Below are positions 1 to 64,000 of a stretch of 64,000 nt of DNA, one piece after another. The notes beneath the pieces are model-generated. The model made no database searches, was not told the DNA's origin, and saw only the letters and a program-made list of their open reading frames with translations. The stretch is from Escherichia coli (lineage in GTDB: Bacteria > Pseudomonadota > Gammaproteobacteria > Enterobacterales > Enterobacteriaceae). Both the position numbers and the translations under genes were made by a program. Each line of letters starts with the position of its first letter. Position 1 is the first letter of the stretch. The stretch lies in assembly GCA_022969815.1 (NCBI GenBank), contig GCA_022969815.1_4535.1; one strand, given 5' to 3'.

Positions 1-297
1 TTGGTCACGATCGTAATAAGATTTGTAAGAATTGATTGTGTCTATATAAATGTTCTTGGCAATCTCTGCCAGGAAGATTCGGTCCACAATATCTTTCTTT
101 CGTGCTACACCGATAATCTCTTGCAGGTAAGGAACACCGAACGAGGTGTTAAGGAACCATTCTCCACGATATGTTTTGAGGGTGATCCCTAATGTCTGCG
201 CTGCAATCTCGGTACGAGTGGTTGTCAAAACAAGATCCCCATCATCCATGATGAGGTCGTTGTCTGATCCCAATTTTAAATCATATGGGATACCCAT
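1..297 (-). CDS. baseplate wedge protein, gpW/gp25-like (partial; C-terminus lies beyond window start)
   Basis: ATG at 297 preceded by AGGAG RBS; translation MGIPYDLKLGSDNDLIMDDGDLVLTTTRTEIAAQTLGITLKTYRGEW fits the gpW/gp25 family pattern; lies in a baseplate gene block. Confidence 0.45.
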   Translation of the reverse strand, partial: MGIPYDLKLGSDNDLIMDDGDLVLTTTRTEIAAQTLGITLKTYRGEWFLNTSFGVPYLQEIIGVARKKDIVDRIFLAEIAKNIYIDTINSYKSYYDRDQ

Positions 298-299
298 TA

Positions 300-1034
300 T
301 TATGCTCCTGAAGGTTTCAAGGATTCCGCACTTGAGCTTCCGCTCTGAATGTTGCGAACCGTATGGGTGTGGGTATGGAAGCCAATACCATTACCGTCTG
401 TCATCAATCCATTCTGATCAATCTGTAGTCCGTTAATGTTTGCAGACGTGCCTTTGAAAGTCATGACACCACCTGTCAAATCCAGGGTGCCGGAACCGTC
501 TGTCATTGTTATTCCAGAAGGAGTAATATCAATCTTCATTCCTTGGCTATTCCATATAGATATAGTGCCAGAAGGATCGAAAGATGCATACGTGTTTTTG
601 TTATTTGAAATAACTACCTTCTCGGAATCTACTGCTTCTGTTGAATCGGTGCCTGTGGAAATCTTAGGAATAAAGCAAATCGGATATAAACCGCAAGGCT
701 GCATCAATGTAGTCGTTGTGGCTGCTTCTCCAGAAGTTTGCATTGCATTCGAAGGATCTCGTTCAGAGAAAATAACAACACCAATATCACCGGATTTAAT
801 AGGGAAGGAGATACGCCCTGTACCTCCTCCGTTAACCATAAAAGGAACATCGTGGAAGGTTGGATAGTCGATAGAATCTTCTTCTGATCGCGTATTCTTC
901 ACAATGGATTCCAATGTCAGTGTTTTTGCACCGTAGTTAACACCTGTAACTCGCACTGGTAATGAGGTATGCACCTCTGCCAGTTGTTCTGTCATCATGC
1001 CACGCATTGCTGTGACAAAGTTCAAAGCATCCAT
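300..1034 (-). CDS. baseplate central spike protein (gpV-like), putative
   Basis: 244-aa ORF, AGGAAGG RBS, start overlaps stop of upstream gene; Gly/Thr/Ser-rich C-terminal half typical of spike proteins; position directly upstream of gp25-like gene. Confidence 0.35.
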   Translation of the reverse strand: MDALNFVTAMRGMMTEQLAEVHTSLPVRVTGVNYGAKTLTLESIVKNTRSEEDSIDYPTFHDVPFMVNGGGTGRISFPIKSGDIGVVIFSERDPSNAMQTSGEAATTTTLMQPCGLYPICFIPKISTGTDSTEAVDSEKVVISNNKNTYASFDPSGTISIWNSQGMKIDITPSGITMTDGSGTLDLTGGVMTFKGTSANINGLQIDQNGLMTDGNGIGFHTHTHTVRNIQSGSSSAESLKPSGA

Positions 1035-2047
1035 TATTTACCTTCCTTCGTCATAATTGCAGATACAGATACACACTCAACTTCTGTCACCCACTCGCTA
1101 CCTTCCTTGTCCCCGTGATGCGATACAGATACCACTTTAAATGGACCATCATAATCGCGGCTCTTGAGCCAAATGGTTTTTTCAGGTAAGATTGCACCAT
1201 TCATCTGGCATTTGAACTTCACACCGTCTGTAGGTTTCTTGGCTTTCTTAGAAGCTTTAGTCACCTTCTTGGCAGGTTTGATATCGTTGTGGAATGGTTC
1301 TGGGCTTCCTATCAACCCTGTTTCAGGACTGATGTAGGCGCTTCTTGCGTTGGACATTTGAGAACGAGGTGTAACATAAACAGACCCATCTTGAATGGAC
1401 ACGTTATGATCAATACTCTTACAAATGTGTTCCAGGTAGTGTGAAGTATTTCCACACATCGCTGTCGCAGAAGAAAGGGTCTGATCATTATCAATATGAA
1501 TGTTACCTTCTGTTGTCCCAAGATCCTTAACAAGATCTGCAACAACACGTTTTACTTTCGTTCCTTTAGGGTAGCTACGACTGGTACGGGCTTCAGAGAT
1601 GTTGATACCCCCGTCCAGACAATGGAGAACAGTTTTACGATCGACGCTATCAAACGTATCACTTACCCACTGAATTGTACCCTTGAAAATCATAACCAAT
1701 TCTTGCCCTTCGTATCCAACTGCTAAAGCTACTGCCAGGTTGTTACGAATGCCTCGGTTGATGTAGTTTACTGTGTCATCCGACAGGTTGTAAATAGTAA
1801 TCTCCGCCTGGTTAGGATCTTTGTTATTATCTTTCTTGATATTGAAAGTAATTTGATGATGTTCAAGTAGATACAAATTAGAAGAAGATTTTGTAGTGCT
1901 TCCCAATTTAGTATCCAAATCTACTGTTGATTTAAAGGATGAGTTGCTTGTCCTTTTCTGCACGGTATTCGTTGCCGTACCAATCAACAGTTTATATGCC
2001 CTGTTCAGATTGGGAACAGGGGCTTTTGTATATTCTCTTTCTGCCAT
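1034..2047 (-). CDS. baseplate hub-like protein (P2 gpD / Mu gp44-like), putative
   Basis: 337-aa ORF in tail/baseplate block between tape measure and spike; assignment by synteny only. Confidence 0.3.
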   Translation of the reverse strand: MAEREYTKAPVPNLNRAYKLLIGTATNTVQKRTSNSSFKSTVDLDTKLGSTTKSSSNLYLLEHHQITFNIKKDNNKDPNQAEITIYNLSDDTVNYINRGIRNNLAVALAVGYEGQELVMIFKGTIQWVSDTFDSVDRKTVLHCLDGGINISEARTSRSYPKGTKVKRVVADLVKDLGTTEGNIHIDNDQTLSSATAMCGNTSHYLEHICKSIDHNVSIQDGSVYVTPRSQMSNARSAYISPETGLIGSPEPFHNDIKPAKKVTKASKKAKKPTDGVKFKCQMNGAILPEKTIWLKSRDYDGPFKVVSVSHHGDKEGSEWVTEVECVSVSAIMTKEGK

Positions 2048-2065
2048 ACAATCTCCCCTTAACTA

Positions 2066-2479
2066 TTAAGCTTGGTTCGATAGATTATCTATGTAAACCA
2101 AAACAAAACGTTTTTCAATTCCTGTTGTTGTGTAACCAGGACGACCATTAATCTTCACCGTGTCAATCATATAAAGCTGTCCGTCTGGAACGCCTTCAAG
2201 ATATTTGTACGGTTTCAACAGATCGAGTCCGTTGGTTATCTTAAACGTTACACTTGGTTCATCTCCTGACAAACCTATAAGACACTGCCAGGCTTCATCA
2301 CGAGTATTCCAGCGTAAACGTATGTCATAATCCACACCATCCAATGTTACGGTGTAGGTTTGGTCTGGATACTCTTCAGTTTTTAAATACCAGGCGAAGT
2401 AATCAGAACGGTCTTCCAAGAAGACAGCCTTGTATCCAGAGTTTGTTGTGCTTCGTGTTGCTTTAGAGTAAGTTGCCAC
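2066..2479 (-). CDS. hypothetical tail-associated protein
   Basis: 137-aa ORF co-oriented and tightly packed in tail gene block. Confidence 0.4.
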   Translation of the reverse strand: MATYSKATRSTTNSGYKAVFLEDRSDYFAWYLKTEEYPDQTYTVTLDGVDYDIRLRWNTRDEAWQCLIGLSGDEPSVTFKITNGLDLLKPYKYLEGVPDGQLYMIDTVKINGRPGYTTTGIEKRFVLVYIDNLSNQA

Positions 2480-2481
2480 GA

Positions 2482-3189
2482 TTAACCTCCGTTATTCGAC
2501 GGTGTGTTGGTATCCCTTGCAGCATCCCTGTTGATCGGGTTGTCAACTTTAGCTCCGCCAGTTGGCGCTTTGCTCTTAACTTCACCACCAGTAGATTTGT
2601 TCGGAGCGGTCTTCACAGCTATCGCGTTAGTTGTTGCAGTGCTCACCAGACGAATCTGTTCCAGTTCCAGATTAAATTGCATAGCAAACTCTGAACGATA
2701 TTCGTAAGTGTAACCTTTCAGGATCACGTTCTCGAAAGTACGGTGTTCTGTCAATAGAACTATCGGTTGACGAGCATCAAAAATCTGATCCAAATACTCA
2801 ATTGCTTGAGAGATACGTGTTCCATTAACACCTGCACTGTAAAGCTGATCACGCATCAAACGTACAGGCGTTTCTGTAATAACACCTGTCAATTTAAAAG
2901 TGTTGTTGTTTATTTTGACGTTATCACTCACTGTACTACCTGATTCAACAGGGAAGCTTGTGATATCGGCTGAACGAGTTACTCCAACTTCCGGTGCGGA
3001 GTCGAAAGTAATCGCCATAAAGTTTTGTATGTATTGATCACTTGAGCTATTGTAAACACTGGCTAAGATACAAAAACCGTTATCACCTTTCACCGTGGAG
3101 GCGGAGTTATTCGTATTTTGTGTTGAGTTCACCTCTTGCTCGGATTTGTAGACGGCTCTTACCGACTGTTGTGGAGTCATTGCTGCCAT
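2482..3189 (-). CDS. hypothetical tail protein (first gene downstream of tape measure)
   Basis: ORF 2482..3216 begins with a TTG; ATG at 3189 (MAAMTPQQ...) preferred as start; synteny. Confidence 0.4.
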   Translation of the reverse strand: MAAMTPQQSVRAVYKSEQEVNSTQNTNNSASTVKGDNGFCILASVYNSSSDQYIQNFMAITFDSAPEVGVTRSADITSFPVESGSTVSDNVKINNNTFKLTGVITETPVRLMRDQLYSAGVNGTRISQAIEYLDQIFDARQPIVLLTEHRTFENVILKGYTYEYRSEFAMQFNLELEQIRLVSTATTNAIAVKTAPNKSTGGEVKSKAPTGGAKVDNPINRDAARDTNTPSNNGG

Positions 3190-3346
3190 GATAACCTCAT
3201 AGTAATGGTAATGCAAAGAGGAAGATGCAAGATCTTCCCATATTGATTATAATACCACAAATGTCGCCGTTATGTCAATGTAAAAATAATCCTTGACTAC
3301 CGTGATCCGCCTTGCTACACTGTATTTATTAACTAAGGAGGAAATT

Positions 3347-4360
3347 ATGGGCGTGATTAAAGGTTGGGACATTCAGAAGAAAGAATGTGAAGAAGTGGCA
3401 AGACCAGGTATTACTGTTCTTGGATTTGTTGAACCGTGGAATGGTGCACATACTAAACTGATGCTGAAATGTGAGAAGCATGGAGAATGGAATACAACCT
3501 CCATCAACAACTTCAAAAAGAATGGTTCTGGTTGTAATGGTTGTCGAGCAGATATATGTGGTGCGAGAGCAGAAGGGAATAGTTTTGCAAGTAAAAATGC
3601 TATCTCAGATGAGCAACACATTAAGGATTTCTTGGCTACCGGATTGTTTGCAGAGGGGACGACTTTCGTAAACACAGGGGTGAAAACAAAAGCTAAGAAC
3701 GATTGTTTCTGGAAAGTAACTTGTCCTGTTTGTGCGGTAGACGAATACTCCAAAGCAGGATTAGGAGATGGATCTTTTGAAGCCAGAACTTCGCATATGA
3801 AACGGGGTCAAATCCCTTGTCGTTGCTCTCCTCGGCATATCTACTCTAAAGATCAGTGGATGTTTAGATTTCAGTTAATGTGTGAAGAAAAAGGTTATAC
3901 TTTTGTCAAGGCCATTTATGAAGGGGAAGCATACTCTCACGGAGATGTTGAATACACCTGTCCAGAACACGGCTCGCAACGCATGACTGTGAAGAACCTC
4001 ATGTCAGGTAAAGGTTGTCCAGAGTGTGCCAATAAAACGCAACAGTTCTGTTATATTAATGAAGTGTACGATGAAGATAATAATCTCTGTGCTCTTAAAT
4101 TTGGAATTGCCAATGATGCTGAACGTAGGATCAAAGGTCAGAATTCGAAGAATGCTTTCATAATGAAACAGAAAGTTGTCTACTTCTTTGATGATATCAA
4201 GTCGTGCCGAGCAGCGGAGAGGGAGTGTTTGAAGCTGTTGGAGTGCGGTGTTGTGAATAAATTTCAGTTGAAGGATGGACACACAGAAACAACACACCTT
4301 TCAAACTACACCAAGATTGTCGATATCTTTGAAGAATTTGGAGGGATGTTACAGAAATGA
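3347..4360 (+). CDS. zinc-ribbon repeat protein with C-terminal T5orf172/GIY-YIG-like segment; possible free-standing homing-endonuclease-like gene
   Basis: AAGGAGG RBS before ATG at 3347; three repeats of C-x-x-H-G...G-x-G-C-x-x-C; C-terminal LCALKFGIANDAERRIKGQ resembles GIY-YIG-like core; only plus-strand gene inside the minus-strand virion module. Confidence 0.4.
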   Translation: MGVIKGWDIQKKECEEVARPGITVLGFVEPWNGAHTKLMLKCEKHGEWNTTSINNFKKNGSGCNGCRADICGARAEGNSFASKNAISDEQHIKDFLATGLFAEGTTFVNTGVKTKAKNDCFWKVTCPVCAVDEYSKAGLGDGSFEARTSHMKRGQIPCRCSPRHIYSKDQWMFRFQLMCEEKGYTFVKAIYEGEAYSHGDVEYTCPEHGSQRMTVKNLMSGKGCPECANKTQQFCYINEVYDEDNNLCALKFGIANDAERRIKGQNSKNAFIMKQKVVYFFDDIKSCRAAERECLKLLECGVVNKFQLKDGHTETTHLSNYTKIVDIFEEFGGMLQK

Positions 4361-4388
4361 AAAAAGGGGCCGAAGCCCCTTTCTTTTA
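4361..4388. terminator. bidirectional rho-independent terminator
   Basis: AGGGGCCGAAGCCCCT hairpin flanked by A-run upstream and T-run downstream, between convergent genes. Confidence 0.6.
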
Positions 4389-5174
4389 GTTGCTGTTTGA
4401 CTGTCCACTTAACGTCTGCAAAGTCAGGCTCTGCATGAACGATTCAGAAGAAGCTTTAGCATTGAAATCAATGTAATCGGAAAGACGAGAAACATCACTT
4501 TGTAATGTCAAGGCAACTTCCGGTGTCAACGTAATGTTGAAGGTCGGGTTTGTCTGGTACTGCATAGCTTTAGATTGGAAATTCTGTGCGTCTTGACGAA
4601 TAGATTCTCCGGTAAACGTATAATTGTTTGCCGCAGATCCTGATCCATCTTTCTCAAAATATCCCACAACCTTATCCCAAATAGAAACACCTTCATCATT
4701 TTTGGAAGTGAGTCCATCTGAAACCGCCGCAAAAGGGTTAAAGGTTCTGTTCGCCATATCCCACACACTGGCATCTTTTCCTGTAGCTGCATAAATGAAA
4801 CCGAAGTTCTCGCGCATGAAGCTATCCAACCCTGTAAAGATGTTCAGGAACATGGTTGCAGTTTTGGCTGTGTTGACAGTTAACTTACCCATCTCTTCAC
4901 CCAAATCTTTCGCTACCTTATCCAACATTTTTACGTTGTCCAACCAGGACTCGTCTTTAGGTATTGCGTTCATAAATCCTTCCAGGAAATAGTTCTGCAT
5001 ACCTTGCCCGACCAAGCCTACCGTGGCAGTCAAGCGTGTGTACTCTTTAGAAGCTTCCATTTGCTCATTGGTCAACGCAGCACCAGTACGTTGAAGCATA
5101 CGGAGGGTTTCTTGGAAGCCTTCTCCGTTCTTGCTAAACATACGTTGGTAATGCATGAGGTCGTCACCAAGGTT
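4386..5174 (-). CDS. tail tape measure protein, exon 2 (3' exon; 5' boundary modelled)
   Basis: Reading frame of ORF 4386..5156 stays open upstream to about 5182; helix-rich sequence continuous in character with exon 1; modelled exon start at 5174 (NLGDDLMHYQ...). Confidence 0.5.
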   Translation of the reverse strand, partial: NLGDDLMHYQRMFSKNGEGFQETLRMLQRTGAALTNEQMEASKEYTRLTATVGLVGQGMQNYFLEGFMNAIPKDESWLDNVKMLDKVAKDLGEEMGKLTVNTAKTATMFLNIFTGLDSFMRENFGFIYAATGKDASVWDMANRTFNPFAAVSDGLTSKNDEGVSIWDKVVGYFEKDGSGSAANNYTFTGESIRQDAQNFQSKAMQYQTNPTFNITLTPEVALTLQSDVSRLSDYIDFNAKASSESFMQSLTLQTLSGQSNSN

Positions 5175-5529
5175 CTCAAGGCTTTGATTTTAAAGGAGTT
5201 TTTGTTAGTAACTCCCCCAGTTCTAACTTCGAACTGCTGCAACTTTCATTGCAGGAAAGACTATATCTTCATCTACGTGAGATGCTTCGCACTTCGCCCC
5301 ACTTGGGGCTACTCTACTCGCTTCCGTATCACTACGTGCTTTCGATAGTCGTTGAACTTTACTCTCGGTGAGAGTCTTAGCTGCTGATTACCCATTGTAC
5401 CATCTTGACAATTTTCAAGCATTCACGCCTGGCGTTGCCGCCTACGTTGTAGCTTGTCAAGCTTTAGGGAGTTCCAGCAATTCACGAAGTTTTCATTACC
5501 TTATCGCTAAGGTACGGCCCCTGTTAAGA
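5175..5529 (-). mobile_element. group I intron (ORF-less, subgroup IA-like) interrupting tape measure gene; boundaries approximate (+/-15 nt)
   Basis: Minus-strand RNA carries the conserved core elements in canonical order: P AAUUGCUGGAA (plus 5472-5482), Q AAUCAGCAGC (5380-5389), R GUUCAACGACUAUCGA (5342-5357), S AAGAUAUAGUCU (5258-5269), then P9-like hairpins; no ORF in the 355 nt. Confidence 0.7.
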
Positions 5530-6690
5530 AAGGCGACCAATCTGTGCCGAGTTCATGCCACGACGCTCACCTTCATTCACAGTTGCCTGTATGAAAGCTA
5601 ATGGATCGTTCTGCATGTGTTTAATTTGTGAAGGGTTCCAACCGAACATGTTCATGATATCGTTGATACCGTTATCACCCCCACGCCATTTTCCTTTTTT
5701 CTCATCCCATTCAGCAGCCATCATCGAGTTACCCAAACGTTCACGAACGTCTTTAAGGTTATCGATTGACTTAATAATGTTTGCCGAGTCAACACCGTTC
5801 TGTTCACCCCAAGCAGTCATTGTCATAATGGCGTTAGCGTTTGCCTGAACGTTCTCTGCACCACGACCTATGAACTTGATACGATCGTTAGCAGTTTGTA
5901 ACGTATTACCTACAACAGAACCACCTGCAAACAGTCCTGCACCAATCATGGATGAAACCATCATGCGAGGATTAAGGCCCAAAGCGCCATCTCTCATTTG
6001 CGAGTATTGACGATCTTTATCTCGGCGTTGCTGTGCCAGTTCACGTTTATGGTTACGCTCAATATCACGTAGCTCTTTATCACGCATACGCTGACGTTGT
6101 TTGGCTTCTGCTTCCAATTCACGACGAACTCGACGACGACCACGTACTTCATCTTCGATATCTTTTACTTTCTCTCGGTGAGATCGACGAAGATTATCAA
6201 GCTGGTGGGCCAGTGTCTGGTTCATACGTTGAAGAGTGATATCTCCACGTTTGTACGATTCTACAGAAGCATCCATGATTTGTTTGGCTTGGCGTTGCGC
6301 ATCTAAGGAAGCTTTGGTATACTGCATACCACGCTTTTCAAAGTTCTCCATACGGAGATTGCCTAAATCATTACGACGAGCCTGTAGCTCGGCAGCGCGT
6401 TCTTCTGGAGTTTTCTTTCCTGGTTTAGCTGGACGACCAGGACCGGAGGTAGTTCCACCACCTTTTGGAGTAGGAGGGGGAGCAGGGCGAGCAGGGAAAG
6501 TCTGCGCTTTACGCATTTCTCTTTCGATCTCTTTCATCTGCTGCCTAAACTTACTCATGTTTAAGGTGGGCTGTATTCTTTCAGCGAACTTTTTAACACT
6601 CTCTACAGAATCTTTGGCTTCTTTGAGACTGTTCTTGTCCACCTTAAATGTGACTACGTTACTGATTTTAGCCGCGTTTATATCTAACAA
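5530..6690 (-). CDS. tail tape measure protein, exon 1 (5' exon; 3' boundary modelled)
   Basis: TTG start at 6690 with GAGGA RBS; charged coiled-coil-like sequence with Pro/Gly-rich linker; unspliced frame hits a stop at 5524-5526 just inside the intron. Confidence 0.5.
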
Positions 6691-6705
6691 AGTATTTTCC
6701 TCATG

Positions 6706-7044
6706 TTAGTGGATCATTTTCTTAAACATGTCTTGCATTTGAGTAGCGTTCTCTTGTTGCTTTCTCTTTATTGAAGTGTCTTTGGTGTACAGAGCTTCAA
6801 TATATTCCTCATAAGTGAGGTACTCGTACATCCCCAATAGATAATCCACCCCGTATTGATCCAGGGTGGAGCGTGTTTCCGAGGTATTCTTCACGACCTT
6901 GCAGAGAATGATCTCATACCACTTCAACGTAAGGGTCTTCTCTGCTGTTTCCATCGCATGACGAATGGCTGGGCTTAGTTCGTTGCCAGATCCTGAACTG
7001 CTTGGAACTGGGTCAACAGTTTTCCGAAACCTCGTTTGAAAAAA
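6706..7044 (-). CDS. tail assembly chaperone, -1 frameshift extension ORF (GT-like product when fused to upstream ORF)
   Basis: Frame of ORF 6706..6954 is the -1 frame of ORF 6975..7457 and stays open back to the slippery heptamer at 7038-7044. Confidence 0.45.
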   Translation of the reverse strand, partial: FFQTRFRKTVDPVPSSSGSGNELSPAIRHAMETAEKTLTLKWYEIILCKVVKNTSETRSTLDQYGVDYLLGMYEYLTYEEYIEALYTKDTSIKRKQQENATQMQDMFKKMIH

Positions 7045-7457
7045 GGGCCGTAGTTCACCTCAAGAACTTTTGCTGTCAAGTCGAGGACAAGTTCTGGGTG
7101 AGCAAAGAAGAGTTCGTCGAAGTTATCAGATACGTTGTGACCTGCTTCGGTATATACTTCATCTAAGATCTTACGGAGGAACACAGTAAGGTTCTTCTCT
7201 TCAAGACCAGAGAACAATTGAATAAGTGCCATTGCAATACGAGATTCCAGATCTTCTTCAGCCGACATAAGGGCAGTATTGTACATGGTCATAGGTACAG
7301 CTAAAACGCTACCGAGTTCTGGGATACGCTCGAAGACCTTTGAAGGACTCCATTTCAGAATACGGAAGGTTACAAAACGGGTTTCATCTAAGTAGATTTT
7401 TACGATTTCTTCTGGACGTGCATATTGTTTGATAGTATCATCTTGTTGTTCGGACAT
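6975..7457 (-). CDS. tail assembly chaperone (G-like), putative
   Basis: 160-aa acidic ORF between tail tube and tape measure genes; contains slippery site near its 3' end. Confidence 0.45.
   Translation of the reverse strand: MSEQQDDTIKQYARPEEIVKIYLDETRFVTFRILKWSPSKVFERIPELGSVLAVPMTMYNTALMSAEEDLESRIAMALIQLFSGLEEKNLTVFLRKILDEVYTEAGHNVSDNFDELFFAHPELVLDLTAKVLEVNYGPFFKRGFGKLLTQFQAVQDLATN
7038..7044 (-). promoter_or_regulatory. -1 programmed ribosomal frameshift slippery heptamer U_UUU_UUC
   Basis: Minus-strand sequence GGC CCU UUU UUC AAA in the 0 frame of the chaperone gene; -1 frame open for about 110 further codons. Confidence 0.45.
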
Positions 7458-7479
7458 AGTTTCCTCTCTTTTTAGTTAA

Positions 7480-7503
7480 ATAAAAAGGGCATTTCTGCCC
7501 TTT
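7480..7503 (-). terminator. rho-independent terminator after tail tube gene
   Basis: GGGCATTTCTGCCC hairpin followed on minus strand by T-run. Confidence 0.5.
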
Positions 7504-7508
7504 CGTTA

Positions 7509-7988
7509 TTATTGAATGGTCAGTGCGGAGATAGAGTTAAGAACACTCATACCTACACCAACTTCATTACGTAACAGGCTTGCATCTTTCAGACCGATAA
7601 CCCATTGGTTCTCTGTAATCATTTCGCCCATAGTGTCTTCAGGTTGAGATTGAATCCAACCAATGGTGCTAATGTAGTAACCACGAGGATCTTCCAGGTA
7701 AACACTGAATGCTACTTGACGAGTAGAATACATTGTTTGAGCATAAGTTGCCAAAACTTCGTTTGCCGGAGATGTACGTTGCAGAGAAATAGTCATGGTG
7801 CCGAGACGGTTGCGGCTAAGAGCCAGAGAAACATCGCCATCAGTACCAGCATATGGGTTAATAATATCGTTGGCTTTTGCAATTACAATTTTAGTGTCGG
7901 TTGCAAAACCCCACGGCTCCCATCCACCCAGGGACAGAACGATTTGGGAAGGATCATAGGCCATTACGCCAGTAAGCATTTTATCCAA
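7509..7988 (-). CDS. tail tube protein, putative
   Basis: 159-aa ORF immediately downstream of sheath-sized gene and followed by terminator; synteny. Confidence 0.45.
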   Translation of the reverse strand: MDKMLTGVMAYDPSQIVLSLGGWEPWGFATDTKIVIAKANDIINPYAGTDGDVSLALSRNRLGTMTISLQRTSPANEVLATYAQTMYSTRQVAFSVYLEDPRGYYISTIGWIQSQPEDTMGEMITENQWVIGLKDASLLRNEVGVGMSVLNSISALTIQ

Positions 7989-8034
7989 TTTGGATCTCCT
8001 TTAGGGATAAGGCGAGGTTGCCCCCGCCAAATTA

Positions 8035-9408
8035 TTAGTTTGCAGTACGGTTGGTCAGGACGTGAACCTGAACCTTAACGTAATGGAAGAATCCTGCGTA
8101 AACGTATTCAATCTTCATGCCGTCAACCAGACGCTGATTAATCTGCGAATCAGTCATGTCAGCACGAGAAGGAAGGTAAACGATAGGCTTCAGGTCAACA
8201 CGCAGTCCAGTTTCTTCTGAAACAACCACTTCGTTAGAAATAGAGCCATTCAGAATACCAACTTGGATCGGGTTAGCCAGAACCGCTTGTTTAATCAGAG
8301 CCAGACCATTGGAAGTAGCACGAACACCACCACCCAACATTGACTGCTGTTTGAACAGAGTGAACAGAGATTCTTCGGTACGAGCTTTGAACCACAGAGC
8401 GTGAACTACGTAGTCAGCAAAGAAACCGTTAACCATCAGACCATCGCGGTAGAACAGAGTTGCGTGTTCTTTACGGTAGATGTTACCATTCTGTTGAACA
8501 ATGTTATTTTCCGCAGTCTGACCGAGTTTCTCGATTTCAACTCCAACCAGAGTTTTACCATGCAGAGTCGTAGTACCAGGCTGTGCAGAGCAGATAGAAC
8601 CAACAACAGCAGCTTCTGGGAATACAGAGTCTGCGTCGCTCATCCACAGAGCAAAACAGGTATTGACATAGCCAAGGTCATTTAAACGCTCAAGAACGTT
8701 GTCTTCGGCTTTAGTAGTGATACCAACGTCTGAACTGGAGAAGAAGTATACTTTGTCATTCTCTTCTACCCAAGCAGCTACGTCAAGAATATCTTCAACA
8801 GCATGGGAGTCAGACAGAACCCAGAACCAGCTACTATCAATATCGTGCAGAGCGGAGATATCTTCGGTAATACCGTTAGCGTAGACGGTTTCTTTAGCGA
8901 AGCCGCTTGCATCCAGAGAAGCGTATTTGCCTACAACTGGAGAAACAGTGATCACAGCGCCATCGTTAGCAACGGTAAACAGACCACCGTAAACTACGTC
9001 TGCATTGATCATTTCTGTCAGACCAACAACGATTTCTTGTGCTGTTGCAGTGTCGTCAGCAATGAATTTGAAATCTTTCTTGTTCTTGCCTTCTTTGATA
9101 GTGATAACATATGTTGCACTATCTTCAACTGCTGGGGTCAGGGTAAAGTTTGTTACTTCACGCTTACCAACAATCACTTGACTTGGTGCGAATAATCCGT
9201 TAAACAGTTTAACTGCCATGATATAGGCTGGATCATTAACACCGTAACCCGCTTCCAGAAGTGCGTCAGAAGAGGTGTAATATTCAATCGCGTTACCAGT
9301 GACAGTCTGACCAGTAAGGATCAGGGGAATGTCAAACTGGGTTTCACGGATTGATGTAGCTCCGTACAGTAAAGTTACGGTTGCTACCTTTTCACGAAAA
9401 GTTGCCAT
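8035..9408 (-). CDS. tail sheath protein, putative
   Basis: 457-aa ORF upstream of tube gene; size and position typical of contractile-tail sheath. Confidence 0.5.
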   Translation of the reverse strand: MATFREKVATVTLLYGATSIRETQFDIPLILTGQTVTGNAIEYYTSSDALLEAGYGVNDPAYIMAVKLFNGLFAPSQVIVGKREVTNFTLTPAVEDSATYVITIKEGKNKKDFKFIADDTATAQEIVVGLTEMINADVVYGGLFTVANDGAVITVSPVVGKYASLDASGFAKETVYANGITEDISALHDIDSSWFWVLSDSHAVEDILDVAAWVEENDKVYFFSSSDVGITTKAEDNVLERLNDLGYVNTCFALWMSDADSVFPEAAVVGSICSAQPGTTTLHGKTLVGVEIEKLGQTAENNIVQQNGNIYRKEHATLFYRDGLMVNGFFADYVVHALWFKARTEESLFTLFKQQSMLGGGVRATSNGLALIKQAVLANPIQVGILNGSISNEVVVSEETGLRVDLKPIVYLPSRADMTDSQINQRLVDGMKIEYVYAGFFHYVKVQVHVLTNRTAN

Positions 9409-9441
9409 TTATGCTCCTGTTAGAAACTTATTCCAATGAAT

Positions 9442-10080
9442 TTATTCGTTGGGGTTGTTAAATAATGATCCATCATCAGTTACTGGTGAGTATTCGCCAT
9501 TAACCTCATGAACTACGTAAATTCTATCCAGAGTTAAATCCAGAGGTGTGGGATCATTGTAGCTATCTCTGAATGATCGAATATGCATGTTGACAGCCTC
9601 TATAGGGGTTGTCATAATATCCTCAATACTCATACGAGTGTTGAAGGTCATAATCATACGCGCTCTAACTTCAGTCTTATCTCCATCCAGAACTGTGTTT
9701 GCCTGTGTGATATTTGTTGCTGACAGGAAACCCATCCCTTTGGAATAGAGATGCTTGTATTTTAATTCCTCTGCACCACGTAGAGCAGCCAGAACATAGC
9801 TCAACAGAGTAGTGGGTCTTCCACGGAAAGCCATGAGTTCAATCTCATAGGTATTGTCCATCTCGTAGGAAAACATATCCTGCTCTATTTTGCCTCGGTA
9901 AGACCACCCGCCAGAATCACTGGAGGTGATAATACGTAGTGCCAGGTATGGATTGGTTGGTTGGACGAACGGTTTGTCCATCACGTAAATTGGCAATCCA
10001 GTTAATTCTTGAAGGAAACTACCTATGTTAAGATAGATAGCATTCTCATACGCTTCGATTTGTTCGTAGATATTAGCCAA
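9442..10080 (-). CDS. hypothetical virion protein (head-tail region)
   Basis: 212-aa ORF in co-directional late block. Confidence 0.45.
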   Translation of the reverse strand: MANIYEQIEAYENAIYLNIGSFLQELTGLPIYVMDKPFVQPTNPYLALRIITSSDSGGWSYRGKIEQDMFSYEMDNTYEIELMAFRGRPTTLLSYVLAALRGAEELKYKHLYSKGMGFLSATNITQANTVLDGDKTEVRARMIMTFNTRMSIEDIMTTPIEAVNMHIRSFRDSYNDPTPLDLTLDRIYVVHEVNGEYSPVTDDGSLFNNPNE

Positions 10081-10522
10081 AGTTTCCTCCCTCTTGATCG
10101 TAATCCCACGTATTGTTTTGATCGTCTAATATGGCGACACAATGATGATGGGTTAGGAAAGTAGTTCGAGTCCAATCTTTAAGGGAGTACACAGAATACC
10201 ACTGACCATCAATCAAGATTTGGTCGGATAGTTGAGAGGTTCCTTGTTGGATGCCTCGCATTTCTGTTTTAGTCCAGAAACTATATTGCGCCTTTGATCT
10301 GTACCCTTCGGGCAGTGCTTTTAGAGTTTTTCCAGAGATTGGTTGCAGACTTGCAGCCGCTATCTCAAACTCTTCATATTCTACGGTACTACCCATATTG
10401 GCGATAACAGAACCTACAGCTTCTTTGTAGACACGTCTACGCCCTTGATATGAGGTAAGATCAAGGAGAGTGAATTGATCAAGTAACACCTGTATCTCCT
10501 TTTTAGTATACATCAAAAACAA
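10073..10522 (-). CDS. hypothetical virion protein
   Basis: 149-aa ORF, overlapping stop/start with neighbour. Confidence 0.45.
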   Translation of the reverse strand: MFLMYTKKEIQVLLDQFTLLDLTSYQGRRRVYKEAVGSVIANMGSTVEYEEFEIAAASLQPISGKTLKALPEGYRSKAQYSFWTKTEMRGIQQGTSQLSDQILIDGQWYSVYSLKDWTRTTFLTHHHCVAILDDQNNTWDYDQEGGNFG

Positions 10523-10534
10523 AATTTATGCAAG

Positions 10535-11023
10535 TTATTTTTTAGACTTGCCTTTTGTGATCTTCGAGTCTATCTCGTTAATCATGTGCCCTGTGTCAAT
10601 CAAAGTATGCGTAGAGTAATTCCCTTTATCACGACGAATCTTAATTGTCACCGGAGAAAGTGCTCTATATCGTTGGGAAGCTATTGCTCTTGCTATTCCT
10701 TCACGAGAAGCTTTCGCTATCGGCTCAAAAACTCCGAGTCCTTTATTTCGCATAAGGTATTGAACAAAAACATTCGGTAATAGCTTGGCTATCTCTTTAC
10801 TGGAAATCACAGCACCGTCAGTCATAAACGGACGGGCTGGAATATTATTTGTTTCGTTACCATATTGCTGGATAGCAGCTATCGCTGGAATAGTGAGATC
10901 TGATTCAGGGTGTCTCTTGTTTTCAAGGAAACCAGCTTCAATTTCCACATTCTCTAATACCATCATCTTTTTAATGATTGTATCCCAGTCTGTGTCTGTA
11001 CCTGGTAAGATCTCACTTTTCAT
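10535..11023 (-). CDS. hypothetical virion morphogenesis protein
   Basis: 162-aa ORF in late block. Confidence 0.45.
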   Translation of the reverse strand: MKSEILPGTDTDWDTIIKKMMVLENVEIEAGFLENKRHPESDLTIPAIAAIQQYGNETNNIPARPFMTDGAVISSKEIAKLLPNVFVQYLMRNKGLGVFEPIAKASREGIARAIASQRYRALSPVTIKIRRDKGNYSTHTLIDTGHMINEIDSKITKGKSKK

Positions 11024-11571
11024 TATTTGTCCCTACGATAATATGATACAGGTCCGTAGTTTCGCAGATAGTTTACGTTACGTGTTTTACGATCTACACT
11101 GGCAACATTACCTAAACCATTCACAGAGTTAGGATCGCTGTTGACACGATCGATTTCACGAGCATCTACACCGCCAATCAGAACACGACTTGTTGCACCA
11201 CGTCCAGCGGTACACCCTGGAATAACCATTAAGCCGTTCAGGTAGTTGTTGTAGATATCTTCCCAAGGAGATTTGTATTCTACTTGACCGTTACTAAATT
11301 TAACTTCTACTTCCACTTCGCCCATCTTTTCACGGCGGGACATTGCACCACCACTTTGACTGTTGTTATTTAAAACATCAGTGTTCCACAGGTATTCAAG
11401 AACAGAAATTAAACTGTTCCATAGAACAGCACACTTATTAGAGTCGGCGTTACCAATAATATCGATCCATGTCTGGATAATCTGAATCAACACTGCGTCT
11501 GGCAAAGTTTCTTGAGACGGATTATAAACAAGGATTCGAACCATTGGTGCCAATTCAGTAGCAATCAGCAT
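11023..11571 (-). CDS. hypothetical virion protein
   Basis: 182-aa ORF in late block. Confidence 0.45.
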   Translation of the reverse strand: MLIATELAPMVRILVYNPSQETLPDAVLIQIIQTWIDIIGNADSNKCAVLWNSLISVLEYLWNTDVLNNNSQSGGAMSRREKMGEVEVEVKFSNGQVEYKSPWEDIYNNYLNGLMVIPGCTAGRGATSRVLIGGVDAREIDRVNSDPNSVNGLGNVASVDRKTRNVNYLRNYGPVSYYRRDK

Positions 11572-11580
11572 AACTTCTCC

Positions 11581-11925
11581 TTACTTTTTACGGAGTGATC
11601 GTTTCTTGGCTGGTGAATCTACTGCTTCAACTTTCAGAACTTCCTGTTCGACTTCGATCTCTTTGTAATCTTCGAAGCTGACAAGGAAATAGCCCATGTG
11701 CTCTTCGCTACTAAACGGATGAACCAACAGACCAGTTTCTTCACGCAGACGTTGTAAGAAATGAATAAAATTACCACCTAAAGCAACACGACCATCTTTC
11801 AGATAGAAAGACATTGGAGGCGCTTGAGTGAGAGTCTTCTCTGCATCCAGATTGCTCACGAGCTTAGAGAAGTCCTGAATCATTTCGTGGTAGCTGAAGT
11901 AACGTTTTAATTGTGGGTTTGACAT
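11581..11925 (-). CDS. hypothetical head-associated protein
   Basis: 114-aa ORF immediately downstream of capsid terminator. Confidence 0.45.
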   Translation of the reverse strand: MSNPQLKRYFSYHEMIQDFSKLVSNLDAEKTLTQAPPMSFYLKDGRVALGGNFIHFLQRLREETGLLVHPFSSEEHMGYFLVSFEDYKEIEVEQEVLKVEAVDSPAKKRSLRKK

Positions 11926-11957
11926 AACAATCTCCTCGGTATATAGTGTTCATATAA

Positions 11958-11990
11958 CAAAAAAGGCTCGCCCATCACGGACGAGCCTCT
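11958..11990 (-). terminator. rho-independent terminator after major capsid gene
   Basis: AGGCTCGCCCATCACGGACGAGCCT hairpin followed on minus strand by TTTTT. Confidence 0.55.
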
Positions 11991-12007
11991 TTTAGAACAG
12001 AGTTCTA

Positions 12008-13006
12008 TTAAGCAGTGGTCAGACGAACAATCAGTTCTGGGCGAACGTTAACTGCCAGAAGAGAGAATTCAGACTGAAGACTTACAGTACGGTGCTCACT
12101 GATCATGAACGTGTACAGTTCACGAGCAACAGTGTTAGCCAGTTCTGGAGTATCCGCAGGAGCGTAGTGCGCCTGGAACATATCCGCGATACCCATAGGC
12201 AGAACATATGCTTCACCAGCAGGGATGTTACCGTGAATATCTTCGATGTAGGTTACGCCGTTCCATTCGAACACCTGAACGTCCATGTTACCGTTCAGAC
12301 GGTCACGCAGGAGGTTAGGAGTGCCCTGGAAGTACTGGTAAGCCTGACGAACGAACGGAGAGTTAACCAGAGAAGCGAAGAACTCACGAGAGCACAGAGC
12401 AACGATACGAGTAGCGGTAGAACCGTCTTGTTTTTCGTCGATGATGTATGCACGAGCTTCTTGCTCAACGGTAGCCGCTGGAGAAACAGTGGTAGAAGCG
12501 AAATCTACAGGAACTGATTTCTGGGTAGCGCCCCACTCGGTGTACCAGTTGTACGCAGAGTTAGCAGCGCCGCCGCCAGTGTATGCACGACCCATTACTG
12601 CTTCAGCAAAGATCTTCTCTTTGGTTTTTGCAGCATCGCGCAGAATCTGCGTCATATAACGGTTAACTACTTCTGCTTCAGTACGCAGAGAGTCGTTGAT
12701 ACCAGCCATAGCGAAGCTACGGAAAGACTGGATATCTTGAGCTTTGATGTTCTTATCCAGTGGGAAGAATGGGATACGGAACACTTTGACTTCTGGAGTA
12801 TCCATAGTCAGGAAGTTACGCTCACCACCACGTTCACGGGCAGGAATCAGACCATCTTGAGTTTTTTGTTTGCCGATTTCAACAACGGTAGTTGCATGGT
12901 ACTGTACATCAAACAGACCCAGGCTGGCAATCAGTGTATCAGGAGTATCCTGAAGTTCGATCATTGGGCTGAAATCAACAACCTGATCTAAAATTACTGC
13001 TGGCAT
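12008..13006 (-). CDS. major capsid protein, putative
   Basis: 332-aa ORF followed by a strong terminator, downstream of portal/scaffold-like genes; Ala/Gly/Thr-rich composition. Confidence 0.55.
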   Translation of the reverse strand: MPAVILDQVVDFSPMIELQDTPDTLIASLGLFDVQYHATTVVEIGKQKTQDGLIPARERGGERNFLTMDTPEVKVFRIPFFPLDKNIKAQDIQSFRSFAMAGINDSLRTEAEVVNRYMTQILRDAAKTKEKIFAEAVMGRAYTGGGAANSAYNWYTEWGATQKSVPVDFASTTVSPAATVEQEARAYIIDEKQDGSTATRIVALCSREFFASLVNSPFVRQAYQYFQGTPNLLRDRLNGNMDVQVFEWNGVTYIEDIHGNIPAGEAYVLPMGIADMFQAHYAPADTPELANTVARELYTFMISEHRTVSLQSEFSLLAVNVRPELIVRLTTA

Positions 13007-13028
13007 TATATTAATCTCCTATCAAAAA

Positions 13029-13421
13029 TTAAGAAGTGAAAACGACTTTTTCAGTCAGTTTCAGATCACGAGTTTCCAGTGCTGCTACGCCAGCGTCGTC
13101 AATCAGATTACCGTTGCTATAGAATACAGCAAAGCGGTTCAGAGTCAGGTCGCGTACACCAACAACGGCGGTGAAAGTGTCACCAACTGCAACATCATCG
13201 ATACCGAACAGAGCATCAGTCCACAGCAGAACTTTAGCAGCATCAGCGGCAGCGGCAGCTTCGGTGTTGTCAGCTTTCAGTACGGAACCAATTTTCATGG
13301 TTGCGGTTTTAACCAGGTTTACTTCGCGTACACAGTGTCCGAGGTCAGAGCTAAAAACTCCACCCAGAACCAGGTGTCCGAATTCCTGGCGAGAGTTAGA
13401 TAAAGTAATTCCTTTAGCCAT
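13029..13421 (-). CDS. hypothetical head protein (decoration or assembly)
   Basis: 130-aa ORF between scaffold-like and capsid genes. Confidence 0.4.
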   Translation of the reverse strand: MAKGITLSNSRQEFGHLVLGGVFSSDLGHCVREVNLVKTATMKIGSVLKADNTEAAAAADAAKVLLWTDALFGIDDVAVGDTFTAVVGVRDLTLNRFAVFYSNGNLIDDAGVAALETRDLKLTEKVVFTS

Positions 13422-13440
13422 TTAATTTAATCTCCTAAGA

Positions 13441-14559
13441 TTATTGTTTCTGGGCTTTTTTGAGTTCGGCAGCTTTCTGACGAATCAGTTCAGATGCAGA
13501 TTTGGCAACAACTTCCACATTGGCAACATCAGCGCCTTGTTCTTTACCAAACTCTTTCTTAACTGCTTCAACTTCTGCACGGGCTTTTTCGAATGCGTTA
13601 ACAACAGTTTCAGCGATCTCTTTATTATCGATCAGGTATTTAACCAGTGCTTCAACTTTTTCTTCTTCTACGAAAGCGTAAGACTTAACAACAGTGGTGT
13701 ACTCTTCTTCGATACGAGCCAGTTCAGCTTTACGAAGTTCTTCTGCTGCGAGTTCTGCTTTAGCGATCTTTTCCTGTGCTGCCAGTTCTGCTTGTTCACG
13801 GGCTTCTGTCGCTGCTTTTTCTACAGCTTCAGCAATCTGTGCTTTCATCAGGTCTTGGAATTCGGCAGATTTCAGGAATTCTTCTTTGTTAATATTTTCC
13901 AAAGGTAATTCTCCTTTATTGATTCCAGTTGTGTTTGCAGATTTGTCACCTGCGGGGTTAGCCTCTGCATCCACAGAGTTCTTATTGGTTTGAGCATTAT
14001 GTGCTTTCACCAGATAATCTTTAACTTGATCGTGTTTCAGAGCACCTTTAATAAGATCGCCAAGAGCATCTTCGATCAGGTCTTCAAAGAAATCGACGGA
14101 AACCATAACGTCACCATCAACAACTTGATAATCGGTAGTACGTACAACAGGTTTAGCAACTTCTTCGAGTTCAACAACTAAACCGTTCAAAGTAAAGTTT
14201 ACGGCAAACATACCGTGATCAGAACAGAAGATTGCAACGTTAGCATCAAAGTCTACATCTGCCAGCCAAACCCAGTCCCAACATGTGGAGAACTTTTCGT
14301 TTACAGCGTTGGCGATGCGGTCCATTACTTGCTGAATGTAACCTTTACGTAATTCAGTAACGTCTTCACCCATTTTAGCCAGAGCTTCGATTTTCTCGAA
14401 GGTCACTTCAGGAGAGCCGTCAGATTTAAAAAGCAGTGGGGTATTGTAACCAGACGCTGCACCACCTTGAAAATCGAAAGTGTATGCGATATGTGCGCCC
14501 AGAGTTTCTTCCGTAGCTTTACCCGAAAAGTCTACGTTAGTAAGATATGTATTTGCCAC
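13441..14559 (-). CDS. scaffolding-like protein, putative
   Basis: 372-aa ORF with long C-terminal Ala/Glu/Lys-rich coiled-coil-like region. Confidence 0.4.
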   Translation of the reverse strand: MANTYLTNVDFSGKATEETLGAHIAYTFDFQGGAASGYNTPLLFKSDGSPEVTFEKIEALAKMGEDVTELRKGYIQQVMDRIANAVNEKFSTCWDWVWLADVDFDANVAIFCSDHGMFAVNFTLNGLVVELEEVAKPVVRTTDYQVVDGDVMVSVDFFEDLIEDALGDLIKGALKHDQVKDYLVKAHNAQTNKNSVDAEANPAGDKSANTTGINKGELPLENINKEEFLKSAEFQDLMKAQIAEAVEKAATEAREQAELAAQEKIAKAELAAEELRKAELARIEEEYTTVVKSYAFVEEEKVEALVKYLIDNKEIAETVVNAFEKARAEVEAVKKEFGKEQGADVANVEVVAKSASELIRQKAAELKKAQKQ

Positions 14560-14561
14560 AA

Positions 14562-15041
14562 TTAGTCCTTCTTGACTTTCACGCCCATCGCACCTATACT
14601 CAAACCTTTAAGAACGCCGTCCTTACGAGCTTGATATAGTTCAGGGTCGTTGAATTGGATTTTAACGAGGGGAGTTCCTTCCACAACGAGTTCGTCACCA
14701 ATGTAACAATCAACTTCGTTCACCCAAGCTTTAACTGGGGCAAATTTGTCTGTGTTCTTCATGTGACCAAGATTACCACTTACGTTAGTAATATTCTCAT
14801 TGAAGTTGTCTACCATCTTCCTGATTTCCATATCAGACATACGCTCACCGTGGAGGTCGTCTTTTTCAGGTGGACAATACAATACCTCAATAACCTGCAT
14901 TTGCTCTTCGTCAAACTTATTATGTTTGATTACTGTTTGAGGTTGTTGAGGGGGTGTAGAATCTTGTTGGGATGGGGTTGATTCTTTCATACCGCTGAAC
15001 GATTTGAAGAGTTCCCAGAGTGTATCTTTATTAAGTTCCAT
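14562..15041 (-). CDS. hypothetical head morphogenesis protein
   Basis: 159-aa ORF between portal and scaffold-like genes. Confidence 0.4.
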   Translation of the reverse strand: MELNKDTLWELFKSFSGMKESTPSQQDSTPPQQPQTVIKHNKFDEEQMQVIEVLYCPPEKDDLHGERMSDMEIRKMVDNFNENITNVSGNLGHMKNTDKFAPVKAWVNEVDCYIGDELVVEGTPLVKIQFNDPELYQARKDGVLKGLSIGAMGVKVKKD

Positions 15042-15132
15042 ATGAACCTCTTAAAAACAAATATCCCATAAATCTTAGTCTACAGGATATTCGTCATTTT
15101 GTCAATACCTAAAATCAAAAAAGTTTAATTTT

Positions 15133-16698
15133 TTAATTCGATAAGTTTGCTGCTGATGGATCAAGAGCCGAAACGCTGGTGGATGTACCTGTACCTGCGG
15201 TCGCCATACCGTCTCCAGAACGTGAAGTTTTATCTGGCATGAATGTCTCCATATATTCTACGAATTTATCCTTGTCAGAAACAATGTCGTCTGGTATACG
15301 ATAATCAAAGCCTAACTTCTCTAAGAACTCATTGATAATTTCCGCTGTAAGTGGAATAGCTCCTGCTGCAACAATCTGTTGGATCGCTTTAGCGTTTACT
15401 TCGATATCAGGATCACCCATTTCACCACTAACAAACTTCGGCATATCTTCATCAGAAAGGAAGATATTGTTTAAGCGAAGTGCTTGTGGAATGAGTTGAG
15501 AGTTAATAGCTTCAACAACAATATCTACATCGCGTTCAATGAAGTGTGAGAGCAGGGTCTGTTTATTATCGGACAATGCAAAACTGCCAGCGTCCCCGTC
15601 ACCCATTATCAATACACCCGCACCAAAACGGTTGTAAATATCCAGTTTACGTTGTTTGATCAGTTCTTGCGTATCAAACTGTTTACCAGCCCCTTCTACG
15701 CCCTGGAACACCAGATCGTACTGACGCATAACAGTTCCTTCATAAACGTCTGAAGGTAATACCATGTATGCTTGTTCACCAGAGTGCAGGTTGGCAATAT
15801 TTGCCTGGAGAACTCGTAAGGACTGTGCTTCATCTCCAGCAGGATCAAGAGATGCGCGGTTAAGAATATCGCTCGGTACTTTCAGAACAGGCATACCGCC
15901 CAAATCTTTAGAAACCCCGATAACTTCGAATTCTTGAATTAAAGATTTTTCACGCCAACTACGATAAACAGCCAACAGAGGTGACACACCCAAAGGATTG
16001 TTTTCTGTGATATTGCTACCCACAAAAATAACCTTGTTCATAGGGATTTGACGTACACCCAGTTGCAACTTACTGTTACCTGGAGCCAACATGGTATTAG
16101 TGATGTTCTGGTTTACCGAAATAACGGTGCGACCATCATCAGAATAGGTGAAAGGGTTTGCCATATCCAAAGTATCTTGCGGTCGGAAAGCAAGTTTAGT
16201 GAGGCGGTAATAGCCATAGTATGGACTCTTCGGATCTTCGTCAAGTTCAAACACCTTTTCAGCAAATGCAAAACCGAACTGTTTGTAAGTAAGAAGAGAT
16301 CTCACATACTGACGTAATGGTGCTTGCATGTTGCGTAACATATATTCAATAAACTTTGCAGCTTTTCTTGACTTGGCAGAGTTTACGTTGTATTTTATTT
16401 TAAAGTCGAAAAATGCTCTGTCTACGAAAATGTATGTTGCGTCAAGAGCGGTAGCAACATCTGGGTCTTCACCCATTTCCTTATAAGTACGGATGTTTTC
16501 AGGAAAGCGTGTTTCATACGGTTGCATGAAGTTAGTGAATGCTTTGATTGAGTTCAACCCAATCGTCCCGATTTCAGGAGAGAGAAGTAAACTCTTTTCT
16601 TTCTCTGCCTGTTTTGACGGAGAGAGAGCAGCTTTGTTCACTGCACTTTGTTTCCAGTAATCCGACTTCTTAGTGTACTGTCTTTTTTCTGTTGACAC
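15133..16698 (-). CDS. portal protein, putative
   Basis: 521-aa ORF immediately downstream of large terminase gene. Confidence 0.5.
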   Translation of the reverse strand: MSTEKRQYTKKSDYWKQSAVNKAALSPSKQAEKEKSLLLSPEIGTIGLNSIKAFTNFMQPYETRFPENIRTYKEMGEDPDVATALDATYIFVDRAFFDFKIKYNVNSAKSRKAAKFIEYMLRNMQAPLRQYVRSLLTYKQFGFAFAEKVFELDEDPKSPYYGYYRLTKLAFRPQDTLDMANPFTYSDDGRTVISVNQNITNTMLAPGNSKLQLGVRQIPMNKVIFVGSNITENNPLGVSPLLAVYRSWREKSLIQEFEVIGVSKDLGGMPVLKVPSDILNRASLDPAGDEAQSLRVLQANIANLHSGEQAYMVLPSDVYEGTVMRQYDLVFQGVEGAGKQFDTQELIKQRKLDIYNRFGAGVLIMGDGDAGSFALSDNKQTLLSHFIERDVDIVVEAINSQLIPQALRLNNIFLSDEDMPKFVSGEMGDPDIEVNAKAIQQIVAAGAIPLTAEIINEFLEKLGFDYRIPDDIVSDKDKFVEYMETFMPDKTSRSGDGMATAGTGTSTSVSALDPSAANLSN

Positions 16699-16801
16699 TT
16701 TCTTCCTCCGGCACTGTGCTTAAAGATCAATAGGGCAAGGGTTAAATAAATTAACCCGCCCATAAAGTCATTGTACACTTTAAAGTAACTTTTGTCAACA
16801 A

Positions 16802-18880
16802 TTATCTTCGACGAGGGGCACTTACCGTAGTGAAATGCCTTGAGTTCATGTTACTGTACCCAGTAGGTGCATTTGTTGTTGCAGGTATCGCTACAGCCTT
16901 GTGTGCCGTCTCTTTCGCCAGAGTGTTGAAGCAAGATGCTGCGGCATCTGGAAGGTCATCTTTAAGCATTGCTGTAGATCGTTCACCGTTAAAAGATTCC
17001 AATTCTTTATAAAAGTGATTCAAAGTTTCAATGTTAGGAAATGAATCTTCCACGATATAAACAAAGCCGTTCTGACAGGCACTACTGAATGGCATGAAAC
17101 GTTGGAGTTTCTTTTTGTTACCTGGCATTGCGTCCGGTTTAACAACGAAGCCTTCAACAATAAGTTTTTTAGCCGATTCCGTGTATTCGATGAGTCCAGC
17201 ACCAGACGGGTCTTTTGGAAGAACGATCTGAACATCTGGTCCATCAATCTTAGCTTGTTGGAGGATCAGGTTATCCCTGTCACCAGGTAAGCGTCGGAAT
17301 CTTCCGAAAACTTTACTCTTCTCGTCTATAGCATCGTAATCATAATCCCCGAAGATATAAATGTTCCCGTTTAGGTCTTTACCCATCTTAACAGATGCCG
17401 TATAGTCGGGATAACGATAACGTTCACTTGGAACGGATACAGCTTTATCCCATGCACGCATATACTTCATGTTGTTAGGAACATCTTTGTATTCTATCTT
17501 GTGAAGCCATTCACGTTGGAAGAATGATTCCTCTTGAATACGGGCAAACCAACAACCGTCCAGAAGCTGTGCTCGCTTGATCGCTGTCTGCGATTTAAGA
17601 GAAGCCAGGTATTTCGGGTTAAGGCGAATCAGTTCAGGGTTATCAAAGATCGTACCACCGATAAACACAAACGTTTGAGGCTCGATCGTAACAACCTCAC
17701 CAGTGTTTGGGTTCTCCATGAAACAGTTTTCAGGATACTTCTCTTTAAGTTCCTCTGCTGTGTCGGCAAATACAGGCTCATCATTTACAATAATGAAGTA
17801 GGTTTGTTTACCACACATATCTTCACGAGGATAACCACCTTCGTCAAGATAAGGTAACACCCAGTTCAGTACCCAGCTATCCGCATCGGGGTTACAGGTA
17901 CAGAGCATGAAAGATGTTTCTGACTCGGAACGCATACGACCGAGAAGATAAAGCATCTCATACTGGGTGAAATGGGTGAGTTCGTCAAAACCAACCATAC
18001 TGTACTGTGTACCCTGATGGTTAGTCTCGGCTGTAACGTTATCATTTTCCAGATGGTCAAACTTCAAAGTACCGCCGTTAGTGGCCTCGAAGATAATGTC
18101 CATCGTACTTTCTTTTACGTGCGGTTGTAAAGGCAGGTACAGACGTTTAGCTTCTGTAAACAAACCACCTGGCTTACGGTGTGCAGTGGTGTTCTTACGG
18201 AATAAGATACCACCGAACAAAGGATCTTTATAGGCAAACTTAAGAGCTTTTAGCAGTAGCAGACGAGACTTGCCGCTATTGCCAGTAACGAAGCAGTGAT
18301 TGCCCCGTCTAAGGACAATATAGCTACTTGGAGTTTCAAAGCAATATTTTTTATCATCGGATGTAATAACCTCGTGTATTTTTAAATAAGTGTTTTGTTT
18401 GCCTGGGATGTTAAACGGAACGCGCTTACCAAAAGGATCTTCAATGTATCCTTTCAGTGGTGCTCCTGCTTGTTGCAGAGCAATAAGATCTCCCACAGCA
18501 ATCTCAAAATGTTTTTTGGATTTCTTTTTCTTGTAAAAGACGAAACGATGTTCCATACTCAATTCTTGGAACACTCCTGCACCGTTAGTGATTCGGTACA
18601 AGTTATCATCTTTCATATCATATTCTACGAAGTAAGGCGTGACCAATTCTAAGCGTTTTCTCTTAGGATTATACTGATAGATATCTTCTCCGCTGTATTG
18701 GCTTATTTGTTTCCAGCCGTCGCGGGTAAGATACTCTGTTTCAGCAGATACACAACCTGCGGCACCACCATAAATCATAACTTCCGGCATTAGATCCATT
18801 GCCAGCGTCTGTTTACCTGGTTGAGCTTTTACTTCGATATCAGCGCCAGCTAAACTGCCAGCCGCTTTTTTCTTAGCCAC
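16802..18880 (-). CDS. terminase large subunit (intein-containing precursor)
   Basis: Walker B-like MVGFDELTHF plus downstream nuclease-like region; Walker A is reconstituted as YGGAAG|SGKS only after removal of residues 43-201. Confidence 0.8.
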   Translation of the reverse strand: MAKKKAAGSLAGADIEVKAQPGKQTLAMDLMPEVMIYGGAAGCVSAETEYLTRDGWKQISQYSGEDIYQYNPKRKRLELVTPYFVEYDMKDDNLYRITNGAGVFQELSMEHRFVFYKKKKSKKHFEIAVGDLIALQQAGAPLKGYIEDPFGKRVPFNIPGKQNTYLKIHEVITSDDKKYCFETPSSYIVLRRGNHCFVTGNSGKSRLLLLKALKFAYKDPLFGGILFRKNTTAHRKPGGLFTEAKRLYLPLQPHVKESTMDIIFEATNGGTLKFDHLENDNVTAETNHQGTQYSMVGFDELTHFTQYEMLYLLGRMRSESETSFMLCTCNPDADSWVLNWVLPYLDEGGYPREDMCGKQTYFIIVNDEPVFADTAEELKEKYPENCFMENPNTGEVVTIEPQTFVFIGGTIFDNPELIRLNPKYLASLKSQTAIKRAQLLDGCWFARIQEESFFQREWLHKIEYKDVPNNMKYMRAWDKAVSVPSERYRYPDYTASVKMGKDLNGNIYIFGDYDYDAIDEKSKVFGRFRRLPGDRDNLILQQAKIDGPDVQIVLPKDPSGAGLIEYTESAKKLIVEGFVVKPDAMPGNKKKLQRFMPFSSACQNGFVYIVEDSFPNIETLNHFYKELESFNGERSTAMLKDDLPDAAASCFNTLAKETAHKAVAIPATTNAPTGYSNMNSRHFTTVSAPRRR
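18278..18754 (-). mobile_element. mini-intein (159 aa, no endonuclease domain) in terminase P-loop
   Basis: Begins CVSAETEYLTRDG (canonical block A), internal SMEH (block B-like), ends ...HCFVTGN followed by Ser +1; excision yields perfect GxxxxGKS P-loop. Confidence 0.7.
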
Positions 18881-18889
18881 TTCTCCTCC

Positions 18890-19231
18890 TTACTTACTGA
18901 TAATCCCTTTCTCTTGCAGAGCCTTAATGTAGTTTTGTAAACCGATCACTTTGTTTCGGTCTTGACTCCAGAGAACATTATTTGTGGTCCCGTTATCAAC
19001 TACTTCAGAACGAGAAACACCTTTAGCAATTTGTTGATCTGTGTACGGTACAGGTTCACTTACACCTTCCATTAAAGAAGAGTCTGGTCCTCTGACTTCC
19101 TGCACTGCTACAGCTTTACATTCGTCAATTAGAATCGGGGAGGCTTTTGTTGAGGATGTGCAACCCGTCATCATTAGGGCCGAAGCAAGACATAGACCCA
19201 GTAGTAGTTTTTGCATAATTTGTTTTCTCAT
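18890..19231 (-). CDS. o-spanin (outer-membrane lipoprotein, Rz1-like), putative
   Basis: Signal peptide ending in lipobox-like ALMMTGC; gene overlaps 3' end of i-spanin gene in another frame. Confidence 0.45.
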   Translation of the reverse strand: MRKQIMQKLLLGLCLASALMMTGCTSSTKASPILIDECKAVAVQEVRGPDSSLMEGVSEPVPYTDQQIAKGVSRSEVVDNGTTNNVLWSQDRNKVIGLQNYIKALQEKGIISK

Positions 19232-19532
19232 CGTTTACCTTCTTCTCCTTGTTTGCTAAATCTTTTTTCAATTTAGCATTCTTTTCGGAGAGGGAAGCTA
19301 TTTGGTTGTTAAGTGCCAGACGTTCATCATCGGCTTTCTTTTGAAGAACATCGAAGTCTTGTTTAGCTTTTGCTTGTTGTTGCTGATAGATAGTTACTTG
19401 ATGTTGTTCTCCTGCTGCGTAACCATTATCATACAGAGCCTTTCCGCCGAAGTACAAACCAGCTAAAAGTGCAACTAACAGAAGAATAACGTAAAACCAC
19501 TTACTCTTCAGAATCATTGTTATCAGTGTCAT
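19125..19532 (-). CDS. i-spanin (Rz-like), putative
   Basis: N-terminal transmembrane helix WFYVILLLVALLAGLYF followed by coiled-coil-like periplasmic domain; overlapped by lipoprotein gene. Confidence 0.5.
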   Translation of the reverse strand: MTLITMILKSKWFYVILLLVALLAGLYFGGKALYDNGYAAGEQHQVTIYQQQQAKAKQDFDVLQKKADDERLALNNQIASLSEKNAKLKKDLANKEKKVNDEKTNYAKTTTGSMSCFGPNDDGLHILNKSLPDSN

Positions 19533-19799
19533 CTTTAAATCTCACTTTAGGTAAGGATGGAGAGTTATTCACTACCTTCTTCACTTCCATCGGTTTGGCT
19601 TCCGCAAGAATCTCTTCCCACGTCTTCTCGATCATCATCTAATTCGTCCTCAAGATCCCATTGACGGGAGTAATCATTTTTCCTGTCACGATGGACAGAA
19701 GCTTTGTTAAAATCATTCTTAACTACAAAGTTGCGCATATTTTATCCTCCTCAATATTGATCTTATCACAAAACATATACACAATGCAAGCCCTAAAAA

Positions 19800-19830
19800 G
19801 AAAAAAGCCCCTAACCTTTCGGAAAGGGGT
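19800..19830 (-). terminator. rho-independent terminator
   Basis: CCCCTAACCTTTCGGAAAGGGG hairpin followed on minus strand by T-run. Confidence 0.4.
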
Positions 19831-19879
19831 TGTTAAAATAACAAGGAGGAGAGGGCAAAGTGCCCCAAGAGAGGAGAGG

Positions 19880-20170
19880 TTAAATTACAATTTTCTTAGG
19901 CTGTTCTTCCACAACGGTAGGAGTTTCTTCCTCCATTGCTTCATAATGTTCTTCCAACCAGTCTTCTACTTGCTCTTTAATGGCTTTCGCTGCTTGGAAT
20001 CGGAGAGGTTTTGCTGCTTCGTTATCATACACAAGTTCAACGATGTATTTCATTGCTGCGAGATAGTTCTCGGCAAACAATTCCTTCACTGTTGCTTGTG
20101 CTGCATCCATAGCATAAATTTGTTGCATTTCTGCTGTAGGTCGTCCACGACCACGTTTGAGTTTAGGCAT
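19880..20170 (-). CDS. hypothetical DNA-binding protein (small terminase subunit candidate)
   Basis: 96-aa ORF with N-terminal KRGRGRP basic motif, upstream of packaging genes; weak assignment. Confidence 0.3.
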   Translation of the reverse strand: MPKLKRGRGRPTAEMQQIYAMDAAQATVKELFAENYLAAMKYIVELVYDNEAAKPLRFQAAKAIKEQVEDWLEEHYEAMEEETPTVVEEQPKKIVI

Positions 20171-20228
20171 ATACAGTCCTCCTACATTTTATCCTATCAT
20201 ATAAAAAGGATGGTGTCAAGGTTTATAA

Positions 20229-21065
20229 TTAAGACAGTACAGAAGTAGGGGCTTCTAACCAAGTAAGGGAGATAACCACCCTGTTTGCATTTCCAGATGT
20301 GTTTATCAGTTCCATCCTAAAAGATCCACCTGCTGGTATTATCCTGTAACCAGAAGATACTGAACTAACTCCTGTTGCCCTGTTGTTCGGATTTGCACCA
20401 GAGGCTGGGATAAATGCAGGTATGAAGTACACAGTACCCACCGTAGGGTTTCCAGTTAAGGATCGAAATTGCGCAGCGGAGTTTGTTCCATATTTTAAGT
20501 TAACGTTCCTGTTAGCGTAAGAAGTACCGACTACACCTCCCGTAGAACCTGTGATAATTTTAGCTTCAAAACCTGTATAGAAAGGAGCAAAACTCCAATC
20601 TATAAAAGCACATTCTTTATCTGTAGGAGCCATAAACTCAAACCACTGTGTCACTCCTGATGGTAAACTAACATCTACCGTAAGTTGAAAAAGTCTACCT
20701 TCTATACTTGCAGCTTCTACTTGTGTCAATGTTTGTGTGAGGACTCTTGGATCTGACAAACCTGCAATTTTACGCATCGCGGCTTTTATATCAGTGTTTT
20801 CTGCCCTACGTATCGAAATCTTACCTGGTGCTGTACCCTCTGCTATTACAGAAGCAACGCCCCAGTTAGGCTGGATGAAAAAATCTTCATTAGGTTGTAA
20901 TAAGATGCAGTTTTTAACTTCAGACAGTGTTTCATTGTTTAAAGCTAAACGTATACCGACAGAGGATACGTTCTCTATGACATGTGCATATTTAGGATCT
21001 ACTTGAACTATGTCGAAAATGTTAGTCCATGCATTCGTCCCTATACCAGGTGCAATTATTTTCAT
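20229..21065 (-). CDS. hypothetical protein
   Basis: ATG at 21065 (MKIIAPGIG...) with GGAGA RBS preferred over upstream start of ORF 20229..21125. Confidence 0.45.
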   Translation of the reverse strand: MKIIAPGIGTNAWTNIFDIVQVDPKYAHVIENVSSVGIRLALNNETLSEVKNCILLQPNEDFFIQPNWGVASVIAEGTAPGKISIRRAENTDIKAAMRKIAGLSDPRVLTQTLTQVEAASIEGRLFQLTVDVSLPSGVTQWFEFMAPTDKECAFIDWSFAPFYTGFEAKIITGSTGGVVGTSYANRNVNLKYGTNSAAQFRSLTGNPTVGTVYFIPAFIPASGANPNNRATGVSSVSSGYRIIPAGGSFRMELINTSGNANRVVISLTWLEAPTSVLS

Positions 21066-21074
21066 TGGTATCTC

Positions 21075-21104
21075 CAAAATAAAAAGCCTCCACGAGGGAG
21101 GCTT
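21075..21104 (-). terminator. rho-independent terminator
   Basis: AGCCTCCACGAGGGAGGCT hairpin followed on minus strand by T-rich run. Confidence 0.45.
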
Positions 21105-21185
21105 GGAATATGTTAGGGCTAACATGTGTCCCTAATGCTATTTTAACATTTTGGTATAAAAATGTCTTTAGGATAATTCTTAGAA

Positions 21186-21455
21186 TTAAGGTCGGTTAAT
21201 TACCTTAACAGTTTGTCCTTTGTCGTTCATCAGATAGGCTGATTCAGTTTTGTGAACAAAGATAACACGTTCACCTGCGATAACAGAGGCTACCACGCCA
21301 TCTGGTCGATCATAACCTTCCCAATGATACTGAATAATTACGTCATCCTCTAAGCAGTAAAAGAATTCTTCTTCATTTACATTGAAAGGGACGGTATTGT
21401 AAATCTTTACTTCATCTTCTTTAGAAAATTTACGGATTGTTTTTAACGTATACAT
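21186..21455 (-). CDS. hypothetical protein
   Basis: ORF 21186..21683 truncated to ATG at 21455 (MYTLKTIRKF...) because its N-terminal part overlaps tRNA genes. Confidence 0.4.
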   Translation of the reverse strand: MYTLKTIRKFSKEDEVKIYNTVPFNVNEEEFFYCLEDDVIIQYHWEGYDRPDGVVASVIAGERVIFVHKTESAYLMNDKGQTVKVINRP

Positions 21456-21568
21456 GATTTGTCCTATTAAGTATTTAGTGTTTAGTGGGTTGTGCGTTTT
21501 AGGAGTCGCACCCCTCCCTCTTAGAAGGAACCAGGCAAGGTCTTCAAAGATACCGCTGGCGCGATATT

Positions 21569-21647
21569 TGGAGGCGGGAATCGGATTCGAACCGATGATC
21601 TCCAGCATATGAAACTGGCGAGGACGACCAAACTCCTCTATCCCGCT
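21569..21647 (-). tRNA. tRNA-Met (anticodon CAU; Ile2 not excluded)
   Basis: T-arm ATCGG-TTCGAAT-CCGAT, anticodon loop UUCAUAU, encoded CCA; folded by eye. Confidence 0.55.
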
Positions 21648-21651
21648 ATTA

Positions 21652-21724
21652 GGTGTCCCGTGCTGGATTCGAACCAGCATCACAATAGTTGTGGATCTCT
21701 TATCCTGTAAGTCTAACGGGAAAC
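21652..21724 (-). tRNA. tRNA-like element, anticodon arm unresolved
   Basis: Canonical T-arm GCTGG-TTCGAAT-CCAGC and acceptor-like 3' end, but no canonical anticodon stem-loop found. Confidence 0.3.
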
Positions 21725-21798
21725 TGGTTGTTTCGACAAGAATCGAACTTGTATCTCACGATTATCAGTCGTGGGTTCTACCATTGAACTACGAAACA
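21725..21798 (-). tRNA. tRNA-Ile (anticodon GAU)
   Basis: Acceptor UGUUUCG/CGAAACA, D-arm GUUC-AAUGGUA-GAAC, anticodon loop CUGAUAA, T-arm, encoded CCA. Confidence 0.6.
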
Positions 21799-21821
21799 TT
21801 TAATTGGTAGGAATTGCAGGA

Positions 21822-22163
21822 TTACCAAGTAACATCATGCCCTGAATGGAAAGCGCAATGACAGTTCTTACAGAGTAAGACGCAATTCTCTATCTCTTTG
21901 TCTATTCTTGCAAGTGACCAGCCACGCATAGATCCGTAGTTCTTATCTTTTATTGCTGGGTCAAGATGGTGAATATCCAAAGATTCTTCATACTGATTAA
22001 ATCCGCAAGCGGCGCACTTACCTCCTAACTTATCACGAGCATATTTTTTCTTATGTTGTCCAAGTTCTGTCGTATACTTATTATGACAGGCTCCACAAAT
22101 AGATTTCTTATGTCCGTAGAATTTCGTAGGATCTTCTTCGCCACAATGACTGCATTTACACAT
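21822..22163 (-). CDS. HNH endonuclease
   Basis: 113 aa; Cys-rich MCKCSHCGEED...CGACHNKY...CKNCHCAFHSGH with zinc-finger/HNH spacing; embedded in tRNA cluster. Confidence 0.55.
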   Translation of the reverse strand: MCKCSHCGEEDPTKFYGHKKSICGACHNKYTTELGQHKKKYARDKLGGKCAACGFNQYEESLDIHHLDPAIKDKNYGSMRGWSLARIDKEIENCVLLCKNCHCAFHSGHDVTW

Positions 22164-22184
22164 ACAAAAAATCTCTTTACAAAT

Positions 22185-22260
22185 TGGTCAGCCTAAGAAG
22201 ACTTGAACTTCTAACCTCACCGCCCCAAACGGCGCACTCTTCCAATTGAGCTATAGGCTG
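22185..22260 (-). tRNA. tRNA-Pro (anticodon UGG)
   Basis: Acceptor CAGCCUA/UAGGCUG, anticodon stem CGCCG/CGGUG with loop UUUGGGG, T-loop UUCAAGU, encoded CCA. Confidence 0.6.
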
Positions 22261-22460
22261 TTAATAAAAAATCTCACGTCTTATACAAGCTAACCTTTTG
22301 CCTGATGCATGAAATTTAAATACATTCTAAAGGTACACCGTAAAAGATTGTCGGGGCGATACTTCAAAAACATACCGATCCGTAGATCGATAATCAGACA
22401 AACTTCGACGGCTCCTCGTTTTTAACTTCACACTTAAGGTAGTGACTCACCTTTGTTATA

Positions 22461-22536
22461 TGGCTGGTCTGTCTGGATTTGAACCAAACCTACGACAGTC
22501 AAAGTGTCGTGTGCTACCGGACTACAATACAAACCA
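22461..22536 (-). tRNA. tRNA-Gln (anticodon UUG)
   Basis: Starts with U1-A72 pair as in bacterial tRNA-Gln; anticodon stem CGACA/UGUCG, loop CUUUGAC; T-loop UUCAAAU; encoded CCA. Confidence 0.6.
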
Positions 22537-22626
22537 TTTAATGAAGGGCAACCAGAAGAGGTGTGAGAGAAGGAGAAAACCATGAGTAAAAGAGAAAGTT
22601 TTCTGGCAACCCTTTATTAAATAATT

Positions 22627-22700
22627 TGGAGCGTTCTACGAGTTTCGAACTCGTGCCGCCGACTTGGAAGGACGGAATGCTACCGCTACACCAAGAACGC
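22627..22700 (-). tRNA. tRNA-Gly (anticodon UCC)
   Basis: Acceptor GCGUUCU/AGAACGC, anticodon loop CUUCCAA, T-arm ACGAG-UUCGAAA-CUCGU, encoded CCA. Confidence 0.55.
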
Positions 22701-22929
22701 CCTACATCTTTACTATACTACATTTTACTATCAGTTGTCAATAGTTTTATTGGGCGGGACAGTGACGAGTATCCCATTGGGTGACTAACCCTACGTTCGG
22801 TTGTGATTAATCTCCTGGGTGTCGCTTGCAACACTGGAAAACTCTCACGTCGATGGGAGAATCCGCTTCTTCTTTACCCCATCCAACCCTACTCCGGTCA
22901 AGTTTCAGGTGACTCTTTTTGTGATCAAC

Positions 22930-23260
22930 ACAATACTAAGAACACTGTCTTTCGAGCAGACCTTGTGCACAGGATACGACGATCAATCACAGTGCTCTTA
23001 ATGTTGTGCCACAATAATAAGAACATTCAAACGATGACCACTTTTAGTGGAGAGATTTACAAAATGCTCTTAATGTTGTGTTGTGAATACTAACCTCGGA
23101 ACTCATTACCGCGCTTTGGCTCGACCTTATTACAGGTTAGTGAATGTCTTTCGTCCGATTACATTCAATAAATTTGCTTTCTTCACAACGATAAGAACAC
23201 TTAACAGAAGATAGGTCTGATTGCCTCGGATGATTTCTCAGTAGCCTAAATGTTCTTACC
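22930..23260. repeat. repeat-containing spacer within tRNA cluster (TAAGAACA motif x4, 15-bp direct repeat x2)
   Basis: TAAGAACA at 22937, 23018, 23192 and inverted at 23251; GCTCTTAATGTTGTG at 22994-23008 and 23066-23080. Confidence 0.45.
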
Positions 23261-23268
23261 TGTTATGT

Positions 23269-23344
23269 TGGTGCTCCAAGTAGGACTCGAACCTACGACC
23301 TCATGCTTACAAGGCAAGTGCTCTACCAACTGAGCTATTGAAGC
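23269..23344 (-). tRNA. tRNA-Thr (anticodon UGU)
   Basis: Acceptor GCUUCAA/UUGGAGC, D-arm AGCUCAGUUGGUAGAGC, anticodon loop CUUGUAA, T-arm GUAGG-UUCGAGU-CCUAC, encoded CCA. Confidence 0.6.
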
Positions 23345-23696
23345 GTATTGCGCCCCTTCAGCCATGCTTGATGTTGACCAGAACACAGTTAAACTGTGGG
23401 AGGAGGAACACCGCAGGGGGCTTCAGTTGGACGACTTACAGGGAGCGACCCTGTTTCTTTTCTGGGACTCGGCAGGATTCGATACCTGCAATTCCAGAAG
23501 CCTCTTGGCAACTGAGGGTTTACCTTAACCCTACAAGTCCATAATTCTTAAATACTTTGGAGCCTTACTGATAAACCGTTAGTTTGTAACATAGCGTATT
23601 TCCATTCTGGGGCACCGCCTGTGAATGTAATTCCAATACAAACTTTCTCAAGATCAAACCAATTATCAAATAACATTACAACCTCCAGTTTGAATT

Positions 23697-23780
23697 TGGT
23701 GTGAGATGATGGATTCGAACCACCGCGCCTTTCAGAAGGGATTTACAGTCCCCCGCAATCGACCACTCTGCCAATCTCAC
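23697..23780 (-). tRNA. tRNA-Tyr (anticodon GUA)
   Basis: Acceptor GUGAGAU/AUCUCAC, anticodon loop CUGUAAA, long variable arm, T-arm GGUGG-UUCGAAU-CCAUC, encoded CCA. Confidence 0.6.
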
Positions 23781-23904
23781 AAAATTGTTTTTAAAGTAGC
23801 CAGTATTCGCGGTACTGACTATGCGGTATCGGAGATGGTGAGAGCCATCTGCCGAAAGTTTACTCTGTTAAAGTAAGAAACAACAAGCTACATTAAAAAC
23901 AACT

Positions 23905-23990
23905 TGGCGGTAGATGTAGGACTCGAACCTACACGCCGTTTCCGACTACAGTTTAGCAAACTGTTGTGGCTACCATTTCACCAATCTACC
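23905..23990 (-). tRNA. tRNA-Ser (anticodon GCU)
   Basis: Acceptor GGUAGAU/AUCUACC, anticodon stem ACAGU/ACUGU with loop UUGCUAA, long variable arm, encoded CCA. Confidence 0.6.
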
Positions 23991-23996
23991 TAAATT

Positions 23997-24086
23997 TGGA
24001 GGAAGGTAATGGAGTCGAACCATCACCGTATCTCTACAATGGGCCAGGGTTCAAATCTGGTTGCGTACCACTACGCCCTACCTTCC
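23997..24086 (-). tRNA. tRNA-Ser (anticodon UGA; long variable arm, Leu not excluded)
   Basis: Acceptor GGAAGGU/ACCUUCC, anticodon loop UUUGAAC with one stem mismatch, long variable arm, T-loop UUCGACU, encoded CCA. Confidence 0.5.
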
Positions 24087-24321
24087 ATACATTTAATCTA
24101 ACATAAAACGATGTTGATTGTCAACACCTTTTAAAACATTTTATTATGAATGGTGACTCCACCAACCCCCGTTCTCCACGAACGGTACTCTTCGAGCAAT
24201 CTACCCTTGCAATCAAACGTTGTACACCGTTAGCTTACTCATGCATATTTGCCTCATTCTCTGCCAACCATGATCAGTGGTAGGGTTCAAATCACTTGAG
24301 CTAATTCATACTAAAATGTTC

Positions 24322-24396
24322 TGGTGTCTTTACAAGGAATCGAACCTTGACTAAGAGTTTAGAAGACTCCTGTGCTATCCATTACACCATAAAGAC
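24322..24396 (-). tRNA. tRNA-Arg (anticodon UCU)
   Basis: Acceptor GUCUUUA/UAAAGAC, anticodon stem GGAGU/ACUCU with loop CUUCUAA, T-loop UUCGAUU, encoded CCA. Confidence 0.6.
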
Positions 24397-24398
24397 GT

Positions 24399-24473
24399 TG
24401 GTGGCCCTGACTGGTTTCGATCCAGTTGCCTATCGGTTATGAGCCGACTGCTCTCCCATTGAGCTACAGGGCC
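24399..24473 (-). tRNA. tRNA-Met (anticodon CAU; elongator or Ile2-type)
   Basis: Acceptor GGCCCUG/CAGGGCC with G1-C72, D-arm AGCUCAAUGGGAGAGC, anticodon loop CUCAUAA, encoded CCA. Confidence 0.6.
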
Positions 24474-24684
24474 GTAAATGTGGTAACAGAGACGTTGAAA
24501 GTAGTAGGAAGTAGCTACCATTCCTCGGACGTAAGCCCAACATTCAGCGTAAATGTTCTTGAGCCGAAGCTTTTCCATATGTTCTTTGGTAGCTAACCTC
24601 CGAACAAGTAGCCTCTAACATCTCCCCGATGCAAATCCGTCTTAACAACAGTCAACGACCCTGTTACCACACTTGATAAAGCGT

Positions 24685-24713
24685 ATCTTAACAAAATAAG
24701 ACACGCTTGTCAA
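24685..24713 (-). promoter_or_regulatory. sigma70-like promoter upstream of tRNA cluster
   Basis: Minus strand TTGACA - 17 nt - TAAGAT, located between upstream minus-strand genes and the first tRNA. Confidence 0.45.
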
Positions 24714-24730
24714 TACTTATTTCAAATATT

Positions 24731-24979
24731 TTAGGCGTAATCTTGAACCTCTTCAGAGTCACGTTTTTCAAGTAGTGCTATAACAAGTGCTTCAGCATTT
24801 TGCCAAGAGTTCTCCAGGTCCATTTGACGCATAAGAGCCAGGAAATCGATAACTTTAACGTCCTCGTTGATGACGATCCTAACACCGTCTTCACTCTCGG
24901 TAACATACTTCTCTGGGTTGAACATGAAGATTGCTCCACCTTCACCGTCAGTCAACACATGTTTTTCTACTAAAGACAT
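24731..24979 (-). CDS. hypothetical protein
   Basis: 82-aa acidic ORF, co-directional with tRNA cluster. Confidence 0.4.
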   Translation of the reverse strand: MSLVEKHVLTDGEGGAIFMFNPEKYVTESEDGVRIVINEDVKVIDFLALMRQMDLENSWQNAEALVIALLEKRDSEEVQDYA

Positions 24980-24990
24980 ATTGATTCCTC

Positions 24991-25251
24991 CTAATCGATT
25001 GTTTGTTCGTCCTCCATTACATTAGAAATGAGAACGTCTGTTATACCTTGATGCTGATAGACCCTTTCGGGGCTGTCGTCAAATGCCAAGCCTGTACATA
25101 TCGAACAGAGATCTGACTCTTGAATAATTCCATTTTTATCACGTCTGGAATGGTTAGTCAAGTGTCTGTTACAAGCCCGACAACGAAAATAAAAATTGTT
25201 TTGCATAAATCCTTCGAACCCCAAAATGGGGAGTAATCGGCATCTCCTCAC
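24991..25251 (-). CDS. hypothetical Cys-rich protein
   Basis: 86-aa ORF with CRACN...CSIC cysteine pairs. Confidence 0.4.
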   Translation of the reverse strand: MRRCRLLPILGFEGFMQNNFYFRCRACNRHLTNHSRRDKNGIIQESDLCSICTGLAFDDSPERVYQHQGITDVLISNVMEDEQTID

Positions 25252-25280
25252 TTTTAGTGTAGCACGAAGGTTATGTTAAG

Positions 25281-25472
25281 TCAACTGGGAATAATCTTAT
25301 CGCGTTTTGTTTCGTAACCTGTCCACTCAAGATCTCCCCAACCCTCATCACCATCCATCAAGTTATCTTCATCATCGTAAGATGAAATGTTGTAAATTGA
25401 CTTCGGATTACAAGACATACAATCTTTGATTGGGATGTGGTGCCACTTGCACGGATTCTCGCTGGTACTCAT
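25281..25472 (-). CDS. hypothetical Cys-rich protein
   Basis: 63-aa ORF with CKWHH...CMSC motif; first gene of minus-strand unit. Confidence 0.4.
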   Translation of the reverse strand: MSTSENPCKWHHIPIKDCMSCNPKSIYNISSYDDEDNLMDGDEGWGDLEWTGYETKRDKIIPS

Positions 25473-25789
25473 GTTAATCTCCTCTGTTATCGTGTTCTTG
25501 GGATGAACTCTAACATATGTAAGATCTAAAAGTCAACTAATTCTTTTAACTACTAACTAATAATAATTATTTTCTTTTTTGTTAGTTAGTTTGTTGATCA
25601 GTATAGAGCAGATCTGTTACTATCTAACTGTCTTTAAGATCTTTAAAACCTAAGTCTTTTAGATCGAGCATATACTTAACCAATAAAAACAAGACCTTAA
25701 CTCGCTGCGCTCGTTAATAGGTTTTTAGGGTATCACATTTCGATAATCAAAGTCAAGACAATTTTCAAATTATTTTCATTGTGCAAAGC

Positions 25790-25817
25790 TTGTGTTCTTT
25801 GGTGTATGTGTTATAGT
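25790..25817 (+). promoter_or_regulatory. sigma70-like early promoter (extended -10)
   Basis: TTGTGT - 16 nt - TG-T-TATAGT about 30 nt upstream of the first plus-strand gene, inside a 375-bp AT-rich divergent region. Confidence 0.4.
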
Positions 25818-25847
25818 GAATAAACTTAAACAAGAGAGGAGATATAA

Positions 25848-26060
25848 ATGAGTATTGCTAAGACAGCCAAACAACGTATGAAAGAAGGTATCAACCTAAC
25901 ACCACGACCTAAGCCTGGAGGTCACTATGTAACACATGCAAAAACTTACTGGGTTGATCAGATAGTCGGTAGTCGTGAAGTGGACAGTCCAAAAGAGTTC
26001 GACCGCCTGTGTTATGGGTACAGCGATATGGAAGACTTCATAGATCGCATTGTGGATTGA
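25848..26060 (+). CDS. hypothetical protein
   Basis: GAGAGGAG RBS; first gene of plus-strand block. Confidence 0.5.
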   Translation: MSIAKTAKQRMKEGINLTPRPKPGGHYVTHAKTYWVDQIVGSREVDSPKEFDRLCYGYSDMEDFIDRIVD

Positions 26061-26132
26061 TTAAGGTGCGAGGTAAGGTGATTTATCATCTTCATTTAAA
26101 TAGTACGTTAGAGACGCATTTAGGAGGGTAGG

Positions 26133-26459
26133 ATGAGGTTTACAAGACAAGAGGTGGTTGTACTGGACGAGGTAATGACAATGATCGTCTTTTACTATGA
26201 AGATATCTTCTGTGCAGCGTATCATTTAAACGACATTCAAATTGAATGGCAGCAGATAGCATTCCTGTTGGACAAGAGTAATCATCTGGATGGATTTGAG
26301 TATTTGGAATGGGATGGTGCAAGACAAATCAAAATTGTTGGATTAAATCATGATCAGCTTGTTGACATTGATTGCAAGCTGTGTCATTATCAGTTCTCAA
26401 ACAAAGTTAAACTCGAAAGACAATTGGAGGTAGTTAAAGATGATAGCACTAATCAGTGA
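26133..26459 (+). CDS. hypothetical protein
   Basis: AGGAGGG RBS 6 nt before ATG. Confidence 0.5.
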   Translation: MRFTRQEVVVLDEVMTMIVFYYEDIFCAAYHLNDIQIEWQQIAFLLDKSNHLDGFEYLEWDGARQIKIVGLNHDQLVDIDCKLCHYQFSNKVKLERQLEVVKDDSTNQ

Positions 26460-26552
26460 TCACCCATACCTGGCAACATTTGTTCTGATTTTTGCCCTTG
26501 CTGTAATTCACGATGTTCTGATAAGTTATTTTGACAACAAAGGAGGTAAGAA

Positions 26553-26747
26553 ATGAAAGATGTTATTCAAATGATTTTCCGTGTCACCCTTGATGATAAT
26601 CATGTTGTTAAAGGCACCCAGAACTACACAGAAGCGAAAGAACATTTCCTGGAATGGATTGAGACGTTGAAGACACAAAACGTGTCCTACAGTCGCGTTA
26701 CGCTCTCTGGCGACCATATGCCGATCATGGAGTATACAAAGAAATGA
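26553..26747 (+). CDS. hypothetical protein
   Basis: AAGGAGGT RBS. Confidence 0.5.
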   Translation: MKDVIQMIFRVTLDDNHVVKGTQNYTEAKEHFLEWIETLKTQNVSYSRVTLSGDHMPIMEYTKK

Positions 26748-26983
26748 GTAAATATCCAATTACAGGTGTGACCTACTCGTGCGTAGGTAAAGGTGGTTTG
26801 TATTCGGTTGTGGAATTTCCAAAACCTGCTGGAGTATCTAAAGTCTTCGATCCAATCGTTATCTATGAAGACTTACGTACTGGACAACACTACTGGCGTT
26901 TCCAGGGTGATTTTTTAGATCGTATGGAGGTAGTTAATGGCGACAACACCGAAGAAGTCATCAAAAACAAAAACCGCTACTAA
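26744..26983 (+). CDS. hypothetical protein
   Basis: ATGA start/stop overlap with upstream gene. Confidence 0.45.
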   Translation: MSKYPITGVTYSCVGKGGLYSVVEFPKPAGVSKVFDPIVIYEDLRTGQHYWRFQGDFLDRMEVVNGDNTEEVIKNKNRY

Positions 26984-27293
26984 GAAACCCAAGAAGAACG
27001 AAGTTCTGAAGGTTGCTAAATCAGTCCCTAAGAAAGATAAATTTGATACGGAGGCATTCGTCTTTGACACAGCTATCGAGAAAATTGAAGAAGCGTTGCA
27101 GCGTCTTGAGGAGCAGGAGGCAGACCCAATGGCTGAACCACTCACCCAAGATCAACTCTACTGGTGGGGAGTATGGACCTTGCAAATGCCAGACGCAAAA
27201 AGACGAGGAATGACTTCAGTTCCTACTTGTGCAAAAGAGGCTGCTGTGTTAGGCTTGTACGAGAAATCCAAGAAAGGGGGTAAAAAGAAATGA
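26937..27293 (+). CDS. hypothetical lysine-rich protein (possible nucleic-acid binding)
   Basis: GGAGG RBS; N-terminus MATTPKKSSKTKTATKKPKKNEV and C-terminal KKGGKKK. Confidence 0.45.
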   Translation: MATTPKKSSKTKTATKKPKKNEVLKVAKSVPKKDKFDTEAFVFDTAIEKIEEALQRLEEQEADPMAEPLTQDQLYWWGVWTLQMPDAKRRGMTSVPTCAKEAAVLGLYEKSKKGGKKK

Positions 27294-27571
27294 CCAAGAC
27301 TTTCCTGAAGTGTGTAAAAGCAAAAGAGAACGAATGGTACTCTGGACTCTTTACTGTAGGCAAGAAGTACGAGATCCTCAACGGGACAGGTAAGAAGTTT
27401 TCTCTTGTTGTAAACGACGAAGGTGCGGAGCAAATGGTATTTGCTGAAAGCTCTGTCTACGGTATCTTTGAAGTAGTGCAAGAAGGTTCTCCATTAGTCC
27501 TGGAGTATCTCGGCACTAATCAACCATACACTGCCCTGGATGTTATCAACAACAAGAAGGATGCAAAATGA
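27290..27571 (+). CDS. hypothetical protein
   Basis: AAGGGGG RBS; overlapping stop/start. Confidence 0.5.
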   Translation: MTKTFLKCVKAKENEWYSGLFTVGKKYEILNGTGKKFSLVVNDEGAEQMVFAESSVYGIFEVVQEGSPLVLEYLGTNQPYTALDVINNKKDAK

Positions 27572-27750
27572 TTCTGCTTTATTCCGGTAAGGCAAAATAC
27601 ATGCAAGGTGTTAAGCGTGTAGAGGTTACTAAGACGGTTACAATTGGAAAGTCTTTCGTGGTATACTGCTTCCTTGTTAACGGAACAGAGTATGCTGTTG
27701 CAAAGACTTTGGTTGATAATGGTAAAACTTGGAAAGTGGAGGCACTATGA
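27568..27750 (+). CDS. hypothetical protein
   Basis: AAGGAT RBS; overlapping stop/start. Confidence 0.45.
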   Translation: MILLYSGKAKYMQGVKRVEVTKTVTIGKSFVVYCFLVNGTEYAVAKTLVDNGKTWKVEAL

Positions 27751-27944
27751 TCAGTGTGGCTGGATGGGTTGTACTGGCAACCCTCAATGGGAATGTCACC
27801 GTGGAGACTAAAACAATCTTCAAAGCACCAGAAGATTGTTATAACTCTCTGGTGGCATGGCCTCGTGATGAGGATGATAAGGCAGAGTATCAGTGTTTTT
27901 ACATTGAAGCTCAACCTGTTGAATTTGAGGTTAAAGTGAAATGA
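27747..27944 (+). CDS. hypothetical protein
   Basis: GGAGG RBS before ATG at 27747, preferred over upstream start of ORF 27729..27944. Confidence 0.45.
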   Translation: MISVAGWVVLATLNGNVTVETKTIFKAPEDCYNSLVAWPRDEDDKAEYQCFYIEAQPVEFEVKVK

Positions 27945-28426
27945 AAATAAAAATTACTAAAGCAGAGGTAGATAATCCACAATTCTTTTCTTTGAATAAA
28001 AGCTACGATATTAAAAACGGAGACGAGTTTGATGTTGTAGATATTGTAACAGAGGCTGATGGTGTAGACATTGGATATATGATTGTTCCGCCTTGTGGTG
28101 GTAGTCCTATTATCGTATTGCGTGACGAAGCTGTAGAGGTATGTTCCGATGAACCTCCATATGACAGCCCATACATGACAGAGTGGGTTGTTGCTGTGGA
28201 TGTTGGAGGTATGGTTTCTGTACTGAAAGCTCCTAATCTCCACCCTGGCTTCACAGAGAACGGTAAGACAGCTTTGGATTACGGGTTGCCGGAAGATGTT
28301 GACAATACACCGCCAGGTATGTATCGTTGGATCTGCTCTTTCCACGAAGAGAAGGATTGGGAATCAGGTCTTGTGGATGATTGGCATTTCGAAGTGGAGA
28401 GTTCCTTTTTAATCATGCCAGCTTAG
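27941..28426 (+). CDS. hypothetical protein
   Basis: GAGGT RBS; 161 aa. Confidence 0.5.
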   Translation: MKIKITKAEVDNPQFFSLNKSYDIKNGDEFDVVDIVTEADGVDIGYMIVPPCGGSPIIVLRDEAVEVCSDEPPYDSPYMTEWVVAVDVGGMVSVLKAPNLHPGFTENGKTALDYGLPEDVDNTPPGMYRWICSFHEEKDWESGLVDDWHFEVESSFLIMPA

Positions 28427-28436
28427 AGGAGGTTAT

Positions 28437-28793
28437 ATGGGTGCTATTATTTGGCTTGACGATTTACGTGATCCGAAAGATTACGGTTGTCCAGATGCAA
28501 TCTGGTTTAAAACATCACAGGAACTTCTTGCCTCTCGTTACATGAATGAGGTGCAGAAGGGTTATCGTTCTGTAGACGAGTGGCATTTTGACAATGATTT
28601 AGGAGAAGACTCTGATCAAGAGGGGTACGATGTTTTCTTGCGCTTGGAAGAACTTCTGTTTTTCGGTAAGCCTTGTTTTGGCAATCCTCTTATTTTTGTA
28701 CATACTTCTAACCCAGCAGCGGCAGAGAAGTTTATGCTTGCAGAGGAATCTATGTTGAGGTATGGTATTGAAATGATTCGTGTGAACTATTAA
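28437..28793 (+). CDS. hypothetical protein
   Basis: GAGGAGG RBS; 118 aa. Confidence 0.5.
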   Translation: MGAIIWLDDLRDPKDYGCPDAIWFKTSQELLASRYMNEVQKGYRSVDEWHFDNDLGEDSDQEGYDVFLRLEELLFFGKPCFGNPLIFVHTSNPAAAEKFMLAEESMLRYGIEMIRVNY

Positions 28794-28802
28794 GGAGGTG
28801 TT

Positions 28803-28937
28803 ATGCTTTATGTTATTTGGGTAGATGAAGGGGATGGGTTTTATGTATACAAACACACTAACCACTGGCCCGATGTAGAAAAAGCACTTGCAACTTTTGA
28901 AGATTGCTTTTACGATATACATACAGACGAAGAGTAA
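28803..28937 (+). CDS. hypothetical small protein (44 aa)
   Basis: AGGAGG RBS 5 nt upstream; fills gap between flanking genes; below the ORF-track size cutoff. Confidence 0.35.
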   Translation: MLYVIWVDEGDGFYVYKHTNHWPDVEKALATFEDCFYDIHTDEE

Positions 28938-28948
28938 GGAGAAACCTA

Positions 28949-29305
28949 ATGAGCAGTCTTGATCATAACATTTGTCACCAACCTCTCACCTGGATTGGTG
29001 AGGGTCATTATGCGCAACGTGTTATCGTCTGTGCTGCGAATAAGTATATTCTGAATAATGGTGAAGAGTTAATTATCCCTTGCGTTCGACATGCAAATCC
29101 TGTACTATATGCACAGTTAAGCGTGTTGAAAGAAGCAGGTGCGATCAGCAAAACTTTGTGCACGCCAGATAATCAAGGCTTTATCGATCAGTATTACAAT
29201 TGGTGGAGTCGTGAGGATGCTTACATCATCGCGGAAAATGCTGACCAGATTGACCATGAGCGTAATGGTCACGACCATGAACTATTTAGCGAGGGATTAT
29301 ACTAA
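28949..29305 (+). CDS. hypothetical protein
   Basis: GGAGAAA RBS before ATG at 28949 (MSSLDHN...). Confidence 0.45.
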   Translation: MSSLDHNICHQPLTWIGEGHYAQRVIVCAANKYILNNGEELIIPCVRHANPVLYAQLSVLKEAGAISKTLCTPDNQGFIDQYYNWWSREDAYIIAENADQIDHERNGHDHELFSEGLY

Positions 29306-29850
29306 TGTTTATTACAAGCGATTTGCATTTTATGCACAAACGTATTCGAGAGTTTGCTCCTGAATATCGTCCGTGGGAAGATATGGACCACATGACAGAA
29401 GCTCTGATTGAAGCATGGAACAAATGTGCTACTACTCCTGGTGTTAAGATGTGGCATTTGGGCGACTTCTGTTTCGGGACTGAAGAAGATACCCGTAAGA
29501 TTGCTTCCCGTCTCCAAGGAGATATCACTTATCTTGTTGGGAACCATGATTACAGCAAGCACCGAGAAGTGCTTGCAGAGTATGGCGAAGTGGTGTATTA
29601 TGACGAAGTGAAATACCAGAAGCTGTTCTTCGTCTTAAGTCATTACCCTATTGCCTCCTGGAACAAACAGGGTCGCGGTAGCATAATGCTCCACGGACAT
29701 TCTCACGGATCTTTCCCTGATGAAGCCTACGGTAAGATGCTTGACGTTGGTTGGGATGCACATGGCAAGATCCTGCACTTTGATGAAGTTATTGAAATGA
29801 TGGAAAAACGAGAAGTCATCACTGTAGACCATCATAAAATTATCCGATAG
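29305..29850 (+). CDS. metallophosphoesterase (calcineurin-like phosphoesterase)
   Basis: Motifs SDLHFMH, GDFCFG, GNHD, HGHSH in canonical order. Confidence 0.75.
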   Translation: MFITSDLHFMHKRIREFAPEYRPWEDMDHMTEALIEAWNKCATTPGVKMWHLGDFCFGTEEDTRKIASRLQGDITYLVGNHDYSKHREVLAEYGEVVYYDEVKYQKLFFVLSHYPIASWNKQGRGSIMLHGHSHGSFPDEAYGKMLDVGWDAHGKILHFDEVIEMMEKREVITVDHHKIIR

Positions 29851-29858
29851 GAGGAACA

Positions 29859-30185
29859 ATGCAAATTTATACAGATGATCGTAAGTACGAAACGATTCTT
29901 GACGAAGATACTGGACGAATCACAATCTTGCGCCACGGGGAAGAGTGGCGAGATGAAACTGGGGATAATTATATCTTATCTCTGATTCATCTTGTTGAAC
30001 AGATGCGTGACGACTACACCGAACTTCATTACGAAAATGAATTGAATAAGGTGAAGTTTGAAAACGAGATTGAAGAGAAAAACTTTGAAATCCTACAGCT
30101 TAAAGAAGAAAATCTTCGTCTTGAAGAAGAGATTGATGCTCTCCAGGAAGAGATTTACGAACTCAACAACGAACTGAATGCTTAA
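29859..30185 (+). CDS. hypothetical coiled-coil protein
   Basis: AGGAGG RBS; C-terminal heptad-like EE/LQ-rich segment. Confidence 0.5.
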   Translation: MQIYTDDRKYETILDEDTGRITILRHGEEWRDETGDNYILSLIHLVEQMRDDYTELHYENELNKVKFENEIEEKNFEILQLKEENLRLEEEIDALQEEIYELNNELNA

Positions 30186-30194
30186 GGAGGAAAA

Positions 30195-30347
30195 ATGGCA
30201 ACAATCTATATTTTGTTTGCTCTTTGGAGTCATGGTAGTAATGATTATACACAAGAATTCGGATCGCAAGGGGCTTGTGAGATGGCTTTAGCAGAAGGCA
30301 TCCGTAAGAATGTATTTGATCGTGGATTCTGCACACCTAAAGGTTAA
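30195..30347 (+). CDS. hypothetical small protein (50 aa)
   Basis: AAGGAGG RBS; below ORF-track cutoff. Confidence 0.35.
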   Translation: MATIYILFALWSHGSNDYTQEFGSQGACEMALAEGIRKNVFDRGFCTPKG

Positions 30348-30356
30348 GGAGAAAAC

Positions 30357-30548
30357 ATGAAGAAAGATATCGTTGTTGTTGGTTGGCTGACTTGCCCTTG
30401 TGGTAGTAATGACATAACTGTAAACACAGAGGGTGATAAAAATTATTTATTCTACGGTGATAAAATCACTTGCAATACCTGTGGACGTGTTGGTATTATA
30501 GAAACCGATGATTGTTGTGCTTTTGAATCTTGGGATGAAGAGGAATGA
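30357..30548 (+). CDS. hypothetical zinc-ribbon protein
   Basis: AAGGAG RBS; CPCG...CNTCG cysteine pairs. Confidence 0.5.
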   Translation: MKKDIVVVGWLTCPCGSNDITVNTEGDKNYLFYGDKITCNTCGRVGIIETDDCCAFESWDEEE

Positions 30549-30772
30549 GTACTGCATTTTATGTACGTAACGAGGATGAAGATTTCCTTGCTTCTTTCGA
30601 CGACGATTGCGATCTTGAAGAAATGTATGAAGACATGTTGGATTATGCCAAAGGTCAACGCTTTACGAGTGTTGATCATATGTTGGCAACTTCAACCATA
30701 ATCTTGGATCAAGATTTAGATGAGATCTGCAATCGATTAAAAATTGCATTATTTACTTGGGACGAAACATAA
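30545..30772 (+). CDS. hypothetical acidic protein
   Basis: overlapping stop/start; GAAGAGGA RBS. Confidence 0.45.
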   Translation: MSTAFYVRNEDEDFLASFDDDCDLEEMYEDMLDYAKGQRFTSVDHMLATSTIILDQDLDEICNRLKIALFTWDET

Positions 30773-30996
30773 TGGCAACAACATTCTATTTTGAAGGTAG
30801 TGAGAAAAAGACTTCCATTACCTTTCAAAGAAACACACCAGCAGAAGATTTCTTATGGATGATAATCGATCATCTGAGAAGCGAAGGTATTCACCATATA
30901 GACGAGTATTTCGCAGAGTCTACAGACTGGCAAAACGTTGTTATGGAAGATGTTATTTTCGAACTACACCATATTATTACGGAGGAAGGAATTTGA
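30772..30996 (+). CDS. hypothetical protein
   Basis: ATG at 30772 (MATTFYFEG...) preferred within ORF 30757..30996. Confidence 0.45.
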   Translation: MATTFYFEGSEKKTSITFQRNTPAEDFLWMIIDHLRSEGIHHIDEYFAESTDWQNVVMEDVIFELHHIITEEGI

Positions 30997-32108
30997 AACA
31001 GACGAATCAAACACTTTACGGTAAAGACTCAAATGGCAAACTGAAGCAATGGACTGTTTTCACAGACGGTGCAACAGTTACTGTAGCTCACGGTAAAGTT
31101 GGTGGAAAGATTACACAAAAATCATACGAAGCGGAAGCTAAAAATACTGGACGTGCAAATGCAACCACTCCAGAAGAACAAGCAGAAGCTGAAGCTTTTG
31201 CCAAGTGGACAAAACAACTGAAAAATGGTTATTATAAAACTATGGAAGAGGCGGAGAACCACGTCCCATCCACACCTATGAAATGCCAGGACTATAAAGA
31301 TTTTGCGCATAAGGTGGTCTTCCCTGGATATGCACAATACAAACTGAATGGCTTACGTTCAATGATCAACATGAAGGGCGAATGTTTGTCTAAAGCTGGA
31401 GAAGTTTACAAACTCCCTCCGCACTGGCAAGGTATTCCAAACTTCATCAGCGAAGTTGTTGGTCATCCTCTGGATGGGGAAGTGTTCGCTGGTCTTGGTG
31501 TTCTTAGTTTGCAACAGATTAATAGTGCATGGAAAAAGCACAATGAGAACACGCCGCTCCTGAACTATTATGTTTATGATGTTCCTGTGGCAGATATGCC
31601 ATTTGAGAAGCGTGTTGAAGTATTGGCGGCTCTTAAGGCTGTAGCTGAAGAGAGTGGTCTGGATGAACTGATCTGTGTAGTACATACAGAGTATATTGAA
31701 AATCAAGAACAGTTGGATGCATTTTATGCTAAAGCTTTGCTTGAAAAAGCTGAAGGTATTGTGTATCGTAATGCTCATGGTGTCTATGAGTTTGATAAAC
31801 GTTCCTATGACGTGATCAAACGAAAACCGCGCCAGACTTTGGAAGTTAAAGTTATTTCTATGCGTTCTGATAAAAATAACGATGGGGTGTTGACAGGTGA
31901 GATGGAGAATGGTAAACTTGTTGAGTTCTTGATGCGAAAAGATGCTCACGAAACTATCAACTACCGTAAAGCAGAAAATGCCGAAACTTTGATTGATCAG
32001 TTTGTTGAGATTGAGTATGAAGAATTTTCTGACGAAGGTATCCCAACTAAACCAGTCGGTGTACGTCTTCGTAAAATGATCCCAGGGACTTGGGAGCCAG
32101 CAGAATAA
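30993..32108 (+). CDS. WGR-domain protein with ligase-like nucleotidyltransferase core (putative ATP-dependent DNA/RNA ligase)
   Basis: TTG start at 30993 with GGAGGAAGG RBS; N-terminal W...HGKVGGK...KNGYY (WGR-like); KLNGLR resembles ligase motif I KxDGxR (D to N); HPLDGEVF resembles motif IV. Confidence 0.45.
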   Translation: MKQTNQTLYGKDSNGKLKQWTVFTDGATVTVAHGKVGGKITQKSYEAEAKNTGRANATTPEEQAEAEAFAKWTKQLKNGYYKTMEEAENHVPSTPMKCQDYKDFAHKVVFPGYAQYKLNGLRSMINMKGECLSKAGEVYKLPPHWQGIPNFISEVVGHPLDGEVFAGLGVLSLQQINSAWKKHNENTPLLNYYVYDVPVADMPFEKRVEVLAALKAVAEESGLDELICVVHTEYIENQEQLDAFYAKALLEKAEGIVYRNAHGVYEFDKRSYDVIKRKPRQTLEVKVISMRSDKNNDGVLTGEMENGKLVEFLMRKDAHETINYRKAENAETLIDQFVEIEYEEFSDEGIPTKPVGVRLRKMIPGTWEPAE

Positions 32109-32118
32109 AGGAGGTTGT

Positions 32119-32307
32119 ATGTTGATTTTAACAGTGTATATCTTGTTGTCAGTATTGGCTGTATGCTGTATGTTTCTTAGCTGTTGCAAAGATAAGACAC
32201 TTTTAGTCTCTGTAGCAAAAACTATAGATGCGATAATGGCGGGTGTTGGGTACGCAGCAGTGATCTACATTTTCTGTTTTTACTTTGTGGCTGAATGGGT
32301 TAATTAA
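32119..32307 (+). CDS. small membrane protein
   Basis: AAGGAGG RBS; two hydrophobic helices. Confidence 0.5.
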   Translation: MLILTVYILLSVLAVCCMFLSCCKDKTLLVSVAKTIDAIMAGVGYAAVIYIFCFYFVAEWVN

Positions 32308-32316
32308 GGGGGATTT

Positions 32317-32505
32317 ATGGGTGTTGAAGTTTTTCTGATTCTTTTGTTGCTTTCTATTGTGGCTTGTGGTATTATTATGGCTTCTACATTCCCATTAAAC
32401 ACTTGGTGGCGAAAATTAAGTCTGATGCTTATATACTGTGCAGCAGGTGCACAAATGGGTTCGGTTGTTGTCTACTTGACTGAACTCGCAAAAAACTATT
32501 TTTAA
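32317..32505 (+). CDS. small membrane protein
   Basis: AGGGGGA RBS; two hydrophobic helices. Confidence 0.5.
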   Translation: MGVEVFLILLLLSIVACGIIMASTFPLNTWWRKLSLMLIYCAAGAQMGSVVVYLTELAKNYF

Positions 32506-32518
32506 TAAGGAGAACAAG

Positions 32519-33247
32519 ATGATCGAGAACTTTTTTAAAGAGATTAAGGTAGATGTGGACTTCTATAAGAAAGCAGCTAAACATGTAATCGATTGGAATG
32601 CAAAAGCGCGTGGCGGAGAACAGCCGGAATTTGACCAGGCAATGTTTGTTTCCCAAATCGGGTTTGTTCGTGAAGAACTGAAAGAGTATGAAGAAGCCGC
32701 TAAAACTAATGATCACGTTGAACTCCTGGATGCAGCCGCCGATGTATTCGTTGTTTCCAGTTACCTGGTGTACATGTTCTTTGGTGAAGAAGCAACTCTG
32801 AAGTTCCTTGAGAATCAGGTTGGTACTGTCTTCACAGAAACAATCTACACCGATTTCGACAACATGGAAGCTACCTTTACTGATCCTGTTCAGATGGCAG
32901 TATTGAGTGCTGGTATTATGAACCTTGCGCGTGATACGCTGGTGCGTTCTGTCTATGCAGACAAAAAGATTATGAAAGAAGTTCTTGACAGTAATGATTC
33001 TAAGTACCCTACTAAGAAGCAACTGCTGGCTGTATGGAATACTTCCGATATTGATCTTGCAATTTCACAAGAATGCGCAGCGATTGAAGAGCGTAATGCC
33101 AATCGTCCTGAAGGTGCTTACACTGGCGTACATGCCACGTACAATGAAAAACAGAAAGTTTATGTGTTCTTTGATGATAAAGGTAAGATCATGAAACCTT
33201 CTACCTTTGTTAAACCTGATATTGCAAAAATCATTGCTAAGAAATAA
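32519..33247 (+). CDS. MazG-like nucleotide pyrophosphohydrolase, putative
   Basis: EELKEYEEAAKTNDHVELLDAAADV fits the E-x-x-E...E-x-x-D metal-binding pattern; weak. Confidence 0.3.
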   Translation: MIENFFKEIKVDVDFYKKAAKHVIDWNAKARGGEQPEFDQAMFVSQIGFVREELKEYEEAAKTNDHVELLDAAADVFVVSSYLVYMFFGEEATLKFLENQVGTVFTETIYTDFDNMEATFTDPVQMAVLSAGIMNLARDTLVRSVYADKKIMKEVLDSNDSKYPTKKQLLAVWNTSDIDLAISQECAAIEERNANRPEGAYTGVHATYNEKQKVYVFFDDKGKIMKPSTFVKPDIAKIIAKK

Positions 33248-33252
33248 TCTGT

Positions 33253-33278
33253 AAGCCGCCCTTCGGGGCGGTTATTGT
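33253..33278 (+). terminator. putative rho-independent terminator
   Basis: GCCGCCCTTCGGGGCGGT hairpin with weak T tract. Confidence 0.35.
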
Positions 33279-33304
33279 GAGAGTTAAATAATAGGAGGAA
33301 ATAT

Positions 33305-34183
33305 ATGTTCGTTAAATCTTTTAAATCTGCACTTCCGATGGTTGCTGGTGATAATGCTTCTGTAGCGTCTCTGAACGAGTTCAACGAATTTCCGATTGAC
33401 TTTGTACCTGCCGAAGGATCTCAAGCCCATACTATTGGTCTGGTTCGTTTTGAAGATGATGGGAAATACGTAAAAGAGTTCTCCGATCTGGAACTCCTCC
33501 AGGTTGGTCAATCTGTTAAGAAAGTTGACAAGAAGAAAGTTAAACGTCTTCTTAATGAACGCTTGGAAGAAATTCGAGTAGATATGGAAAGCCAAGGTCA
33601 AGAATTCTTTGTCGCTAAAGAAGACATGAAAGTCCTGAAAGCTGATATTGAATTTGGTCTGCTCCCAGAAACCGAACCGGAAGATTTCTTCAATTATGTG
33701 GTTCTGGATAAAACAACCAACCTGTTCTATGTGATCAATGGTAGTAAGAAAGTAGCGGAAGCTATTACTTGCTTCTTCCGTAATGTTTTGGGGACTTTCC
33801 CCTCTGTAGGTTTTAGTGTGCACGAAGAAGCAATTGTCAAAGGTTTTGGTACATTGCTGAAAGAACACGAAGCTGATCGCCTTACTCTTGGCAATTACAT
33901 TAAACTGGAAGATAGTGAAGGTGTTGTTGTCTGGACGAAAGAATCTCTTTACGATTCCAAAGCAATCGAACTTAAAGAAGATGGTAAAGATGTTGTCGCT
34001 ATTGGCTTGGAGTACGATGGTGTGCTGGAGTTTGTCGTAGATAAAGAGTTGAAGTTGAGCAAGCTTCGTTTCCCTAAATACTTCAACGATGACGAAGGCT
34101 CTATTGAAGCATCTACTCTACTTTGCTTCAACGAGATTCGTGGTTTGATGGCAGATCTGACGAAAGCAACTATTCTTAAATAA
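33305..34183 (+). CDS. hypothetical protein
   Basis: AGGAGG RBS; 292 aa acidic protein. Confidence 0.5.
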   Translation: MFVKSFKSALPMVAGDNASVASLNEFNEFPIDFVPAEGSQAHTIGLVRFEDDGKYVKEFSDLELLQVGQSVKKVDKKKVKRLLNERLEEIRVDMESQGQEFFVAKEDMKVLKADIEFGLLPETEPEDFFNYVVLDKTTNLFYVINGSKKVAEAITCFFRNVLGTFPSVGFSVHEEAIVKGFGTLLKEHEADRLTLGNYIKLEDSEGVVVWTKESLYDSKAIELKEDGKDVVAIGLEYDGVLEFVVDKELKLSKLRFPKYFNDDEGSIEASTLLCFNEIRGLMADLTKATILK

Positions 34184-34187
34184 GTGC

Positions 34188-34216
34188 TTGACTTGCAGAC
34201 TTCATTGTGATACTAT
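34188..34216 (+). promoter_or_regulatory. sigma70-like promoter
   Basis: TTGACT - 17 nt - TACTAT, followed by a GCCTACC...GGTAGGC hairpin in the leader. Confidence 0.5.
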
Positions 34217-34254
34217 GCCTACCTACTCAACGAGGTAGGCTTTTAGGAGGTGTT

Positions 34255-34464
34255 ATGAAAAAGACAATTGTGGCGTTACTGTTGGCAACAAGTTTCTCGG
34301 CAGCGGCTGGACAAACTACTCTCATTCTTTCGGATGAGGAAGTTAGCGGCAATACTAAATATTGTTTCTATTCCAACTCCATCTACGACAAAGTTATCCA
34401 GATCTCTGCGAGTCGGCAATGTCCTTACACAAAAACATTCAGTACGGATGATGACGATGAATAA
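34255..34464 (+). CDS. small secreted protein with signal peptide
   Basis: AGGAGG RBS; MKKTIVALLLATSFSAAAGQ signal-peptide-like N-terminus; ATG at 34255 preferred within ORF 34207..34464. Confidence 0.5.
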   Translation: MKKTIVALLLATSFSAAAGQTTLILSDEEVSGNTKYCFYSNSIYDKVIQISASRQCPYTKTFSTDDDDE

Positions 34465-34508
34465 TAGGGGGAATTATCAGCGGGTATATTTTAATAAAAC
34501 CAGAAGAT

Positions 34509-35600
34509 TTGCACAAGTATGTTGACCTAAACACTGTTGTGGTTATCGATTATGACCAAGTGGCTTTCCAAGCAGCTTCTGCTGTAGAGAAGCGTCGTAT
34601 CTTGGCTAAACATGCAGCCTCCGGTTCCGAAAAAGAATTTGACAATAAGACAGAGTTTTGGGGTAAGAGTAAAACTGAAATTGGTGGTTGGCTTGGAGCA
34701 TTGAATGCTAAACGAGAAGAGCAGGGTAAACGTCCTTTCACCAAAGAAGAGTTTGAAATTGTCGATGTGCAGTACGTACCAGACACTTTGTCACATGCTT
34801 TTCAAGCAGCTAAAACAAAAGTTCAAGCGATCTTAAAGCATTTAAGTTTAGAAAAATATTGCGGAGTTATCGGTGTAGGGAAAACCTTCCGACATGATTT
34901 TAAGATGCCTACCGAATATAAATCTGAACGATCTGACATTAAGCCTTTACAACTATCCGATACCAAAGACTACTTGGTAGAGCAACACAATGGGGATGTT
35001 GTTACGGTTATCGAAGCCGATGATGAATTAGAGAAGTACGGTTTCCAAGGCTACAAAGATTACAAACGCACAGGAAAATTCTCTTACATCCTGGCGTCAA
35101 TAGATAAAGACAGCCTATCCACTCCAAGCATCCTCTTTAACTTCTACAAAGAAGACGGTGTATTCAAGAATCCAGATATCATCTTGATAGACGAGTCCAT
35201 CGGAGACTTGTGGATTGTTGAAAAGGGCAAGAAAAAAGAGGTGAAGGGTTGGGGATCTTTCTGGTTGGCCTATCAGATGCTGATGGGAGATAAAACGGAT
35301 AGCATCCGTCCTTACCAGGATTTTGGTATTAAGTTTGGAGACGTTTCTTGCTTCAACTTGATATCTGAATGCAAGACCCAAGCTGAACTTTTCCAGAAAG
35401 TGAAAGATACATTTTATACCTGGTTCCCTGAAGGTGTTAAATTTACATCTTGGGATGGGGAAGCAGTAGAATTAACAACCGATCAATGGATCGAGACAAT
35501 ATTCCAACTTGTTTACATGAAGCGTTGGGATAACGATAACACAACTTTTGAGAGTATGCTTCAAGCGTACATTTCACAACAGGAGACAATTAATGAGTAA
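34509..35600 (+). CDS. 5'-3' exonuclease / flap endonuclease (T5 D15-like family)
   Basis: TTG start; motifs VVVIDYDQVAFQA, VIEADDELEKYG, ILASIDKD, GDKTDSIRPYQDFGIKFG match FEN-family blocks. Confidence 0.55.
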   Translation: MHKYVDLNTVVVIDYDQVAFQAASAVEKRRILAKHAASGSEKEFDNKTEFWGKSKTEIGGWLGALNAKREEQGKRPFTKEEFEIVDVQYVPDTLSHAFQAAKTKVQAILKHLSLEKYCGVIGVGKTFRHDFKMPTEYKSERSDIKPLQLSDTKDYLVEQHNGDVVTVIEADDELEKYGFQGYKDYKRTGKFSYILASIDKDSLSTPSILFNFYKEDGVFKNPDIILIDESIGDLWIVEKGKKKEVKGWGSFWLAYQMLMGDKTDSIRPYQDFGIKFGDVSCFNLISECKTQAELFQKVKDTFYTWFPEGVKFTSWDGEAVELTTDQWIETIFQLVYMKRWDNDNTTFESMLQAYISQQETINE

Positions 35601-36558
35601 ATTAACAACAGAGCAGAAAGTAGAAATCATTAGCCTTAAAACACAAGGTCTTTCTTCTCGCCAGATCGCTGCATTAGTTCTCGGTAGCGCGACAAAGAAA
35701 AGTACAGTGAACGATTTCTTGGTTCGTGAAAACTCTGCCAACGCTGGAACTCCTAAAGTTAAACCAGAAGGTCCAGTAGTTAAAATTATTGACGTTGAAA
35801 CAGCGCCAGAAATTGCGTATACTTTCCGTCGATTCAAAGCTTTTATCTCTCCTGATCAGGTGATTCGCCGTGGTTACTTGTTGTCCTACTCTTCCGCAGA
35901 TCTGCGTACTGCTGAAGTTGAAGGTAAGAACTTGGCAAGCTACCCTCTGTTCGATATTGATCACACAGACGATTGGGAACTGTGCCAAGACATTTGGAAG
36001 CTTTTGGATGAAGCTGATATCGTTGTAGCTCACAACGGTGTTAAATTTGACCGTGCTTATATTAACCAGCGTTTCGCATACCACGGAATGGTTCCTCCGT
36101 CGAACTATGTTGTGGTCGATACTCTGAAAGCGGCTAAGAAACAATTCTTCTTACCGTCTAATTCTCTGAAAGAGATGGGTGCTTACTTTGAAACAGAGAG
36201 CGAAAAACTTGATAACGAAGGGTTCCCGTTGTGGAAGGCTTGTTGTGAAGGTGATCGTGATGCGTTTGAACGTATGCAAACTTACAACGATGGTGATGTA
36301 GTTTCTCTGCGAGATCTGTACATTAAGATTCTGGCGTGGATTCCGCAACATCCTAACGTATCTGCTTACTACGAAGATACTAAAGTTCGTTGCTCTCGTT
36401 GTGGCAGTGCACATGTGAATGTACTGGCAGATAAGAAGTACCACACAGCAGTAAGTTCTTTTGATATTATTCGTTGTGAAGATTGTGGTGGACTTTCTCG
36501 TGGACGTGTTAACAGCCGTTCCAAAGATAAGATGAAAAATACCATTGTCGGGATTTAA
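35593..36558 (+). CDS. DnaQ-like 3'-5' exonuclease with N-terminal helix-turn-helix
   Basis: AGGAG RBS; Exo motifs IIDVETAP (I), VAHNGVKFDRAYINQRF (II), YNDGDVVSLRDLY (III); C-terminal CxxC pairs. Confidence 0.5.
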   Translation: MSKLTTEQKVEIISLKTQGLSSRQIAALVLGSATKKSTVNDFLVRENSANAGTPKVKPEGPVVKIIDVETAPEIAYTFRRFKAFISPDQVIRRGYLLSYSSADLRTAEVEGKNLASYPLFDIDHTDDWELCQDIWKLLDEADIVVAHNGVKFDRAYINQRFAYHGMVPPSNYVVVDTLKAAKKQFFLPSNSLKEMGAYFETESEKLDNEGFPLWKACCEGDRDAFERMQTYNDGDVVSLRDLYIKILAWIPQHPNVSAYYEDTKVRCSRCGSAHVNVLADKKYHTAVSSFDIIRCEDCGGLSRGRVNSRSKDKMKNTIVGI

Positions 36559-36562
36559 TAAG

Positions 36563-36585
36563 AAAGGGGCTTCGGCCCCTTTTTT
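36563..36585 (+). terminator. rho-independent terminator
   Basis: AGGGGCTTCGGCCCCT hairpin followed by TTTTTT. Confidence 0.6.
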
Positions 36586-36595
36586 CATTTAAGTG

Positions 36596-36624
36596 TTGAC
36601 ACAGAGAACTAATTGCGATACAAT
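36596..36624 (+). promoter_or_regulatory. sigma70-like promoter
   Basis: TTGACA - 17 nt - TACAAT. Confidence 0.6.
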
Positions 36625-36667
36625 CTTTATCAACAAGGCATACCGCCTTAAACAAGAGGAGACTATC

Positions 36668-37126
36668 ATGAGTAAGAATATTATTGTTTTTCGTAACGCT
36701 GCTGATTTCCGTAATTATGCCGCAGAATCTGGTCGTAACAATGCAGCCCGTGCTTTGTATCGTCAGTTCTTACGTTTAAATAATCTGGACCGTAACGAGC
36801 TAATCCAGGATTCCTCTGGTTTGACAGTAGGGAAAGATAACCGTCAACAGGTACTTATCGGAGGTTGCCTGTACGGTGTGTCTGTGAACGATAAAGGTGA
36901 TTGCCGTCAGTACGACAGTGACTATGTTGGTCTGATTAATATCTCCCCGACTACGGGCAGAGTTCTACTGGCATTCACTAACGATTTGTCTTTACACAAG
37001 AAACCAAACTTGATCCGCACAAAAGGAAACAATGCATCTTATAACGCTGCTCTTAGCGAAGATGCTTCTGTAGAGCTTGAAAACTTTAAAATCTGGGATA
37101 ACACCACTCCAGAACAGAATTACTAA
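36668..37126 (+). CDS. hypothetical protein
   Basis: GAGGAG RBS before ATG at 36668 (MSKNIIVF...). Confidence 0.5.
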   Translation: MSKNIIVFRNAADFRNYAAESGRNNAARALYRQFLRLNNLDRNELIQDSSGLTVGKDNRQQVLIGGCLYGVSVNDKGDCRQYDSDYVGLINISPTTGRVLLAFTNDLSLHKKPNLIRTKGNNASYNAALSEDASVELENFKIWDNTTPEQNY

Positions 37127-37135
37127 GGGGGTTGA

Positions 37136-37363
37136 ATGAGCATTACATTAACGGGTAATGAAATTTTTGAATTATTTGAAATGTTAGGGATGAGTTATTC
37201 TATTGACAAAGACCCTGATCTTCTAAATGTGGAGATCACCGTTTTAGAGAATGGTGAACTTCTTGATGATAACGGTAATGTTATGTACCGTGGTCGCGTT
37301 GCTTATTACACAGACTACCCTGAAGAAGGTGGAGTCGGAATCCAGGAGGAAAATTATGTCTAA
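37136..37363 (+). CDS. hypothetical protein
   Basis: AGGGGG RBS. Confidence 0.5.
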   Translation: MSITLTGNEIFELFEMLGMSYSIDKDPDLLNVEITVLENGELLDDNGNVMYRGRVAYYTDYPEEGGVGIQEENYV

Positions 37364-37754
37364 TGCATTTAATGATCAAGTTGACGGACACCATTACACA
37401 GATATGGTAATGCAACCTATAGAGTTGGCTTATCTTGTAGGTGGCACACCTTGTTTCTGCAAGCTTGCTAAATATTCTACTCGTGTCAAGGGTGATCGCA
37501 TGATCAACTTGGACAAAGCTATTCATTGCATCGCACTGGAAGCTACCATGATGGAGAACCATAGTTTCATGGTACAGGAAAACTACCCAGCAGCCACAAG
37601 TAAGGCCAAAACTGATCAAGCCATGTTGCTGATTGACTTTTTCACAAAAGATCCCTTAATCCGCGAAGCTTTGAAGTGTATGTATTGTTCTTACTACCAA
37701 GATGCAATGATAGCTATCAGAAAACTTAAGGAACAAATTAGTAATGGCGAATAA
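37356..37754 (+). CDS. hypothetical protein (DUF3310-like VDGHHY motif)
   Basis: AGGAGGA RBS; ATG at 37356 overlaps upstream stop. Confidence 0.4.
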   Translation: MSNAFNDQVDGHHYTDMVMQPIELAYLVGGTPCFCKLAKYSTRVKGDRMINLDKAIHCIALEATMMENHSFMVQENYPAATSKAKTDQAMLLIDFFTKDPLIREALKCMYCSYYQDAMIAIRKLKEQISNGE

Positions 37755-37935
37755 CACAAAACAGTACGGAGAAGGTGAGGTTTATAAAATTTATAACCGT
37801 AAAGGGGATAAGCTTTTAGTAACTATCACCATCCCAGAAAATATGTGCAAGGCAGGTTTGGATCGCCTGTTGTTCTTTAAACACAATATTCCACCTGGTG
37901 AATACACAATCAAGAAGGTGCCAATTGTCAAGTAA
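37744..37935 (+). CDS. hypothetical protein
   Basis: 63-aa ORF overlapping neighbours by a few nt. Confidence 0.4.
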   Translation: MANNTKQYGEGEVYKIYNRKGDKLLVTITIPENMCKAGLDRLLFFKHNIPPGEYTIKKVPIVK

Positions 37936-37948
37936 AGAACCTAAAGTA

Positions 37949-38503
37949 ATGTGGGGCGAAGGAACGCCCTGGAAAACCCAATCGGAGTTCTATACATATT
38001 TACGTGGATGTTTACGTCAAGCATGGATGCGACACCCAAACAAAATCAAAGTTCTTCAAGCTAAACGTTACAAAGTTGACCGCCTTGACAAAGACGGAAA
38101 TGTGATGTTAGATAAGAAGACGGGTAAACCAAAACAAGTTTGGAACTGCAAATGTGAACTTTGTGGACATACAGGAGGAATGAAAGACTTCCAGGTTGAC
38201 CACATTCATGCAGCTAAAGCCTTGCAATGTTTTCAGGATATTCCTGACTTTGTTTTGCGTTTGATTTATGTCAAAGAAGAAGATTTGCGTATGGTTTGTA
38301 AGCTTTGCAACTCTATCTTAGCCTATGCAGATAAGCAGGGCATCTCCTTCGAGGCAGCAGCCGTTGAGAAGGAAGCTATTGCGATCTGTCAAGCGAAGAA
38401 AGATAAGAAGTGGTTGGAGTCCAAAGGTGTGACACCTGAATCCACAGCAGCAAAACGACGCAAACAAATAGTCCAAATCTTATTGACCGAAAGAGGTCTT
38501 TGA
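37949..38503 (+). CDS. HNH endonuclease-domain protein, putative
   Basis: CKCELCGHTGGMKDFQVDHIH resembles the HNH core; ATG at 37949 preferred. Confidence 0.45.
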   Translation: MWGEGTPWKTQSEFYTYLRGCLRQAWMRHPNKIKVLQAKRYKVDRLDKDGNVMLDKKTGKPKQVWNCKCELCGHTGGMKDFQVDHIHAAKALQCFQDIPDFVLRLIYVKEEDLRMVCKLCNSILAYADKQGISFEAAAVEKEAIAICQAKKDKKWLESKGVTPESTAAKRRKQIVQILLTERGL

Positions 38504-38534
38504 GGTACTATGAAATAACTGGAGAGGAGGGATT

Positions 38535-39152
38535 ATGAAGATAGTTTGTGATTGGGATCTGGTGGTTGCTCCACTGGATGTTGCTTGGCTGGAATGGTTG
38601 GTTAAAGTTAGCGGAGATTGTGTAGGCTTCTGCGGAGCTGTCAAAAATGTTGACTACGATCTTACTAAATACTTCCCAGGTTTCCGTGAGAAGTTTAACA
38701 TCGATCCTTACGGCTTTCTGGATAATTCCCATCTCTACGATACAATGGGATGTATCAAACCCATGGCTAACTTCTTAGAAGGTGTTGTGAAAGAGGGAGA
38801 TAATGCACTTATTGCAAGTGTGACTAAAGGTGGACACCTTAGCTCAAAACACAAACATGTTTTAAGAACTTTGCCAACCATCGATTTTGGTAAAGGTTCT
38901 GGTAATGGTTTCTTTGCCACAAAAGAAAAATACCTATTGCCTTGTGATATTGCCATAGATGACAGGGCAGAAAACCTGTTGTATTTTCCAGATCATGTTG
39001 TTAAGATTTACTACAATACGATGTATAAAGATTTGTATTTGGAAGAATTAAAAAAGAAACCAAATGTAGTTGTCACAGGTTTGTACAATCAAGCAGAAAC
39101 CTGTTGGCAAGTTTATTCAATGTTAAAAGAACGAGGAGAAATTAATGTCTAA
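38535..39152 (+). CDS. HAD-like 5'-nucleotidase, putative
   Basis: GAGGAGGG RBS; N-terminal IVCDWDLVV fits HAD motif I DxDxV; later DD motif; weak. Confidence 0.3.
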   Translation: MKIVCDWDLVVAPLDVAWLEWLVKVSGDCVGFCGAVKNVDYDLTKYFPGFREKFNIDPYGFLDNSHLYDTMGCIKPMANFLEGVVKEGDNALIASVTKGGHLSSKHKHVLRTLPTIDFGKGSGNGFFATKEKYLLPCDIAIDDRAENLLYFPDHVVKIYYNTMYKDLYLEELKKKPNVVVTGLYNQAETCWQVYSMLKERGEINV

Positions 39153-40140
39153 TATCAGTGCACAAGTCATCGCCCAGTCTATGAACGCAGAAGGGCAAGT
39201 GATTACAACTTTCGAACTGGAATACCCACGTATCATCCATTCTGAGTTGATGACGCACCGCTTATTCTCCCGCAACGCGGCTTCAAGCCGTGCTATTCCG
39301 GTGAAGACCCTGATTGAAATGGTTCGCAAAGAACCTGCTGCACCTGTTCGTTTTGGTCAACACCAACCTGGAATGCAGGATCAAGGCGTAGAATATGATG
39401 CTCTTATTGGGGCAGGTTACTCAGGTCGTGAGTGGTGGAATTTAGCTGCGCTTAGTGCAGCAAACTTTGCAGAACAAATGGCGGAAGCTGGTTACGCGAA
39501 GCAGGTTTGTAATCGCCTTCTTGAACCATTCCAGAGAATGAAGACGGTTCTGACAGCAACCGAGTATGAAAACTTCTGGTGGCTACGTGATGACGCTGAT
39601 GCTGATCCGACTATTGAAGCTTTAGCTAAAGTTATGTTTGAAGCTTATGAAGCCTCTACTCCAGAACTGCTGGCTCCAGGACAATGGCATACGCCTTACG
39701 TAGATCACGTCTACGAGAACATCGGTCTGGAAGGTGATGATGTTTTGGTATTCGCTGGGTATAGCACTACAGATGAAAATGGCAATACTGTCATGCTGTC
39801 GCTGGAAGAAGCACTTGCAATCTCTTCTTCTTGTTGCGCACAAGTGAGCTATCGTCGTCTGAATGCAACTAAAGACAAAGCTTTGGATATCTACGGACGT
39901 TTGCTTACTGGTCGTAAAGTCCACGCTTCTCCGTTTGAACATCAAGCTACACCTATGCAAGCAACCTTTGAACTTCTTGGTGAGAATGCGTCTGAAGATA
40001 TTCTTATTAACGTTCCGTGGTATGCAGCTTCTTGGGAAGTAGGTATTACTCACAGTGATCGTAACGAAAAACTGTGGTCTGGAAATTTCAAAGGATTTAT
40101 CCAGCACCGTCAGCTTTTAAATAATCATACTAAATGGTGA
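39145..40140 (+). CDS. thyX: flavin-dependent thymidylate synthase-like protein (ThyX family)
   Basis: THRLFSRNAASSR matches ThyX signature RHRx7S with first Arg replaced; C-terminal HASPFEHQ; 331 aa, longer than typical ThyX. Confidence 0.55.
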   Translation: MSNISAQVIAQSMNAEGQVITTFELEYPRIIHSELMTHRLFSRNAASSRAIPVKTLIEMVRKEPAAPVRFGQHQPGMQDQGVEYDALIGAGYSGREWWNLAALSAANFAEQMAEAGYAKQVCNRLLEPFQRMKTVLTATEYENFWWLRDDADADPTIEALAKVMFEAYEASTPELLAPGQWHTPYVDHVYENIGLEGDDVLVFAGYSTTDENGNTVMLSLEEALAISSSCCAQVSYRRLNATKDKALDIYGRLLTGRKVHASPFEHQATPMQATFELLGENASEDILINVPWYAASWEVGITHSDRNEKLWSGNFKGFIQHRQLLNNHTKW

Positions 40141-40156
40141 TTCGAGTAAATTCTTA

Positions 40157-40186
40157 TTGACTTTAGTATGAGATTTAGTGTAGTAT
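40157..40186 (+). promoter_or_regulatory. sigma70-like promoter
   Basis: TTGACT - 18 nt - TAGTAT, followed by a GGGGGAGGTGAGATTCCCCC hairpin. Confidence 0.4.
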
Positions 40187-40236
40187 AGCAAAACGTTGGG
40201 GGAGGTGAGATTCCCCCTTTACAAAAGGAGAAAATT

Positions 40237-40647
40237 ATGTCATTAGTAAACACTACCACTTGGGCTACCGTGAGCATGTCTACCGTTAAGTCTACCCCAA
40301 TCTGGAAGCAAGAGTCAGAAAAATACCGTGGTCATATTCCTCACGATCGTCACGCAGATGTACTTCGTGCCGCTCTGGTGTTCCTTGGTATGAACGAAGA
40401 TGGCAACTTCTCTGTTGAGCGTAATGTTAACATTCGTAGTAACAACGACAACAGTCTGGTTTATATCAACACAACTCTTTATACTTTTGCTGTTAAAGAA
40501 AGCTGTCCTTTCAAACATATCTACCAAAAGAATGATATTTTTCATTATGGTGATGAAGAATTTGGCGGTTGGGGTGTGACTCACACAAAAATGGACGATT
40601 TCGGTAATTCCTACGATCCTGCAAGAGCAGAAGACAATTCACTTTAA
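40237..40647 (+). CDS. hypothetical protein
   Basis: AAGGAG RBS. Confidence 0.5.
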   Translation: MSLVNTTTWATVSMSTVKSTPIWKQESEKYRGHIPHDRHADVLRAALVFLGMNEDGNFSVERNVNIRSNNDNSLVYINTTLYTFAVKESCPFKHIYQKNDIFHYGDEEFGGWGVTHTKMDDFGNSYDPARAEDNSL

Positions 40648-40657
40648 GAGAGGGATA

Positions 40658-40903
40658 ATGACCGATAATAAATACGAAGGCTGTGAGATTGAAGTTTACT
40701 TTGATGAGACAGTAGGCTGTAATGTTACAGTGATTTTAGATACTTCCAAACGCTTATCACCAAAACGACAAGAAGCAGATCGCAAAGCTAAAGCGAAAGG
40801 TTTCCACGATATAAATCATTTTGAAGGGTTCCTTTATGCGAACGGACTGTTTAACGAAATGAAATTTGGATACGATGTAGACGTGCTTGGGATTCATAGT
40901 TAA
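40658..40903 (+). CDS. hypothetical protein
   Basis: GAGAGGG RBS. Confidence 0.5.
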   Translation: MTDNKYEGCEIEVYFDETVGCNVTVILDTSKRLSPKRQEADRKAKAKGFHDINHFEGFLYANGLFNEMKFGYDVDVLGIHS

Positions 40904-40917
40904 GATAGGGAGGAGAA

Positions 40918-43164
40918 GTGATTCGATACGTTACTAAATCAAATGGCAAGACAGAAGAGTTTAATCCTGAAAAACTGCGTAAATGGTCTGAATTTGCAGC
41001 AGGGAAACTGAACTGGTCGGAAATTGAATTAGAAGCTGTGAAACGTTGTTACGATGGGGTGTCTACTCGTGATTTACATAAAGCTATGATCGCCGCATGT
41101 ATTGACAAAAAGACCCAAGCGTATAGCGACATGGCAGGTCGATTGCTTCTCGGTATGATTTACAAACAGGCTCACGGGGGATACCACAGTATCCCTTCCC
41201 TGTACACCTTCTACCAGGATATGGTGAAGCGTGGACATTGGGCTAAGATGGATTATACCGAAGAAGAAATCAAAGAGATTGGTAAGATTGTCAAACACAA
41301 CAAGAATCTAACCTACGGTTATTCCGTTCTTCGTCAGATGGCAGATAAATACCTGGTTCGTGATGCTGTGAATGATGTTGTTCATGAGTCACCGCAATTC
41401 CTGTTTATTGGTGTGGCAATGCGTGTTATGGAGATCCAGCCTAAAGATCGTCGTATTGACGATATCAAAAAGCTGTACACATATGTAAGTGATCTTCAGA
41501 TTAACTTACCATCTCCATATCTGACAACGTTACGTACTCCGATCAAGGGTAGCGCGTCTTGTTGTTTATTCCGTGCAGACGATACAGCAGAGTCTTTGGC
41601 TATTGCAAACTATCTGGCACACGAATACACGTTAAATAATGCAGGGATTGGTGTTAACCTCCAGACCCGTGCAACGGGACAGGGTGTTAAGAACAACCGT
41701 ATCATTCATGGTGGTCTTCTCCCTTACCTGAAGTGGATGGAAGATAGTGTAGGAGCTTCTAAACAAGCGAGTCGTGGTGGTAGTGCAACGGTTACGTTCA
41801 CAATCTTGGAGCCAGATTTTGAAGATCTGATTCGACTGAAGAACCCAACCACTCCGATCGATAAGCGTGTTGATAAGCTGGATTATTCTGTTGTTGTAAA
41901 CCGCTCCTTCCTTCGCCGTGCTGCTAAAGGTGAAGAGTGGATGCTTGTGAGTTGTGACGAAGCACCGGAACTTTACGAAGCACTGTACAAAAGTGAAGAA
42001 GAGTTCGATGCTGTCTACGATAAAGTTAGTCGCCGTCGCATCAAAAAGAAAATTGTTAAGGCTCGTGACCTGTTGACTGAAATCATTGTTCAACGTGCAG
42101 AGACTGGACGTATTTATATGTTCTTCGCTGACAACGTAAACAATCACACTCCTTTCCTGGATACCGTGTATCAGTCGAACTTATGTCAGGAGATCTTTTT
42201 ACCTACTAAAGCGTTCCATAAAATGACGGATCTCTTTACTGGTGAAAACACAGAAGATCAAGAATTGGCTTTATGCTTCTTGTCCTCTATCGTTGCTGGG
42301 CGAGTTACGCCGGAGCAATACGAAGATGTTGCGTACTACACTGTATTGACGATTGATAACGTTATTGAGACGATGGAATACCCATTCAAACATAACGAGA
42401 TCACAGCTAAGGCTCGCCGCTCTATTGGCGTAGGTATTACAAACCTTGCACATTATCTGGCAAGCAACTTTGTAACCTATTCTGATCCTTATGCGAAGAA
42501 GCTGATGCATGAATTAGCAGAACGTCATTACTTCTGGTTGGCACAAGCCTCTCTGCGCTTGGCGAAAGAGAAAGGTAATGCCGAGTGGATGGATAAAACT
42601 AAGTGGCCTCAAGGTTGGCTCCCTATTGACACCTACGCTAAAGCAGTAGATACTATTGGGGACTTTGAACTGAAGCTGGATTGGGAAGGCTTACGTGCTG
42701 GTATCATTGAACAAGGCGGTATCCGTAACAGTGTGCTTGCAGCAGTGGCCCCGAACGAATCAAGTAGCTTGGTGAGTAACACTACCAACTCACTCTACCC
42801 TGTACGTGACACGATCATGTACAAACAGAGTCAGAAAGGTAACGTACTGTTTATCGTACCGGATTACGAAAAACTGAAAATGTTCTATCAGTCGGCGTGG
42901 GATACCCCGTCTAAAGATATTGCCGAGATGTACGGACTCTTCACTAAGTTTACGGATCAGGGTATCTCCTGTGATGCTTGGTTGGATTATTCCAAAATGG
43001 AAGGTGGACGTTTATCAGTGAAAGCCGAGATGCAGTTTATCTTGACATTTGCAAAACTTGGTGGTAAATCTCTTTACTACCTGAACAGCCGAACCAAATC
43101 AGCGGAATCTATGGCCCAAGAAGACAACCTGAAAGAGTCTGGATGTGAGGGTTGCAGCATGTGA
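40918..43164 (+). CDS. nrdA: ribonucleoside-diphosphate reductase alpha subunit (class Ia)
   Basis: GTG start with GGGAGGA RBS; ATP-cone-like N-terminus, active-site motif SNLCQEIFLP, C-terminal CEGCSM redox cysteines; 748 aa. Confidence 0.85.
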   Translation: MIRYVTKSNGKTEEFNPEKLRKWSEFAAGKLNWSEIELEAVKRCYDGVSTRDLHKAMIAACIDKKTQAYSDMAGRLLLGMIYKQAHGGYHSIPSLYTFYQDMVKRGHWAKMDYTEEEIKEIGKIVKHNKNLTYGYSVLRQMADKYLVRDAVNDVVHESPQFLFIGVAMRVMEIQPKDRRIDDIKKLYTYVSDLQINLPSPYLTTLRTPIKGSASCCLFRADDTAESLAIANYLAHEYTLNNAGIGVNLQTRATGQGVKNNRIIHGGLLPYLKWMEDSVGASKQASRGGSATVTFTILEPDFEDLIRLKNPTTPIDKRVDKLDYSVVVNRSFLRRAAKGEEWMLVSCDEAPELYEALYKSEEEFDAVYDKVSRRRIKKKIVKARDLLTEIIVQRAETGRIYMFFADNVNNHTPFLDTVYQSNLCQEIFLPTKAFHKMTDLFTGENTEDQELALCFLSSIVAGRVTPEQYEDVAYYTVLTIDNVIETMEYPFKHNEITAKARRSIGVGITNLAHYLASNFVTYSDPYAKKLMHELAERHYFWLAQASLRLAKEKGNAEWMDKTKWPQGWLPIDTYAKAVDTIGDFELKLDWEGLRAGIIEQGGIRNSVLAAVAPNESSSLVSNTTNSLYPVRDTIMYKQSQKGNVLFIVPDYEKLKMFYQSAWDTPSKDIAEMYGLFTKFTDQGISCDAWLDYSKMEGGRLSVKAEMQFILTFAKLGGKSLYYLNSRTKSAESMAQEDNLKESGCEGCSM

Positions 43165-43166
43165 TA

Positions 43167-43190
43167 ACAGGGGCTTCGGCCCCTTTTTAT
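43167..43190 (+). terminator. rho-independent terminator
   Basis: AGGGGCTTCGGCCCCT hairpin followed by TTTTT. Confidence 0.55.
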
Positions 43191-43202
43191 TGAGGAGAGA
43201 TT

Positions 43203-43541
43203 ATGAGCACACTTATAGTTTTACCTGGAGTAACCCCAATCTACCGACCTGGGTTTAAGCCTCTGTTGATTCGCCCTGAAGATTTTACCCCTACTTGGTG
43301 TCACCATTATCTTGGTGGGCTTGAAATAGCTAACATGCAGATTTGGGAATCTTTTTATCCAGAAGCCACGGCTTACGCAATAACAAGGGCAAGAAGTGAA
43401 GAAACAGTGACTGTTATACTTGGTAGAAGCGTATGGGAAGCACTGGAAGCTTTCTACCGGAGCAATGATTTTGAGGAAGAAGATATTTTAAGCTTAAGAG
43501 GTTTTTGTGAAATAGTGGAGGATTTAAATGGCAGCAATTAA
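43203..43541 (+). CDS. hypothetical protein
   Basis: GAGGAGAG RBS. Confidence 0.5.
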   Translation: MSTLIVLPGVTPIYRPGFKPLLIRPEDFTPTWCHHYLGGLEIANMQIWESFYPEATAYAITRARSEETVTVILGRSVWEALEAFYRSNDFEEEDILSLRGFCEIVEDLNGSN

Positions 43542-44613
43542 TTTACATAACGAGACTTACAAAACAGGTAAATATCCAGTTTTCATGGGGGAACAGTTGG
43601 GGATTTTTGATTCTATCAACGTGACTTACCCTGAAATGCACCGTCTGTATAAACTCCAGAAAGCCCAAGATTGGGATGAGAATGAAGTGGATCTTAGTCA
43701 GACCCGTAAAGACTTTGTAGCGTGTTCAAAAAACAACTACGATGTTATGATCAAGAACTTGTCGTTCCAGTGGGAGAATGATTCCCTGGCAAAATCAATC
43801 ATCACTTTGTTCTCTCCGTTTTTGAGCAACAATGAAGCTTGCGCTATGATGATGAAGCAGAGTGAAATGGAAGTGCTTCATGCTCTAACTTACTCGGAGA
43901 TCGTTCGCCAGTGTACTCCAAACCCTGTAGAAGTTATTGATCAGATTATGGAGAACGATAAGATCTTCAACCGTATGGGTATCATTGCAGAGATCATGGG
44001 AGATTTGGAAGAAGCAGGTCACAAATATGCACTTGGTCTGATTGAAGCTGATGATAAACTACGTTTGCTGGTCATGAAAGGTCTGGTAGCCCTGATTGGT
44101 CTGGAAGGTATCCAGTTTATCTCTTCTTTCTCGGCAACGTTCGCCTTGGCAGAACAGCAACTGTTTGTAGGTGCTTGTAAACTGATTCAGAAAATCATGT
44201 TGGATGAAATCCTGCATGTTAAAATGGACTATGCTGTCATTGATGCTCTGATGCAAGATCCTGTGTGGAAAAAGATCTACGAAGATAACATCGAAGAACT
44301 TACGACTATTCTGGATACAGTTATCGCTCAAGAAGAGCAGTGGTGTGATTATCTGTTTAGTGAAGGACGTTTTATCGTTGGACTGAATGCTGAACTATCC
44401 CGTCAATGGGTGTACTTCAATGCGGCTCCAATTTATCGTCGTCTGAAGATGAAGCACAGCTTTAAATCTCCTAAACAGAACCCACTACCTTGGATGGACA
44501 TTTGGTTAAACCCAGATCAGATTCAAGCAGCGGCGCAAGAGATCCAAGTTACAGCTTATAAACTGAACTCGGCTAACAAAGATGTTTCTGATGATATGGA
44601 GTTTGACTTCTAA
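43528..44613 (+). CDS. nrdB: ribonucleoside-diphosphate reductase beta subunit (class Ia)
   Basis: Di-iron ligand helices (EVLHALTYSE), acidic C-terminal tail ending DDMEFDF; 361 aa. Confidence 0.8.
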   Translation: MAAINLHNETYKTGKYPVFMGEQLGIFDSINVTYPEMHRLYKLQKAQDWDENEVDLSQTRKDFVACSKNNYDVMIKNLSFQWENDSLAKSIITLFSPFLSNNEACAMMMKQSEMEVLHALTYSEIVRQCTPNPVEVIDQIMENDKIFNRMGIIAEIMGDLEEAGHKYALGLIEADDKLRLLVMKGLVALIGLEGIQFISSFSATFALAEQQLFVGACKLIQKIMLDEILHVKMDYAVIDALMQDPVWKKIYEDNIEELTTILDTVIAQEEQWCDYLFSEGRFIVGLNAELSRQWVYFNAAPIYRRLKMKHSFKSPKQNPLPWMDIWLNPDQIQAAAQEIQVTAYKLNSANKDVSDDMEFDF

Positions 44614-44831
44614 TGAAACTTAAATGTGTAGGATTGATCGACACATTCAAAGACGTATTTGACAAAGGGGCTTCCTATGAAGCCTCGGAGTTAAAGAACG
44701 GTTTTTGTGATGTGCATGGTAAACGTCTTAAGAAAAACGGAGAACCCTGGCTTGGTGTTATGTCTTGTGGTCATATTGTGGTTAACGGTGTTGCAAAGTT
44801 TGAAATCGTAAAGGAGGAAGATAATGAGTGA
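44613..44831 (+). CDS. hypothetical protein
   Basis: 72-aa ORF overlapping nrdB stop. Confidence 0.4.
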   Translation: MKLKCVGLIDTFKDVFDKGASYEASELKNGFCDVHGKRLKKNGEPWLGVMSCGHIVVNGVAKFEIVKEEDNE

Positions 44832-44967
44832 GTTTCGTTTTTGCCCTATTTGTGGTGGTACAGGTAATGCCTTAATTAGTGCGGAGCAGTACAGCCCGTG
44901 TTGGCATTGTTCTGGTAGTGGTTTGGTAGTTGAAGAAAACAAAGAGGAGGAAAAAGATGGGGATTGA
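44824..44967 (+). CDS. hypothetical zinc-ribbon peptide (47 aa)
   Basis: CPICGG...CWHCSG motif; below ORF-track cutoff. Confidence 0.3.
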   Translation: MSEFRFCPICGGTGNALISAEQYSPCWHCSGSGLVVEENKEEEKDGD

Positions 44968-45283
44968 TATCGAGTGGAAGATGGTGCAAGGCGCACCATA
45001 TAAGAAATGGGAAGAAGTGTTTAAAGGCGATCCGCAGATTGAAGATCAATTCGATGGGGATTTCAACTGGTTTCTTTACGAAGGTATTGGACTGGTAAGC
45101 GTATCCCCGTGGTTTGATGCAGATCCTGAAGATTGTGTTTTTGGTATTGAACTTGCGTCAGGATGCAGCGCACGGGCAATAGACCTCACAAGTTTGGATA
45201 AAAAAGCCAATGAGATCTATTTTGAACTGCTTAATAAGTATAACATTGAAACTGAAACGTTAGTATCACAAAACGTCTGGTAA
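44957..45283 (+). CDS. hypothetical protein
   Basis: GAGGAGGA RBS before ATG at 44957. Confidence 0.45.
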   Translation: MGIDIEWKMVQGAPYKKWEEVFKGDPQIEDQFDGDFNWFLYEGIGLVSVSPWFDADPEDCVFGIELASGCSARAIDLTSLDKKANEIYFELLNKYNIETETLVSQNVW

Positions 45284-45292
45284 GGAGATTAA

Positions 45293-45490
45293 ATGAAAGA
45301 CCAAATGATTAATGGACCTCGTGTAACAGTCAGTCCTAAAACTTTTGCATCTCTTCTGGACGACACTGGTGAGGTTTATACTTACACAAGAGATTCACTG
45401 CCTCTGCCTGAAAGTGCACAGGGTTCACGTTCGCTTTTTTATAAAGGTGTTCTTTTTACGGAAGCAAAAGAAGACAAGGAGACTAAATGA
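45293..45490 (+). CDS. hypothetical protein
   Basis: AAGGAG RBS. Confidence 0.5.
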   Translation: MKDQMINGPRVTVSPKTFASLLDDTGEVYTYTRDSLPLPESAQGSRSLFYKGVLFTEAKEDKETK

Positions 45491-46479
45491 GATACCTGGT
45501 AACAGGTGGTCTTGGTTTCATTGGGAGCGCCGTAGTGCGCTCTCTTTGTCAAGATCCTAATAACGAAGTTTTTGTTATTGATAAAATGGGCTACGCAGCC
45601 GATATTGAAAATGTAGGGGATATCACTCACGCCAAACTAAGTATGACAGATTTGGCAAACGAAGCACAGGTCAAAAGTTTAGTGGTAGAATGCAACCCTG
45701 ATTTCATCATTCATTTAGCGGCAGAGAGTCATGTGGACAACTCTATCAAGAATCCACGAGCTTTCATCGACTCCAATATCATCGGTACATATAATCTGTT
45801 AGAAGCTGCAAGGCTTCTTCCTAAGAACAAGCTGAAGATGTTTGTACACGTCTCTACAGACGAAGTGTACGGTGATATGGAGGACTCTGGTGCTCCATTT
45901 ACCGAAGAGACAGCTTATGCTCCTTCAAGCCCATACAGCGCGTCTAAGGCGGCATCTGATCACCTTGTCAAAGCTTGGCACCGTACTTACGATTTGCCTG
46001 TAGTGATAACCAACTGTTCCAATAACTTTGGGCCTTACCAACACCCTGAAAAATTGATTCCGAAAGTGATCACGAACATCTTGACAAGCAAAGAAATTCC
46101 AGTGTACGGTAAAGGCGATCAAGTAAGAGATTGGCTTTTTGTTGAGGACCATGCGCGAGCTATTCTTCAAGTAGCTTCTGGCGGCGAACCTGGACAAACT
46201 TACAACGTAGGCACACGTAATCCTAAAACCAATATGGAGATCATCTATATGATTTGTGATTACATGGATGCCGTACACCCGCAAAGTGGAACCTACCCGT
46301 CTTCGAGTTTAATAACTTTTGTTGAAGATCGTAAAGGACATGACTTGCATTATGAAATCAACCCTGCTAAGATTGAATCTGAACTGGGTTGGAGTGCAAA
46401 CTCCACATTTGAACAAGACCTTTACTCTACGATAGAGTGGTATTTAAACAACCCTCAATGGTGGAGAGAAAAGATTTAA
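45487..46479 (+). CDS. rmlB: dTDP-glucose 4,6-dehydratase
   Basis: N-terminal [10 protein letters not shown] Rossmann motif, YSASK catalytic motif; 330 aa. Confidence 0.8.
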
Positions 46480-46487
46480 GGAGGGTT

Positions 46488-47366
46488 ATGAAAGGTATTA
46501 TTTTGGCGGGAGGAAGTGGAACCCGCCTACACCCTGTAACACGCAGTGTGAGCAAGCAATTGCTCCCTGTGTATGACAAACCTATGATTTATTATCCTTT
46601 ATCAGTCTTGATGTTGGCAGATATTAAGGATATCTTAATCATCACAACCCCAGGCGATCAGGAAGATTTTGAGTATCTTCTTGGAGATGGATCTATGTTT
46701 GGGATAAAAATCACTTACGCAATGCAGTCTGAACCACGAGGTCTTGCAGATGCTTTCATCATCGGTAAAGATTTTATTGAGGAAGATTCCGTTGCCCTTA
46801 TTTTAGGGGATAACTTGTTCTTCGGACAAAGTTTCGGAAAACTTCTTATCCAAGCCAGCGAAATGGTGGATGTTTGGGGTGGAGCTTGTATCTTCGGGTA
46901 TCTGGTGAAAGATCCTGAACGATTCGGTGTTGTTGAGTTCGGAAGTAATCGCCAAGCTATCTCTATTGAAGAGAAACCGGAACATCCTAAATCAGACTAT
47001 GCCGTCACGGGTTTGTATTTCTATGACAACTCTGTTGTTCAACGTGCATTGGAAGTAACTCCTTCTGATCGTGGAGAACTGGAGATCACAGATATCAATC
47101 GCAGCTACCTCGAAGACAGAAAGTTACAAGTTGAAGTTCTTGGAAGAGGATTCACTTGGCTGGATACAGGGACACACGCCAGTCTAATGGAAGCAGGTCA
47201 ATTCGTGCAGACTATTGAGAACTGCCAAGGATTGAAGATTGCGTGCCTGGAAGAGATTGCTTTCAAAAAAGGGTGGATTTCTTTAGAGACTTTGGTGTAT
47301 CATGGCAACTCATTGAAGAAAACAGAGTACGGGCAATATCTGTTAAAATTAGCGGAGGGTAAATGA
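46488..47366 (+). CDS. rmlA: glucose-1-phosphate thymidylyltransferase
   Basis: N-terminal [16 protein letters not shown] signature; AAGGAGGG RBS before ATG at 46488; 292 aa. Confidence 0.85.
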
Positions 47367-47923
47367 AAATAAAAGAATTAAGTATTCCTGGTCTGGTTGT
47401 CTTTAAACCTCAAGTTTACAAAGATGATCGTGGTTCCTTCACGGAGACGTTTAACGAGAAGATTTACGAAGAGGTTATTGGCAAACAAACGTTTGTTCAG
47501 GATAACCATTCATTCTCTACTTTAGGTGTTCTTCGCGGAATGCACTTTCAAGTAAATAACCCGCAAGGTAAGCTTGTACGTTGCACACGAGGTGAAGTTT
47601 TTGACGTGGCTGTAGATCTTCGTGAAGGTAGTCCAACCTTCGGACAATGGGAAGGTGTGATTCTTAGTGGGTGTAACAATAAACAGTTGTGGATTCCACC
47701 TGGCTTTGCACATGGTTTTGTTGTAACCTCTTATGAAGCCAACTTTGAATACAAGTGCACCAACTACTACGATCCGGCATCTGAACGTAGTTTGTTGTGG
47801 AACGATCCTACTGTGAATATTGATTGGGGTTTTGATATGATTTTCAATGATGAGAATTTTGTACCTATCATTTCGGAAAAGGATGCACAAGCTAAAACAC
47901 TGAAGGAGCTTATGGAATCATGA
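47363..47923 (+). CDS. rmlC: dTDP-4-dehydrorhamnose 3,5-epimerase
   Basis: 186 aa cupin-like with GMHFQ and IPPGFAHGF motifs. Confidence 0.75.
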
Positions 47924-48762
47924 AAACATATTTAGTATTGGGTGGTAATGGTCAATTAGGTCAGGCACTGCGTAAAGTGGTGCCGGAGAATGTGACTTTG
48001 GTGTATCCAGAAAAGCGTGTAGATATCACCAGTTTTGAAGCTGTAAGAAAAGCGATCATGGACACCCCAAATATTAACGGTGTTATCAACTGTGCGGCAT
48101 ACACTGCGGTGGACAAAGCAGAGACAGATGTTGATGCAGCTATGGCTGTAAATTTACACGGGGCAGCTAATATTGCTGCCTTCTGTAAGGCTTGGGATAT
48201 TGACATGGTGCATATTTCTACTGACTATGTGTTCAACAGCGATAAACCGTTGTTCCATCAGGATGAACCCAACCCTATCAATGTTTACGGGTTATCTAAA
48301 AGTTTGGGTGAAGCTGCTGTTCGTGGTATCTACCATAAAGCTTTTATTATCCGCACGGCTTCTGTGTATAGCGAGTTTGGTAACAACTTCCTGAAGACTA
48401 TGGTATCTCGTTACAACGATGGTCAAAGAGACTTCTCGGTAGTTGCAGATCAAACATCTCGACCAACTTATGCCCCAGATTTGGCTAAGATGATTTTCCA
48501 AGTGTTGGAAACAGGATATAACACCCGTACTTTGCATTACGCTGGGAACATCACTGTTTCGTGGCACCAGTTCGCAAAAATGATATTGACACGTATGCCT
48601 GAATCTGTTATTATACACCCGACCTCTGCTGCAACCTATAATTCGGCAGCGATGCGACCAGCAAAGTCTATACTAATTACGTCTGGTTGGAACGAACCTT
48701 CAAGCGTCAGACAAGGTATTGAAGAATCTTTAGCAGTATTACTTAATAAGGAGAGAGCATGA
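47920..48762 (+). CDS. rmlD: dTDP-4-dehydrorhamnose reductase
   Basis: N-terminal LVLGGNGQLGQAL Rossmann motif; 280 aa; last gene of the four-gene rml block. Confidence 0.75.
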   Translation: MKTYLVLGGNGQLGQALRKVVPENVTLVYPEKRVDITSFEAVRKAIMDTPNINGVINCAAYTAVDKAETDVDAAMAVNLHGAANIAAFCKAWDIDMVHISTDYVFNSDKPLFHQDEPNPINVYGLSKSLGEAAVRGIYHKAFIIRTASVYSEFGNNFLKTMVSRYNDGQRDFSVVADQTSRPTYAPDLAKMIFQVLETGYNTRTLHYAGNITVSWHQFAKMILTRMPESVIIHPTSAATYNSAAMRPAKSILITSGWNEPSSVRQGIEESLAVLLNKERA

Positions 48763-49019
48763 ATTTTGTAATTTACGGCAAACCAAATTGCCAGTTCTGT
48801 GAAATGTCCAAACAACTCTTAACTATGCGTGAAAAAGAGTTTGAATATCTGACATTAGATCAGGATTATGATTTTGAAGTGATGACTCAAGCAGTGATCG
48901 CAGCAACAGGAATTGCACCTCGCACCTTCCCGCAGATTTTTGTGGAAGAGCTTGGAGCAGTAACCCACGTAGGCGGTTTTACCGAACTGCGTGATTTCAT
49001 GGCTCAAATTGCGGAGTAA
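48759..49019 (+). CDS. glutaredoxin-like protein (NrdH-like)
   Basis: 86 aa with CQFC redox motif near N-terminus. Confidence 0.65.
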   Translation: MNFVIYGKPNCQFCEMSKQLLTMREKEFEYLTLDQDYDFEVMTQAVIAATGIAPRTFPQIFVEELGAVTHVGGFTELRDFMAQIAE

Positions 49020-49024
49020 TATAA

Positions 49025-49174
49025 ATGAAAAGTAAACAGAAACGTAAGATCTTTTCTCGTGCTTTAGCAAACGAGCTTAAGTCCAACACAAAGAAGACGA
49101 AACCGAAACGTGAGACTTCTCCTGAACATTTACTGTTTGACGAACTGGATCACGGAGTAGAGGACGACGAATAA
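49025..49174 (+). CDS. hypothetical small basic protein (49 aa)
   Basis: Fills gap before lysozyme gene; below ORF-track cutoff. Confidence 0.3.
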   Translation: MKSKQKRKIFSRALANELKSNTKKTKPKRETSPEHLLFDELDHGVEDDE

Positions 49175-49182
49175 AGGAAAAC

Positions 49183-49686
49183 ATGGCTAAAAAAGTAGTA
49201 GATGAGTTTGACATGTTGGCTGTTGATGAAGGACTGAAGCTGACTGTTTACCCAGACACCTTGGGATATTGGACAGTCGGCATTGGACACCTCTTAACTA
49301 AAAAGAAAGATAAGGCGGAAGCTATTCGTATTCTGGATGCTCTTGTTGGTCGCAAGACTAACGGAGTTATCACAGAGAAAGAAGCCCGTGCTATCTTTGC
49401 TGACGATGTTGAAAAGGCGAAAAAACAGATTAAAAACAGTTCCATTCTTGCCCCAATTTATGATAAGGTGAGTGAAACCCGTAAACTGGCAATCATCAAT
49501 ATGGTGTTCCAGTTGGGGTTAACCGGAACGGAAGGCTTTAAAAATAGCTTGACTTTAATCAGTAATTCGTACTATACTCAAGCTGGTAAAAACATGAGAG
49601 CCAGTAAATGGTACTCTCAAACGCCAAACCGTGCAGAACGAGTAATCAAGGTTCTAACATCTGGGACTCTTGATTCTTACAACTAA
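49183..49686 (+). CDS. endolysin, T4 lysozyme family (GH24)
   Basis: DEGLKLTVYPDTLGYWTVGIGHLL and later blocks closely parallel T4 gene e lysozyme along the full 167 aa. Confidence 0.9.
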   Translation: MAKKVVDEFDMLAVDEGLKLTVYPDTLGYWTVGIGHLLTKKKDKAEAIRILDALVGRKTNGVITEKEARAIFADDVEKAKKQIKNSSILAPIYDKVSETRKLAIINMVFQLGLTGTEGFKNSLTLISNSYYTQAGKNMRASKWYSQTPNRAERVIKVLTSGTLDSYN

Positions 49687-49687
49687 C

Positions 49688-49710
49688 AAAGGGGCGCAAG
49701 CCCCTTCTAT
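49688..49710 (+). terminator. putative rho-independent terminator
   Basis: GGGGCGCAAGCCCC hairpin with short T tract. Confidence 0.4.
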
Positions 49711-49723
49711 AAGGAGTGCTACT

Positions 49724-50479
49724 ATGGGAAAAACAGCTACCGCTAAATCACCGCGCCAGAAGTTAGCTTCTAATGCGAAAGTAGAAAGTCGTTATGCTGC
49801 AAAAGCAGTTGGAAATGATGACTATCGTTTAGATGGGTTTTCACCAGAAGGAGATCAGCAACAAATCGTTCAAAGTATGATCTGGAATGATCTTACAGTC
49901 GTAAATGCTCCAGCAGGGACAGGCAAGACTTCCGTGACTTTATGGAAAGCTTTGCAGATGCTTCGAGCAGGAGATTTCCGTAAGCTTCTTTTTATTAAAA
50001 ACCCGACTGAAGTTGGTGATGATCAGATTGGTTTCCTTTCAGGAGATAAAACTGATAAACTGGCGGCGCACTACGAATCAACCAAACGAATCTTCCAGCA
50101 GTTTATGACTGCAAACAAATTAGAGAATGATATTGGTTCCGGTAAGATTGAACTTAATATCCCGAACTACCTACTGGGTGCTACCCTGGACAACACTATC
50201 GTGATCATTGATGAAGCACAGCTTATGTCTCCAGAAACATTAAAACTTCTGGTAGAGCGTGCAGGGATCAACACTCATGTTGTTGTTCTTGGAGATGTTC
50301 GTCAAACCTACGCTATCAAAAAGCGTGCAAACGGTTTGAAAGATCTTCTTGACAAAGTTGCCCCTGAAGGTGAAGATGGTGTTCGTGTCCCTCTGGTAGA
50401 CTTTATCGGTTATGTGCAGTTAACCACAGATGACAACAAACGATCTCGTTTGTCTAAGTTCATCACGGAAATTTATTAA
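49724..50479 (+). CDS. phoH: PhoH-like ATPase
   Basis: Walker A NAPAGTGKT and Walker B-like IVIIDEAQ; AAGGAG RBS before ATG at 49724. Confidence 0.75.
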   Translation: MGKTATAKSPRQKLASNAKVESRYAAKAVGNDDYRLDGFSPEGDQQQIVQSMIWNDLTVVNAPAGTGKTSVTLWKALQMLRAGDFRKLLFIKNPTEVGDDQIGFLSGDKTDKLAAHYESTKRIFQQFMTANKLENDIGSGKIELNIPNYLLGATLDNTIVIIDEAQLMSPETLKLLVERAGINTHVVVLGDVRQTYAIKKRANGLKDLLDKVAPEGEDGVRVPLVDFIGYVQLTTDDNKRSRLSKFITEIY

Positions 50480-50517
50480 TAACAAAAAGCAAGGATGCTT
50501 TATTAAAGGGAGGGTCG

Positions 50518-51015
50518 ATGGTACAGACAATTATAGATCGGACTGGTATTGATGAATGTTACCAAACTGGGCTTGTGAAGCCTAACGAGTTCCGACAGAT
50601 TTGCGTGAATCATATTGAGAAAGAAATTGCACTAACTTTGGAGAACCTTACCCTCCGAGACAAGCTGTCAATGTTTGTGGCTTGGTGTAAAGGTGAAGAT
50701 TGGTTATTGGCCCATTTTCAAGAACTTTCTGATAGTCAAGAAGGCTTATATGAATGTATAATAGGAATAGCTGGCTCCAATCCTGAACTTCTCCATTTGG
50801 AAGAAGAAGAGGCGAAGTTACTGTTCTTAAGCAACATGTTCAATCGTAAAGCATTGCTTGTTCGTGAGTGTAGTGATCTTTTAAATCATCCACTGGCGAT
50901 CACAAACGAAATACTGGTTGACAAAGAGACATTACGTGCGATAGACTATCTGCGCAAGTATGTCAACGGCGGGAAAGCAGTTCTTAAAACATTAACAGAG
51001 GAGGAAGCAGAATGA
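50518..51015 (+). CDS. hypothetical protein
   Basis: GGAGGG RBS. Confidence 0.5.
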   Translation: MVQTIIDRTGIDECYQTGLVKPNEFRQICVNHIEKEIALTLENLTLRDKLSMFVAWCKGEDWLLAHFQELSDSQEGLYECIIGIAGSNPELLHLEEEEAKLLFLSNMFNRKALLVRECSDLLNHPLAITNEILVDKETLRAIDYLRKYVNGGKAVLKTLTEEEAE

Positions 51016-51698
51016 CTACAATTATCGCAACCAAAAACAAGATCCTTAGCGACGGTAAAGTAACTTTCGGTGGTCGTGTAGATTCGACCAATTTCAAGAA
51101 AGTACGTAAAATTGGGGATTATCTCGTAGGTGGTGCAGGGCGTTTAACTTCGGTTTTAGCTTTCTTCCAGTGGTTCGAACAGAACCTGCAATGTGAAGCG
51201 GCGCGTGAGGCAGTGCCTGGATTGATGATCAGTTCTAACCCTGATCGTGAAGATGAAGAGTTTATTGCTCTCGTTGTTCACCCAGACGGACGTATTTTCC
51301 TACATGAAGGTAATGATCCTACCCGTGCATACCCAATCGACGAAGAATATTACGCAGTAGGTAGTGGTTCCGATTTCGCGCTCGCAGCCCTGGACGGCGG
51401 TGCTTCGCCAGAAGCTGCTATGGAAGTTGCCAAGAAGCGTGACGCATACTCTGGTGGCGAAACCTTCGTTGAAGAATTAGACGAGATCATCGAACTGACT
51501 GATGAAGATCTCGAAAACTTCACCAAACAAGAACTGATCAACCTGCTTAAGTTTGGTAATCCTGCTGGTGAAGAAACTCCTCGTGACGTGGCAGGTGACG
51601 AGACGGTAGAAGAAGTTGTAGTAGAAAAAGACTTGACTTCAAAACCGGAAAATATTAATCTCGTAAATGTAGCGGATTTCGAGAATCCCGCTTCTTAA
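51012..51698 (+). CDS. HslV/proteasome beta-like Ntn-hydrolase with acidic C-terminal extension, putative
   Basis: Thr at position 2 (MTTIIATKN...), GGAGR and YYAVGSGSDFALAALDGG blocks parallel HslV; about 60-aa acidic tail. Confidence 0.45.
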   Translation: MTTIIATKNKILSDGKVTFGGRVDSTNFKKVRKIGDYLVGGAGRLTSVLAFFQWFEQNLQCEAAREAVPGLMISSNPDREDEEFIALVVHPDGRIFLHEGNDPTRAYPIDEEYYAVGSGSDFALAALDGGASPEAAMEVAKKRDAYSGGETFVEELDEIIELTDEDLENFTKQELINLLKFGNPAGEETPRDVAGDETVEEVVVEKDLTSKPENINLVNVADFENPAS

Positions 51699-51704
51699 TA
51701 AAAC

Positions 51705-51730
51705 TGCCCCTTCGGGGGCATTTCTTACGC
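51705..51730 (+). terminator. putative rho-independent terminator
   Basis: GCCCCTTCGGGGGC hairpin followed by T-containing tract. Confidence 0.4.
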
Positions 51731-51743
51731 AGAGGAGATTATT

Positions 51744-52181
51744 ATGTTGAACGTTCCTGTTAAATTCGTCGATAGCTGTGTTAATGCTTACCAACAAACT
51801 TGTAAACGTGCCTCAAACTGTTTGCAGTCTTTGATTCAAACGCGGTACGTGATCCAAAAGAAAAGAAAGTGGTTTGGTAAGGATTCTTATAGTGTTAATG
51901 CGTTCGGGGAGTATCAACTCCAGTATGACGATAACATGCAACACATCTTAGAGTTTTTACTGATAAAAGATAAAATCTCCCCTGCGGATTACCAGTTACT
52001 TAAATTCTACGATCAGAGTTTGTCTATTGAGGAAGTTATTCAAGATATCCTTTCTCGTAAGACAGATAAGAACACTGTTGGTATTACAAACTTAGAGATG
52101 CAATTGCTCAATGAGATCTTTTTGTTTGTGGAAGATGAGTCTGTAACTAAGGAGGAGCTTTTAAATGGCTTTAAGCTATGA
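51744..52181 (+). CDS. hypothetical protein
   Basis: AGAGGAG RBS. Confidence 0.5.
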   Translation: MLNVPVKFVDSCVNAYQQTCKRASNCLQSLIQTRYVIQKKRKWFGKDSYSVNAFGEYQLQYDDNMQHILEFLLIKDKISPADYQLLKFYDQSLSIEEVIQDILSRKTDKNTVGITNLEMQLLNEIFLFVEDESVTKEELLNGFKL

Positions 52182-52674
52182 TCGTCCAGAGTCCGATTAC
52201 TATCCGACTCCGCAAAAAGCGATTAACTCGTTATTTAGCATTATTGATTTTAAAAATTTGAAAGAGGAAGGATTTACATTTGCAGAACCGTGTAAAGGAC
52301 AAGCAGCGGCTATTTACCGTCACTTTCCTGAAGGTTCTCAGTATTGTGAGCTTGAAGAAGGTAAAGATTATTTTAGTCACGTATGGGAAAATCGTCCCGA
52401 CATTATAATCACGAACCCTCCATTCAAGCTGGCATTAGAGTTCTTGGAAAAGAGCTTGAAAGAAGCAGACGTGTCAGTCTACCTGCTTCGCCTGGGATTC
52501 CTTGAGTCAAAGAAACGTCGAGCGTTTCATCAAGAAAACCCACCTACGAATTTGATTGTACTCTCCGAACGTCCTTCGTTCGTAGCAGGTGGAACAGATA
52601 AGACAGCGTATGCTTGGTACGTATACGATCCAAAACAAATTTTGGGTCTAACTCAACCATTTTATTTCGTTTAA
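52165..52674 (+). CDS. DNA N6-adenine methyltransferase (small phage Dam-like), putative
   Basis: DYYPTP near N-terminus and catalytic IIITNPPF (NPPF/Y motif IV). Confidence 0.55.
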   Translation: MALSYDRPESDYYPTPQKAINSLFSIIDFKNLKEEGFTFAEPCKGQAAAIYRHFPEGSQYCELEEGKDYFSHVWENRPDIIITNPPFKLALEFLEKSLKEADVSVYLLRLGFLESKKRRAFHQENPPTNLIVLSERPSFVAGGTDKTAYAWYVYDPKQILGLTQPFYFV

Positions 52675-52684
52675 GGAGCACACT

Positions 52685-52921
52685 ATGGCTAAATTTACTA
52701 TGACCGTTTCTATTGATTTTGATGATGAGGACGGAGGCATTAACTTAGGTATTGCTCAGAGCCTGGAAGGTGATTTGAACCCGACACAAGCAGCTATGGC
52801 GGTATTCTTTAAAGATGCCATAACAGTTACAGCAACACATTCTGCAAATCAAACTGTAGATTACGGTAGCATGGTTCAAGCCTTGGTTGATGCTCAAAAC
52901 GGTGAAGATTGGGATGATTAA
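52685..52921 (+). CDS. hypothetical protein
   Basis: AAGGAG RBS. Confidence 0.5.
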   Translation: MAKFTMTVSIDFDDEDGGINLGIAQSLEGDLNPTQAAMAVFFKDAITVTATHSANQTVDYGSMVQALVDAQNGEDWDD

Positions 52922-53124
52922 TGGCTTATAATTATTATTGCGTTTACGCAAATGAAGCAAAGAAAGGCGACACTGGCACTAACGTCTATGCAGAATCAGA
53001 AACACATGCAAAAGAAATTGGTGCGATCCTTCTGTCACGTTGGACAGGTGGTAACTATTCTGCTGTGGATTTGTTCGCAGAAATGGATGATACCATCCAA
53101 GAAGATACTATCACCACAACCTGA
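52921..53124 (+). CDS. hypothetical protein
   Basis: 67-aa ORF with overlapping stop/start. Confidence 0.4.
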   Translation: MAYNYYCVYANEAKKGDTGTNVYAESETHAKEIGAILLSRWTGGNYSAVDLFAEMDDTIQEDTITTT

Positions 53125-53188
53125 TATTGCTTGAAGTAGTTGGTACTCTCCTTGTTTCGGCAAGGAGGGTATTTTTAAGGAGGAAGTT

Positions 53189-53380
53189 ATGCAAGAGAAT
53201 GAAGAGGTAGTTGTTAAAAAGTTCCCGACACGTACACAGGCAGTCAACTTTGCTTCTGATTTGCTTGTAGATGTGGAAGGAGTTCTCATTAGACATGAAG
53301 GGGATTCCTGGAATGTCTCTTATAACGTAAACAGATCAATTATCTATTTAGGAGAAGAGAACTTCTCTCGTATAGATTGA
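53189..53380 (+). CDS. hypothetical protein
   Basis: AAGGAGG RBS. Confidence 0.5.
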   Translation: MQENEEVVVKKFPTRTQAVNFASDLLVDVEGVLIRHEGDSWNVSYNVNRSIIYLGEENFSRID

Positions 53381-53394
53381 TCGAAGGAGTAGTT

Positions 53395-53967
53395 ATGCGT
53401 TCTACTTACACAGGTAAGATTAATTCTGGTATCATTTTAGCAGCAGCAGGAATCATCAGCAAAACTTTCAAAGTGGCAAACCTACCAGAGTGTGTAGATT
53501 TTGACCACGTATTCAATCCGTTAAATCCTTCTCGTTGTGTTGTTCGTAGCAATGTTGAGAATCCAAACGAGAACTTGTTTTATGTAACAGCACCTTCACA
53601 AAGTATTCTGAACCAAGTGGAGGCTAAAATTATTACCGAAGGTAGTTATTTCTCATTACTACCTTGTAAATCGGTGGAGATTGAAGATAGTATCACCTTC
53701 GCAAATAACTTGGTCTTGACCATGTTCATGGTTTCTGATAAAGACTGTGGAGACGATATGGTTTTAGCTGTAAGGAATGTTTACGACACATTGGGTATTG
53801 CTTATAGCTGTAAGTTGTGCGATGATTATAAATCTTGTTCAGACTTTTACATAAATGGTGTTCGGGTATGCCGTGTTGAATCCTACTGGGTGCAAGACAC
53901 ATACGTAACAGTAGCGAACGTGATCAATGAACCTATGTTCAGCCACGCTTTAGCGTTAATCATTTGA
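53395..53967 (+). CDS. hypothetical Cys-rich protein
   Basis: GAAGGAG RBS before ATG at 53395. Confidence 0.45.
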   Translation: MRSTYTGKINSGIILAAAGIISKTFKVANLPECVDFDHVFNPLNPSRCVVRSNVENPNENLFYVTAPSQSILNQVEAKIITEGSYFSLLPCKSVEIEDSITFANNLVLTMFMVSDKDCGDDMVLAVRNVYDTLGIAYSCKLCDDYKSCSDFYINGVRVCRVESYWVQDTYVTVANVINEPMFSHALALII

Positions 53968-53977
53968 GGAGGAAGGA

Positions 53978-54307
53978 ATGGAAATTACTACAGAACAGGC
54001 TCTTATCGACGAAGGGCGTAAAATCTTAGAGAAGCATTTGGGAGATATACATCAAACCCCTGGCTACTTAGGGTGGCGCATGGTTGAAGCTGTAGATTTC
54101 CTTCCTCGTACAAAACAAGACGTTGAAATGCGTTCTCTGTTCTTGCTTGTCAAAGTAGACGGGGATACGCCTTTCAAACTCGCAGCTTCACACATTGAGA
54201 AGGTGGAGGAGAAAGCTTATTCAGAGTTTGCTGAACTCGTATTACAGGAGGATCTCGAAGGGAAGGTAAACATTTTTATTTTTCTGGATTTTGAGGAGGA
54301 GATATGA
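53978..54307 (+). CDS. hypothetical protein
   Basis: GAGGAGG RBS. Confidence 0.5.
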   Translation: MEITTEQALIDEGRKILEKHLGDIHQTPGYLGWRMVEAVDFLPRTKQDVEMRSLFLLVKVDGDTPFKLAASHIEKVEEKAYSEFAELVLQEDLEGKVNIFIFLDFEEEI

Positions 54308-55041
54308 TTTTATATAAAGAGATTACCGTGGAGCAGGATCAAGACCTCTTCATTATCGGGGACTTGCATGGTTGCTACGATCTTTACTTGAAAGGTAAGA
54401 ATTATCTTGGTATCCGAGATACAGATGTGGTTGTGTCTCTCGGAGATTTGACAGATCGTGGTAAACAAAACTTCAAATGTGTTGTGGAATTTACACGCAA
54501 AGAGAATCGTTATGCGCTTTGTGGTAATCACGAAGATATGATGATTAAAGGCTTACTGGAAGGGGATCGTCGTTACTACGAATGTTGGTATCAGAACGGT
54601 GGTCATACGGTATTGGAAGAATGTGATGAAGAAGGATCTACTCTGCTCGCTACGATGGTTGAGGACAACCCTGTGATTTTGGTTGTGAACTATCGAGGTA
54701 TGAAGTTAGGGTTTATTCATGGTGGATATCCTTCCTCTTTTGAATATCTCCCCCTGACAGACATACCACACCTACGTATGAGCAAAGCAAAAGAAGCTAC
54801 TTTCGCTGAAGCTTTGATGTGGGATCGTGATATGGTGGAGTGTGCCAAAGAAGGCATGAAACTTCCGGTTGTTATGGGTGTTGATTATGTGTTTCACGGG
54901 CACTCTTATGTGAAAGAACCTTTGATCAATGCTAATCGTGTTTATATGGACACTGGGTCTGTTTTCAATAACAACTTAACGTTTGCCTATTTTGATGCAG
55001 ACGGTGGACTTCAGTTTTATTCAACTTTACAGGAGGATTAA
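54304..55041 (+). CDS. Ser/Thr protein phosphatase (lambda PPase-like metallophosphatase)
   Basis: GDLHGCYD, GDLTDRG, GNHE motifs in canonical order. Confidence 0.8.
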   Translation: MILYKEITVEQDQDLFIIGDLHGCYDLYLKGKNYLGIRDTDVVVSLGDLTDRGKQNFKCVVEFTRKENRYALCGNHEDMMIKGLLEGDRRYYECWYQNGGHTVLEECDEEGSTLLATMVEDNPVILVVNYRGMKLGFIHGGYPSSFEYLPLTDIPHLRMSKAKEATFAEALMWDRDMVECAKEGMKLPVVMGVDYVFHGHSYVKEPLINANRVYMDTGSVFNNNLTFAYFDADGGLQFYSTLQED

Positions 55042-55334
55042 TGTATAAAATTACAATCGTAGAATCTGTGGGCGAGATTCGTAAAGAAATTATTCTGGAG
55101 ACGGAAGATCTGGAACTGGTACGTGAAATCATAATTGGGAAGGATGTAGATAAGGTTGAGTCGGACGCTCCGAATCTGATGATCGATGATCAATATGCAG
55201 AATTTCGTCGTATTTTTGAGGAGGAAAGGAAGAAGTGGGGCAAAGAACCACACGTTTTTCGTCCTTATAATCCATATCCTTCTGGTGATCCGTGGATCAT
55301 GACTAACAGAAACCCGTTTGAAATAACCTGTTGA
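55041..55334 (+). CDS. hypothetical protein
   Basis: AGGAGG RBS. Confidence 0.5.
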   Translation: MYKITIVESVGEIRKEIILETEDLELVREIIIGKDVDKVESDAPNLMIDDQYAEFRRIFEEERKKWGKEPHVFRPYNPYPSGDPWIMTNRNPFEITC

Positions 55335-55342
55335 GGTGGCCT

Positions 55343-55921
55343 ATGAGCAACCTATTTTACACAGGTGTGGGAAGTCGAGAGATAACCCACGAAGAATGGG
55401 ATTTAATGGTCGCTGTAGCAAAGTGGTTGGCTAACTGTGGTTTTACTTTACGTTCAGGTAATGCAAACGGTAGTGACTCTGCTTTCGAAACTGGTGTAGA
55501 AGAATCTAAAAACAAAACTCTCAAGGAGATTTATATCCCTTGGGAGAAGTTTGAAGGCAATGATATCCCAGGTGAGAAGATAGTGCTTGCTAATCCTGAC
55601 AGTATGAACTATGCTATCAGTCTCCAGTGGATAAAGGAAATCCATCCAGCATTTGATAAACTTAAACAAGGTGCACGTAAATTGCATCAACGCAACGTTC
55701 ATCAGGTGTTGGGACAAGATCTGGAGCATCCCGTGCCTTCCTTATTCTTATTGGCATGTTCCAAAGAGGATAAGAAGGGAGATGTTATGGGCGGAACAAG
55801 GACGGCGTGGCTCATCGCTAAAGCTAATAACGTTCCATGTTTTAACTTACGTGGTAAAACAAAGGAAGAACTTTATGCTTTTCTTAAACCGTTGGTCAAG
55901 GGGGCAATCAGTGGCAATTAA
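55343..55921 (+). CDS. DprA/SLOG-family Rossmann-fold protein, putative
   Basis: YTGVGSRE and LRSGNANGSDSAFETG resemble DprA/Smf blocks; ATG at 55343. Confidence 0.35.
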   Translation: MSNLFYTGVGSREITHEEWDLMVAVAKWLANCGFTLRSGNANGSDSAFETGVEESKNKTLKEIYIPWEKFEGNDIPGEKIVLANPDSMNYAISLQWIKEIHPAFDKLKQGARKLHQRNVHQVLGQDLEHPVPSLFLLACSKEDKKGDVMGGTRTAWLIAKANNVPCFNLRGKTKEELYAFLKPLVKGAISGN

Positions 55922-56435
55922 GTTAAATCGTGCAAACGTAGGTAATCGTTTTAACCTTAGCCGTATAAACGAGGATACAGATGTTACAGCAGATATTGAA
56001 AAAATCATGCAGGGTATTGTCCATCACGGTTTGCGTTTTGCCAGGGATTTGGTAATCTTCCGTTATGACGGAGAAGATGATCGTTCAAAGAATGATGGGA
56101 TTATCTTCGTAGATAAAGATTTAACCCAAGCAGATATTGAACAGATCAACCGTTATTTTATTGGTGTAGGGGATCTTCAAGACACGCAGCTTGCACGTAT
56201 GGCAGAAATTCTGGCGAATAAATTGTTGCAAGATATCGGAAAAGTTCTTGACAAAAATCCAAAACATGTTATAGTGACTATCCACAAAATGAGTTTTATT
56301 AAGTATCTTAACAAACCTGGTAAACTGGGTTATGGATGGATACGCACAAGTGGACCACAAACCACTCTCGAAACCGAGATGTGCTATACAATTGAAGAAG
56401 TAAAACGTGAGGAGGAAGAAAATGGCGGAATTTAA
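55911..56435 (+). CDS. hypothetical protein
   Basis: GTG start at 55911 with AAGGGGG RBS; upstream part of ORF 55653..56435 lies inside the preceding gene. Confidence 0.35.
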   Translation: MAIKLNRANVGNRFNLSRINEDTDVTADIEKIMQGIVHHGLRFARDLVIFRYDGEDDRSKNDGIIFVDKDLTQADIEQINRYFIGVGDLQDTQLARMAEILANKLLQDIGKVLDKNPKHVIVTIHKMSFIKYLNKPGKLGYGWIRTSGPQTTLETEMCYTIEEVKREEEENGGI

Positions 56436-56712
56436 TGAAGTGAAAAGTTACGAAAGCAACTTCGTAAGCAATTGGGAAGCATGGGATGAGATGGGTGTTG
56501 GTGAACTCTATTTCTACAATGTAACCCTTCGTCCAGAATATCAACATCTCATTCCAGAAGGCACTGTGCAGATCGGTATGTTCATGTCTTCTCAAGACGG
56601 TGTTGTGCAGTTTGAGTTTTACTCTGACACAGAACTGAACGAATTCACTTATCGTGCATTCAATATCGTATTAGCTTTAGGAGAGGAGAAATTTTATGAC
56701 GACGAAGTATAA
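56422..56712 (+). CDS. hypothetical protein
   Basis: GAGGAGGAAG RBS before ATG at 56422. Confidence 0.45.
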   Translation: MAEFNEVKSYESNFVSNWEAWDEMGVGELYFYNVTLRPEYQHLIPEGTVQIGMFMSSQDGVVQFEFYSDTELNEFTYRAFNIVLALGEEKFYDDEV

Positions 56713-56893
56713 AACAGTAGCAGAAGCACTGAAAGCAGCACACGAAGCCATTGCAGAAGCTGAACAATTGGCTGATGAAACTGGCACAAGTTTTCACTTC
56801 TCAGTTGAATATGGGATGGGTGGTACTTATGACCCAGAAGATGAGAACGAATACACTGGGACCAACTGGCACCCATCTTCCCTCGGTTGTTAA
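56696..56893 (+). CDS. small protein, paralog family member 1 (C-terminal W-x-SS-x-C)
   Basis: GGAGAGGAG RBS; C-terminus GTNWHPSSLGC. Confidence 0.5.
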   Translation: MTTKYKTVAEALKAAHEAIAEAEQLADETGTSFHFSVEYGMGGTYDPEDENEYTGTNWHPSSLGC

Positions 56894-56907
56894 TAAGGAG
56901 AAATAAA

Positions 56908-57126
56908 ATGAGTGATCGTAATGCACAAGCATTAGCAGACAAAGCAAAAGAAATCATGAAGCTTGTGGATGCACTGGCAGCAGAAGCTGAACAGTTTGGT
57001 TTCGGAGTAAGCTTAGAAAATGATGCAATTTCTTTTGAAGATTGGCAGTCTTCCGCTTGCTATGGCGAAGGTGATGATGGTTTCACCGTGGATTCGGATG
57101 GTGTTTGGTACAGCAGTAATTGTTAA
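56908..57126 (+). CDS. small protein, paralog family member 2
   Basis: AAGGAG RBS; C-terminus DGVWYSSNC. Confidence 0.5.
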   Translation: MSDRNAQALADKAKEIMKLVDALAAEAEQFGFGVSLENDAISFEDWQSSACYGEGDDGFTVDSDGVWYSSNC

Positions 57127-57135
57127 GGAGGGATC

Positions 57136-57405
57136 ATGTCAGAAGGTATCGCCTTAATCAAGGCAAAAGTTAAAGAGATGGAAGCATCACAACAGAAGTT
57201 CCGCAACGAGATTGAAGAACTTTGTGAGCAGTTCCAAGAACAAGCGTGGATCGGTGATTACGGGAATGGGGAAACTTATTACCCAACAGGAACAAACGCA
57301 GAAGAACATTACCTCACCTATATCTGCGGAGACTATGATGTTGAGATTGACGAAAACGGTCTGATGACCCAAGGTCTTTGGGTGTCTTCCTCGGAAATGT
57401 GCTAA
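57136..57405 (+). CDS. small protein, paralog family member 3
   Basis: AAGGAGGG RBS; C-terminus QGLWVSSSEMC. Confidence 0.5.
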   Translation: MSEGIALIKAKVKEMEASQQKFRNEIEELCEQFQEQAWIGDYGNGETYYPTGTNAEEHYLTYICGDYDVEIDENGLMTQGLWVSSSEMC

Positions 57406-57413
57406 TAAATAAT

Positions 57414-57436
57414 AACCCGCTTCGGCGGGTTTTTTA
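57414..57436 (+). terminator. rho-independent terminator
   Basis: CCCGCTTCGGCGGG hairpin followed by TTTTTT. Confidence 0.55.
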
Positions 57437-57447
57437 TTGTGTGAGTG

Positions 57448-57476
57448 TTGACAAGACACGAAGAACCTGGTAGACT
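57448..57476 (+). promoter_or_regulatory. sigma70-like promoter
   Basis: TTGACA - 17 nt - TAGACT. Confidence 0.5.
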
Positions 57477-57504
57477 TGTCTCATCAACTAAGAGAGGAGG
57501 ATAT

Positions 57505-58449
57505 ATGAAAGTATTAATCGGTAGTCGTGCGTTGGAAATGATTTGTCGTTCTCGTGGTGTAGAACTGTATCGTGCTTGCGTAGATCTGGATTACCTCTGC
57601 ACTGAAGAAGAGTGGCAAGCAGAAGCCCAGAAATTCTCGAAAGATCGTTTCGTGGAAATTGTTGAACGTAAAGGTAACAAAGGGCATATCAAAATGATCG
57701 CGGGTGCTCATCTGGAATACGATATTGCTCAACCAGGGGATTCTACAGAAGCATTGATCGAATACATTAAAGAGAATGCAGATCATCTGCCACATATTGG
57801 TTACGATGTGGTTGCACCTTTGGATGTTTTGTATCTCCTGAAAATGAGTCACCGTTTTAAGAAGGACAGTCCTCACTTCCTGAAAACAATGAAGGATATC
57901 CACTTCATGCGTAACCTTGGAGCGAAGATCCCTGAAGAGTTGGAAGATACATACAAACTGCGTCAGAAGGAGTCCTATAATTACGGGCACCCTAATCTGA
58001 ACGTGAAAAGTAAAGATTTCTTCAAGGGTGATGAAGTGCCTTATGTGTATGATCACGATACCATCCATGAAGCTGTTGCCGTGTTGGGTGATCCCGCTTA
58101 TAAATCATACATGAAAGACGATAGCGAAGTGATGACCAGTAAAGAGAAGTTCTTTGCACAACCTAAACATATCCGTTTGCTGGGTGTTTACGAAGAAGCT
58201 TGTGTCCTGGCATTAGAGCGTTCACAGATCCCGTTTGGGGAAGATGTAGATGGTCCAACTCCTAAACAAAGTTTTATGATGGCTTTATCCAAAGTTTGTA
58301 CCTCGATCACCAGTGGATGGTTTCGTGAATATGCCTGGGAAAACTTCCAAGTTGTGGTAAAACTGTATGAGCAAATGGGCCAAGATGATTACGTGGCACG
58401 TTTTAAAGCAAATCTTCACATGGTGAAACCTTACGAAGGAGGTTATTGA
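57505..58449 (+). CDS. hypothetical protein
   Basis: GAGAGGAGG RBS before ATG at 57505; 314 aa. Confidence 0.5.
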   Translation: MKVLIGSRALEMICRSRGVELYRACVDLDYLCTEEEWQAEAQKFSKDRFVEIVERKGNKGHIKMIAGAHLEYDIAQPGDSTEALIEYIKENADHLPHIGYDVVAPLDVLYLLKMSHRFKKDSPHFLKTMKDIHFMRNLGAKIPEELEDTYKLRQKESYNYGHPNLNVKSKDFFKGDEVPYVYDHDTIHEAVAVLGDPAYKSYMKDDSEVMTSKEKFFAQPKHIRLLGVYEEACVLALERSQIPFGEDVDGPTPKQSFMMALSKVCTSITSGWFREYAWENFQVVVKLYEQMGQDDYVARFKANLHMVKPYEGGY

Positions 58450-58450
58450 T

Positions 58451-58849
58451 ATGGGTTGGTGTGATCAGTCACAAAGTTACTTCAAAGTAACACATGTGGA
58501 TCTCAATAAAGCAAGAGTGAAGTTGTTGAGTATTGAAAAAGAAACAGCAGCTATTGACAAACGCCTCCGAGAGAGTAAAGTGGTAATCACTTCTTGGTTC
58601 GGACTGAAACGTAAAATCCTTACGCAGCGAGAGCATGTAATTAAAAATATGCATGGTTGGGCTTGGTTCCACGACATGGCAAAACACTTGGGGTACATTT
58701 CTACTGAAGAACACGACCTCTTGGAGCTACGTTATCGCCTTCCAGATGTAGAAGATTTAGACTTGTGGATCAGTTCCGAACAAATCTTCTTAACCGAGAG
58801 CGATTGGAAGAAAGTCAATATTTGTCTTAAATGGAGGGAGAATGAGTAA
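58451..58849 (+). CDS. hypothetical protein
   Basis: GAAGGAGG RBS. Confidence 0.5.
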   Translation: MGWCDQSQSYFKVTHVDLNKARVKLLSIEKETAAIDKRLRESKVVITSWFGLKRKILTQREHVIKNMHGWAWFHDMAKHLGYISTEEHDLLELRYRLPDVEDLDLWISSEQIFLTESDWKKVNICLKWRENE

Positions 58850-59525
58850 AGTAGTTTTATCAACATTTGATGGATCTGGAATCATGGTACTTCGTTACGC
58901 AGAAGCAGGGCATAAATGCTACTGTGTAAATGCTGACGAAGGTGATCACGGGGCTTATGAAGTTCGCATGGAACATCCTAACATCACTTACGTGAACGCA
59001 TGGATTGATTCCAACTTCAACCCTGAAGATTACGGTATTCCTAAGCCAGATATTATCTTTGGCTTCCCTCCGTGTACCATGCTTGCTGGTTGCGGTAGTA
59101 AGCACGAACGTAGCGCAGAAGAATTGGAAGAAGCTTTGGCTAACATTCGTATCGTGGAAGCTTTAGGAAATAAATACAACGTTCCGTGGATGATTGAGAA
59201 TCCAGTGGGTAAACTGTCAACATTGTGGCGTAAACCGGATTTCTATTTCGATCCTTACGAATATGGCGGATATCTGTTTGATGAAGAAGGCAGCTTCCAC
59301 CCTAAAATGCCTACCCGCGACGGTTACACAAAGAAAACCTGTATTTGGCATGGCAATGGTTTTGTTAAGCCTGTGAAGAAGCCTGTGGAACATATTGGTT
59401 GCTTCTGGGGCTGGAAAAGTTTAGGCGGAGCAAGTGCGAAAACAAAACAACTCCGATCGTTAACTGCTCGCGGTTTTGCTCGTGCTGTGTTTTTATCTAA
59501 CAACCTTTTAGATAAGGAGGAATGA
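58842..59525 (+). CDS. DNA cytosine-5 methyltransferase-like protein (minimal), putative
   Basis: LSTFDGSG (motif I-like FxGxG), GFPPCTML (motif IV PC), ENPVG (motif VI ENV-like); only 227 aa. Confidence 0.4.
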   Translation: MSKVVLSTFDGSGIMVLRYAEAGHKCYCVNADEGDHGAYEVRMEHPNITYVNAWIDSNFNPEDYGIPKPDIIFGFPPCTMLAGCGSKHERSAEELEEALANIRIVEALGNKYNVPWMIENPVGKLSTLWRKPDFYFDPYEYGGYLFDEEGSFHPKMPTRDGYTKKTCIWHGNGFVKPVKKPVEHIGCFWGWKSLGGASAKTKQLRSLTARGFARAVFLSNNLLDKEE

Positions 59526-60190
59526 TGACCCATTTAAAACCTTTTGGTGGAAAACCTATTGTGGCGTATCAAGTAGATCGTGATGATTGGGAAGGCAGTG
59601 TAGTTGTCTTTGGTAATCATTTCTTTGCTGTGCGTCGTAAAGGCGCAAGTATGTTGGATTGTGAGGAGGAGTATTGTCATGTCTCCCGCGCCAAAGAATT
59701 CGACCAGTATGCAGAAAAAGGTTTTGTGCCTGTCAAAGCTTTACTGGAGGCAGGATGGTGGATACACTCTGCTCATGATGGTGTTAGACTTGACGAGTCT
59801 GTAGATAATCTTGAGGCAGATTTTGACGAATGGGAAGATGGCATGTATGTTGAGGAGGATCTTGTATTTTCCCTTGACGAGAAAAGTGTGTGGAAGAACT
59901 GGGAAGAAATGGAACGTCACGCGCATTTTATCAACAACGCTTTGATTCGTAAAGCCTGGTTCACGGAGGCGGTGAAGATAGCGTATCCGCAATTCACCTT
60001 TACAGAGGTTTGGGGCGGTCCCCACCACATCACCCATACAGCATTTTTCGACTTCCCTGGTTCACGTTACAAAGGTAATGTAATGTGGGACTGGGATGAG
60101 AATGAAGTACCATCTGTTCAAGACTTTCGTTGTTATGTTTGCCAAGGCGATCAAGAAGCCCTTGACAAATACCTGCAAAGTCTGGTATAG
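59522..60190 (+). CDS. hypothetical protein
   Basis: AAGGAGGA RBS. Confidence 0.5.
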   Translation: MMTHLKPFGGKPIVAYQVDRDDWEGSVVVFGNHFFAVRRKGASMLDCEEEYCHVSRAKEFDQYAEKGFVPVKALLEAGWWIHSAHDGVRLDESVDNLEADFDEWEDGMYVEEDLVFSLDEKSVWKNWEEMERHAHFINNALIRKAWFTEAVKIAYPQFTFTEVWGGPHHITHTAFFDFPGSRYKGNVMWDWDENEVPSVQDFRCYVCQGDQEALDKYLQSLV

Positions 60191-60204
60191 TGCAAGCAAC
60201 TGAA

Positions 60205-60236
60205 CAAAGCCTCCTTTTCAGGGGGCTTTTCTTTTA
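60205..60236 (+). terminator. rho-independent terminator
   Basis: AGCCTCC...GGGGGCT hairpin followed by TTTTCTTTT. Confidence 0.45.
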
Positions 60237-60247
60237 TGGGAGGAAAT

Positions 60248-60742
60248 ATGTTTCAAGTAGAAATTCATGTGCACGACAGTTGTTCAAATTGCGAAACTTG
60301 TGGTTACAATAGTTCAACCATGATCACTATTAGCGGAGACTTAGGACATGCTAAGTTTGGCGAAGTCGCAAGCTGCTTCGGCGGAGAGGATGCAGATTGG
60401 CATGATATTGCTTTGTGGCTATGCGGAAGACTGAATGTAAATTGTAAAGACTTCCCTGAACTGTTGAGCCGAAATCTTGTCGATAGTCGGGAACAAGCCT
60501 ACAATATTTATGCCGCTTCTGTTTATGTTGATCATAAATGGGTAGAAGATGAAGAAGCTGAACGTTTGCTACGCCTCTACTATGAAGCAGAGGAAGCTTA
60601 TGATAACTATTACAGCATGTCCAACATCCTGCGTTTGTTTGCAGAGTTTGATATTTACTTTGAAGTGAGTTATTCTGAAGATGAAGTGTATGATTTTGAT
60701 GACGATGATTACGAGGAGGATGAAGAATGCCAAGACGATTAA
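60248..60742 (+). CDS. hypothetical acidic protein
   Basis: GGGAGGA RBS before ATG at 60248; very acidic C-terminus. Confidence 0.45.
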   Translation: MFQVEIHVHDSCSNCETCGYNSSTMITISGDLGHAKFGEVASCFGGEDADWHDIALWLCGRLNVNCKDFPELLSRNLVDSREQAYNIYAASVYVDHKWVEDEEAERLLRLYYEAEEAYDNYYSMSNILRLFAEFDIYFEVSYSEDEVYDFDDDDYEEDEECQDD

Positions 60743-61530
60743 TAGTGATCAGCGGCGCTGGTCTAAGCGCCGATAGCGGTGTACAAACATTCCGTACAGA
60801 AACAGAGAGTGGAAAAGCCTTATGGGACGAGTACGATTTAGAGGAGGTTTGTAATATTGGGGCATTCCAGGCAGGTTATCGTAGACGTACATGTCCCGAT
60901 TTACCTGTTATCGGAGGTGAGGATGAGGAAGGATACAACCTCTACAACAAGACCCATGATTTCTATAACAAGCGTCGTATAGAGTTGGATAATATAGATC
61001 CAAACGCTGCACATCGTCTGATTGCTCGTTTATACTCAGAGTATGGCGCTGATCGTATTTTAAACATCACCACTAACGTGGACGATCTTTTGGAACGTGC
61101 TGGTGTTGTTCACGAAGATGTTCTGCATGTGCATGGCTACCTACCAGAAATTGTAGTGGATCGGAAGTTTATTAAAGAAATCGGTTATGCAAGTGTGGAT
61201 GTGGATAAGTACGATTACGTGAAACCTAACGTTGTCTTCTTCGGGGAATCTGCTCCGCTGTACACAGAGATGTACCATATGCTCGATAATCTCACATCTC
61301 AGGATATGGTGATTGTTGTAGGTTGCTCTAATCAAGTGATCAACTTCAACTGGGAGTTGTTCCCAGCCCTCAATACAGGAACAAAGATGGTCGTAGTTAA
61401 TCCTGGGGTTAATTACGAAGAAACACTTCTCTATGAAGATCGTGGAGTTTTTGTTTACCGAGAAAAAGCTGCAACAGCCTTCAGTAATGAAGGTTTCATT
61501 AAAATGATCGAAGACCACTTAAACAAATAA
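60727..61530 (+). CDS. Sir2-family (sirtuin-like) NAD-binding protein lacking the zinc ribbon
   Basis: VISGAGLSADSGVQTFR, ITTNVDDLLERAG, HVHG, KPNVVFFGES, VVGCS parallel sirtuin catalytic blocks; no CxxC...CxxC Zn module. Confidence 0.55.
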   Translation: MPRRLIVISGAGLSADSGVQTFRTETESGKALWDEYDLEEVCNIGAFQAGYRRRTCPDLPVIGGEDEEGYNLYNKTHDFYNKRRIELDNIDPNAAHRLIARLYSEYGADRILNITTNVDDLLERAGVVHEDVLHVHGYLPEIVVDRKFIKEIGYASVDVDKYDYVKPNVVFFGESAPLYTEMYHMLDNLTSQDMVIVVGCSNQVINFNWELFPALNTGTKMVVVNPGVNYEETLLYEDRGVFVYREKAATAFSNEGFIKMIEDHLNK

Positions 61531-61536
61531 ACCAAC

Positions 61537-61562
61537 CAAGGGGCTACGGCCCCTTTCTTATT
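61537..61562 (+). terminator. rho-independent terminator
   Basis: AGGGGCTACGGCCCCT hairpin followed by TTCTTATT. Confidence 0.5.
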
Positions 61563-61573
61563 AGGAGATTACT

Positions 61574-61846
61574 ATGCAACAAGAAACTTTCGATTTTTAT
61601 CTCGCCAATTATGTCTACTACTTCTCTAATGGTACACAGAAAGGGGAAGGCAACCTTTATCTGGCTACCAACACTGGAGCAGGTGTTCGTAAAGCCAATA
61701 TTGATTTAGCAAGAGAAACAGTTCGTTCTGGACTGGAAGAGACGCTTGAAACTCCGGTTGTTGTGGTTATACAAACTATCAGTTACCTTGCAACCTGTAC
61801 TAAAGAGGATTTTGAGGCTCCTCAAACACAATCTAACGAAGCATAA
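61574..61846 (+). CDS. hypothetical protein
   Basis: AGGAG RBS; last plus-strand gene before convergent terminator. Confidence 0.5.
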   Translation: MQQETFDFYLANYVYYFSNGTQKGEGNLYLATNTGAGVRKANIDLARETVRSGLEETLETPVVVVIQTISYLATCTKEDFEAPQTQSNEA

Positions 61847-61882
61847 AAGAAAGGCACCCAAGTGGGTGCCTTTTCTATTTTA
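61845..61882. terminator. bidirectional rho-independent terminator
   Basis: AGGCACCCAAGTGGGTGCCT hairpin flanked by A-rich and T-rich runs between convergent genes. Confidence 0.55.
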
Positions 61883-61915
61883 GAGCGTCTCTGTGTGATT
61901 TAAGGGGGTTCTCGG

Positions 61916-62146
61916 CTATTTGTGAAGTGCTCTCTCGTACAACTCAATAATCAACTCGTCTTCGGCAGTAATACGGGCCATTTGATCTGTCTTCAGGATT
62001 GCTGGTTGGTAATGATGCATTTCACTGCTCAAGATACACTCCCACTCATCTTCCCCTACTCTCTCACCTACGTGAATCTTCACAGGATACCAGAAAGGAT
62101 TGTCCACCAGGAATGCCATACAACCTTCTTCGATTTTGCTCAACAT
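61916..62146 (-). CDS. hypothetical protein
   Basis: AAGGAG RBS upstream of ATG at 62146. Confidence 0.45.
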   Translation of the reverse strand: MLSKIEEGCMAFLVDNPFWYPVKIHVGERVGEDEWECILSSEMHHYQPAILKTDQMARITAEDELIIELYERALHK

Positions 62147-62169
62147 AGTAATCTCCTTTGTTCAGATAT

Positions 62170-62192
62170 GAAAAAACCCGCCGAAGCGGGTT
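62170..62192 (-). terminator. rho-independent terminator or attenuator
   Basis: ACCCGCTTCGGCGGGT hairpin followed on minus strand by TTTTTT. Confidence 0.45.
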
Positions 62193-62236
62193 CATGTGCT
62201 GCGGTAGGATCAGTATCCTACAACAAGAATTGTTTG

Positions 62237-62521
62237 TCAACGTTTAGAGTAGAAAAACTCCTCGTATTCTGATCGTGTGACTATTGCTGGGCGACCTTTA
62301 GTGCCGAAGAAGTTTGCGCTTGGGCCTTGTGCCATACCTTTATTGAACAAGCAGTAATCCCCACGCATATAAATCCCAGAGAATGTTTCAACAACATCGT
62401 ATTTGCCAACGCTGGAGAACTTAATTTCTCCATCTGCATCTCGAACTGCGATCACAGCTTGTTCAGGCCATTCTTCGTTGAGAGCTTTAAGACCGTTGTA
62501 AACTTCTTGTACGAGTTCCAT
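62237..62521 (-). CDS. hypothetical protein
   Basis: AAGGAGG RBS upstream of ATG at 62521. Confidence 0.5.
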   Translation of the reverse strand: MELVQEVYNGLKALNEEWPEQAVIAVRDADGEIKFSSVGKYDVVETFSGIYMRGDYCLFNKGMAQGPSANFFGTKGRPAIVTRSEYEEFFYSKR

Positions 62522-62530
62522 ATTACCTCC

Positions 62531-62704
62531 TTAAAGTACGATTTTTTCTTCGTCTGGTTTGTCATAATTTGGAGAGTAGACATGTGAAGGGTTGAAACCC
62601 TTGAAGCTACCACGTCCTTTACGAGGACAGTTGAAAGTACGAGCCTGATGATCACCGAAAGACTTACCACAATGCACACATTTGAAGTTGGTAACTTTAT
62701 TCAT
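62531..62704 (-). CDS. hypothetical zinc-finger protein
   Basis: AAAGGAGAAG RBS before ATG at 62704 (MNKVTNFKCVHCGK...); CxxC...C motif. Confidence 0.45.
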   Translation of the reverse strand: MNKVTNFKCVHCGKSFGDHQARTFNCPRKGRGSFKGFNPSHVYSPNYDKPDEEKIVL

Positions 62705-62759
62705 GTTCTTCTCCTTTAGGTTAATAGGCTGCACCTATTAAGATGCAGCTTTTGATAGA

Positions 62760-62861
62760 TTATTTAGATGAGTCCAGAATATCTTTTACTTTGGCGATGA
62801 TAACATCTTGATACTTATGGATGTGATATCCTACTACTAAACCTACGATAAATGCAATCAT
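62760..62861 (-). CDS. hypothetical small membrane peptide (33 aa)
   Basis: GGAGAAAATA RBS; hydrophobic MIAFIVGLVVGY; below ORF-track cutoff. Confidence 0.25.
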   Translation of the reverse strand: MIAFIVGLVVGYHIHKYQDVIIAKVKDILDSSK

Positions 62862-62877
62862 TATTTTCTCCTATTAT

Positions 62878-63459
62878 TTAAAATGAAGCTTGCACTGGCA
62901 TATCGAACCAGTAGAAAGATTGCGCCTGTTGCGGCGTAACTTTGCTATTGGTTGCTACAGCCAACACTCCAACATTGATACCTATCTGATCGTCGTCGAT
63001 CTTATAATCTGAAGACCAGAGCTTAAGAGTCAACGGTGTTTTTCCAACGAGAAGATCAAGTCCTGCGTTTCCCCAGAGATTCACTTCAATCGCCTCGTCT
63101 TGAGATACATCTTGCTCTACTTCCTGTAGTTTGTCAAACACTTTCTGCACATCTTTTGGGTTAAGACGGATACTGTGCAGATAGTCAAACATGTTCACAA
63201 AATCTTGTGCTCGTTTTGTGTTTTTAGATACAGGATGAAGACAGTGTGGCACTAACGGCGACACACGAATATACCCGCCCTCATCATACCAACGCACAAT
63301 AAACACGTCTCGACTTGGCTGACGGTCTTTCGCTAAGATCGTAACTTCTTGACCCTCTTCAATGGATGGGTAGTCTGGATCATACGCTGATGCACCATAG
63401 ACCAAAGCTATGTGTCCAACATCCAAAGGTGTTTTTCCGTCCCAATAAGTTGTTTCCAT
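62878..63459 (-). CDS. hypothetical protein
   Basis: AGGAGGG RBS upstream of ATG at 63459. Confidence 0.5.
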   Translation of the reverse strand: METTYWDGKTPLDVGHIALVYGASAYDPDYPSIEEGQEVTILAKDRQPSRDVFIVRWYDEGGYIRVSPLVPHCLHPVSKNTKRAQDFVNMFDYLHSIRLNPKDVQKVFDKLQEVEQDVSQDEAIEVNLWGNAGLDLLVGKTPLTLKLWSSDYKIDDDQIGINVGVLAVATNSKVTPQQAQSFYWFDMPVQASF

Positions 63460-63467
63460 TTTCCCTC

Positions 63468-63731
63468 CTAAATAAGATCTGTGAAGTAGTGAATAACTTC
63501 AATATTATGGAAAAGCGTTTTACGCTCTTTTGTGTATTCTGTTGTCGTGACAGTCACCTTAGCCACCCCAAAATCTTTCATAGGGAACGTGGGTGCCTCT
63601 TTCAGAATATTCTGTACTGTTTGAATGGCTTCAAATTCTGTCTCCCAATAACTGAAGTAACCTTCGTCGTCCGTGACGAGATTCCTGCCTTCCAAGTTCA
63701 CGAAACAATAAAACTCTCGCGGTGTTGTCAT
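63468..63731 (-). CDS. hypothetical protein
   Basis: 87-aa ORF with start overlapping upstream stop. Confidence 0.45.
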   Translation of the reverse strand: MTTPREFYCFVNLEGRNLVTDDEGYFSYWETEFEAIQTVQNILKEAPTFPMKDFGVAKVTVTTTEYTKERKTLFHNIEVIHYFTDLI

Positions 63732-63886
63732 TCCACCTTCTCCAGAGCTTTCTTGAAGAATGTGGCATGTAATAGATGACCCTCTGCATCAAACCATGTC
63801 ACTTTACAGGAGTCCCCGTAGTCCTCTGTGACGGTCATGATAACGGCTTCCCCACGTAAGGTTACAACATCACCTACTGTAATCAT
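63728..63886 (-). CDS. hypothetical small protein (52 aa)
   Basis: GGAGGA RBS; ATGA overlap with upstream gene. Confidence 0.35.
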   Translation of the reverse strand: MITVGDVVTLRGEAVIMTVTEDYGDSCKVTWFDAEGHLLHATFFKKALEKVE

Positions 63887-64000
63887 AAATCCTCCGGTGT
63901 GCCAGCACGTAAAGCAGCTAAAGGTTCAGCCACAGCTTCCAGGGCAGCTTCAATCTGATCTTCAATCACATCACGAACCATTGCAATACGCTCATCGATA
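63883..64000 (-). CDS. hypothetical protein (partial, N-terminus beyond window end)
   Basis: Open minus-strand frame running off the window end, terminating at TGA overlapping the next ATG. Confidence 0.35.
   Translation of the reverse strand, partial: IDERIAMVRDVIEDQIEAALEAVAEPLAALRAGTPEDL

Follow-up and report, generated by a model that had tools for sequence, protein, structure and literature searches.

The closest described relatives of the gene analysed here are homing endonuclease genes (HEGs) of phages that combine zinc fingers with a T5orf172 domain. The CapR zinc finger was defined by Netter et al. in 2021 as the DNA-binding domain of putative homing endonucleases of ICP1, in which T5orf172 forms the C-terminal part (PMC8096241). 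Barth et al. (2023) then surveyed 229 T5orf172 HEGs and found CapR, DUF723 or DUF4379 in 87% of them, often repeated as "beads on a string" (PMC10448857). Such HEGs cluster beside essential genes and at recombination boundaries, and the tape measure gene (TMP) is frequently interrupted; at ICP1 terL, a T5orf172 HEG lies beside an intron without an ORF, an arrangement that has been discussed as collaborative homing (PMC10448857). The kind of gene reported here has been described before; this member lies in the tail module of a coliphage.

Other homing systems also serve as points of comparison. F-CphI with psbA in a cyanophage is reportedly a prototype of the collaborative-homing arrangement (Zeng, Bonocora and Shub 2009), and the same is said of the DNA polymerase introns of T3/T7-like phages (Bonocora and Shub 2009). 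The free-standing enzyme MobE of T4 reportedly cuts near its own gene and thereby co-converts the nearby, immobile nrdB intron (Wilson and Edgell 2009). In the "intronless homing" of Seg and Mob enzymes, repair co-converts neighbouring markers.

The window, by which we mean the whole stretch of 64,000 nucleotides that was analysed, carries the virion module of an Escherichia coli myovirus near the phiWec179/188 group, with 92-97% identity over the matched parts of the locus. This group has been filed by its depositors under Phapecoctavirus, Stephanstirmvirinae. Minus-strand ORFs tile positions 300-19532, and the genes for TMP, tail assembly chaperone, portal and large terminase are among them. 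The plus-strand gene at 3347-4360 is a real, intact ORF. Its surroundings, in the coordinates of the window, are as follows.

2482..3189, minus strand: Dit-like tail gene that flanks the cassette (Pfam PF21821, E=2.1e-24; annotated with 708 nt in relatives)
3249..3278, minus strand: promoter-like site of the Dit-like gene, TTGACA-18 nt-TATTAT, kept in all relatives including those without the HEG
3290..4341, plus strand: variable cassette of promoter, ribosome-binding site (RBS) and nearly the whole ORF, delimited by blastn and MAFFT against phiWec188 and PsgM04F
3293..3321, plus strand: candidate sigma-70-like promoter of the cassette from a promoter scan, TTGACT-17 nt-TACACT
3335..3341, plus strand: Shine-Dalgarno sequence AAGGAGG, 5 nt before the ATG of the HEG and kept in all orthologues
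3347..4360, plus strand: HEG ORF, with ATG at 3347 and a TGA that ends at 4360, 337 aa, stop-free
4360..4385, no strand assigned: bidirectional terminator-like hairpin, GC-rich, with a terminator-like score on both strands
4386..5181, minus strand: TMP exon 2, whose 3' part (4420-4917) is hypervariable among relatives
5182..5530, minus strand: ORF-less group I intron of 349 nt, with bounds taken from intron-less relatives
5531..6690, minus strand: TMP exon 1, with the start codon placed by the 1956-nt CDS of relatives

The gene had been introduced as the only plus-strand gene in 21 kb, which is essentially right. The sole other plus-strand ORF that is not overlapped, at 19661-20248, matches no family, and related genomes have been deposited with small minus-strand genes annotated in its place. 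No paralogue of the HEG was found elsewhere in the window. The cassette is about 1.05 kb long and lies between the promoter of the Dit-like gene and the terminator of TMP, and in relatives it is present or absent at exactly the same site. The gene does have the strong RBS of its own that had been claimed for it. Upstream of this, every orthologous cassette conserves both hexamers of the candidate promoter and the sequence from there to the RBS; the spacer between the hexamers is variable. This promoter and that of the Dit-like gene would stand back-to-back, with their -35 boxes 14 nt apart. At the other end, the hairpin lies between the convergent stop codons of the HEG (4358-4360) and TMP (4386-4388) and is common to both genes, as had been proposed for a shared bidirectional terminator; relatives without the HEG also have it.

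The neighbouring tape measure gene had been said to contain an ORF-less group I intron, and profile comparison bears this out. The Rfam model Intron_gpI (RF00028) matches positions 5237-5540 on the minus strand over its full length, with 84.6 bits (gathering score 50). Alignment with uninterrupted relatives sets the bounds, under the rule of a U before the 5' splice site and a G as the last base of the intron. The predicted splice junction reads GGUCGCCU / CCUUGAG. Splicing is predicted to leave a TMP of 1956 nt and 651 aa, the length of the uninterrupted TMP in phiWec179/188 and in one metagenomic orthologue (L007); more distant intact relatives have 646 aa. The "hypothetical" ORFs at 4386-5156 and 5524-6690 would thus be annotated as one spliced tape measure gene. 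At 349 nt, the intron is too short for an endonuclease ORF, and it lies some 820 bp from the HEG.

The intron is absent from nine related loci and present in five others (L010, L011, L015, L016 and L019). Among 50,697 phage records, there was no near copy covering at least 80% of it. The longest matches in these records have about 68-73% identity over 52-74% of its length and are to introns of ICP1, AR9/PBS1, SP-15 and W70. Between lineages with flanking exons that are 70-81% identical, the intron is 85% identical, and it occurs in two different exon-2 contexts with an intron identity of 97-98%. By these identities, the intron is either mobile or old.

The protein encoded by the HEG consists of three predicted zinc modules followed by a nuclease domain, with the residues given below.

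3386..3544, plus strand: CapR zinc module 1, aa 14-66 (PF21817, 43.4 bits alone; predicted ligands C42, H45, C63 and C66)
3623..3829, plus strand: CapR zinc module 2, aa 93-161 (PF21817, 48.3 bits alone; predicted ligands C126, C129, C158 and C160)
3854..4030, plus strand: CapR/DUF723/DUF4379 zinc module 3, aa 170-228 (PF21817, 28.3 bits, and DUF723, 22.0 bits; predicted ligands C205, H208, C224 and C227)
4046..4321, plus strand: T5orf172 / GIY-YIG nuclease domain, aa 234-325 (Y236, K251-F-G253, R261, E291 and E314)

When the whole protein is scanned with Pfam, the CapR homology domain PF21817 (gathering cut-off 24.2 bits) matches three stretches with a total of 97.8 bits (E=4e-28), and all three modules exceed the cut-off when they are scanned one by one. 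The DUF4379 and DUF723 zinc fingers of Pfam also match. The preliminary description had seen three C-x-x-H-G...G-x-G-C-x-x-C modules; three there are, but the motif holds literally in two of them only. Modules 1 and 3 have the spacing CxxH-17/15-CxxC, whereas module 2 has CxxC-28-CxC. The latter is of the same type as the CapR motif CxxC...CxC described in PMC8096241. In an alignment of 35 homologues, the ligands of all modules are invariant or nearly so, with the exception of H45: C42, C63 and C66 of module 1 and all four ligands of module 3 are invariant, and H45 is the majority residue at its position. The modules are predicted to bind zinc.

The resemblance of the C-terminal segment to T5orf172, also pointed out earlier, is real but weak at the level of sequence. 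With a cut-off of 20, T5orf172 (PF10544) scores 17.5 bits in the whole protein and a borderline 20.7 bits for the C-terminal 109 aa alone. PHROG 681, "endonuclease", matches with E=1.7e-55 and covers the T5orf172 part too, while the NCBIfam scan of the protein gave no match. A profile search of PDB sequences gave nothing at E<=1, so that a comparison of folds was needed. The predicted fold agrees with the assignment, having the beta-beta-alpha-beta-alpha core of GIY-YIG domains. In this model, Y236 lies on strand 1, K251-F-G253 on strand 2, R261 on helix 1 and E291 on helix 2; these residues and E314 are invariant in the 35 homologues, down to 30% identity. An hhalign comparison, which is not significant as a match (E=0.26) and serves for residue placement only, puts E291 opposite E180 of ICP1 Odn, and the E180A mutant of Odn has lost DNA cleavage (PMC8263062). 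R261 was paired by eye with Odn R148 through the shared motif K-x-G-x3-D-x-E-(K/R)-R, whereas hhalign places it opposite L152.

The ORF is intact in all nine orthologous loci, with 336-337 aa and no frameshift or stop. Its dN/dS ratio is about 0.1 (0.04-0.20 among seven orthologues), and the separate halves give 0.05-0.27 where dS is measurable; dS over these loci is saturated. The gene thus encodes a functional protein, and the predicted fold, the invariant Tyr, Arg and Glu and the low dN/dS make it most likely that this is an active nuclease. It is very improbable that the gene is the inactive remnant of a homing endonuclease gene in decay. The sub-threshold Pfam score of T5orf172 in the full-length scan and the lack of the gene in some relatives would fit a relic, but no orthologue has a frameshift or stop, dN/dS is about 0.1 in both halves, and the zinc ligands and the catalytic Tyr, Arg and Glu are conserved. 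The assignment of 3347-4360 to the family of free-standing genes for putative homing endonucleases with zinc fingers and a GIY-YIG-like (T5orf172) domain is well supported.

A tblastn search with the HEG protein found relatives in 403 phage records, including ORF165 of ICP1 (E=2e-17, 29% identity), which is named "putative homing endonuclease" in other ICP1 records. Paralogues that are about 43% identical occur elsewhere in the genomes of Phapecoctavirus and Justusliebigvirus phages; in the Justusliebigvirus phages alia and muut, they sit at an unrelated locus beside an ATPase gene, outside the tail module. One match, to a "tape measure protein" of Klebsiella phage K23PH08C2, was set aside as an unreliable annotation, since the feature as placed in that record yields no translation; the homologue is a separate ORF of 326 aa.

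For the locus itself, we compared the phiWec and PsgM04F isolates, metagenomic orthologues and one contig from a pattern scan; the window is locus L012 of this set. Scans of viral_contigs with peptide patterns of the HEG revealed no relative and, with the intron pattern, nothing; the intron pattern found one short contig in metagenome_contigs (L019). The state of each genome or locus that could be scored for both elements is as follows.

HEG present, intron present: the window (L012), L015, L016, L010, an 18-kb ENA contig (ERZ22666135), L011
HEG present, intron absent: phiWec179/181/186, L007, L008, L009
HEG absent, intron absent: phiWec188, phiWec190, PsgM04F

L019 has the intron but falls short of the HEG locus, and L017 and L018 lack the intron but stop 27 nt past TMP. 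No genome or locus among those compared has the intron without the HEG. Counted as lineages, four have both elements, none has the intron only, four have the HEG only and two have neither. The HEG is thus polymorphic for presence and absence at a fixed site among close relatives.

The preliminary description had tied the gene to the intron, a link that is only partly supported; a dependence of the one on the other is not supported. A free-standing HEG does lie next to a gene with an ORF-less intron, but the two are not always found together: phiWec179/181/186, L007, L008 and L009, which make up four lineages, carry the gene at the same site beside an uninterrupted TMP. It had also been said that the proposal would fall if related genomes had the gene at the same place without any intron and with a conserved non-nuclease function. 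The first of these was found; the second was not, as the Tyr, Arg and Glu of the nuclease domain are invariant.

The same genomes bear on strict collaborative homing, in which the HEG product would cut the intron insertion site, the intron would protect its carrier and both would spread as a unit. Several observations are in its favour. The two elements are neighbours, all six intron-containing contigs that reach the HEG locus have the HEG, and within the closest TMP cluster both elements are either present or absent. The intron is also better conserved between lineages than the neighbouring exons, and there are precedents in ICP1 terL, T3/T7-like phages and cyanophages (PMC10448857). But the insertion site of phiWec179 (HEG, no intron) is identical to that of phiWec188 (neither) from -29 to +14, and that of L007 (HEG, no intron) is identical to that of PsgM04F (neither) from about -44 to +17. 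Since the sites of HEG carriers without the intron match those of phages with the same exon type but no HEG, an enzyme aimed there would cut its own carrier, and strict collaborative homing is therefore improbable. Protection of carriers at the insertion site was not observed, and the HEG alleles of genomes with the intron do not cluster apart from those of genomes without it. Beyond chance, the empty site of the HEG has no motif in common with the insertion site of the intron; the longest shared string has 6 nt, a length reached in 278 of 300 shuffles. Nor is the co-occurrence of the two elements significant (hand-calculated Fisher p ~0.33, about 10 lineages); it is expected from tight linkage alone, and it fits linkage over 820 bp or hitch-hiking by co-conversion. 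On the comparisons made, the intron is not needed to protect carriers of the HEG, homing at the intron site is unlikely, and HEG and intron appear to come and go separately.

Several signs point to mobility of the gene itself. No part of the locus has diverged as far as the HEG. Between the window and L015, for example, the flanks are 95-98% and the intron 97% identical, whereas the HEG is 84-86% identical, and between L008 and L009 the corresponding values are 94-99% for TMP and 70-78% for the HEG, with a dS of 1.28. The two halves of the L015 allele, N-terminal and C-terminal, have different nearest relatives. The 3'-terminal 500 nt of TMP (4420-4917), directly beside the cassette, fall into four types that are only 40-66% identical, and the type switches sharply at 4415 and 4918. 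The switches agree with published work in which HEGs lie at the borders of exchanged segments.

The empty sites are less simple to read. In phages without the HEG, the cassette is replaced by a short, unrelated filler that differs between the two HEG-less lineages and measures about 15 nt if blastn breakpoints are taken and 26-29 nt if the raw sequence is read by eye. After the filler come the final 17-20 nt of the ORF, in which a CAG has become TAG. The HEG-less sites may be deletion scars or ancestral empty sites. Whether the gene was "inserted" here, as had been stated, is uncertain: orthologues hold the site even in lineages that are only about 72% identical, and the HEG-less genomes retain the end of the ORF. 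Where genomes with and without the HEG have a common TMP 3' type, the ~1 kb around the cassette shows only about 1-2% difference; to the left of the cassette, some 300 nt are the same in the window and phiWec188. Such genomes are set apart consistently, and on a large scale, by the insertion junction alone, so a target that spans the empty junction would be the most likely one for the enzyme.

We consider that the best explanation of the locus, to which we give a probability of roughly 0.6, is a free-standing homing-type gene of the CapR-zinc-finger/T5orf172 kind in a self-contained cassette of ~1.05 kb, with the intron as a separate element. In such a mechanism, the three zinc modules would read a long, asymmetric DNA site as beads on a string, and the C-terminal GIY-YIG-type domain would cut the genomes of relatives that infect the same cell and have no cassette, or a different allele of it. 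Repair by recombination with the carrier genome would then copy the cassette together with flanking markers. The group I intron would not be required by the endonuclease and would at most hitch-hike by linkage or co-conversion. Homing of this kind would account for the presence of the cassette in some relatives only, for the mosaic boundaries at its edge and for the divergence of the HEG far above that of its flanks. Several points stand against it. According to the papers of the Seed laboratory, homing by T5orf172 HEGs in general has not been experimentally verified. The long purifying selection at one locus is unlike the classic cycle of invasion, decay and loss, and it may mean a role that benefits the phage. 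The HEG-less genomes, with their remnant of the ORF, may be deletion derivatives and not naive targets.

The second of these points leads to another reading, which we regard as unlikely though worth weighing: the protein could be a domesticated nuclease or DNA-binding protein, retained because it is of use to the phage, which would exclude competing phages or satellites, as Odn does, or would regulate the back-to-back promoters. For promoter regulation, CapR and the autorepression of I-TevI provide models. Consistent with domestication are an ORF that is intact in all nine orthologous loci at a dN/dS of ~0.1 with saturated dS, the retention of the same locus in lineages only ~72% identical, the 14 nt between the candidate cassette promoter and the -35 box of the Dit-like promoter, and CapR and Odn as precedents of co-option in the same family. 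But the invariance of the catalytic residues makes a pure repressor unlikely, the isolates phiWec188/190 and PsgM04F can do without the gene, neither a binding site nor a repeated operator was found, and the greater divergence of HEG alleles than of their flanks fits turnover of alleles.

Equally doubtful, in our view, is a loosely coupled pair, in which the enzyme would cut at or near its own empty site, long tracts of co-conversion would drag along the intron 820 bp away, and purifying selection would keep the enzyme for the advantage that marker exclusion gives its carrier in mixed infections. When the window was compared with phiWec188, no clean tract of co-conversion was seen at the intron; positions 5533-5704 have a somewhat higher density of differences, and the odd one out alternates between the two genomes. 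Mobilisation of the intron in trans by co-conversion is possible. If the pair were coupled in this manner, a T5orf172 HEG would both spread an intron among coliphages and make the neighbouring C-terminus of their TMP hypervariable.

The locus offers a natural series of E. coli phages, filed under Phapecoctavirus, with neither element, with the HEG only and with HEG and intron. The series is partly near-isogenic, and its first two states exist as phiWec isolates. It could be used to test homing by T5orf172 HEGs, mobilisation of an intron in trans and the making of mosaic boundaries in tail genes by HEGs. For annotation, the plus-strand gene may be named CapR/T5orf172 putative homing endonuclease.

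Compared with known systems, the gene is most like the ICP1 genes gp53, gp121, gp130, gp165 and gp174 and T5 orf141/orf172, in which repeated CapR fingers are followed by T5orf172. As in the HEGs of ICP1 and T5, it is free-standing, lies beside an essential virion gene, varies among relatives and sits at a recombination boundary. Unlike these, it belongs to E. coli phages of the Phapecoctavirus type and occupies an intergenic site between Dit and TMP that is not described in the papers of Netter and Barth. It is also stably intact, whereas the HEGs of ICP1 are often frameshifted, and it has about 25-30% identity to the ICP1 members. With ICP1 terL it shares a free-standing HEG beside an essential gene that is split by an ORF-less intron, but here four lineages with the HEG lack the intron and have the same insertion site as HEG-less phages that share their exon type. 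It differs from the T4 systems in that MobE is an HNH enzyme, Seg enzymes are canonical GIY-YIG enzymes and both have other DNA-binding domains, and cleavage by the HEG product is a prediction. Two further proteins each share one half of it: CapR of PLE is a repressor with the zinc-finger DNA-binding domain whose nuclease domain has been lost, and ICP1 Odn (Gp88) has the T5orf172 nuclease, with RepA_N in place of the zinc fingers, and targets the origin of a satellite.

The ORF of the putative homing endonuclease gene (HEG; window 3347-4360, plus strand) is far more diverged from its counterparts in four metagenomic loci (L015, L007, L008 and L009) than are its own flanks, and it is under purifying selection despite this strong divergence. 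For example, L008 and L009, both of which carry the HEG and lack the intron, are 70-78% identical in the HEG (dS 1.28) and 94-99% identical in the tape measure gene (TMP). Within the L015 allele, the nearest relatives of one half are not those of the other, a pattern suggestive of recombination among HEG alleles.

A second variable stretch, with sharp edges at 4415 and 4918, immediately adjoins the HEG cassette:

4420-4917, minus strand: hypervariable TMP segment, C-terminal ~165 codons

Four sequence types of this segment occur among the relatives, with a mutual identity of only 40-66%, whereas members of the close clade share 87-99% identity over the remainder of the TMP. Types A and B each include HEG-carrying as well as HEG-less genomes.

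Two HEG-less phage lineages provide empty sites:

L002 1889-1925: empty HEG site of phiWec188
L003 1883-1920: empty HEG site of PsgM04F

The purine-rich fillers at these sites differ between the two lineages, and one of them contains the direct repeat GAAGGGAGTAT twice. In both lineages the conserved 3' end of the HEG ORF (17-20 nt) comes after the filler, with CAG changed to TAG; the sites may be either deletion scars or ancestral sites. Furthermore, an intron-less relative was assembled twice independently (L017, a contig of SRR10822052, and L018), and both assemblies end 27 nt past the TMP stop codon, a break point that coincides exactly with the HEG junction. Such breaks may reflect a mixture of HEG-carrying and HEG-less populations in the sample.

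PsgM04F (OR584014.1), deposited as a 'Pseudomonas phage' with Pseudomonas coronafaciens as the recorded host, is 93-99% identical to the E. coli phiWec phages in the HEG/TMP locus; this host assignment looks questionable, unless the phage has an unusually wide host range. In the record of Klebsiella phage vB_Kpn_K23PH08C2 (OY757067.1), the feature table is at odds with the sequence itself: translation of the 'tape measure' CDS yields a run of stops, and every CDS bears a pseudo flag. A HEG homologue in this phage (326 aa, ORF 3722-4702) is located in the 'tape measure' region of a Mydovirus tail module.

The group I intron of the window is ~97-98% identical to that of L015 and L016, with mismatches at the first ~15 nt and the last 2-3 nt (window 5518-5530 and 5175-5190 compared with L015 3480-3500 and 3815-3835). 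The exon-2 starts joined to it also differ, being CCTTGAGAAC in the window versus ATTAGAAAAT in L015/L016. In the window, exon-2 UUGAGAA is able to pair with intron nt 1-7 (UUCUUAA), a possible P10 helix. The Arg codon directly 5' of the 5' splice site is CGC, not CGT or CGA, in all intron-containing alleles.

Further features of the window are as follows:

19661-20248, plus strand: 195-aa ORF without an overlapping long minus-strand ORF
21572-24473, minus strand: cluster of 10 tRNA genes (Rfam)
3249-3321, one on each strand: two back-to-back promoter-like sites

The tRNA cluster lies downstream of packaging and lysis genes. The product of the 195-aa ORF has no Pfam or PHROG match; in related genomes, depositors annotated small minus-strand genes (174 and 291 nt) in this region, and an Rz-like spanin lies near them. 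Of the two promoter-like sites, the minus-strand one belongs to the Dit-like tail gene (11/12 consensus matches, extended -10) and the plus-strand one to the HEG. Their -35 boxes are just 14 nt apart, a spacing that would allow the HEG protein, which is predicted to bind DNA, to exert autoregulation or cross-regulation here.

Follow-up and report, generated by a model that had tools for sequence, protein, structure and literature searches.

The window (the whole stretch of 64,000 nt that was analysed) carries on its minus strand a phage tape measure gene divided into two exons by a 349-nt insertion, with a plus-strand endonuclease gene converging on it from downstream. The features of this locus are as follows.

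3347..4360, plus strand: free-standing CapR zinc-finger/T5orf172-like endonuclease gene, 337 aa, from ATG 3347 (the mechanically called ORF opens at 3293)
4360..4385, minus strand: terminator-like hairpin GGGGC-UUCG-GCCCC followed by a U run, directly 3' of the tape measure stop
4386..5181, minus strand: tape measure exon 2, 796 nt including the stop TAA (4388..4386); matches phrog_16051 positions 407-658, E 2e-49
5182..5530, minus strand: predicted ORF-less group I intron, 349 nt, from U5530 to terminal G5182; RF00028 match and exact indel
5524..5526, minus strand: in-frame UAA stop two codons inside the intron, in the P1 loop, read from the sequence
5531..6690, minus strand: tape measure exon 1, 1160 nt, TTG start at 6690 with GAGG 8 nt upstream; matches phrog_16051 positions 1-398, E 1e-189

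A preliminary description had placed two ORFs on the minus strand at 5524..6690 (388 aa) and 4386..5156 (256 aa) and had taken both for parts of one tape measure protein. Their coordinates were borne out, and the two matches to phrog_16051 confirmed the common identity. The gene was collinear with the phiWec188 coding sequence (L001 3111..5066), and the close relatives phiWec188/190, phiWec179 and PsgM04F carried it as an uninterrupted gene of 1956 nt. The neighbouring genes encode tail sheath, a tube-like protein, a tail assembly chaperone and a Dit-like protein, and the host of the insertion is a phiWec188-like E. coli myovirus (proposed 'Wecvirus', Stephanstirmvirinae).

The endonuclease gene lies about 0.8 kb from the intron, makes up a 1052-nt insertion relative to phiWec188, and varies in presence among close relatives. 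As the hairpin at 4360..4385 is terminator-like on both strands, it would also close this convergent gene. In a Pfam search the 337-aa protein matched CapR with 97.5 bits in three stretches and the GIY-YIG-related T5orf172 with 17.4 bits, under the cutoff of 20; it further matched the phrog_681 endonuclease (E 2e-55) and was 90% identical in amino acid sequence to its phiWec179 counterpart.

Identity and boundaries of the intron

The covariance-model search that had been proposed as a check was positive: Rfam RF00028 matched 5540..5237 on the minus strand over all 253 of its 253 model positions, with 84.6 bits (E 4.4e-20) against a gathering score of 50. This was the sole intron match found by Rfam in the 64-kb window. 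Other copies of the intron scored similarly, and RF00028 gave no match on the intron-less control loci L001 and L003.

The ends of the element were defined by comparison with intron-less alleles. The window gene was exactly 349 nt longer than the three intron-less alleles of phiWec188, PsgM04F and phiWec179, and only the U5531/G5182 junction combined a U preceding the 5' splice site with a G as the last intron nucleotide; it also restored the sequence of the homologs. Exon 1 thus defined ends ...GGUCGCCU within a Leu codon (phase 2), and the terminal guanosine (omega-G) is present as G5182; variant copies end ...CAAGAG and ...CAAAGG. With the 3' splice site at G5182, the protein junction reads ...AQIGRL/LENLGDD... 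(slashes mark splice junctions). Removal of the 349 nt restored a frame of 1956 nt and 651 aa, 650 of whose 651 residues were identical to those of phiWec188, and excision of the 352-nt and 348-nt variant introns likewise restored the frame. Across the splice site, SAQIGRLLENLGDD was read by 11 of the 11 spliced or uninterrupted alleles compared. The group I reading of the gap is therefore supported by precise removal, as seen in the natural intron-less alleles.

The preliminary description had given the gap as 5175..5529 (355 nt), which was right as to an insertion and wrong as to its extent. Its splice model ended exon 1 at U5530, removed 5529..5175 and joined the exons as ...GRL/NLGDD... 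in a protein of 649 aa. Mechanically that model works: it yields 1950 stop-free nucleotides in frame, its intron ends in G, and in the window copy U5530 can wobble-pair with a G. Nevertheless, it misplaces the 5' splice site by 1 nt and the 3' site, put at G5175, by 7 nt, and it deletes a Leu-Glu that is found in all alleles (11/11) and that the 651-aa protein regains. Intron-less alleles lack 349 nt rather than 355, L138 and L145 have U-A where U5530 pairs, and Rfam sets the conserved U.G at U5531, whose U.G pair, unlike that of U5530, is kept in the variant copies. We therefore give this alternative almost no credence. The two models predict different products. For the 5531/5181 junction the cDNA would read CGCCUCCUUGAGAAC (...AUUGGUCGCCU/CCUUGAGAACC...), 349 nt shorter than the genomic sequence, with LLENLGDDLMHYQR as the junction-spanning tryptic peptide of the 651-aa protein; the earlier model predicts CGCCUUAACCUUGG (...GGUCGCCUU/AACCUUGG...) and the peptide LNLGDDLMHYQR.

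The description was correct that no homing endonuclease lies inside the intron, in which no ORF of such a size fits. No nuclease-like ORF was found in the 349 nt either; the only ORFs overlapping them are short mechanical ones, such as a 56-aa ORF at 5072..5242 (minus strand) and some on the plus strand. An in-frame stop shortly past the 5' splice site, as seen here, is often found where group I introns interrupt protein-coding genes (PMC3984707).

Predicted structure and splicing

The P, Q, R and S elements claimed earlier in canonical order on the minus strand were all located in the Rfam alignment. Together with the minimum free energy (MFE) fold, that alignment gave the following architecture, in which every element lies on the minus strand.

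5517..5534: P1, GCCU/UU (5534..5529) with the internal guide AGGGGC (5522..5517); Rfam and MFE fold
5472..5489: 5' strand of P3, CUUCGUG (5489..5483), then J3/4 and the P element with the 5' strand of P4, AAUUGCUGGAA (5482..5472); Rfam and fold
5404..5461: extended P5 arm of nested helices with a GGCG-GCAA-CGCC hairpin (GNRA loop); MFE fold
5356..5389: Q element with the 3' strand of P4, AAUCAGCAGC (5389..5380), then P6 and P6a; Rfam alignment
5342..5357: R element GUUCAACGACUAUCGA (5357..5342) with the 5' strand of P7, ACGACUA (5352..5346, bulged C); Rfam
5296..5345: peripheral hairpins P7.1 and P7.2 between P7 and the 3' strand of P3; fold and Rfam alignment
5258..5291: 3' strand of P3, UGCGAAG (5291..5285), P8 (5284..5270) and the S element AAGAUAUAGUCU (5269..5258) with the 3' strand of P7; Rfam and fold
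5193..5254: P9 (5254..5237), P9.1 (5236..5218) and P9.2 (5217..5193); fold

The unconstrained MFE fold recovered P1, P2, P3, P4, P5, P6, P8 and P9-P9.2. The Rfam model stops after P9, at 5237; beyond S the fold contains three hairpins where two P9-like ones had been counted. At the splice site, the Rfam alignment sets the model's conserved U.G at U5531, which pairs with G5520. This pair is U.G in all four distinct copies, and the next one, involving U5530, varies between U.G (as in the window) and U-A (L138 and L145). The exon end is CGCCU in every intron-bearing allele and CGUCU, CGUUU, CGCUU or CGACU in intron-less ones. P7, formed by ACGACUA with UAGUCU (5263..5258), has six pairs and a bulged C, makes a pseudoknot with P3 and contains the G-C pair predicted to bind guanosine. 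P7 is invariant in all copies, as are P3 and P4, which are 100% paired. At the position of P7.1 and P7.2 the Rfam alignment shows a 51-nt insertion that folds as two hairpins. According to the P7.1/P7.2 criteria of PMC3984707, these predicted peripheral helices would make the intron IA-like, at a level that does not distinguish IA1, IA2 and IA3. Candidates for P10 are short and differ between copies, the P1-loop CUUAA pairing with exon-2 nt 3-7 in the window and AAU with exon-2 nt 1-3 in L138.

The variant copies kept this structure. Over four distinct copies, whose core never varies and one of which supplied the structure, the 102 proposed pairs were 98.5% paired, compared with 35-43% when the partners were slid, and both-sided changes occurred in 3 pairs, compared with 0.7 ± 0.8 in shuffles. 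Between the window and L145, compensatory changes fall in P2, P6a, P9 and P9.1, with double changes from C-G to U-A in P9 and from U-A to C-G in P9.1, and a closing pair of P6a that goes from C-G to A-U in the alignment. L145 also has one-sided changes in P7.1/P7.2 that preserve pairing, and an altered P8 loop on an unchanged stem. In the P5 arm, L138 and L145 have U.G for C-G and a GUAA loop for GCAA. L138 differs from the window by one-sided changes only, 4 of 5 of them pair-preserving. Distant introns from IMG/VR were left out of this set, as their periphery is too divergent for reliable alignment.

The family match, the exact indel, the restored frame and the structure conserved across variant copies were obtained here. 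We infer splicing itself from sequence, since a phage cannot do without its tape measure protein and at least eight independent samples or records still carry the interrupted allele. In the proposed course of events, the intron would fold in the late transcript into the P1-P9.2 architecture, and an exogenous guanosine would attack after U5531, held in P1 through its U.G wobble with the guide AGGGGC. The freed 3' end of exon 1 would then attack after terminal G5182, and joining would give ...CGC CU/C CUU GAG... and one 651-aa tape measure (...SAQIGRL/LENLGDD...). On an unspliced copy the ribosome would halt at the UAA two codons into the intron.

The gene might instead function in pieces, the 388-aa product and a 256-aa product begun at ATG 5156 assembling with each other while the intron-like RNA is inert or a remnant. 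Both ORFs are intact, a GGUGA motif stands 7 nt upstream of ATG 5156, and a phage split ribonucleotide reductase, as cited in PMC10448857, functions as two peptides. However, GGUGA-ATG is ordinary coding sequence in uninterrupted alleles, and lack of splicing would cost the gene the eight conserved residues LENLGDDL as well as the split Leu codon. The insertion point lies within a codon, and compensatory changes have kept all core elements intact, along with the peripheral helices, the terminal G and the U.G pair. This arrangement is thus very improbable. We conclude with high confidence that the tape measure gene of a phiWec188-like coliphage is interrupted at 5182..5530 (minus strand) by a group I intron of 349 nt that has no ORF and an IA-type periphery, and whose predicted splicing would give 651 aa.

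Distribution and possible mobility

Seven more copies of the intron were identified in public assemblies (L137, L139, L144, L138, L146, L147 and L145). The L137 intron was 100% identical to that of the window, in exons that differ at 70 of 1956 sites. The L145 intron was 85% identical and occupied the same codon and phase in a tape measure allele of about 70% identity. No copy was found in 50,697 phage records, and the tape measure homologs were uninterrupted among those listed from the 134 matching ones. An exact 36-nt intron word had no match in IMG/VR; shorter intron words hit 13 and more than 120 contigs there, representing distant phage introns of at most 77% identity over 150-190 nt. A literature search with partial journal coverage returned nothing linking Phapecoctavirus or phiWec phages with introns, and the paper describing the 'Wecvirus' group mentions neither introns nor homing endonucleases.

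Because near-identical phages differ in having the intron, and because alleles about 70% identical have it in the same codon, we judge from these sequence comparisons that it is mobile at the DNA level, or recently was. Since it encodes no nuclease, any homing would need one in trans, for which the neighbouring CapR/T5orf172-like gene is the obvious candidate. Between the window and L145, the intron is 85% identical and the backbone 65-85%, values as compatible with long-standing vertical inheritance and sporadic precise loss as with homing.

An old resident, vertically inherited and immobile now, would have disappeared precisely from its intron-less relatives, for instance when these recombined with a copy of the spliced RNA or with intron-less phages. 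Occupation of the same site across lineages with about 80% backbone identity, an intron identity (85%) inside the backbone range and the lack of an encoded nuclease are all consistent with such a history. It accords poorly with an identical intron in alleles differing at 3.6% of exon sites, with presence or absence among phages about 98% identical, and with the fact that no phage record having a homologous gene holds a copy. Furthermore, the 14 nt CAGATTGGTCGCCT 5' of the intron are common to L145 and all intron-bearing alleles, while the closest uninterrupted relative of L145 has CAAATAGGGCGACT, which leaves the L145 exon flank nearer to those of other carriers than to its own allele class; the shared flank overlaps in part the bases that P1 requires. 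We consider vertical residence less likely than not.

The other explanation is collaborative homing in trans, in which the adjacent CapR/T5orf172-like endonuclease would carry the intron from genome to genome, either by cutting the insertion site of intron-less alleles or by cutting close to it, with co-conversion of the intron upon repair. The endonuclease gene had the same position and orientation in 5 of the 5 intron-bearing loci long enough to include it (window, L138, L145, L146 and L147) and was absent from the 662-aa uninterrupted alleles (L150-152), phiWec188/190 and PsgM04F; it and the intron are both clean insertions relative to phiWec188. Published parallels are the ICP1 terL intron with a T5orf172 homing endonuclease gene (HEG), T3/T7-like phages and a cyanophage (PMC10448857), two phage systems in PMC3984707, and T4 mobE with I-TevIII (PMC2790892). 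On the other side, phiWec179/181/186 have a 90%-identical endonuclease and an intact site, identical to phiWec188 over -29 to +14; self-cleavage would be expected in these phages if the enzyme recognised the insertion site. The T5orf172 match is below the Pfam cutoff, and the association counted by lineage (3/0/1/3) is not significant. Endonuclease and intron also differ in identity, with 69% versus 85% between the window and L145 and 85% versus 97% between the window and L146, and a joint history of the two, considered from these profiles, was not supported. Homing in trans is thus a tentative and rather unlikely explanation. Its more specific form, a working pair in which rivals lacking the endonuclease are cut by it close to the 3' end of their tape measure gene and receive the intron by co-conversion during repair, we hold to be unlikely. 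Three of the four genotypes (intron with HEG, HEG alone, neither) occur in nature, which makes direct testing by E. coli crosses possible. If true, such a pair would be the first shown for CapR/T5orf172-type nucleases in a virion structural gene.

Relation to known phage introns

The earlier statement that introns are much rarer in virion structural genes was too strong, as tape measure introns have been published for ICP1 (PMC10448857) and for Bacillus cereus-group prophages (PMC2504315). Tape measure genes have been described as 'frequently interrupted', and spliced introns, some of them HEG-less and demonstrated by RT-PCR, are described for that of ICP1 (PMC10448857). Vibrio phage ICP1 resembles the phage in the window in being a large, virulent myovirus that infects a Gram-negative host and has introns in its tape measure gene (Barth, Dunham & Seed 2023, PMC10448857). 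Two of its three tape measure introns are normally HEG-less, splicing was seen by RNA-seq and RT-PCR, and T5orf172 HEGs adjoin intron-bearing essential genes (PMC10448857). The ICP1 tape measure locus was also among the best blastn matches of the window intron core (about 70% over 180 nt), but similarity was confined to the conserved core. In contrast to the three introns and the intronic HNH HEG of ICP1, the window has a single intron, and the CapR-type gene downstream of it is free-standing. A homologous insertion site in ICP1 was sought by tblastn and rejected: the two tape measure proteins have no detectable similarity, and their insertion sites are therefore not comparable.

In B. cereus-group prophages, tape measure group I introns occupy three defined sites and are polymorphic among strains (Tourasse & Kolsto 2008, PMC2504315). 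Those prophages, however, are temperate, have Gram-positive hosts and tape measures of more than 1200 aa, and are unrelated in protein family and insertion sites. Cluster J mycobacteriophages have group I introns in capsid and tail genes, including small tail introns spliced during late expression (Pope et al. 2013, PMC3706429), but these phages are actinobacterial siphoviruses, and the introns lie in minor tail genes rather than the tape measure gene. With the T4 td, nrdB and nrdD introns (RF00028, IA) the window intron shares the ribozyme family, the in-frame stop, the U.G pair, the terminal G, a P7.1/P7.2 periphery that in the window is predicted, and a location inside a conserved protein-coding gene, likewise in a virulent coliphage. 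The T4 introns reside in nucleotide-metabolism genes and encode I-TevI (td), I-TevII (nrdD) or the defunct I-TevIII (nrdB), whereas the window intron is ORF-less and lies in the gene of a virion structural protein.

In the systems described for homing in trans (the T3/T7-like DNA polymerase intron, S-PM2 psbA with F-CphI, T4 mobE/I-TevIII and ICP1 terL), an ORF-less or nuclease-defective intron in an essential gene likewise adjoins a free-standing HEG. The candidate pair in the window differs in that its nuclease gene is 0.8 kb away, past the end of the host gene, and in that phiWec179-type phages combine the endonuclease with an unchanged site, contrary to a strict model of the insertion site as target.

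Elements of this type, host genes of this type and gene arrangements like this one have all been described before, and the current understanding is unchanged. For annotation, gene callers report in every carrying assembly a pair of 'hypothetical proteins', one of 388 or 399 aa and one of 256 to 287 aa, where the correct product would be a single 651-aa protein joined at 5531/5181. With this intron, a coliphage lineage (proposed 'Wecvirus', Stephanstirmvirinae) joins the phages with tail-gene introns. The isolates phiWec188/190 and phiWec179/181/186 represent the intron-less genotypes without and with the endonuclease, respectively, at 96-98% genome identity, and an isolate of the window type would complete an E. 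coli system for the spread of nuclease-less introns.

Identity and boundaries of the tape measure intron

The interval 5182..5530 (-) is very probably a genuine 349-nt ORF-less group I intron in the tape measure gene. The two minus-strand ORFs were located where the preliminary description had placed them, at 5524..6690 (388 aa) and 4386..5156 (256 aa). Both matched a single PHROG family, phrog_16051 "tail length tape measure protein" (660 positions), one covering positions 1-398 (E 1e-189) and the other 407-658 (E 2e-49). Genes for a tail sheath, a tube-like virion protein and a tail assembly chaperone were found upstream and a Dit-like protein gene downstream, which is the expected location for a myovirus tape measure gene. 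The proposal of a group I intron was borne out by Rfam: the group I covariance model RF00028 (gathering score 50) gave a single match within the 64-kb window, at 5540..5237 (-), spanning the full model length (84.6 bits, E 4.4e-20), whereas no intron match was obtained in the corresponding intron-less loci of two relatives used as negative controls. The described core elements were recovered on the minus strand in canonical order (P 5482..5472, Q 5389..5380, R 5357..5342, S 5269..5258), and no nuclease-capable ORF lay inside the intron, in agreement with the reported lack of a homing endonuclease.

At this locus the gene is a single unbroken 1956 nt in each of the phages phiWec188, PsgM04F and phiWec179, and alignment assigned the window exactly 349 additional bases, alignable at two positions 1 base apart. 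Only one placement conformed to group I splicing rules, with exon 1 ending at U5531, the intron running from 5530 to 5182 with G5182 as its last base, and exon 2 starting at C5181. Independently of indel placement, the Rfam alignment put the conserved splice-site U.G pair of RF00028 on U5531. The predicted spliced message (1956 nt) encodes 651 aa, 650 of them identical to the phiWec188 protein, and its junction splits a Leu codon between bases two and three (...SAQIGRL/LENLGDD...). The splice model proposed earlier (exon 1 to 5530, intron 5529..5175) also kept the frame, but it deletes the Leu-Glu found at the junction in 11 of 11 spliced or native alleles compared; its junctions were therefore wrong by 1 nt (5') and 7 nt (3'). 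Choosing U5530 was reasonable from a single sequence, since this base also faces a G in the window copy; the pair is U-A in variant copies, while U5531.G is conserved in every copy.

An unconstrained minimum-energy fold of the intron recovered the standard group I layout.

Structural elements of the intron (minus strand; from the fold, except P7)
5534..5529 with 5522..5517 (-), P1
P2 (-), hairpin with a GCGA loop
5489..5483 (CUUCGUG) with 5291..5285 (UGCGAAG) (-), P3
5479..5474 with 5387..5382 (-), P4
5461..5404 (-), P5 arm, a short P5 and an extended arm
inside 5381..5356 (-), P6/P6a
5352..5346 (ACGACUA) with 5263..5258 (UAGUCU) (-), P7, one bulged C; pseudoknot with P3
5284..5270 (-), P8
5254..5193 (-), P9, P9.1 and P9.2, three 3' hairpins

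The P9-like hairpins noted 3' of the core were thus present, but numbered three rather than two. Two further hairpins occupied 5345..5296, between P7 and the P3 3' strand, the interval that holds P7.1 and P7.2 in subgroup IA (PMC3984707); the intron would accordingly be classed as IA-like, without finer assignment. A UAA in the exon 1 frame was found at 5526..5524, two codons inside the intron, as is common for group I introns of protein-coding genes (PMC3984707). At the sequence level the 349-nt element shows every hallmark of a group I intron, and self-splicing is predicted.

Further copies and structural conservation

Copies were sought via the exon products in public assemblies and in one metagenome scan, and seven more were recovered, scoring 81-85 bits against RF00028.

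Intron copies in other loci
L137, L139: 349 nt, identical to the window's
L144: 349 nt, one substitution
L138, L146, L147: 352 nt, variant with ~98% identity over intron nt 11-347
L145: 348 nt, 85% identity

All copies shared the same codon and phase, ...CGCCU before the intron and a terminal G, and removing the intron from each restored an unbroken tape measure reading frame (651 or 662 aa) and an identical junction peptide. In the 352-nt variant the in-frame stop (UGA after P2) lies 13 codons inside the intron instead of two, so that gene callers give 399 aa rather than 388 aa; a ribosome on this variant would translate across the P1 3' strand and P2.

The structure was scored on four distinct intron sequences, one of which had supplied it. 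Its 102 pairs were 98.5% paired, compared with 35-43% after sliding of partners. Two-sided changes occurred in three pairs (P2 C-G to U-A, P9 C-G to U-A, P9.1 U-A to C-G), against 0.7±0.8 in shuffles, and 7 of 500 shuffles reached three. The alignment shows one more two-sided change, in P6a (C-G to A-U), which a gap kept out of the count; the catalytic core was invariant. With n = 4 and the structure taken from one of them, this thin covariation favours the peripheral helices, and the Rfam score is the principal structural evidence.

Distribution and possible mobility

Across 24 kb the window shared 98.4% identity with phiWec188 and phiWec190, two Escherichia phages assigned to the proposed genus "Wecvirus" in Stephanstirmvirinae (PMC12695924). 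In a phage collection searched without the window's own genome, the intron was absent from all 50,697 records; the best matches (~70%) were to the conserved core of other introns, in Escherichia phage W70, Bacillus AR9/PBS1 and Vibrio ICP1. By tblastn the spliced protein had homologs in 134 phage records. Each of the 60 matches listed was unbroken and spanned 1.9-2.0 kb, or less when only about three quarters of the protein aligned. The intron is therefore known so far only from this narrow lineage and from unannotated assemblies.

Group I matches were also encountered at two other loci. In phage W70 (OP778610.1; L140 2358..2623) a full-length Rfam match (70.4 bits) separates a CDS annotated "hypothetical protein" from a short one annotated "DNA primase/helicase", and an HNH homing endonuclease gene lies directly downstream; this is apparently an unannotated intron of a Vequintavirinae coliphage. 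The IMG/VR viral contig L101 carried three tandem matches (68-85 bits) in 1.4 kb at 4155..5511, a gene densely packed with introns.

Intron presence differed among phages ~98% identical. The L137 intron was 100% identical to the window's while the exons differed at 70 of 1956 positions, and identity was limited to 43 nt upstream through 15 nt downstream of the intron. The L145 allele was only ~70% identical, yet its intron occupied the homologous codon and its last 14 exon bases, CAGATTGGTCGCCT, agreed with every other carrier; the uninterrupted relative closest to L145 has CAAATAGGGCGACT. Co-conversion would be expected to leave such a pattern. Together, these sequence comparisons suggest that the intron moves at the DNA level. 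The synonymous CGU to CGC change present in every carrier also strengthens P1. Ancient vertical inheritance with occasional precise loss is nevertheless a serious alternative, because the 85% identity between the window and L145 introns falls inside the backbone range of 65-85% and the shared exon flank is partly under P1 constraint.

The endonuclease gene and other insertions

A 1052-nt insertion relative to phiWec188 contains a free-standing endonuclease gene at 3347..4360 (+), convergent with the tape measure gene and sharing with it a two-way terminator hairpin (4385..4360). Its product had three CapR-type zinc-finger matches (97.5 bits), a T5orf172 match below the cutoff (17.4 against 20 bits) and a strong match to phrog_681 "endonuclease". 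The layout resembles published "collaborative homing" arrangements, including the ICP1 T5orf172 homing endonuclease gene beside a terL intron (PMC10448857; PMC3984707). The gene was present in all intron loci extending far enough (the window, L138, L145, L146, L147) and missing from most intron-less loci (phiWec188/190, PsgM04F and the 662-aa alleles L150-152). However, phiWec179/181/186 have the gene (90% aa identity) together with an intact insertion site identical to that of phiWec188, its divergence does not track that of the intron, and the association reduces to 3/0/1/3 when independent lineages are counted. A functional link between gene and intron is accordingly judged rather unlikely; were they linked, co-conversion hitch-hiking of the kind known from T4 mobE with I-TevIII (PMC2790892) would fit better than insertion-site cleavage.

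Four independent assemblies (L137, L139, L148, L149) end within ~30 nt past the tape measure stop codon, exactly at the point of endonuclease gene presence or absence; these breaks may stem from samples that contained both phages with the gene and phages lacking it. The tape measure gene has a mosaic C-terminal third (CDS ~1400-1950, window ~4390..4940): phiWec179 and PsgM04F show 31-56% identity to the window there and 80-99% upstream, compared with 95-100% along the whole gene for phiWec188. The recombination boundary is found ~250 nt beyond the intron site in the downstream direction and adjoins the endonuclease insertion point.

Over window positions 1..34000, the only sizeable differences from phiWec188, the closest relative, were four insertions, all in the window; at least three of them resemble selfish elements (the intron, the CapR endonuclease gene and an HNH ORF). 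The last, a 113-aa ORF at 21822..22163 (-) within a 412-nt insertion (21809..22220), has an HNH motif (DIHHLD...NCVLLCKNCH), is flanked by tRNA-Ile and tRNA-Pro, and is probably a second free-standing homing endonuclease, in the tRNA cluster. An 895-nt insertion (20208..21102; 71 nt in phiWec188) contains a 298-aa ORF, 20229..21125 (-). The cluster holds 11 tRNA genes at 21569..24473 (-), for Met, Ile, Pro, Gln, Gly, Thr, Tyr, Ser (two), Arg and Met, the set annotated in phiWec188.

The tape measure gene is not new as an intron host. Prophages of the B. cereus group have group I introns at three sites in it (PMC2504315). In ICP1, RT-PCR confirmed three introns in the gene, two of which normally lack a homing endonuclease gene, and "frequently interrupted" is how that study describes the tape measure gene (PMC10448857). 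Cluster J mycobacteriophages are documented to have introns in their capsid and tail genes (PMC3706429). Our literature search found no report of introns in phiWec-type or Phapecoctavirus phages. What is new is the phage lineage, the particular intron sequence and a natural genotype set fit for homing experiments; the practical value is chiefly for annotation, with a possible model system besides.

Follow-up and report, generated by a model that had tools for sequence, protein, structure and literature searches.

A conserved slippery heptamer very probably directs G/GT-type programmed −1 ribosomal frameshifting between two tail assembly chaperone reading frames of a large contractile-tailed Escherichia phage

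The tail assembly chaperone gene of this phage DNA is followed, just before the tape measure gene, by a short open reading frame, and the question is whether this is a gene of its own or a −1 extension of the chaperone reached by ribosomes that slip back near the end of it. The region lies in a window of 64,000 nucleotides, by which we mean the whole stretch of DNA analysed, and is 98.6% identical to Escherichia phages phiWec188/190, 96% identical to 'Pseudomonas' phage PsgM04F and ~80% identical to phages of the phAPEC8/phi92 type (Stephanstirmvirinae, roughly 150-kb myoviruses). The genes run on the minus strand in the order sheath, tube, chaperone (G), extension (T, ending at 6706) and tape measure, which starts at 6690 (Table 1), and this synteny is shared by 14 annotated relatives. 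As in systems of the G/GT type, the G/T pair is found between the tube and tape measure genes and its upstream member is a tail assembly chaperone: the 160-residue G protein matches Pfam Phage_TAC_15 (4.3e-23) and phrog_3840 'tail assembly chaperone' (4e-51). A terminator is annotated in the records of phAPEC8, Meda and Mordin at the place equivalent to the terminator-like hairpin listed here.

Table 1 Positions of the features discussed, in the numbering of the 64,000-nucleotide window
Feature	Coordinates	Strand	Basis or remarks
Sheath	9408..8035	−	phrog_205
Tube	7988..7509	−	phrog_280 / Pfam KPP10_Orf10
Terminator-like hairpin and U-run between tube and chaperone genes	7484..7503	−	Sequence and hairpin search
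Tail assembly chaperone G, 160 aa, 0-frame product	6975..7457	−	ATG 7457, TAA 6977..6975
TGA closing the −1 frame	7060..7062	−	Frame analysis
SD-like GAGGUG, possible 5' stimulator (inferred)	7056..7061	−	11 nt upstream of U_UUU_UUC
Slippery heptamer C_CCU_UUU, in phase, Stephanstirmvirinae-type relatives only	7041..7047	−	Overlaps U_UUU_UUC
Slippery heptamer U_UUU_UUC, in phase, universally conserved among relatives with the FF motif	7038..7044	−	X_XXY_YYZ phase
−1 extension T, 110 aa (QTRFRK..., Ser/Gly-rich linker, conserved domain)	6706..7038	−	Stop TAA 6708..6706
Dual-coding overlap: last 20 codons of G (frame 0) and start of T extension (frame −1)	6975..7037	−	
82-aa ORF	6954..6706	−	ATG 6952..6954, gene-caller start
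Tape measure exon 1	5531..6690	−	TTG start 6690, SD −6.3 kcal/mol; phrog_16051 'tail length tape measure protein' 1.3e-189
Group I intron, 349 nt (predicted)	5182..5530	−	Rfam RF00028 and alignment to the uninterrupted PsgM04F gene
Tape measure exon 2	4386..5181	−	phrog_16051 positions 407–658, 1.9e-49

An earlier note on this DNA had placed a heptamer U_UUU_UUC in the 0 frame, within GGC CCU UUU UUC AAA, and translation of the sequence bears out every one of its coordinates. The 0-frame codons of G at 7049..7035 are GGC (7049–7047), CCU (7046–7044), UUU (7043–7041), UUC (7040–7038) and AAA. The note did not mention C_CCU_UUU, with which the heptamer forms a tandem site, C CCU UUU UUC; a slip on either gives the same protein. 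Frame analysis also upheld the note's reading that the −1 frame is open from the site through the downstream ORF and that this ORF lies exactly in the −1 frame of G. The −1 frame opens at 7059, only 5 codons upstream of the slip site, and its first stop after that is the TAA at 6708..6706; the overlap is 27 codons long. Both heptamers fall in X_XXY_YYZ phase inside this overlap, where G/GT-type systems carry their slip site. According to a study of heptamers in E. coli, the class H_HH.U_UU.Y, which includes both of these, is among the most efficient, both heptamers gave more than 0.1% efficiency without stimulators, and U_UU.U_UU.C is one that IS elements use (Sharma et al., PMC4066793).

In the predicted slip C7038 is read twice, and conceptual translation gives a GT fusion of 250 residues, made up of G residues 1–140 and 110 residues of T. 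The junction reads GPFFQTR and the tryptic junction peptide of the predicted fusion is VLEVNYGPFFQTR. In the model of G the last confident helix spans residues 121–141 (H121–141) and residues 143–150 are disordered; the slip site (codons 137–140) ends the folded G domain in this model, so GT would keep the whole of it. The part of T downstream of the ATG at 6954 matches phrog_16039 (2e-36), and a Pfam search of the T part gave no family. A search of solved structures by sequence found no significant match.

How often such an arrangement would arise by chance can be estimated from the window itself. In-phase XXXYYYZ heptamers number 60 in its 72 gene-like ORFs (16,729 codons), and 11 of these belong to the efficient E. 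coli class. This window estimate gives a chance of ~6.6e-4 per codon, or ~0.02 per 27-codon overlap, of meeting an efficient heptamer. Within the window, it is only in the chaperone gene that an efficient heptamer precedes a long −1 extension, one that continues for 89 codons after G ends and has no start signal of its own. A second candidate, T_TTA_AAC at the end of ORF 45487..46479, is followed by a −1 extension of 295 codons; it was rejected, since what follows is simply an ordinary neighbouring gene, which begins with the ATG at 46489 behind a strong SD, GGAGGG. It is the conservation of the chaperone site across relatives that puts it far beyond chance.

Homologous loci were compared in 14 annotated phages, 38 IMG/VR contigs and four more distant phages. 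The in-phase T_TTT_TTC is invariant in all relatives keeping the FF motif, at 55 loci in 34 distinct contexts, counts which overstate the number of independent events because the loci are phylogenetically related, and which may be biased toward FF, not toward particular codons, as one of the two peptide patterns used for IMG/VR contained FF. It ranges over Stephanstirmvirinae, Vequintavirinae, the Felix-O1-like Ounavirinae (Meda, Mordin) and Plateaulakevirus, with the identity of G falling to ~28%. In every complete locus the −1 frame continues for 82–98 codons after the end of G, even through stretches that records label intergenic, and the extension in the +1 frame at the same loci is at most 20 codons.

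The conservation can be followed to single codon positions. When 18 diverse sequences are aligned by codon, F139 is encoded by TTT and F140 by TTC in all of them (18/18 each). The residue before them varies between Pro, Cys and Ser, yet its codon (CCT, TGT or AGT) has T as its third base throughout. Two further Phe columns that are conserved, taken as controls, are mixed (9 TTC and 6 TTT in one, 11 TTC and 6 TTT in the other), and adjacent Tyr and Gly codons vary too. For sequences of the Stephanstirmvirinae type, the synonymous codon identity of ~0.5 along the gene climbs to 0.88 at codons 133–147. Downstream of the heptamer each frame keeps a peptide of its own, GF(G/A) in frame 0 and RFR in frame −1, which is the pattern that coding in two frames would produce. 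Residues N135, Y136, F139, F140 and G143 are invariant in the chaperone, and part of the nucleotide conservation is therefore driven by the protein, to which the FF dipeptide could matter as well. Judging from these alignments, the needs of the protein sequence do not fully account for how well the site and its frame relation are kept in diverged relatives.

One relative departs from the pattern. The homologue in Rheinheimera phage Barba9A (Barbavirus) has neither FF nor the U-run (HYGCLTSGKSF), and in the same overlap it carries an in-phase G_GGA_AAG, the heptamer of the lambda type, with a −1 extension of 74 codons. This exchange of one heptamer for another argues that the frameshift itself is under selection, and also that slippage is ribosomal rather than by the polymerase.

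The latter point bears on the alternative that survives best, that RNA polymerase adds one U on the T6 run, so that a minority of the mRNA encodes the same 250-residue protein, wholly or partly accounting for it. The site does contain a homopolymer run, insertion of one U would give the identical GPFFQTR junction, and poly-T and poly-A runs are known sites of such slippage (PMC5009743). The bacterial cases, however, are described on runs of ~9 A or T (PMC5009743), and the run here is of six. The codon phase of the run is strictly kept among relatives, a point of importance to re-pairing of tRNAs and not to a polymerase, the base 3' of the run is always C and the run is never longer in the 34 contexts, and the Barbavirus site is a heptamer of the classical ribosomal kind that contains no long homopolymer. 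We consider polymerase slippage improbable; if it were true, C CCU UUU UUC would be a dual-use transcription and translation recoding signal in several families of large myoviruses.

A second alternative, somewhat less probable again, is that G and T are two separate proteins, the 82-residue ORF being translated independently from the ATG at 6954 and the heptamer being irrelevant. An ATG is indeed present there, in most relatives gene callers place a 'hypothetical protein' of its own here, and phrog_16039 was built from such ORFs. The ATG, however, has no SD: its duplex with the anti-SD is +0.2 kcal/mol, compared with −5.5 to −11.4 kcal/mol for 12 of the 13 neighbouring starts tested and −3.3 for the other one. 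Nor is its position kept among relatives, in which the first ATG of the −1 frame is found anywhere from +13 to +104 codons past the heptamer and, in phi92 and L027, only after nearly the whole of the conserved T domain. The −1 frame is open and conserved upstream of the annotated starts, and in several phages the conserved T domain starts upstream of any start codon. The annotated 'second gene' varies from 132 to 267 nt across database records, and two records annotate nothing there. What is found is thus a second ORF that overlaps the 3' end of G in the −1 frame with neither a conserved start nor an SD, as in the G/GT type, and the ATG at 6954 is probably not a real initiation site.

It is very improbable that the arrangement is a coincidence, with FF kept for the sake of the protein and the heptamer and open −1 frame having no role in recoding. 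The five invariant residues noted above, through which the nucleotide conservation is partly protein-driven, would fit such a reading. Against it, three synonymous or free positions are fixed throughout, in contrast to the variable codons of other conserved Phe, Tyr and Gly residues, the third-base T is kept although the residue before FF is not, in every complete locus the −1 frame stays open for over 80 codons and encodes a conserved peptide, and the chance of an efficient in-phase heptamer in the overlap is low, as estimated above, in this window alone. The least credible explanation is an assembly or homopolymer error, G and T being really one ORF with a miscalled T-run: such runs are error-prone in some sequencing chemistries, but the same T6C, with a 0-frame stop 20–34 codons downstream, is seen in 55 independently sequenced genomes or contigs, and all 44 database homologues are ~160 residues long.

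The locus is thus very probably a genuine programmed −1 ribosomal frameshift site of the G/GT type. The earlier note had likened it to the chaperone frameshift found upstream of tape measure genes, and this comparison is supported by the position of the genes, their frames, the invariant slip site and an annotated precedent in Felix-O1-like phages (see below). A natural in-frame fusion of G and T was sought with the 250-residue sequence as query against 5.8 billion proteins and none was found, all 44 hits being G proteins of ~160 residues.

We then turn to the elements that might stimulate the slip. The earlier note had looked to a stimulatory RNA element downstream of the heptamer, and here it was not borne out. 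The minimum free energy of the single-sequence fold downstream of the heptamer is no better than that of shuffled sequences (z = +0.39), and folds of the alignments gave −4.25 kcal/mol for the Stephanstirmvirinae type and −0.64 kcal/mol for Vequintavirinae, with essentially no covariation. Rfam has no match at the slip site. The only local hairpin pairs the U-run with a downstream A-run, and a stronger one, which is not conserved, begins 19 nt past the heptamer; no stem-loop or pseudoknot of the dnaX/IS type was found 5–9 nt downstream.

Upstream the position is different. The SD-like GAGGUG has a predicted duplex with the 3' end of 16S rRNA of −9.9 kcal/mol, and a GGAG/GAGG core is found 13–14 nt upstream of the heptamer in 26 of the 34 distinct contexts. 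It is absent in the other 8, and the element is missing from the Certrevirus and Mydovirus-type relatives. The Glu codon within it is GAG in 13/16 sequences, compared with 5/15 at a control Glu column. The element coincides, however, with conserved Leu-Glu-Val codons, and constraint on the protein could explain its conservation. A role for GAGGUG as a 5' stimulator is plausible; 5' SD stimulators are a feature of dnaX and of ~56% of IS elements (PMC5009743). It is conceivable that the phage's own tRNA-Pro(UGG), at 22185..22260, adjusts how readily ribosomes slip on C_CCU_UUU.

This arrangement has a close parallel in that of phage lambda, whose gpG/gpGT frameshift was reportedly described by Levin, Hendrix and Casjens in 1993 and by Xu, Hendrix and Duda in 2004 and is reviewed in PMC5009743. 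In both cases two overlapping ORFs lie between the major tail or tube gene and the tape measure gene. The lambda site is not known to need a 3' RNA structure either. The heptamer differs, G_GGA_AAG in lambda and U_UUU_UUC (with C_CCU_UUU) here, and the present phage is a contractile-tailed one of roughly 150 kb with a possible SD-like stimulator upstream. The chaperone, of Pfam Phage_TAC_15, has no detectable sequence similarity to lambda G. Another parallel is phage P2, in which gpE and gpE+E' are made by a −1 frameshift on T_TTT_TTG, as Christie et al. reportedly found in 2002. P2 too has a contractile tail, and its shift, likewise by −1 and on a heptamer with a U-run, also takes place immediately before the tape measure gene; its protein family is unrelated at the sequence level and the last base of its heptamer differs. 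The dnaX and IS cassettes share with this site the combination of a heptamer with an SD-like element ~10–14 nt upstream and differ in their 3' stem-loop or pseudoknot, of which none is detectable here. As there is no 3' structure, a low efficiency is expected rather than one of ~50%.

Among phages with homologous chaperones the frameshift has been annotated in the Felix-O1-like Salmonella phage Meda (MH586731) and Citrobacter phage Mordin (KT363872), in which the chaperone is related to a Vequintavirinae G (tblastn 3e-6) and an identical in-phase T_TTT_TTC is found at the homologous xFF position, with GGAGG 13 nt upstream. Their GenBank records give a two-piece, −1 joined 'tape measure chaperone frameshift product', the end of which is the end of the −1 frame found here. 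The G of these phages is shorter (132–133 residues), the overlap is 11–14 codons, and Ser (AGT) precedes FF. Homology between their T part and the present one is unsupported (hhalign probability 1.2%). The genome announcement of Citrobacter phage Moogle reports the frameshift as well (PMC4319497). A paper of December 2025 on Pseudomonas phage Adele argues that the chaperones of Vandenendeviridae and Andersonviridae, the families to which its frameshift analysis is limited, share a conserved −1 TAC-N/TAC-NC frameshift marked by an invariant GTTTTT, and relates these families structurally to Vequintavirinae (PMC12846349). By that paper's description the Pakpunavirus/Vandenendeviridae/Andersonviridae systems resemble the present one in having an open −1 frame in all alleles and a poly-T at the 3' end of the chaperone gene, and the Pakpunavirus-type downstream ORF is likewise misannotated as a hypothetical protein (PMC12846349).

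We can therefore propose how the site may work, inferring the slippage and its consequences from the arrangement described and from the lambda system. Most ribosomes would read G to its own TAA and produce the 160-residue chaperone. A minority would slip back by 1 nt on C_CCU_UUU_UUC, where tRNA-Pro/tRNA-Phe or tRNA-Phe/tRNA-Phe could re-pair in the −1 frame, and would then read CAA ACG AGG... to the TAA at the end of T. The signal would consist of the tandem heptamer and probably the SD-like GAGGUG, with no 3' RNA structure. The resulting GT would be the complete folded G domain (1–140) followed by the Ser/Gly-rich linker and a conserved T domain of ~80 residues. By analogy with lambda gpG/gpGT, in which the G:GT ratio is ~30:1, G and the G part of GT may coat the tape measure protein encoded downstream, the T part may recruit the tube protein, and the frameshift may set a fixed, low ratio of GT to G (PMC5009743).

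The tape measure gene itself shows a further feature. The earlier note took the frameshift as support for assigning this gene, and the assignment stands (phrog_16051 at 1e-189), with one correction: the gene is split into two ORFs, 6690..5524 and 5156..4386, which cover phrog_16051 positions 1–398 and 407–658, because a group I intron interrupts it. The Rfam model RF00028 matches in full at 5540..5237, with 84.6 bits (gathering score 50) and an E-value of 3.6e-21, and removal of the predicted intron restores the frame, both as expected of a group I intron. Exon 1 ends ...GGUCGCCU, its last base being U, and exon 2 starts CCUUGAG after the intron-terminal G. The predicted junction, 5531/5181, would restore GRLLENLGDDL as in PsgM04F and give a spliced product of 651 residues. 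No near-identical full-length copy of the intron was found among the phage records in the collection searched; the best matches, ~70–72% identical over the catalytic core, are in unrelated genes of other phages.

G/GT frameshifting is a classical phenomenon, and what is offered here is a correction of annotation, not a new mechanism; the understanding of how such frameshifting works is unchanged by it. The fusion is unannotated in the Stephanstirmvirinae and Vequintavirinae records that we examined (phAPEC8, phi92, rV5-like, PVP-SE1, CR8, phiTE, Hena1 and others), several of which show the −1 extension as a 'hypothetical protein' of arbitrary length or show nothing. In the literature on rV5, phi92 and Vequintavirinae chaperones we found no mention of a frameshift, the rV5 paper mentioning neither chaperone nor frameshift, and the searchable literature yielded no published experimental report of detection of the fusion in this phage or in any member of Stephanstirmvirinae or Vequintavirinae. 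A single rule would mend all of these records, namely that the two frames be joined at the T_TTT_TTC that lies in phase after NYGxFF. A good many of the phages concerned are candidates for therapy or biocontrol. For the phages themselves, the finding is of a recoding site whose nucleotides have stayed fixed although the surrounding protein is down to less than 30% identity, and of one lineage, Barbavirus, that has swapped the heptamer.

In the chaperone homologue of Rheinheimera phage Barba9A (MK719715, 1096..1566 and downstream), the Phe-Phe pair and the U-run that encodes it at the slip site are gone. The overlap holds instead an in-phase G_GGA_AAG, followed by a -1 extension of 74 codons, and neither the site nor the extension is annotated in the record. 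From the sequence, one slippery heptamer has apparently been swapped for another in this phage. One further heptamer in the window was considered and rejected as a frameshift site: an in-phase T_TTA_AAC in the plus-strand gene 45487..46479, ahead of a long -1 open reading frame. That frame is an ordinary neighbouring gene, running from 46489 onward with a strong Shine–Dalgarno (SD) sequence and an ATG of its own; the N-terminus of its product may resemble that of sugar-nucleotidyltransferases. Slippage on the C_CCU_UUU part of the site might conceivably involve the tRNA-Pro(UGG) of the phage tRNA cluster (listed with the other features in the table); there is no tRNA-Phe among the 11 genes of the cluster.

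Features of the window discussed here, with positions and strands
Feature	Position	Strand	Remarks
Endonuclease-like ORF, 355 aa	3293..4360	plus	follows the tape measure gene closely, in the opposite orientation
Group I intron, 349 nt	5182..5530	minus	Rfam RF00028, 84.6 bits; inside the tape measure gene
Terminator-like hairpin and U-run	7484..7503	minus	between the tube and chaperone genes
tRNA cluster, 11 genes	21569..24473	minus	Met (two), Ile, Pro(UGG), Gln, Gly, Thr, Tyr, Ser (two), Arg(UCU)

Splicing out of the group I intron at the predicted junction, which joins 5531 to 5181, would restore the tape measure frame to give a protein of 651 amino acids. The intron is absent from the six closest phage genomes, and no near-identical full-length copy of it was found among the phage collection records. 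The product of the nearby 355-aa ORF matches the CapR homology domain (5e-28) and phrog_681, ‘endonuclease’ (2e-55), together with a treble-clef zinc finger and, weakly, T5orf172, and appears to be a free-standing homing-type endonuclease. Judged by match spans, ~1.4 kb comprising both the intron and this ORF is missing in phiWec188/190, and only ~350 nt is missing from the same region in phiWec179/181/186.

The annotated tape measure CDS of PsgM04F (3202..5025 in our extract of OR584014) starts 148 nt past the stop codon of T, the -1 frame extension of the chaperone gene. Since a TTG with an SD sequence (GAGGAAA) stands ~15 nt past this stop in the window (at 6690) and in its relatives, the annotated start has probably been set too far downstream. 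The same record is named ‘Pseudomonas phage PsgM04F’, with Pseudomonas coronafaciens as the labelled host, yet over this region it shares 96% identity with phages of E. coli; many MG0656xx ‘Campylobacter phage’ records likewise group with E. coli phAPEC8/rV5-like genomes. On these similarities the host labels of both look doubtful.

Upstream of the chaperone gene, the position of the terminator-like hairpin is one at which the phAPEC8, Meda and Mordin records carry an annotated terminator. The hairpin suggests that transcription of the chaperone and tape measure genes may be attenuated relative to that of the sheath and tube genes.
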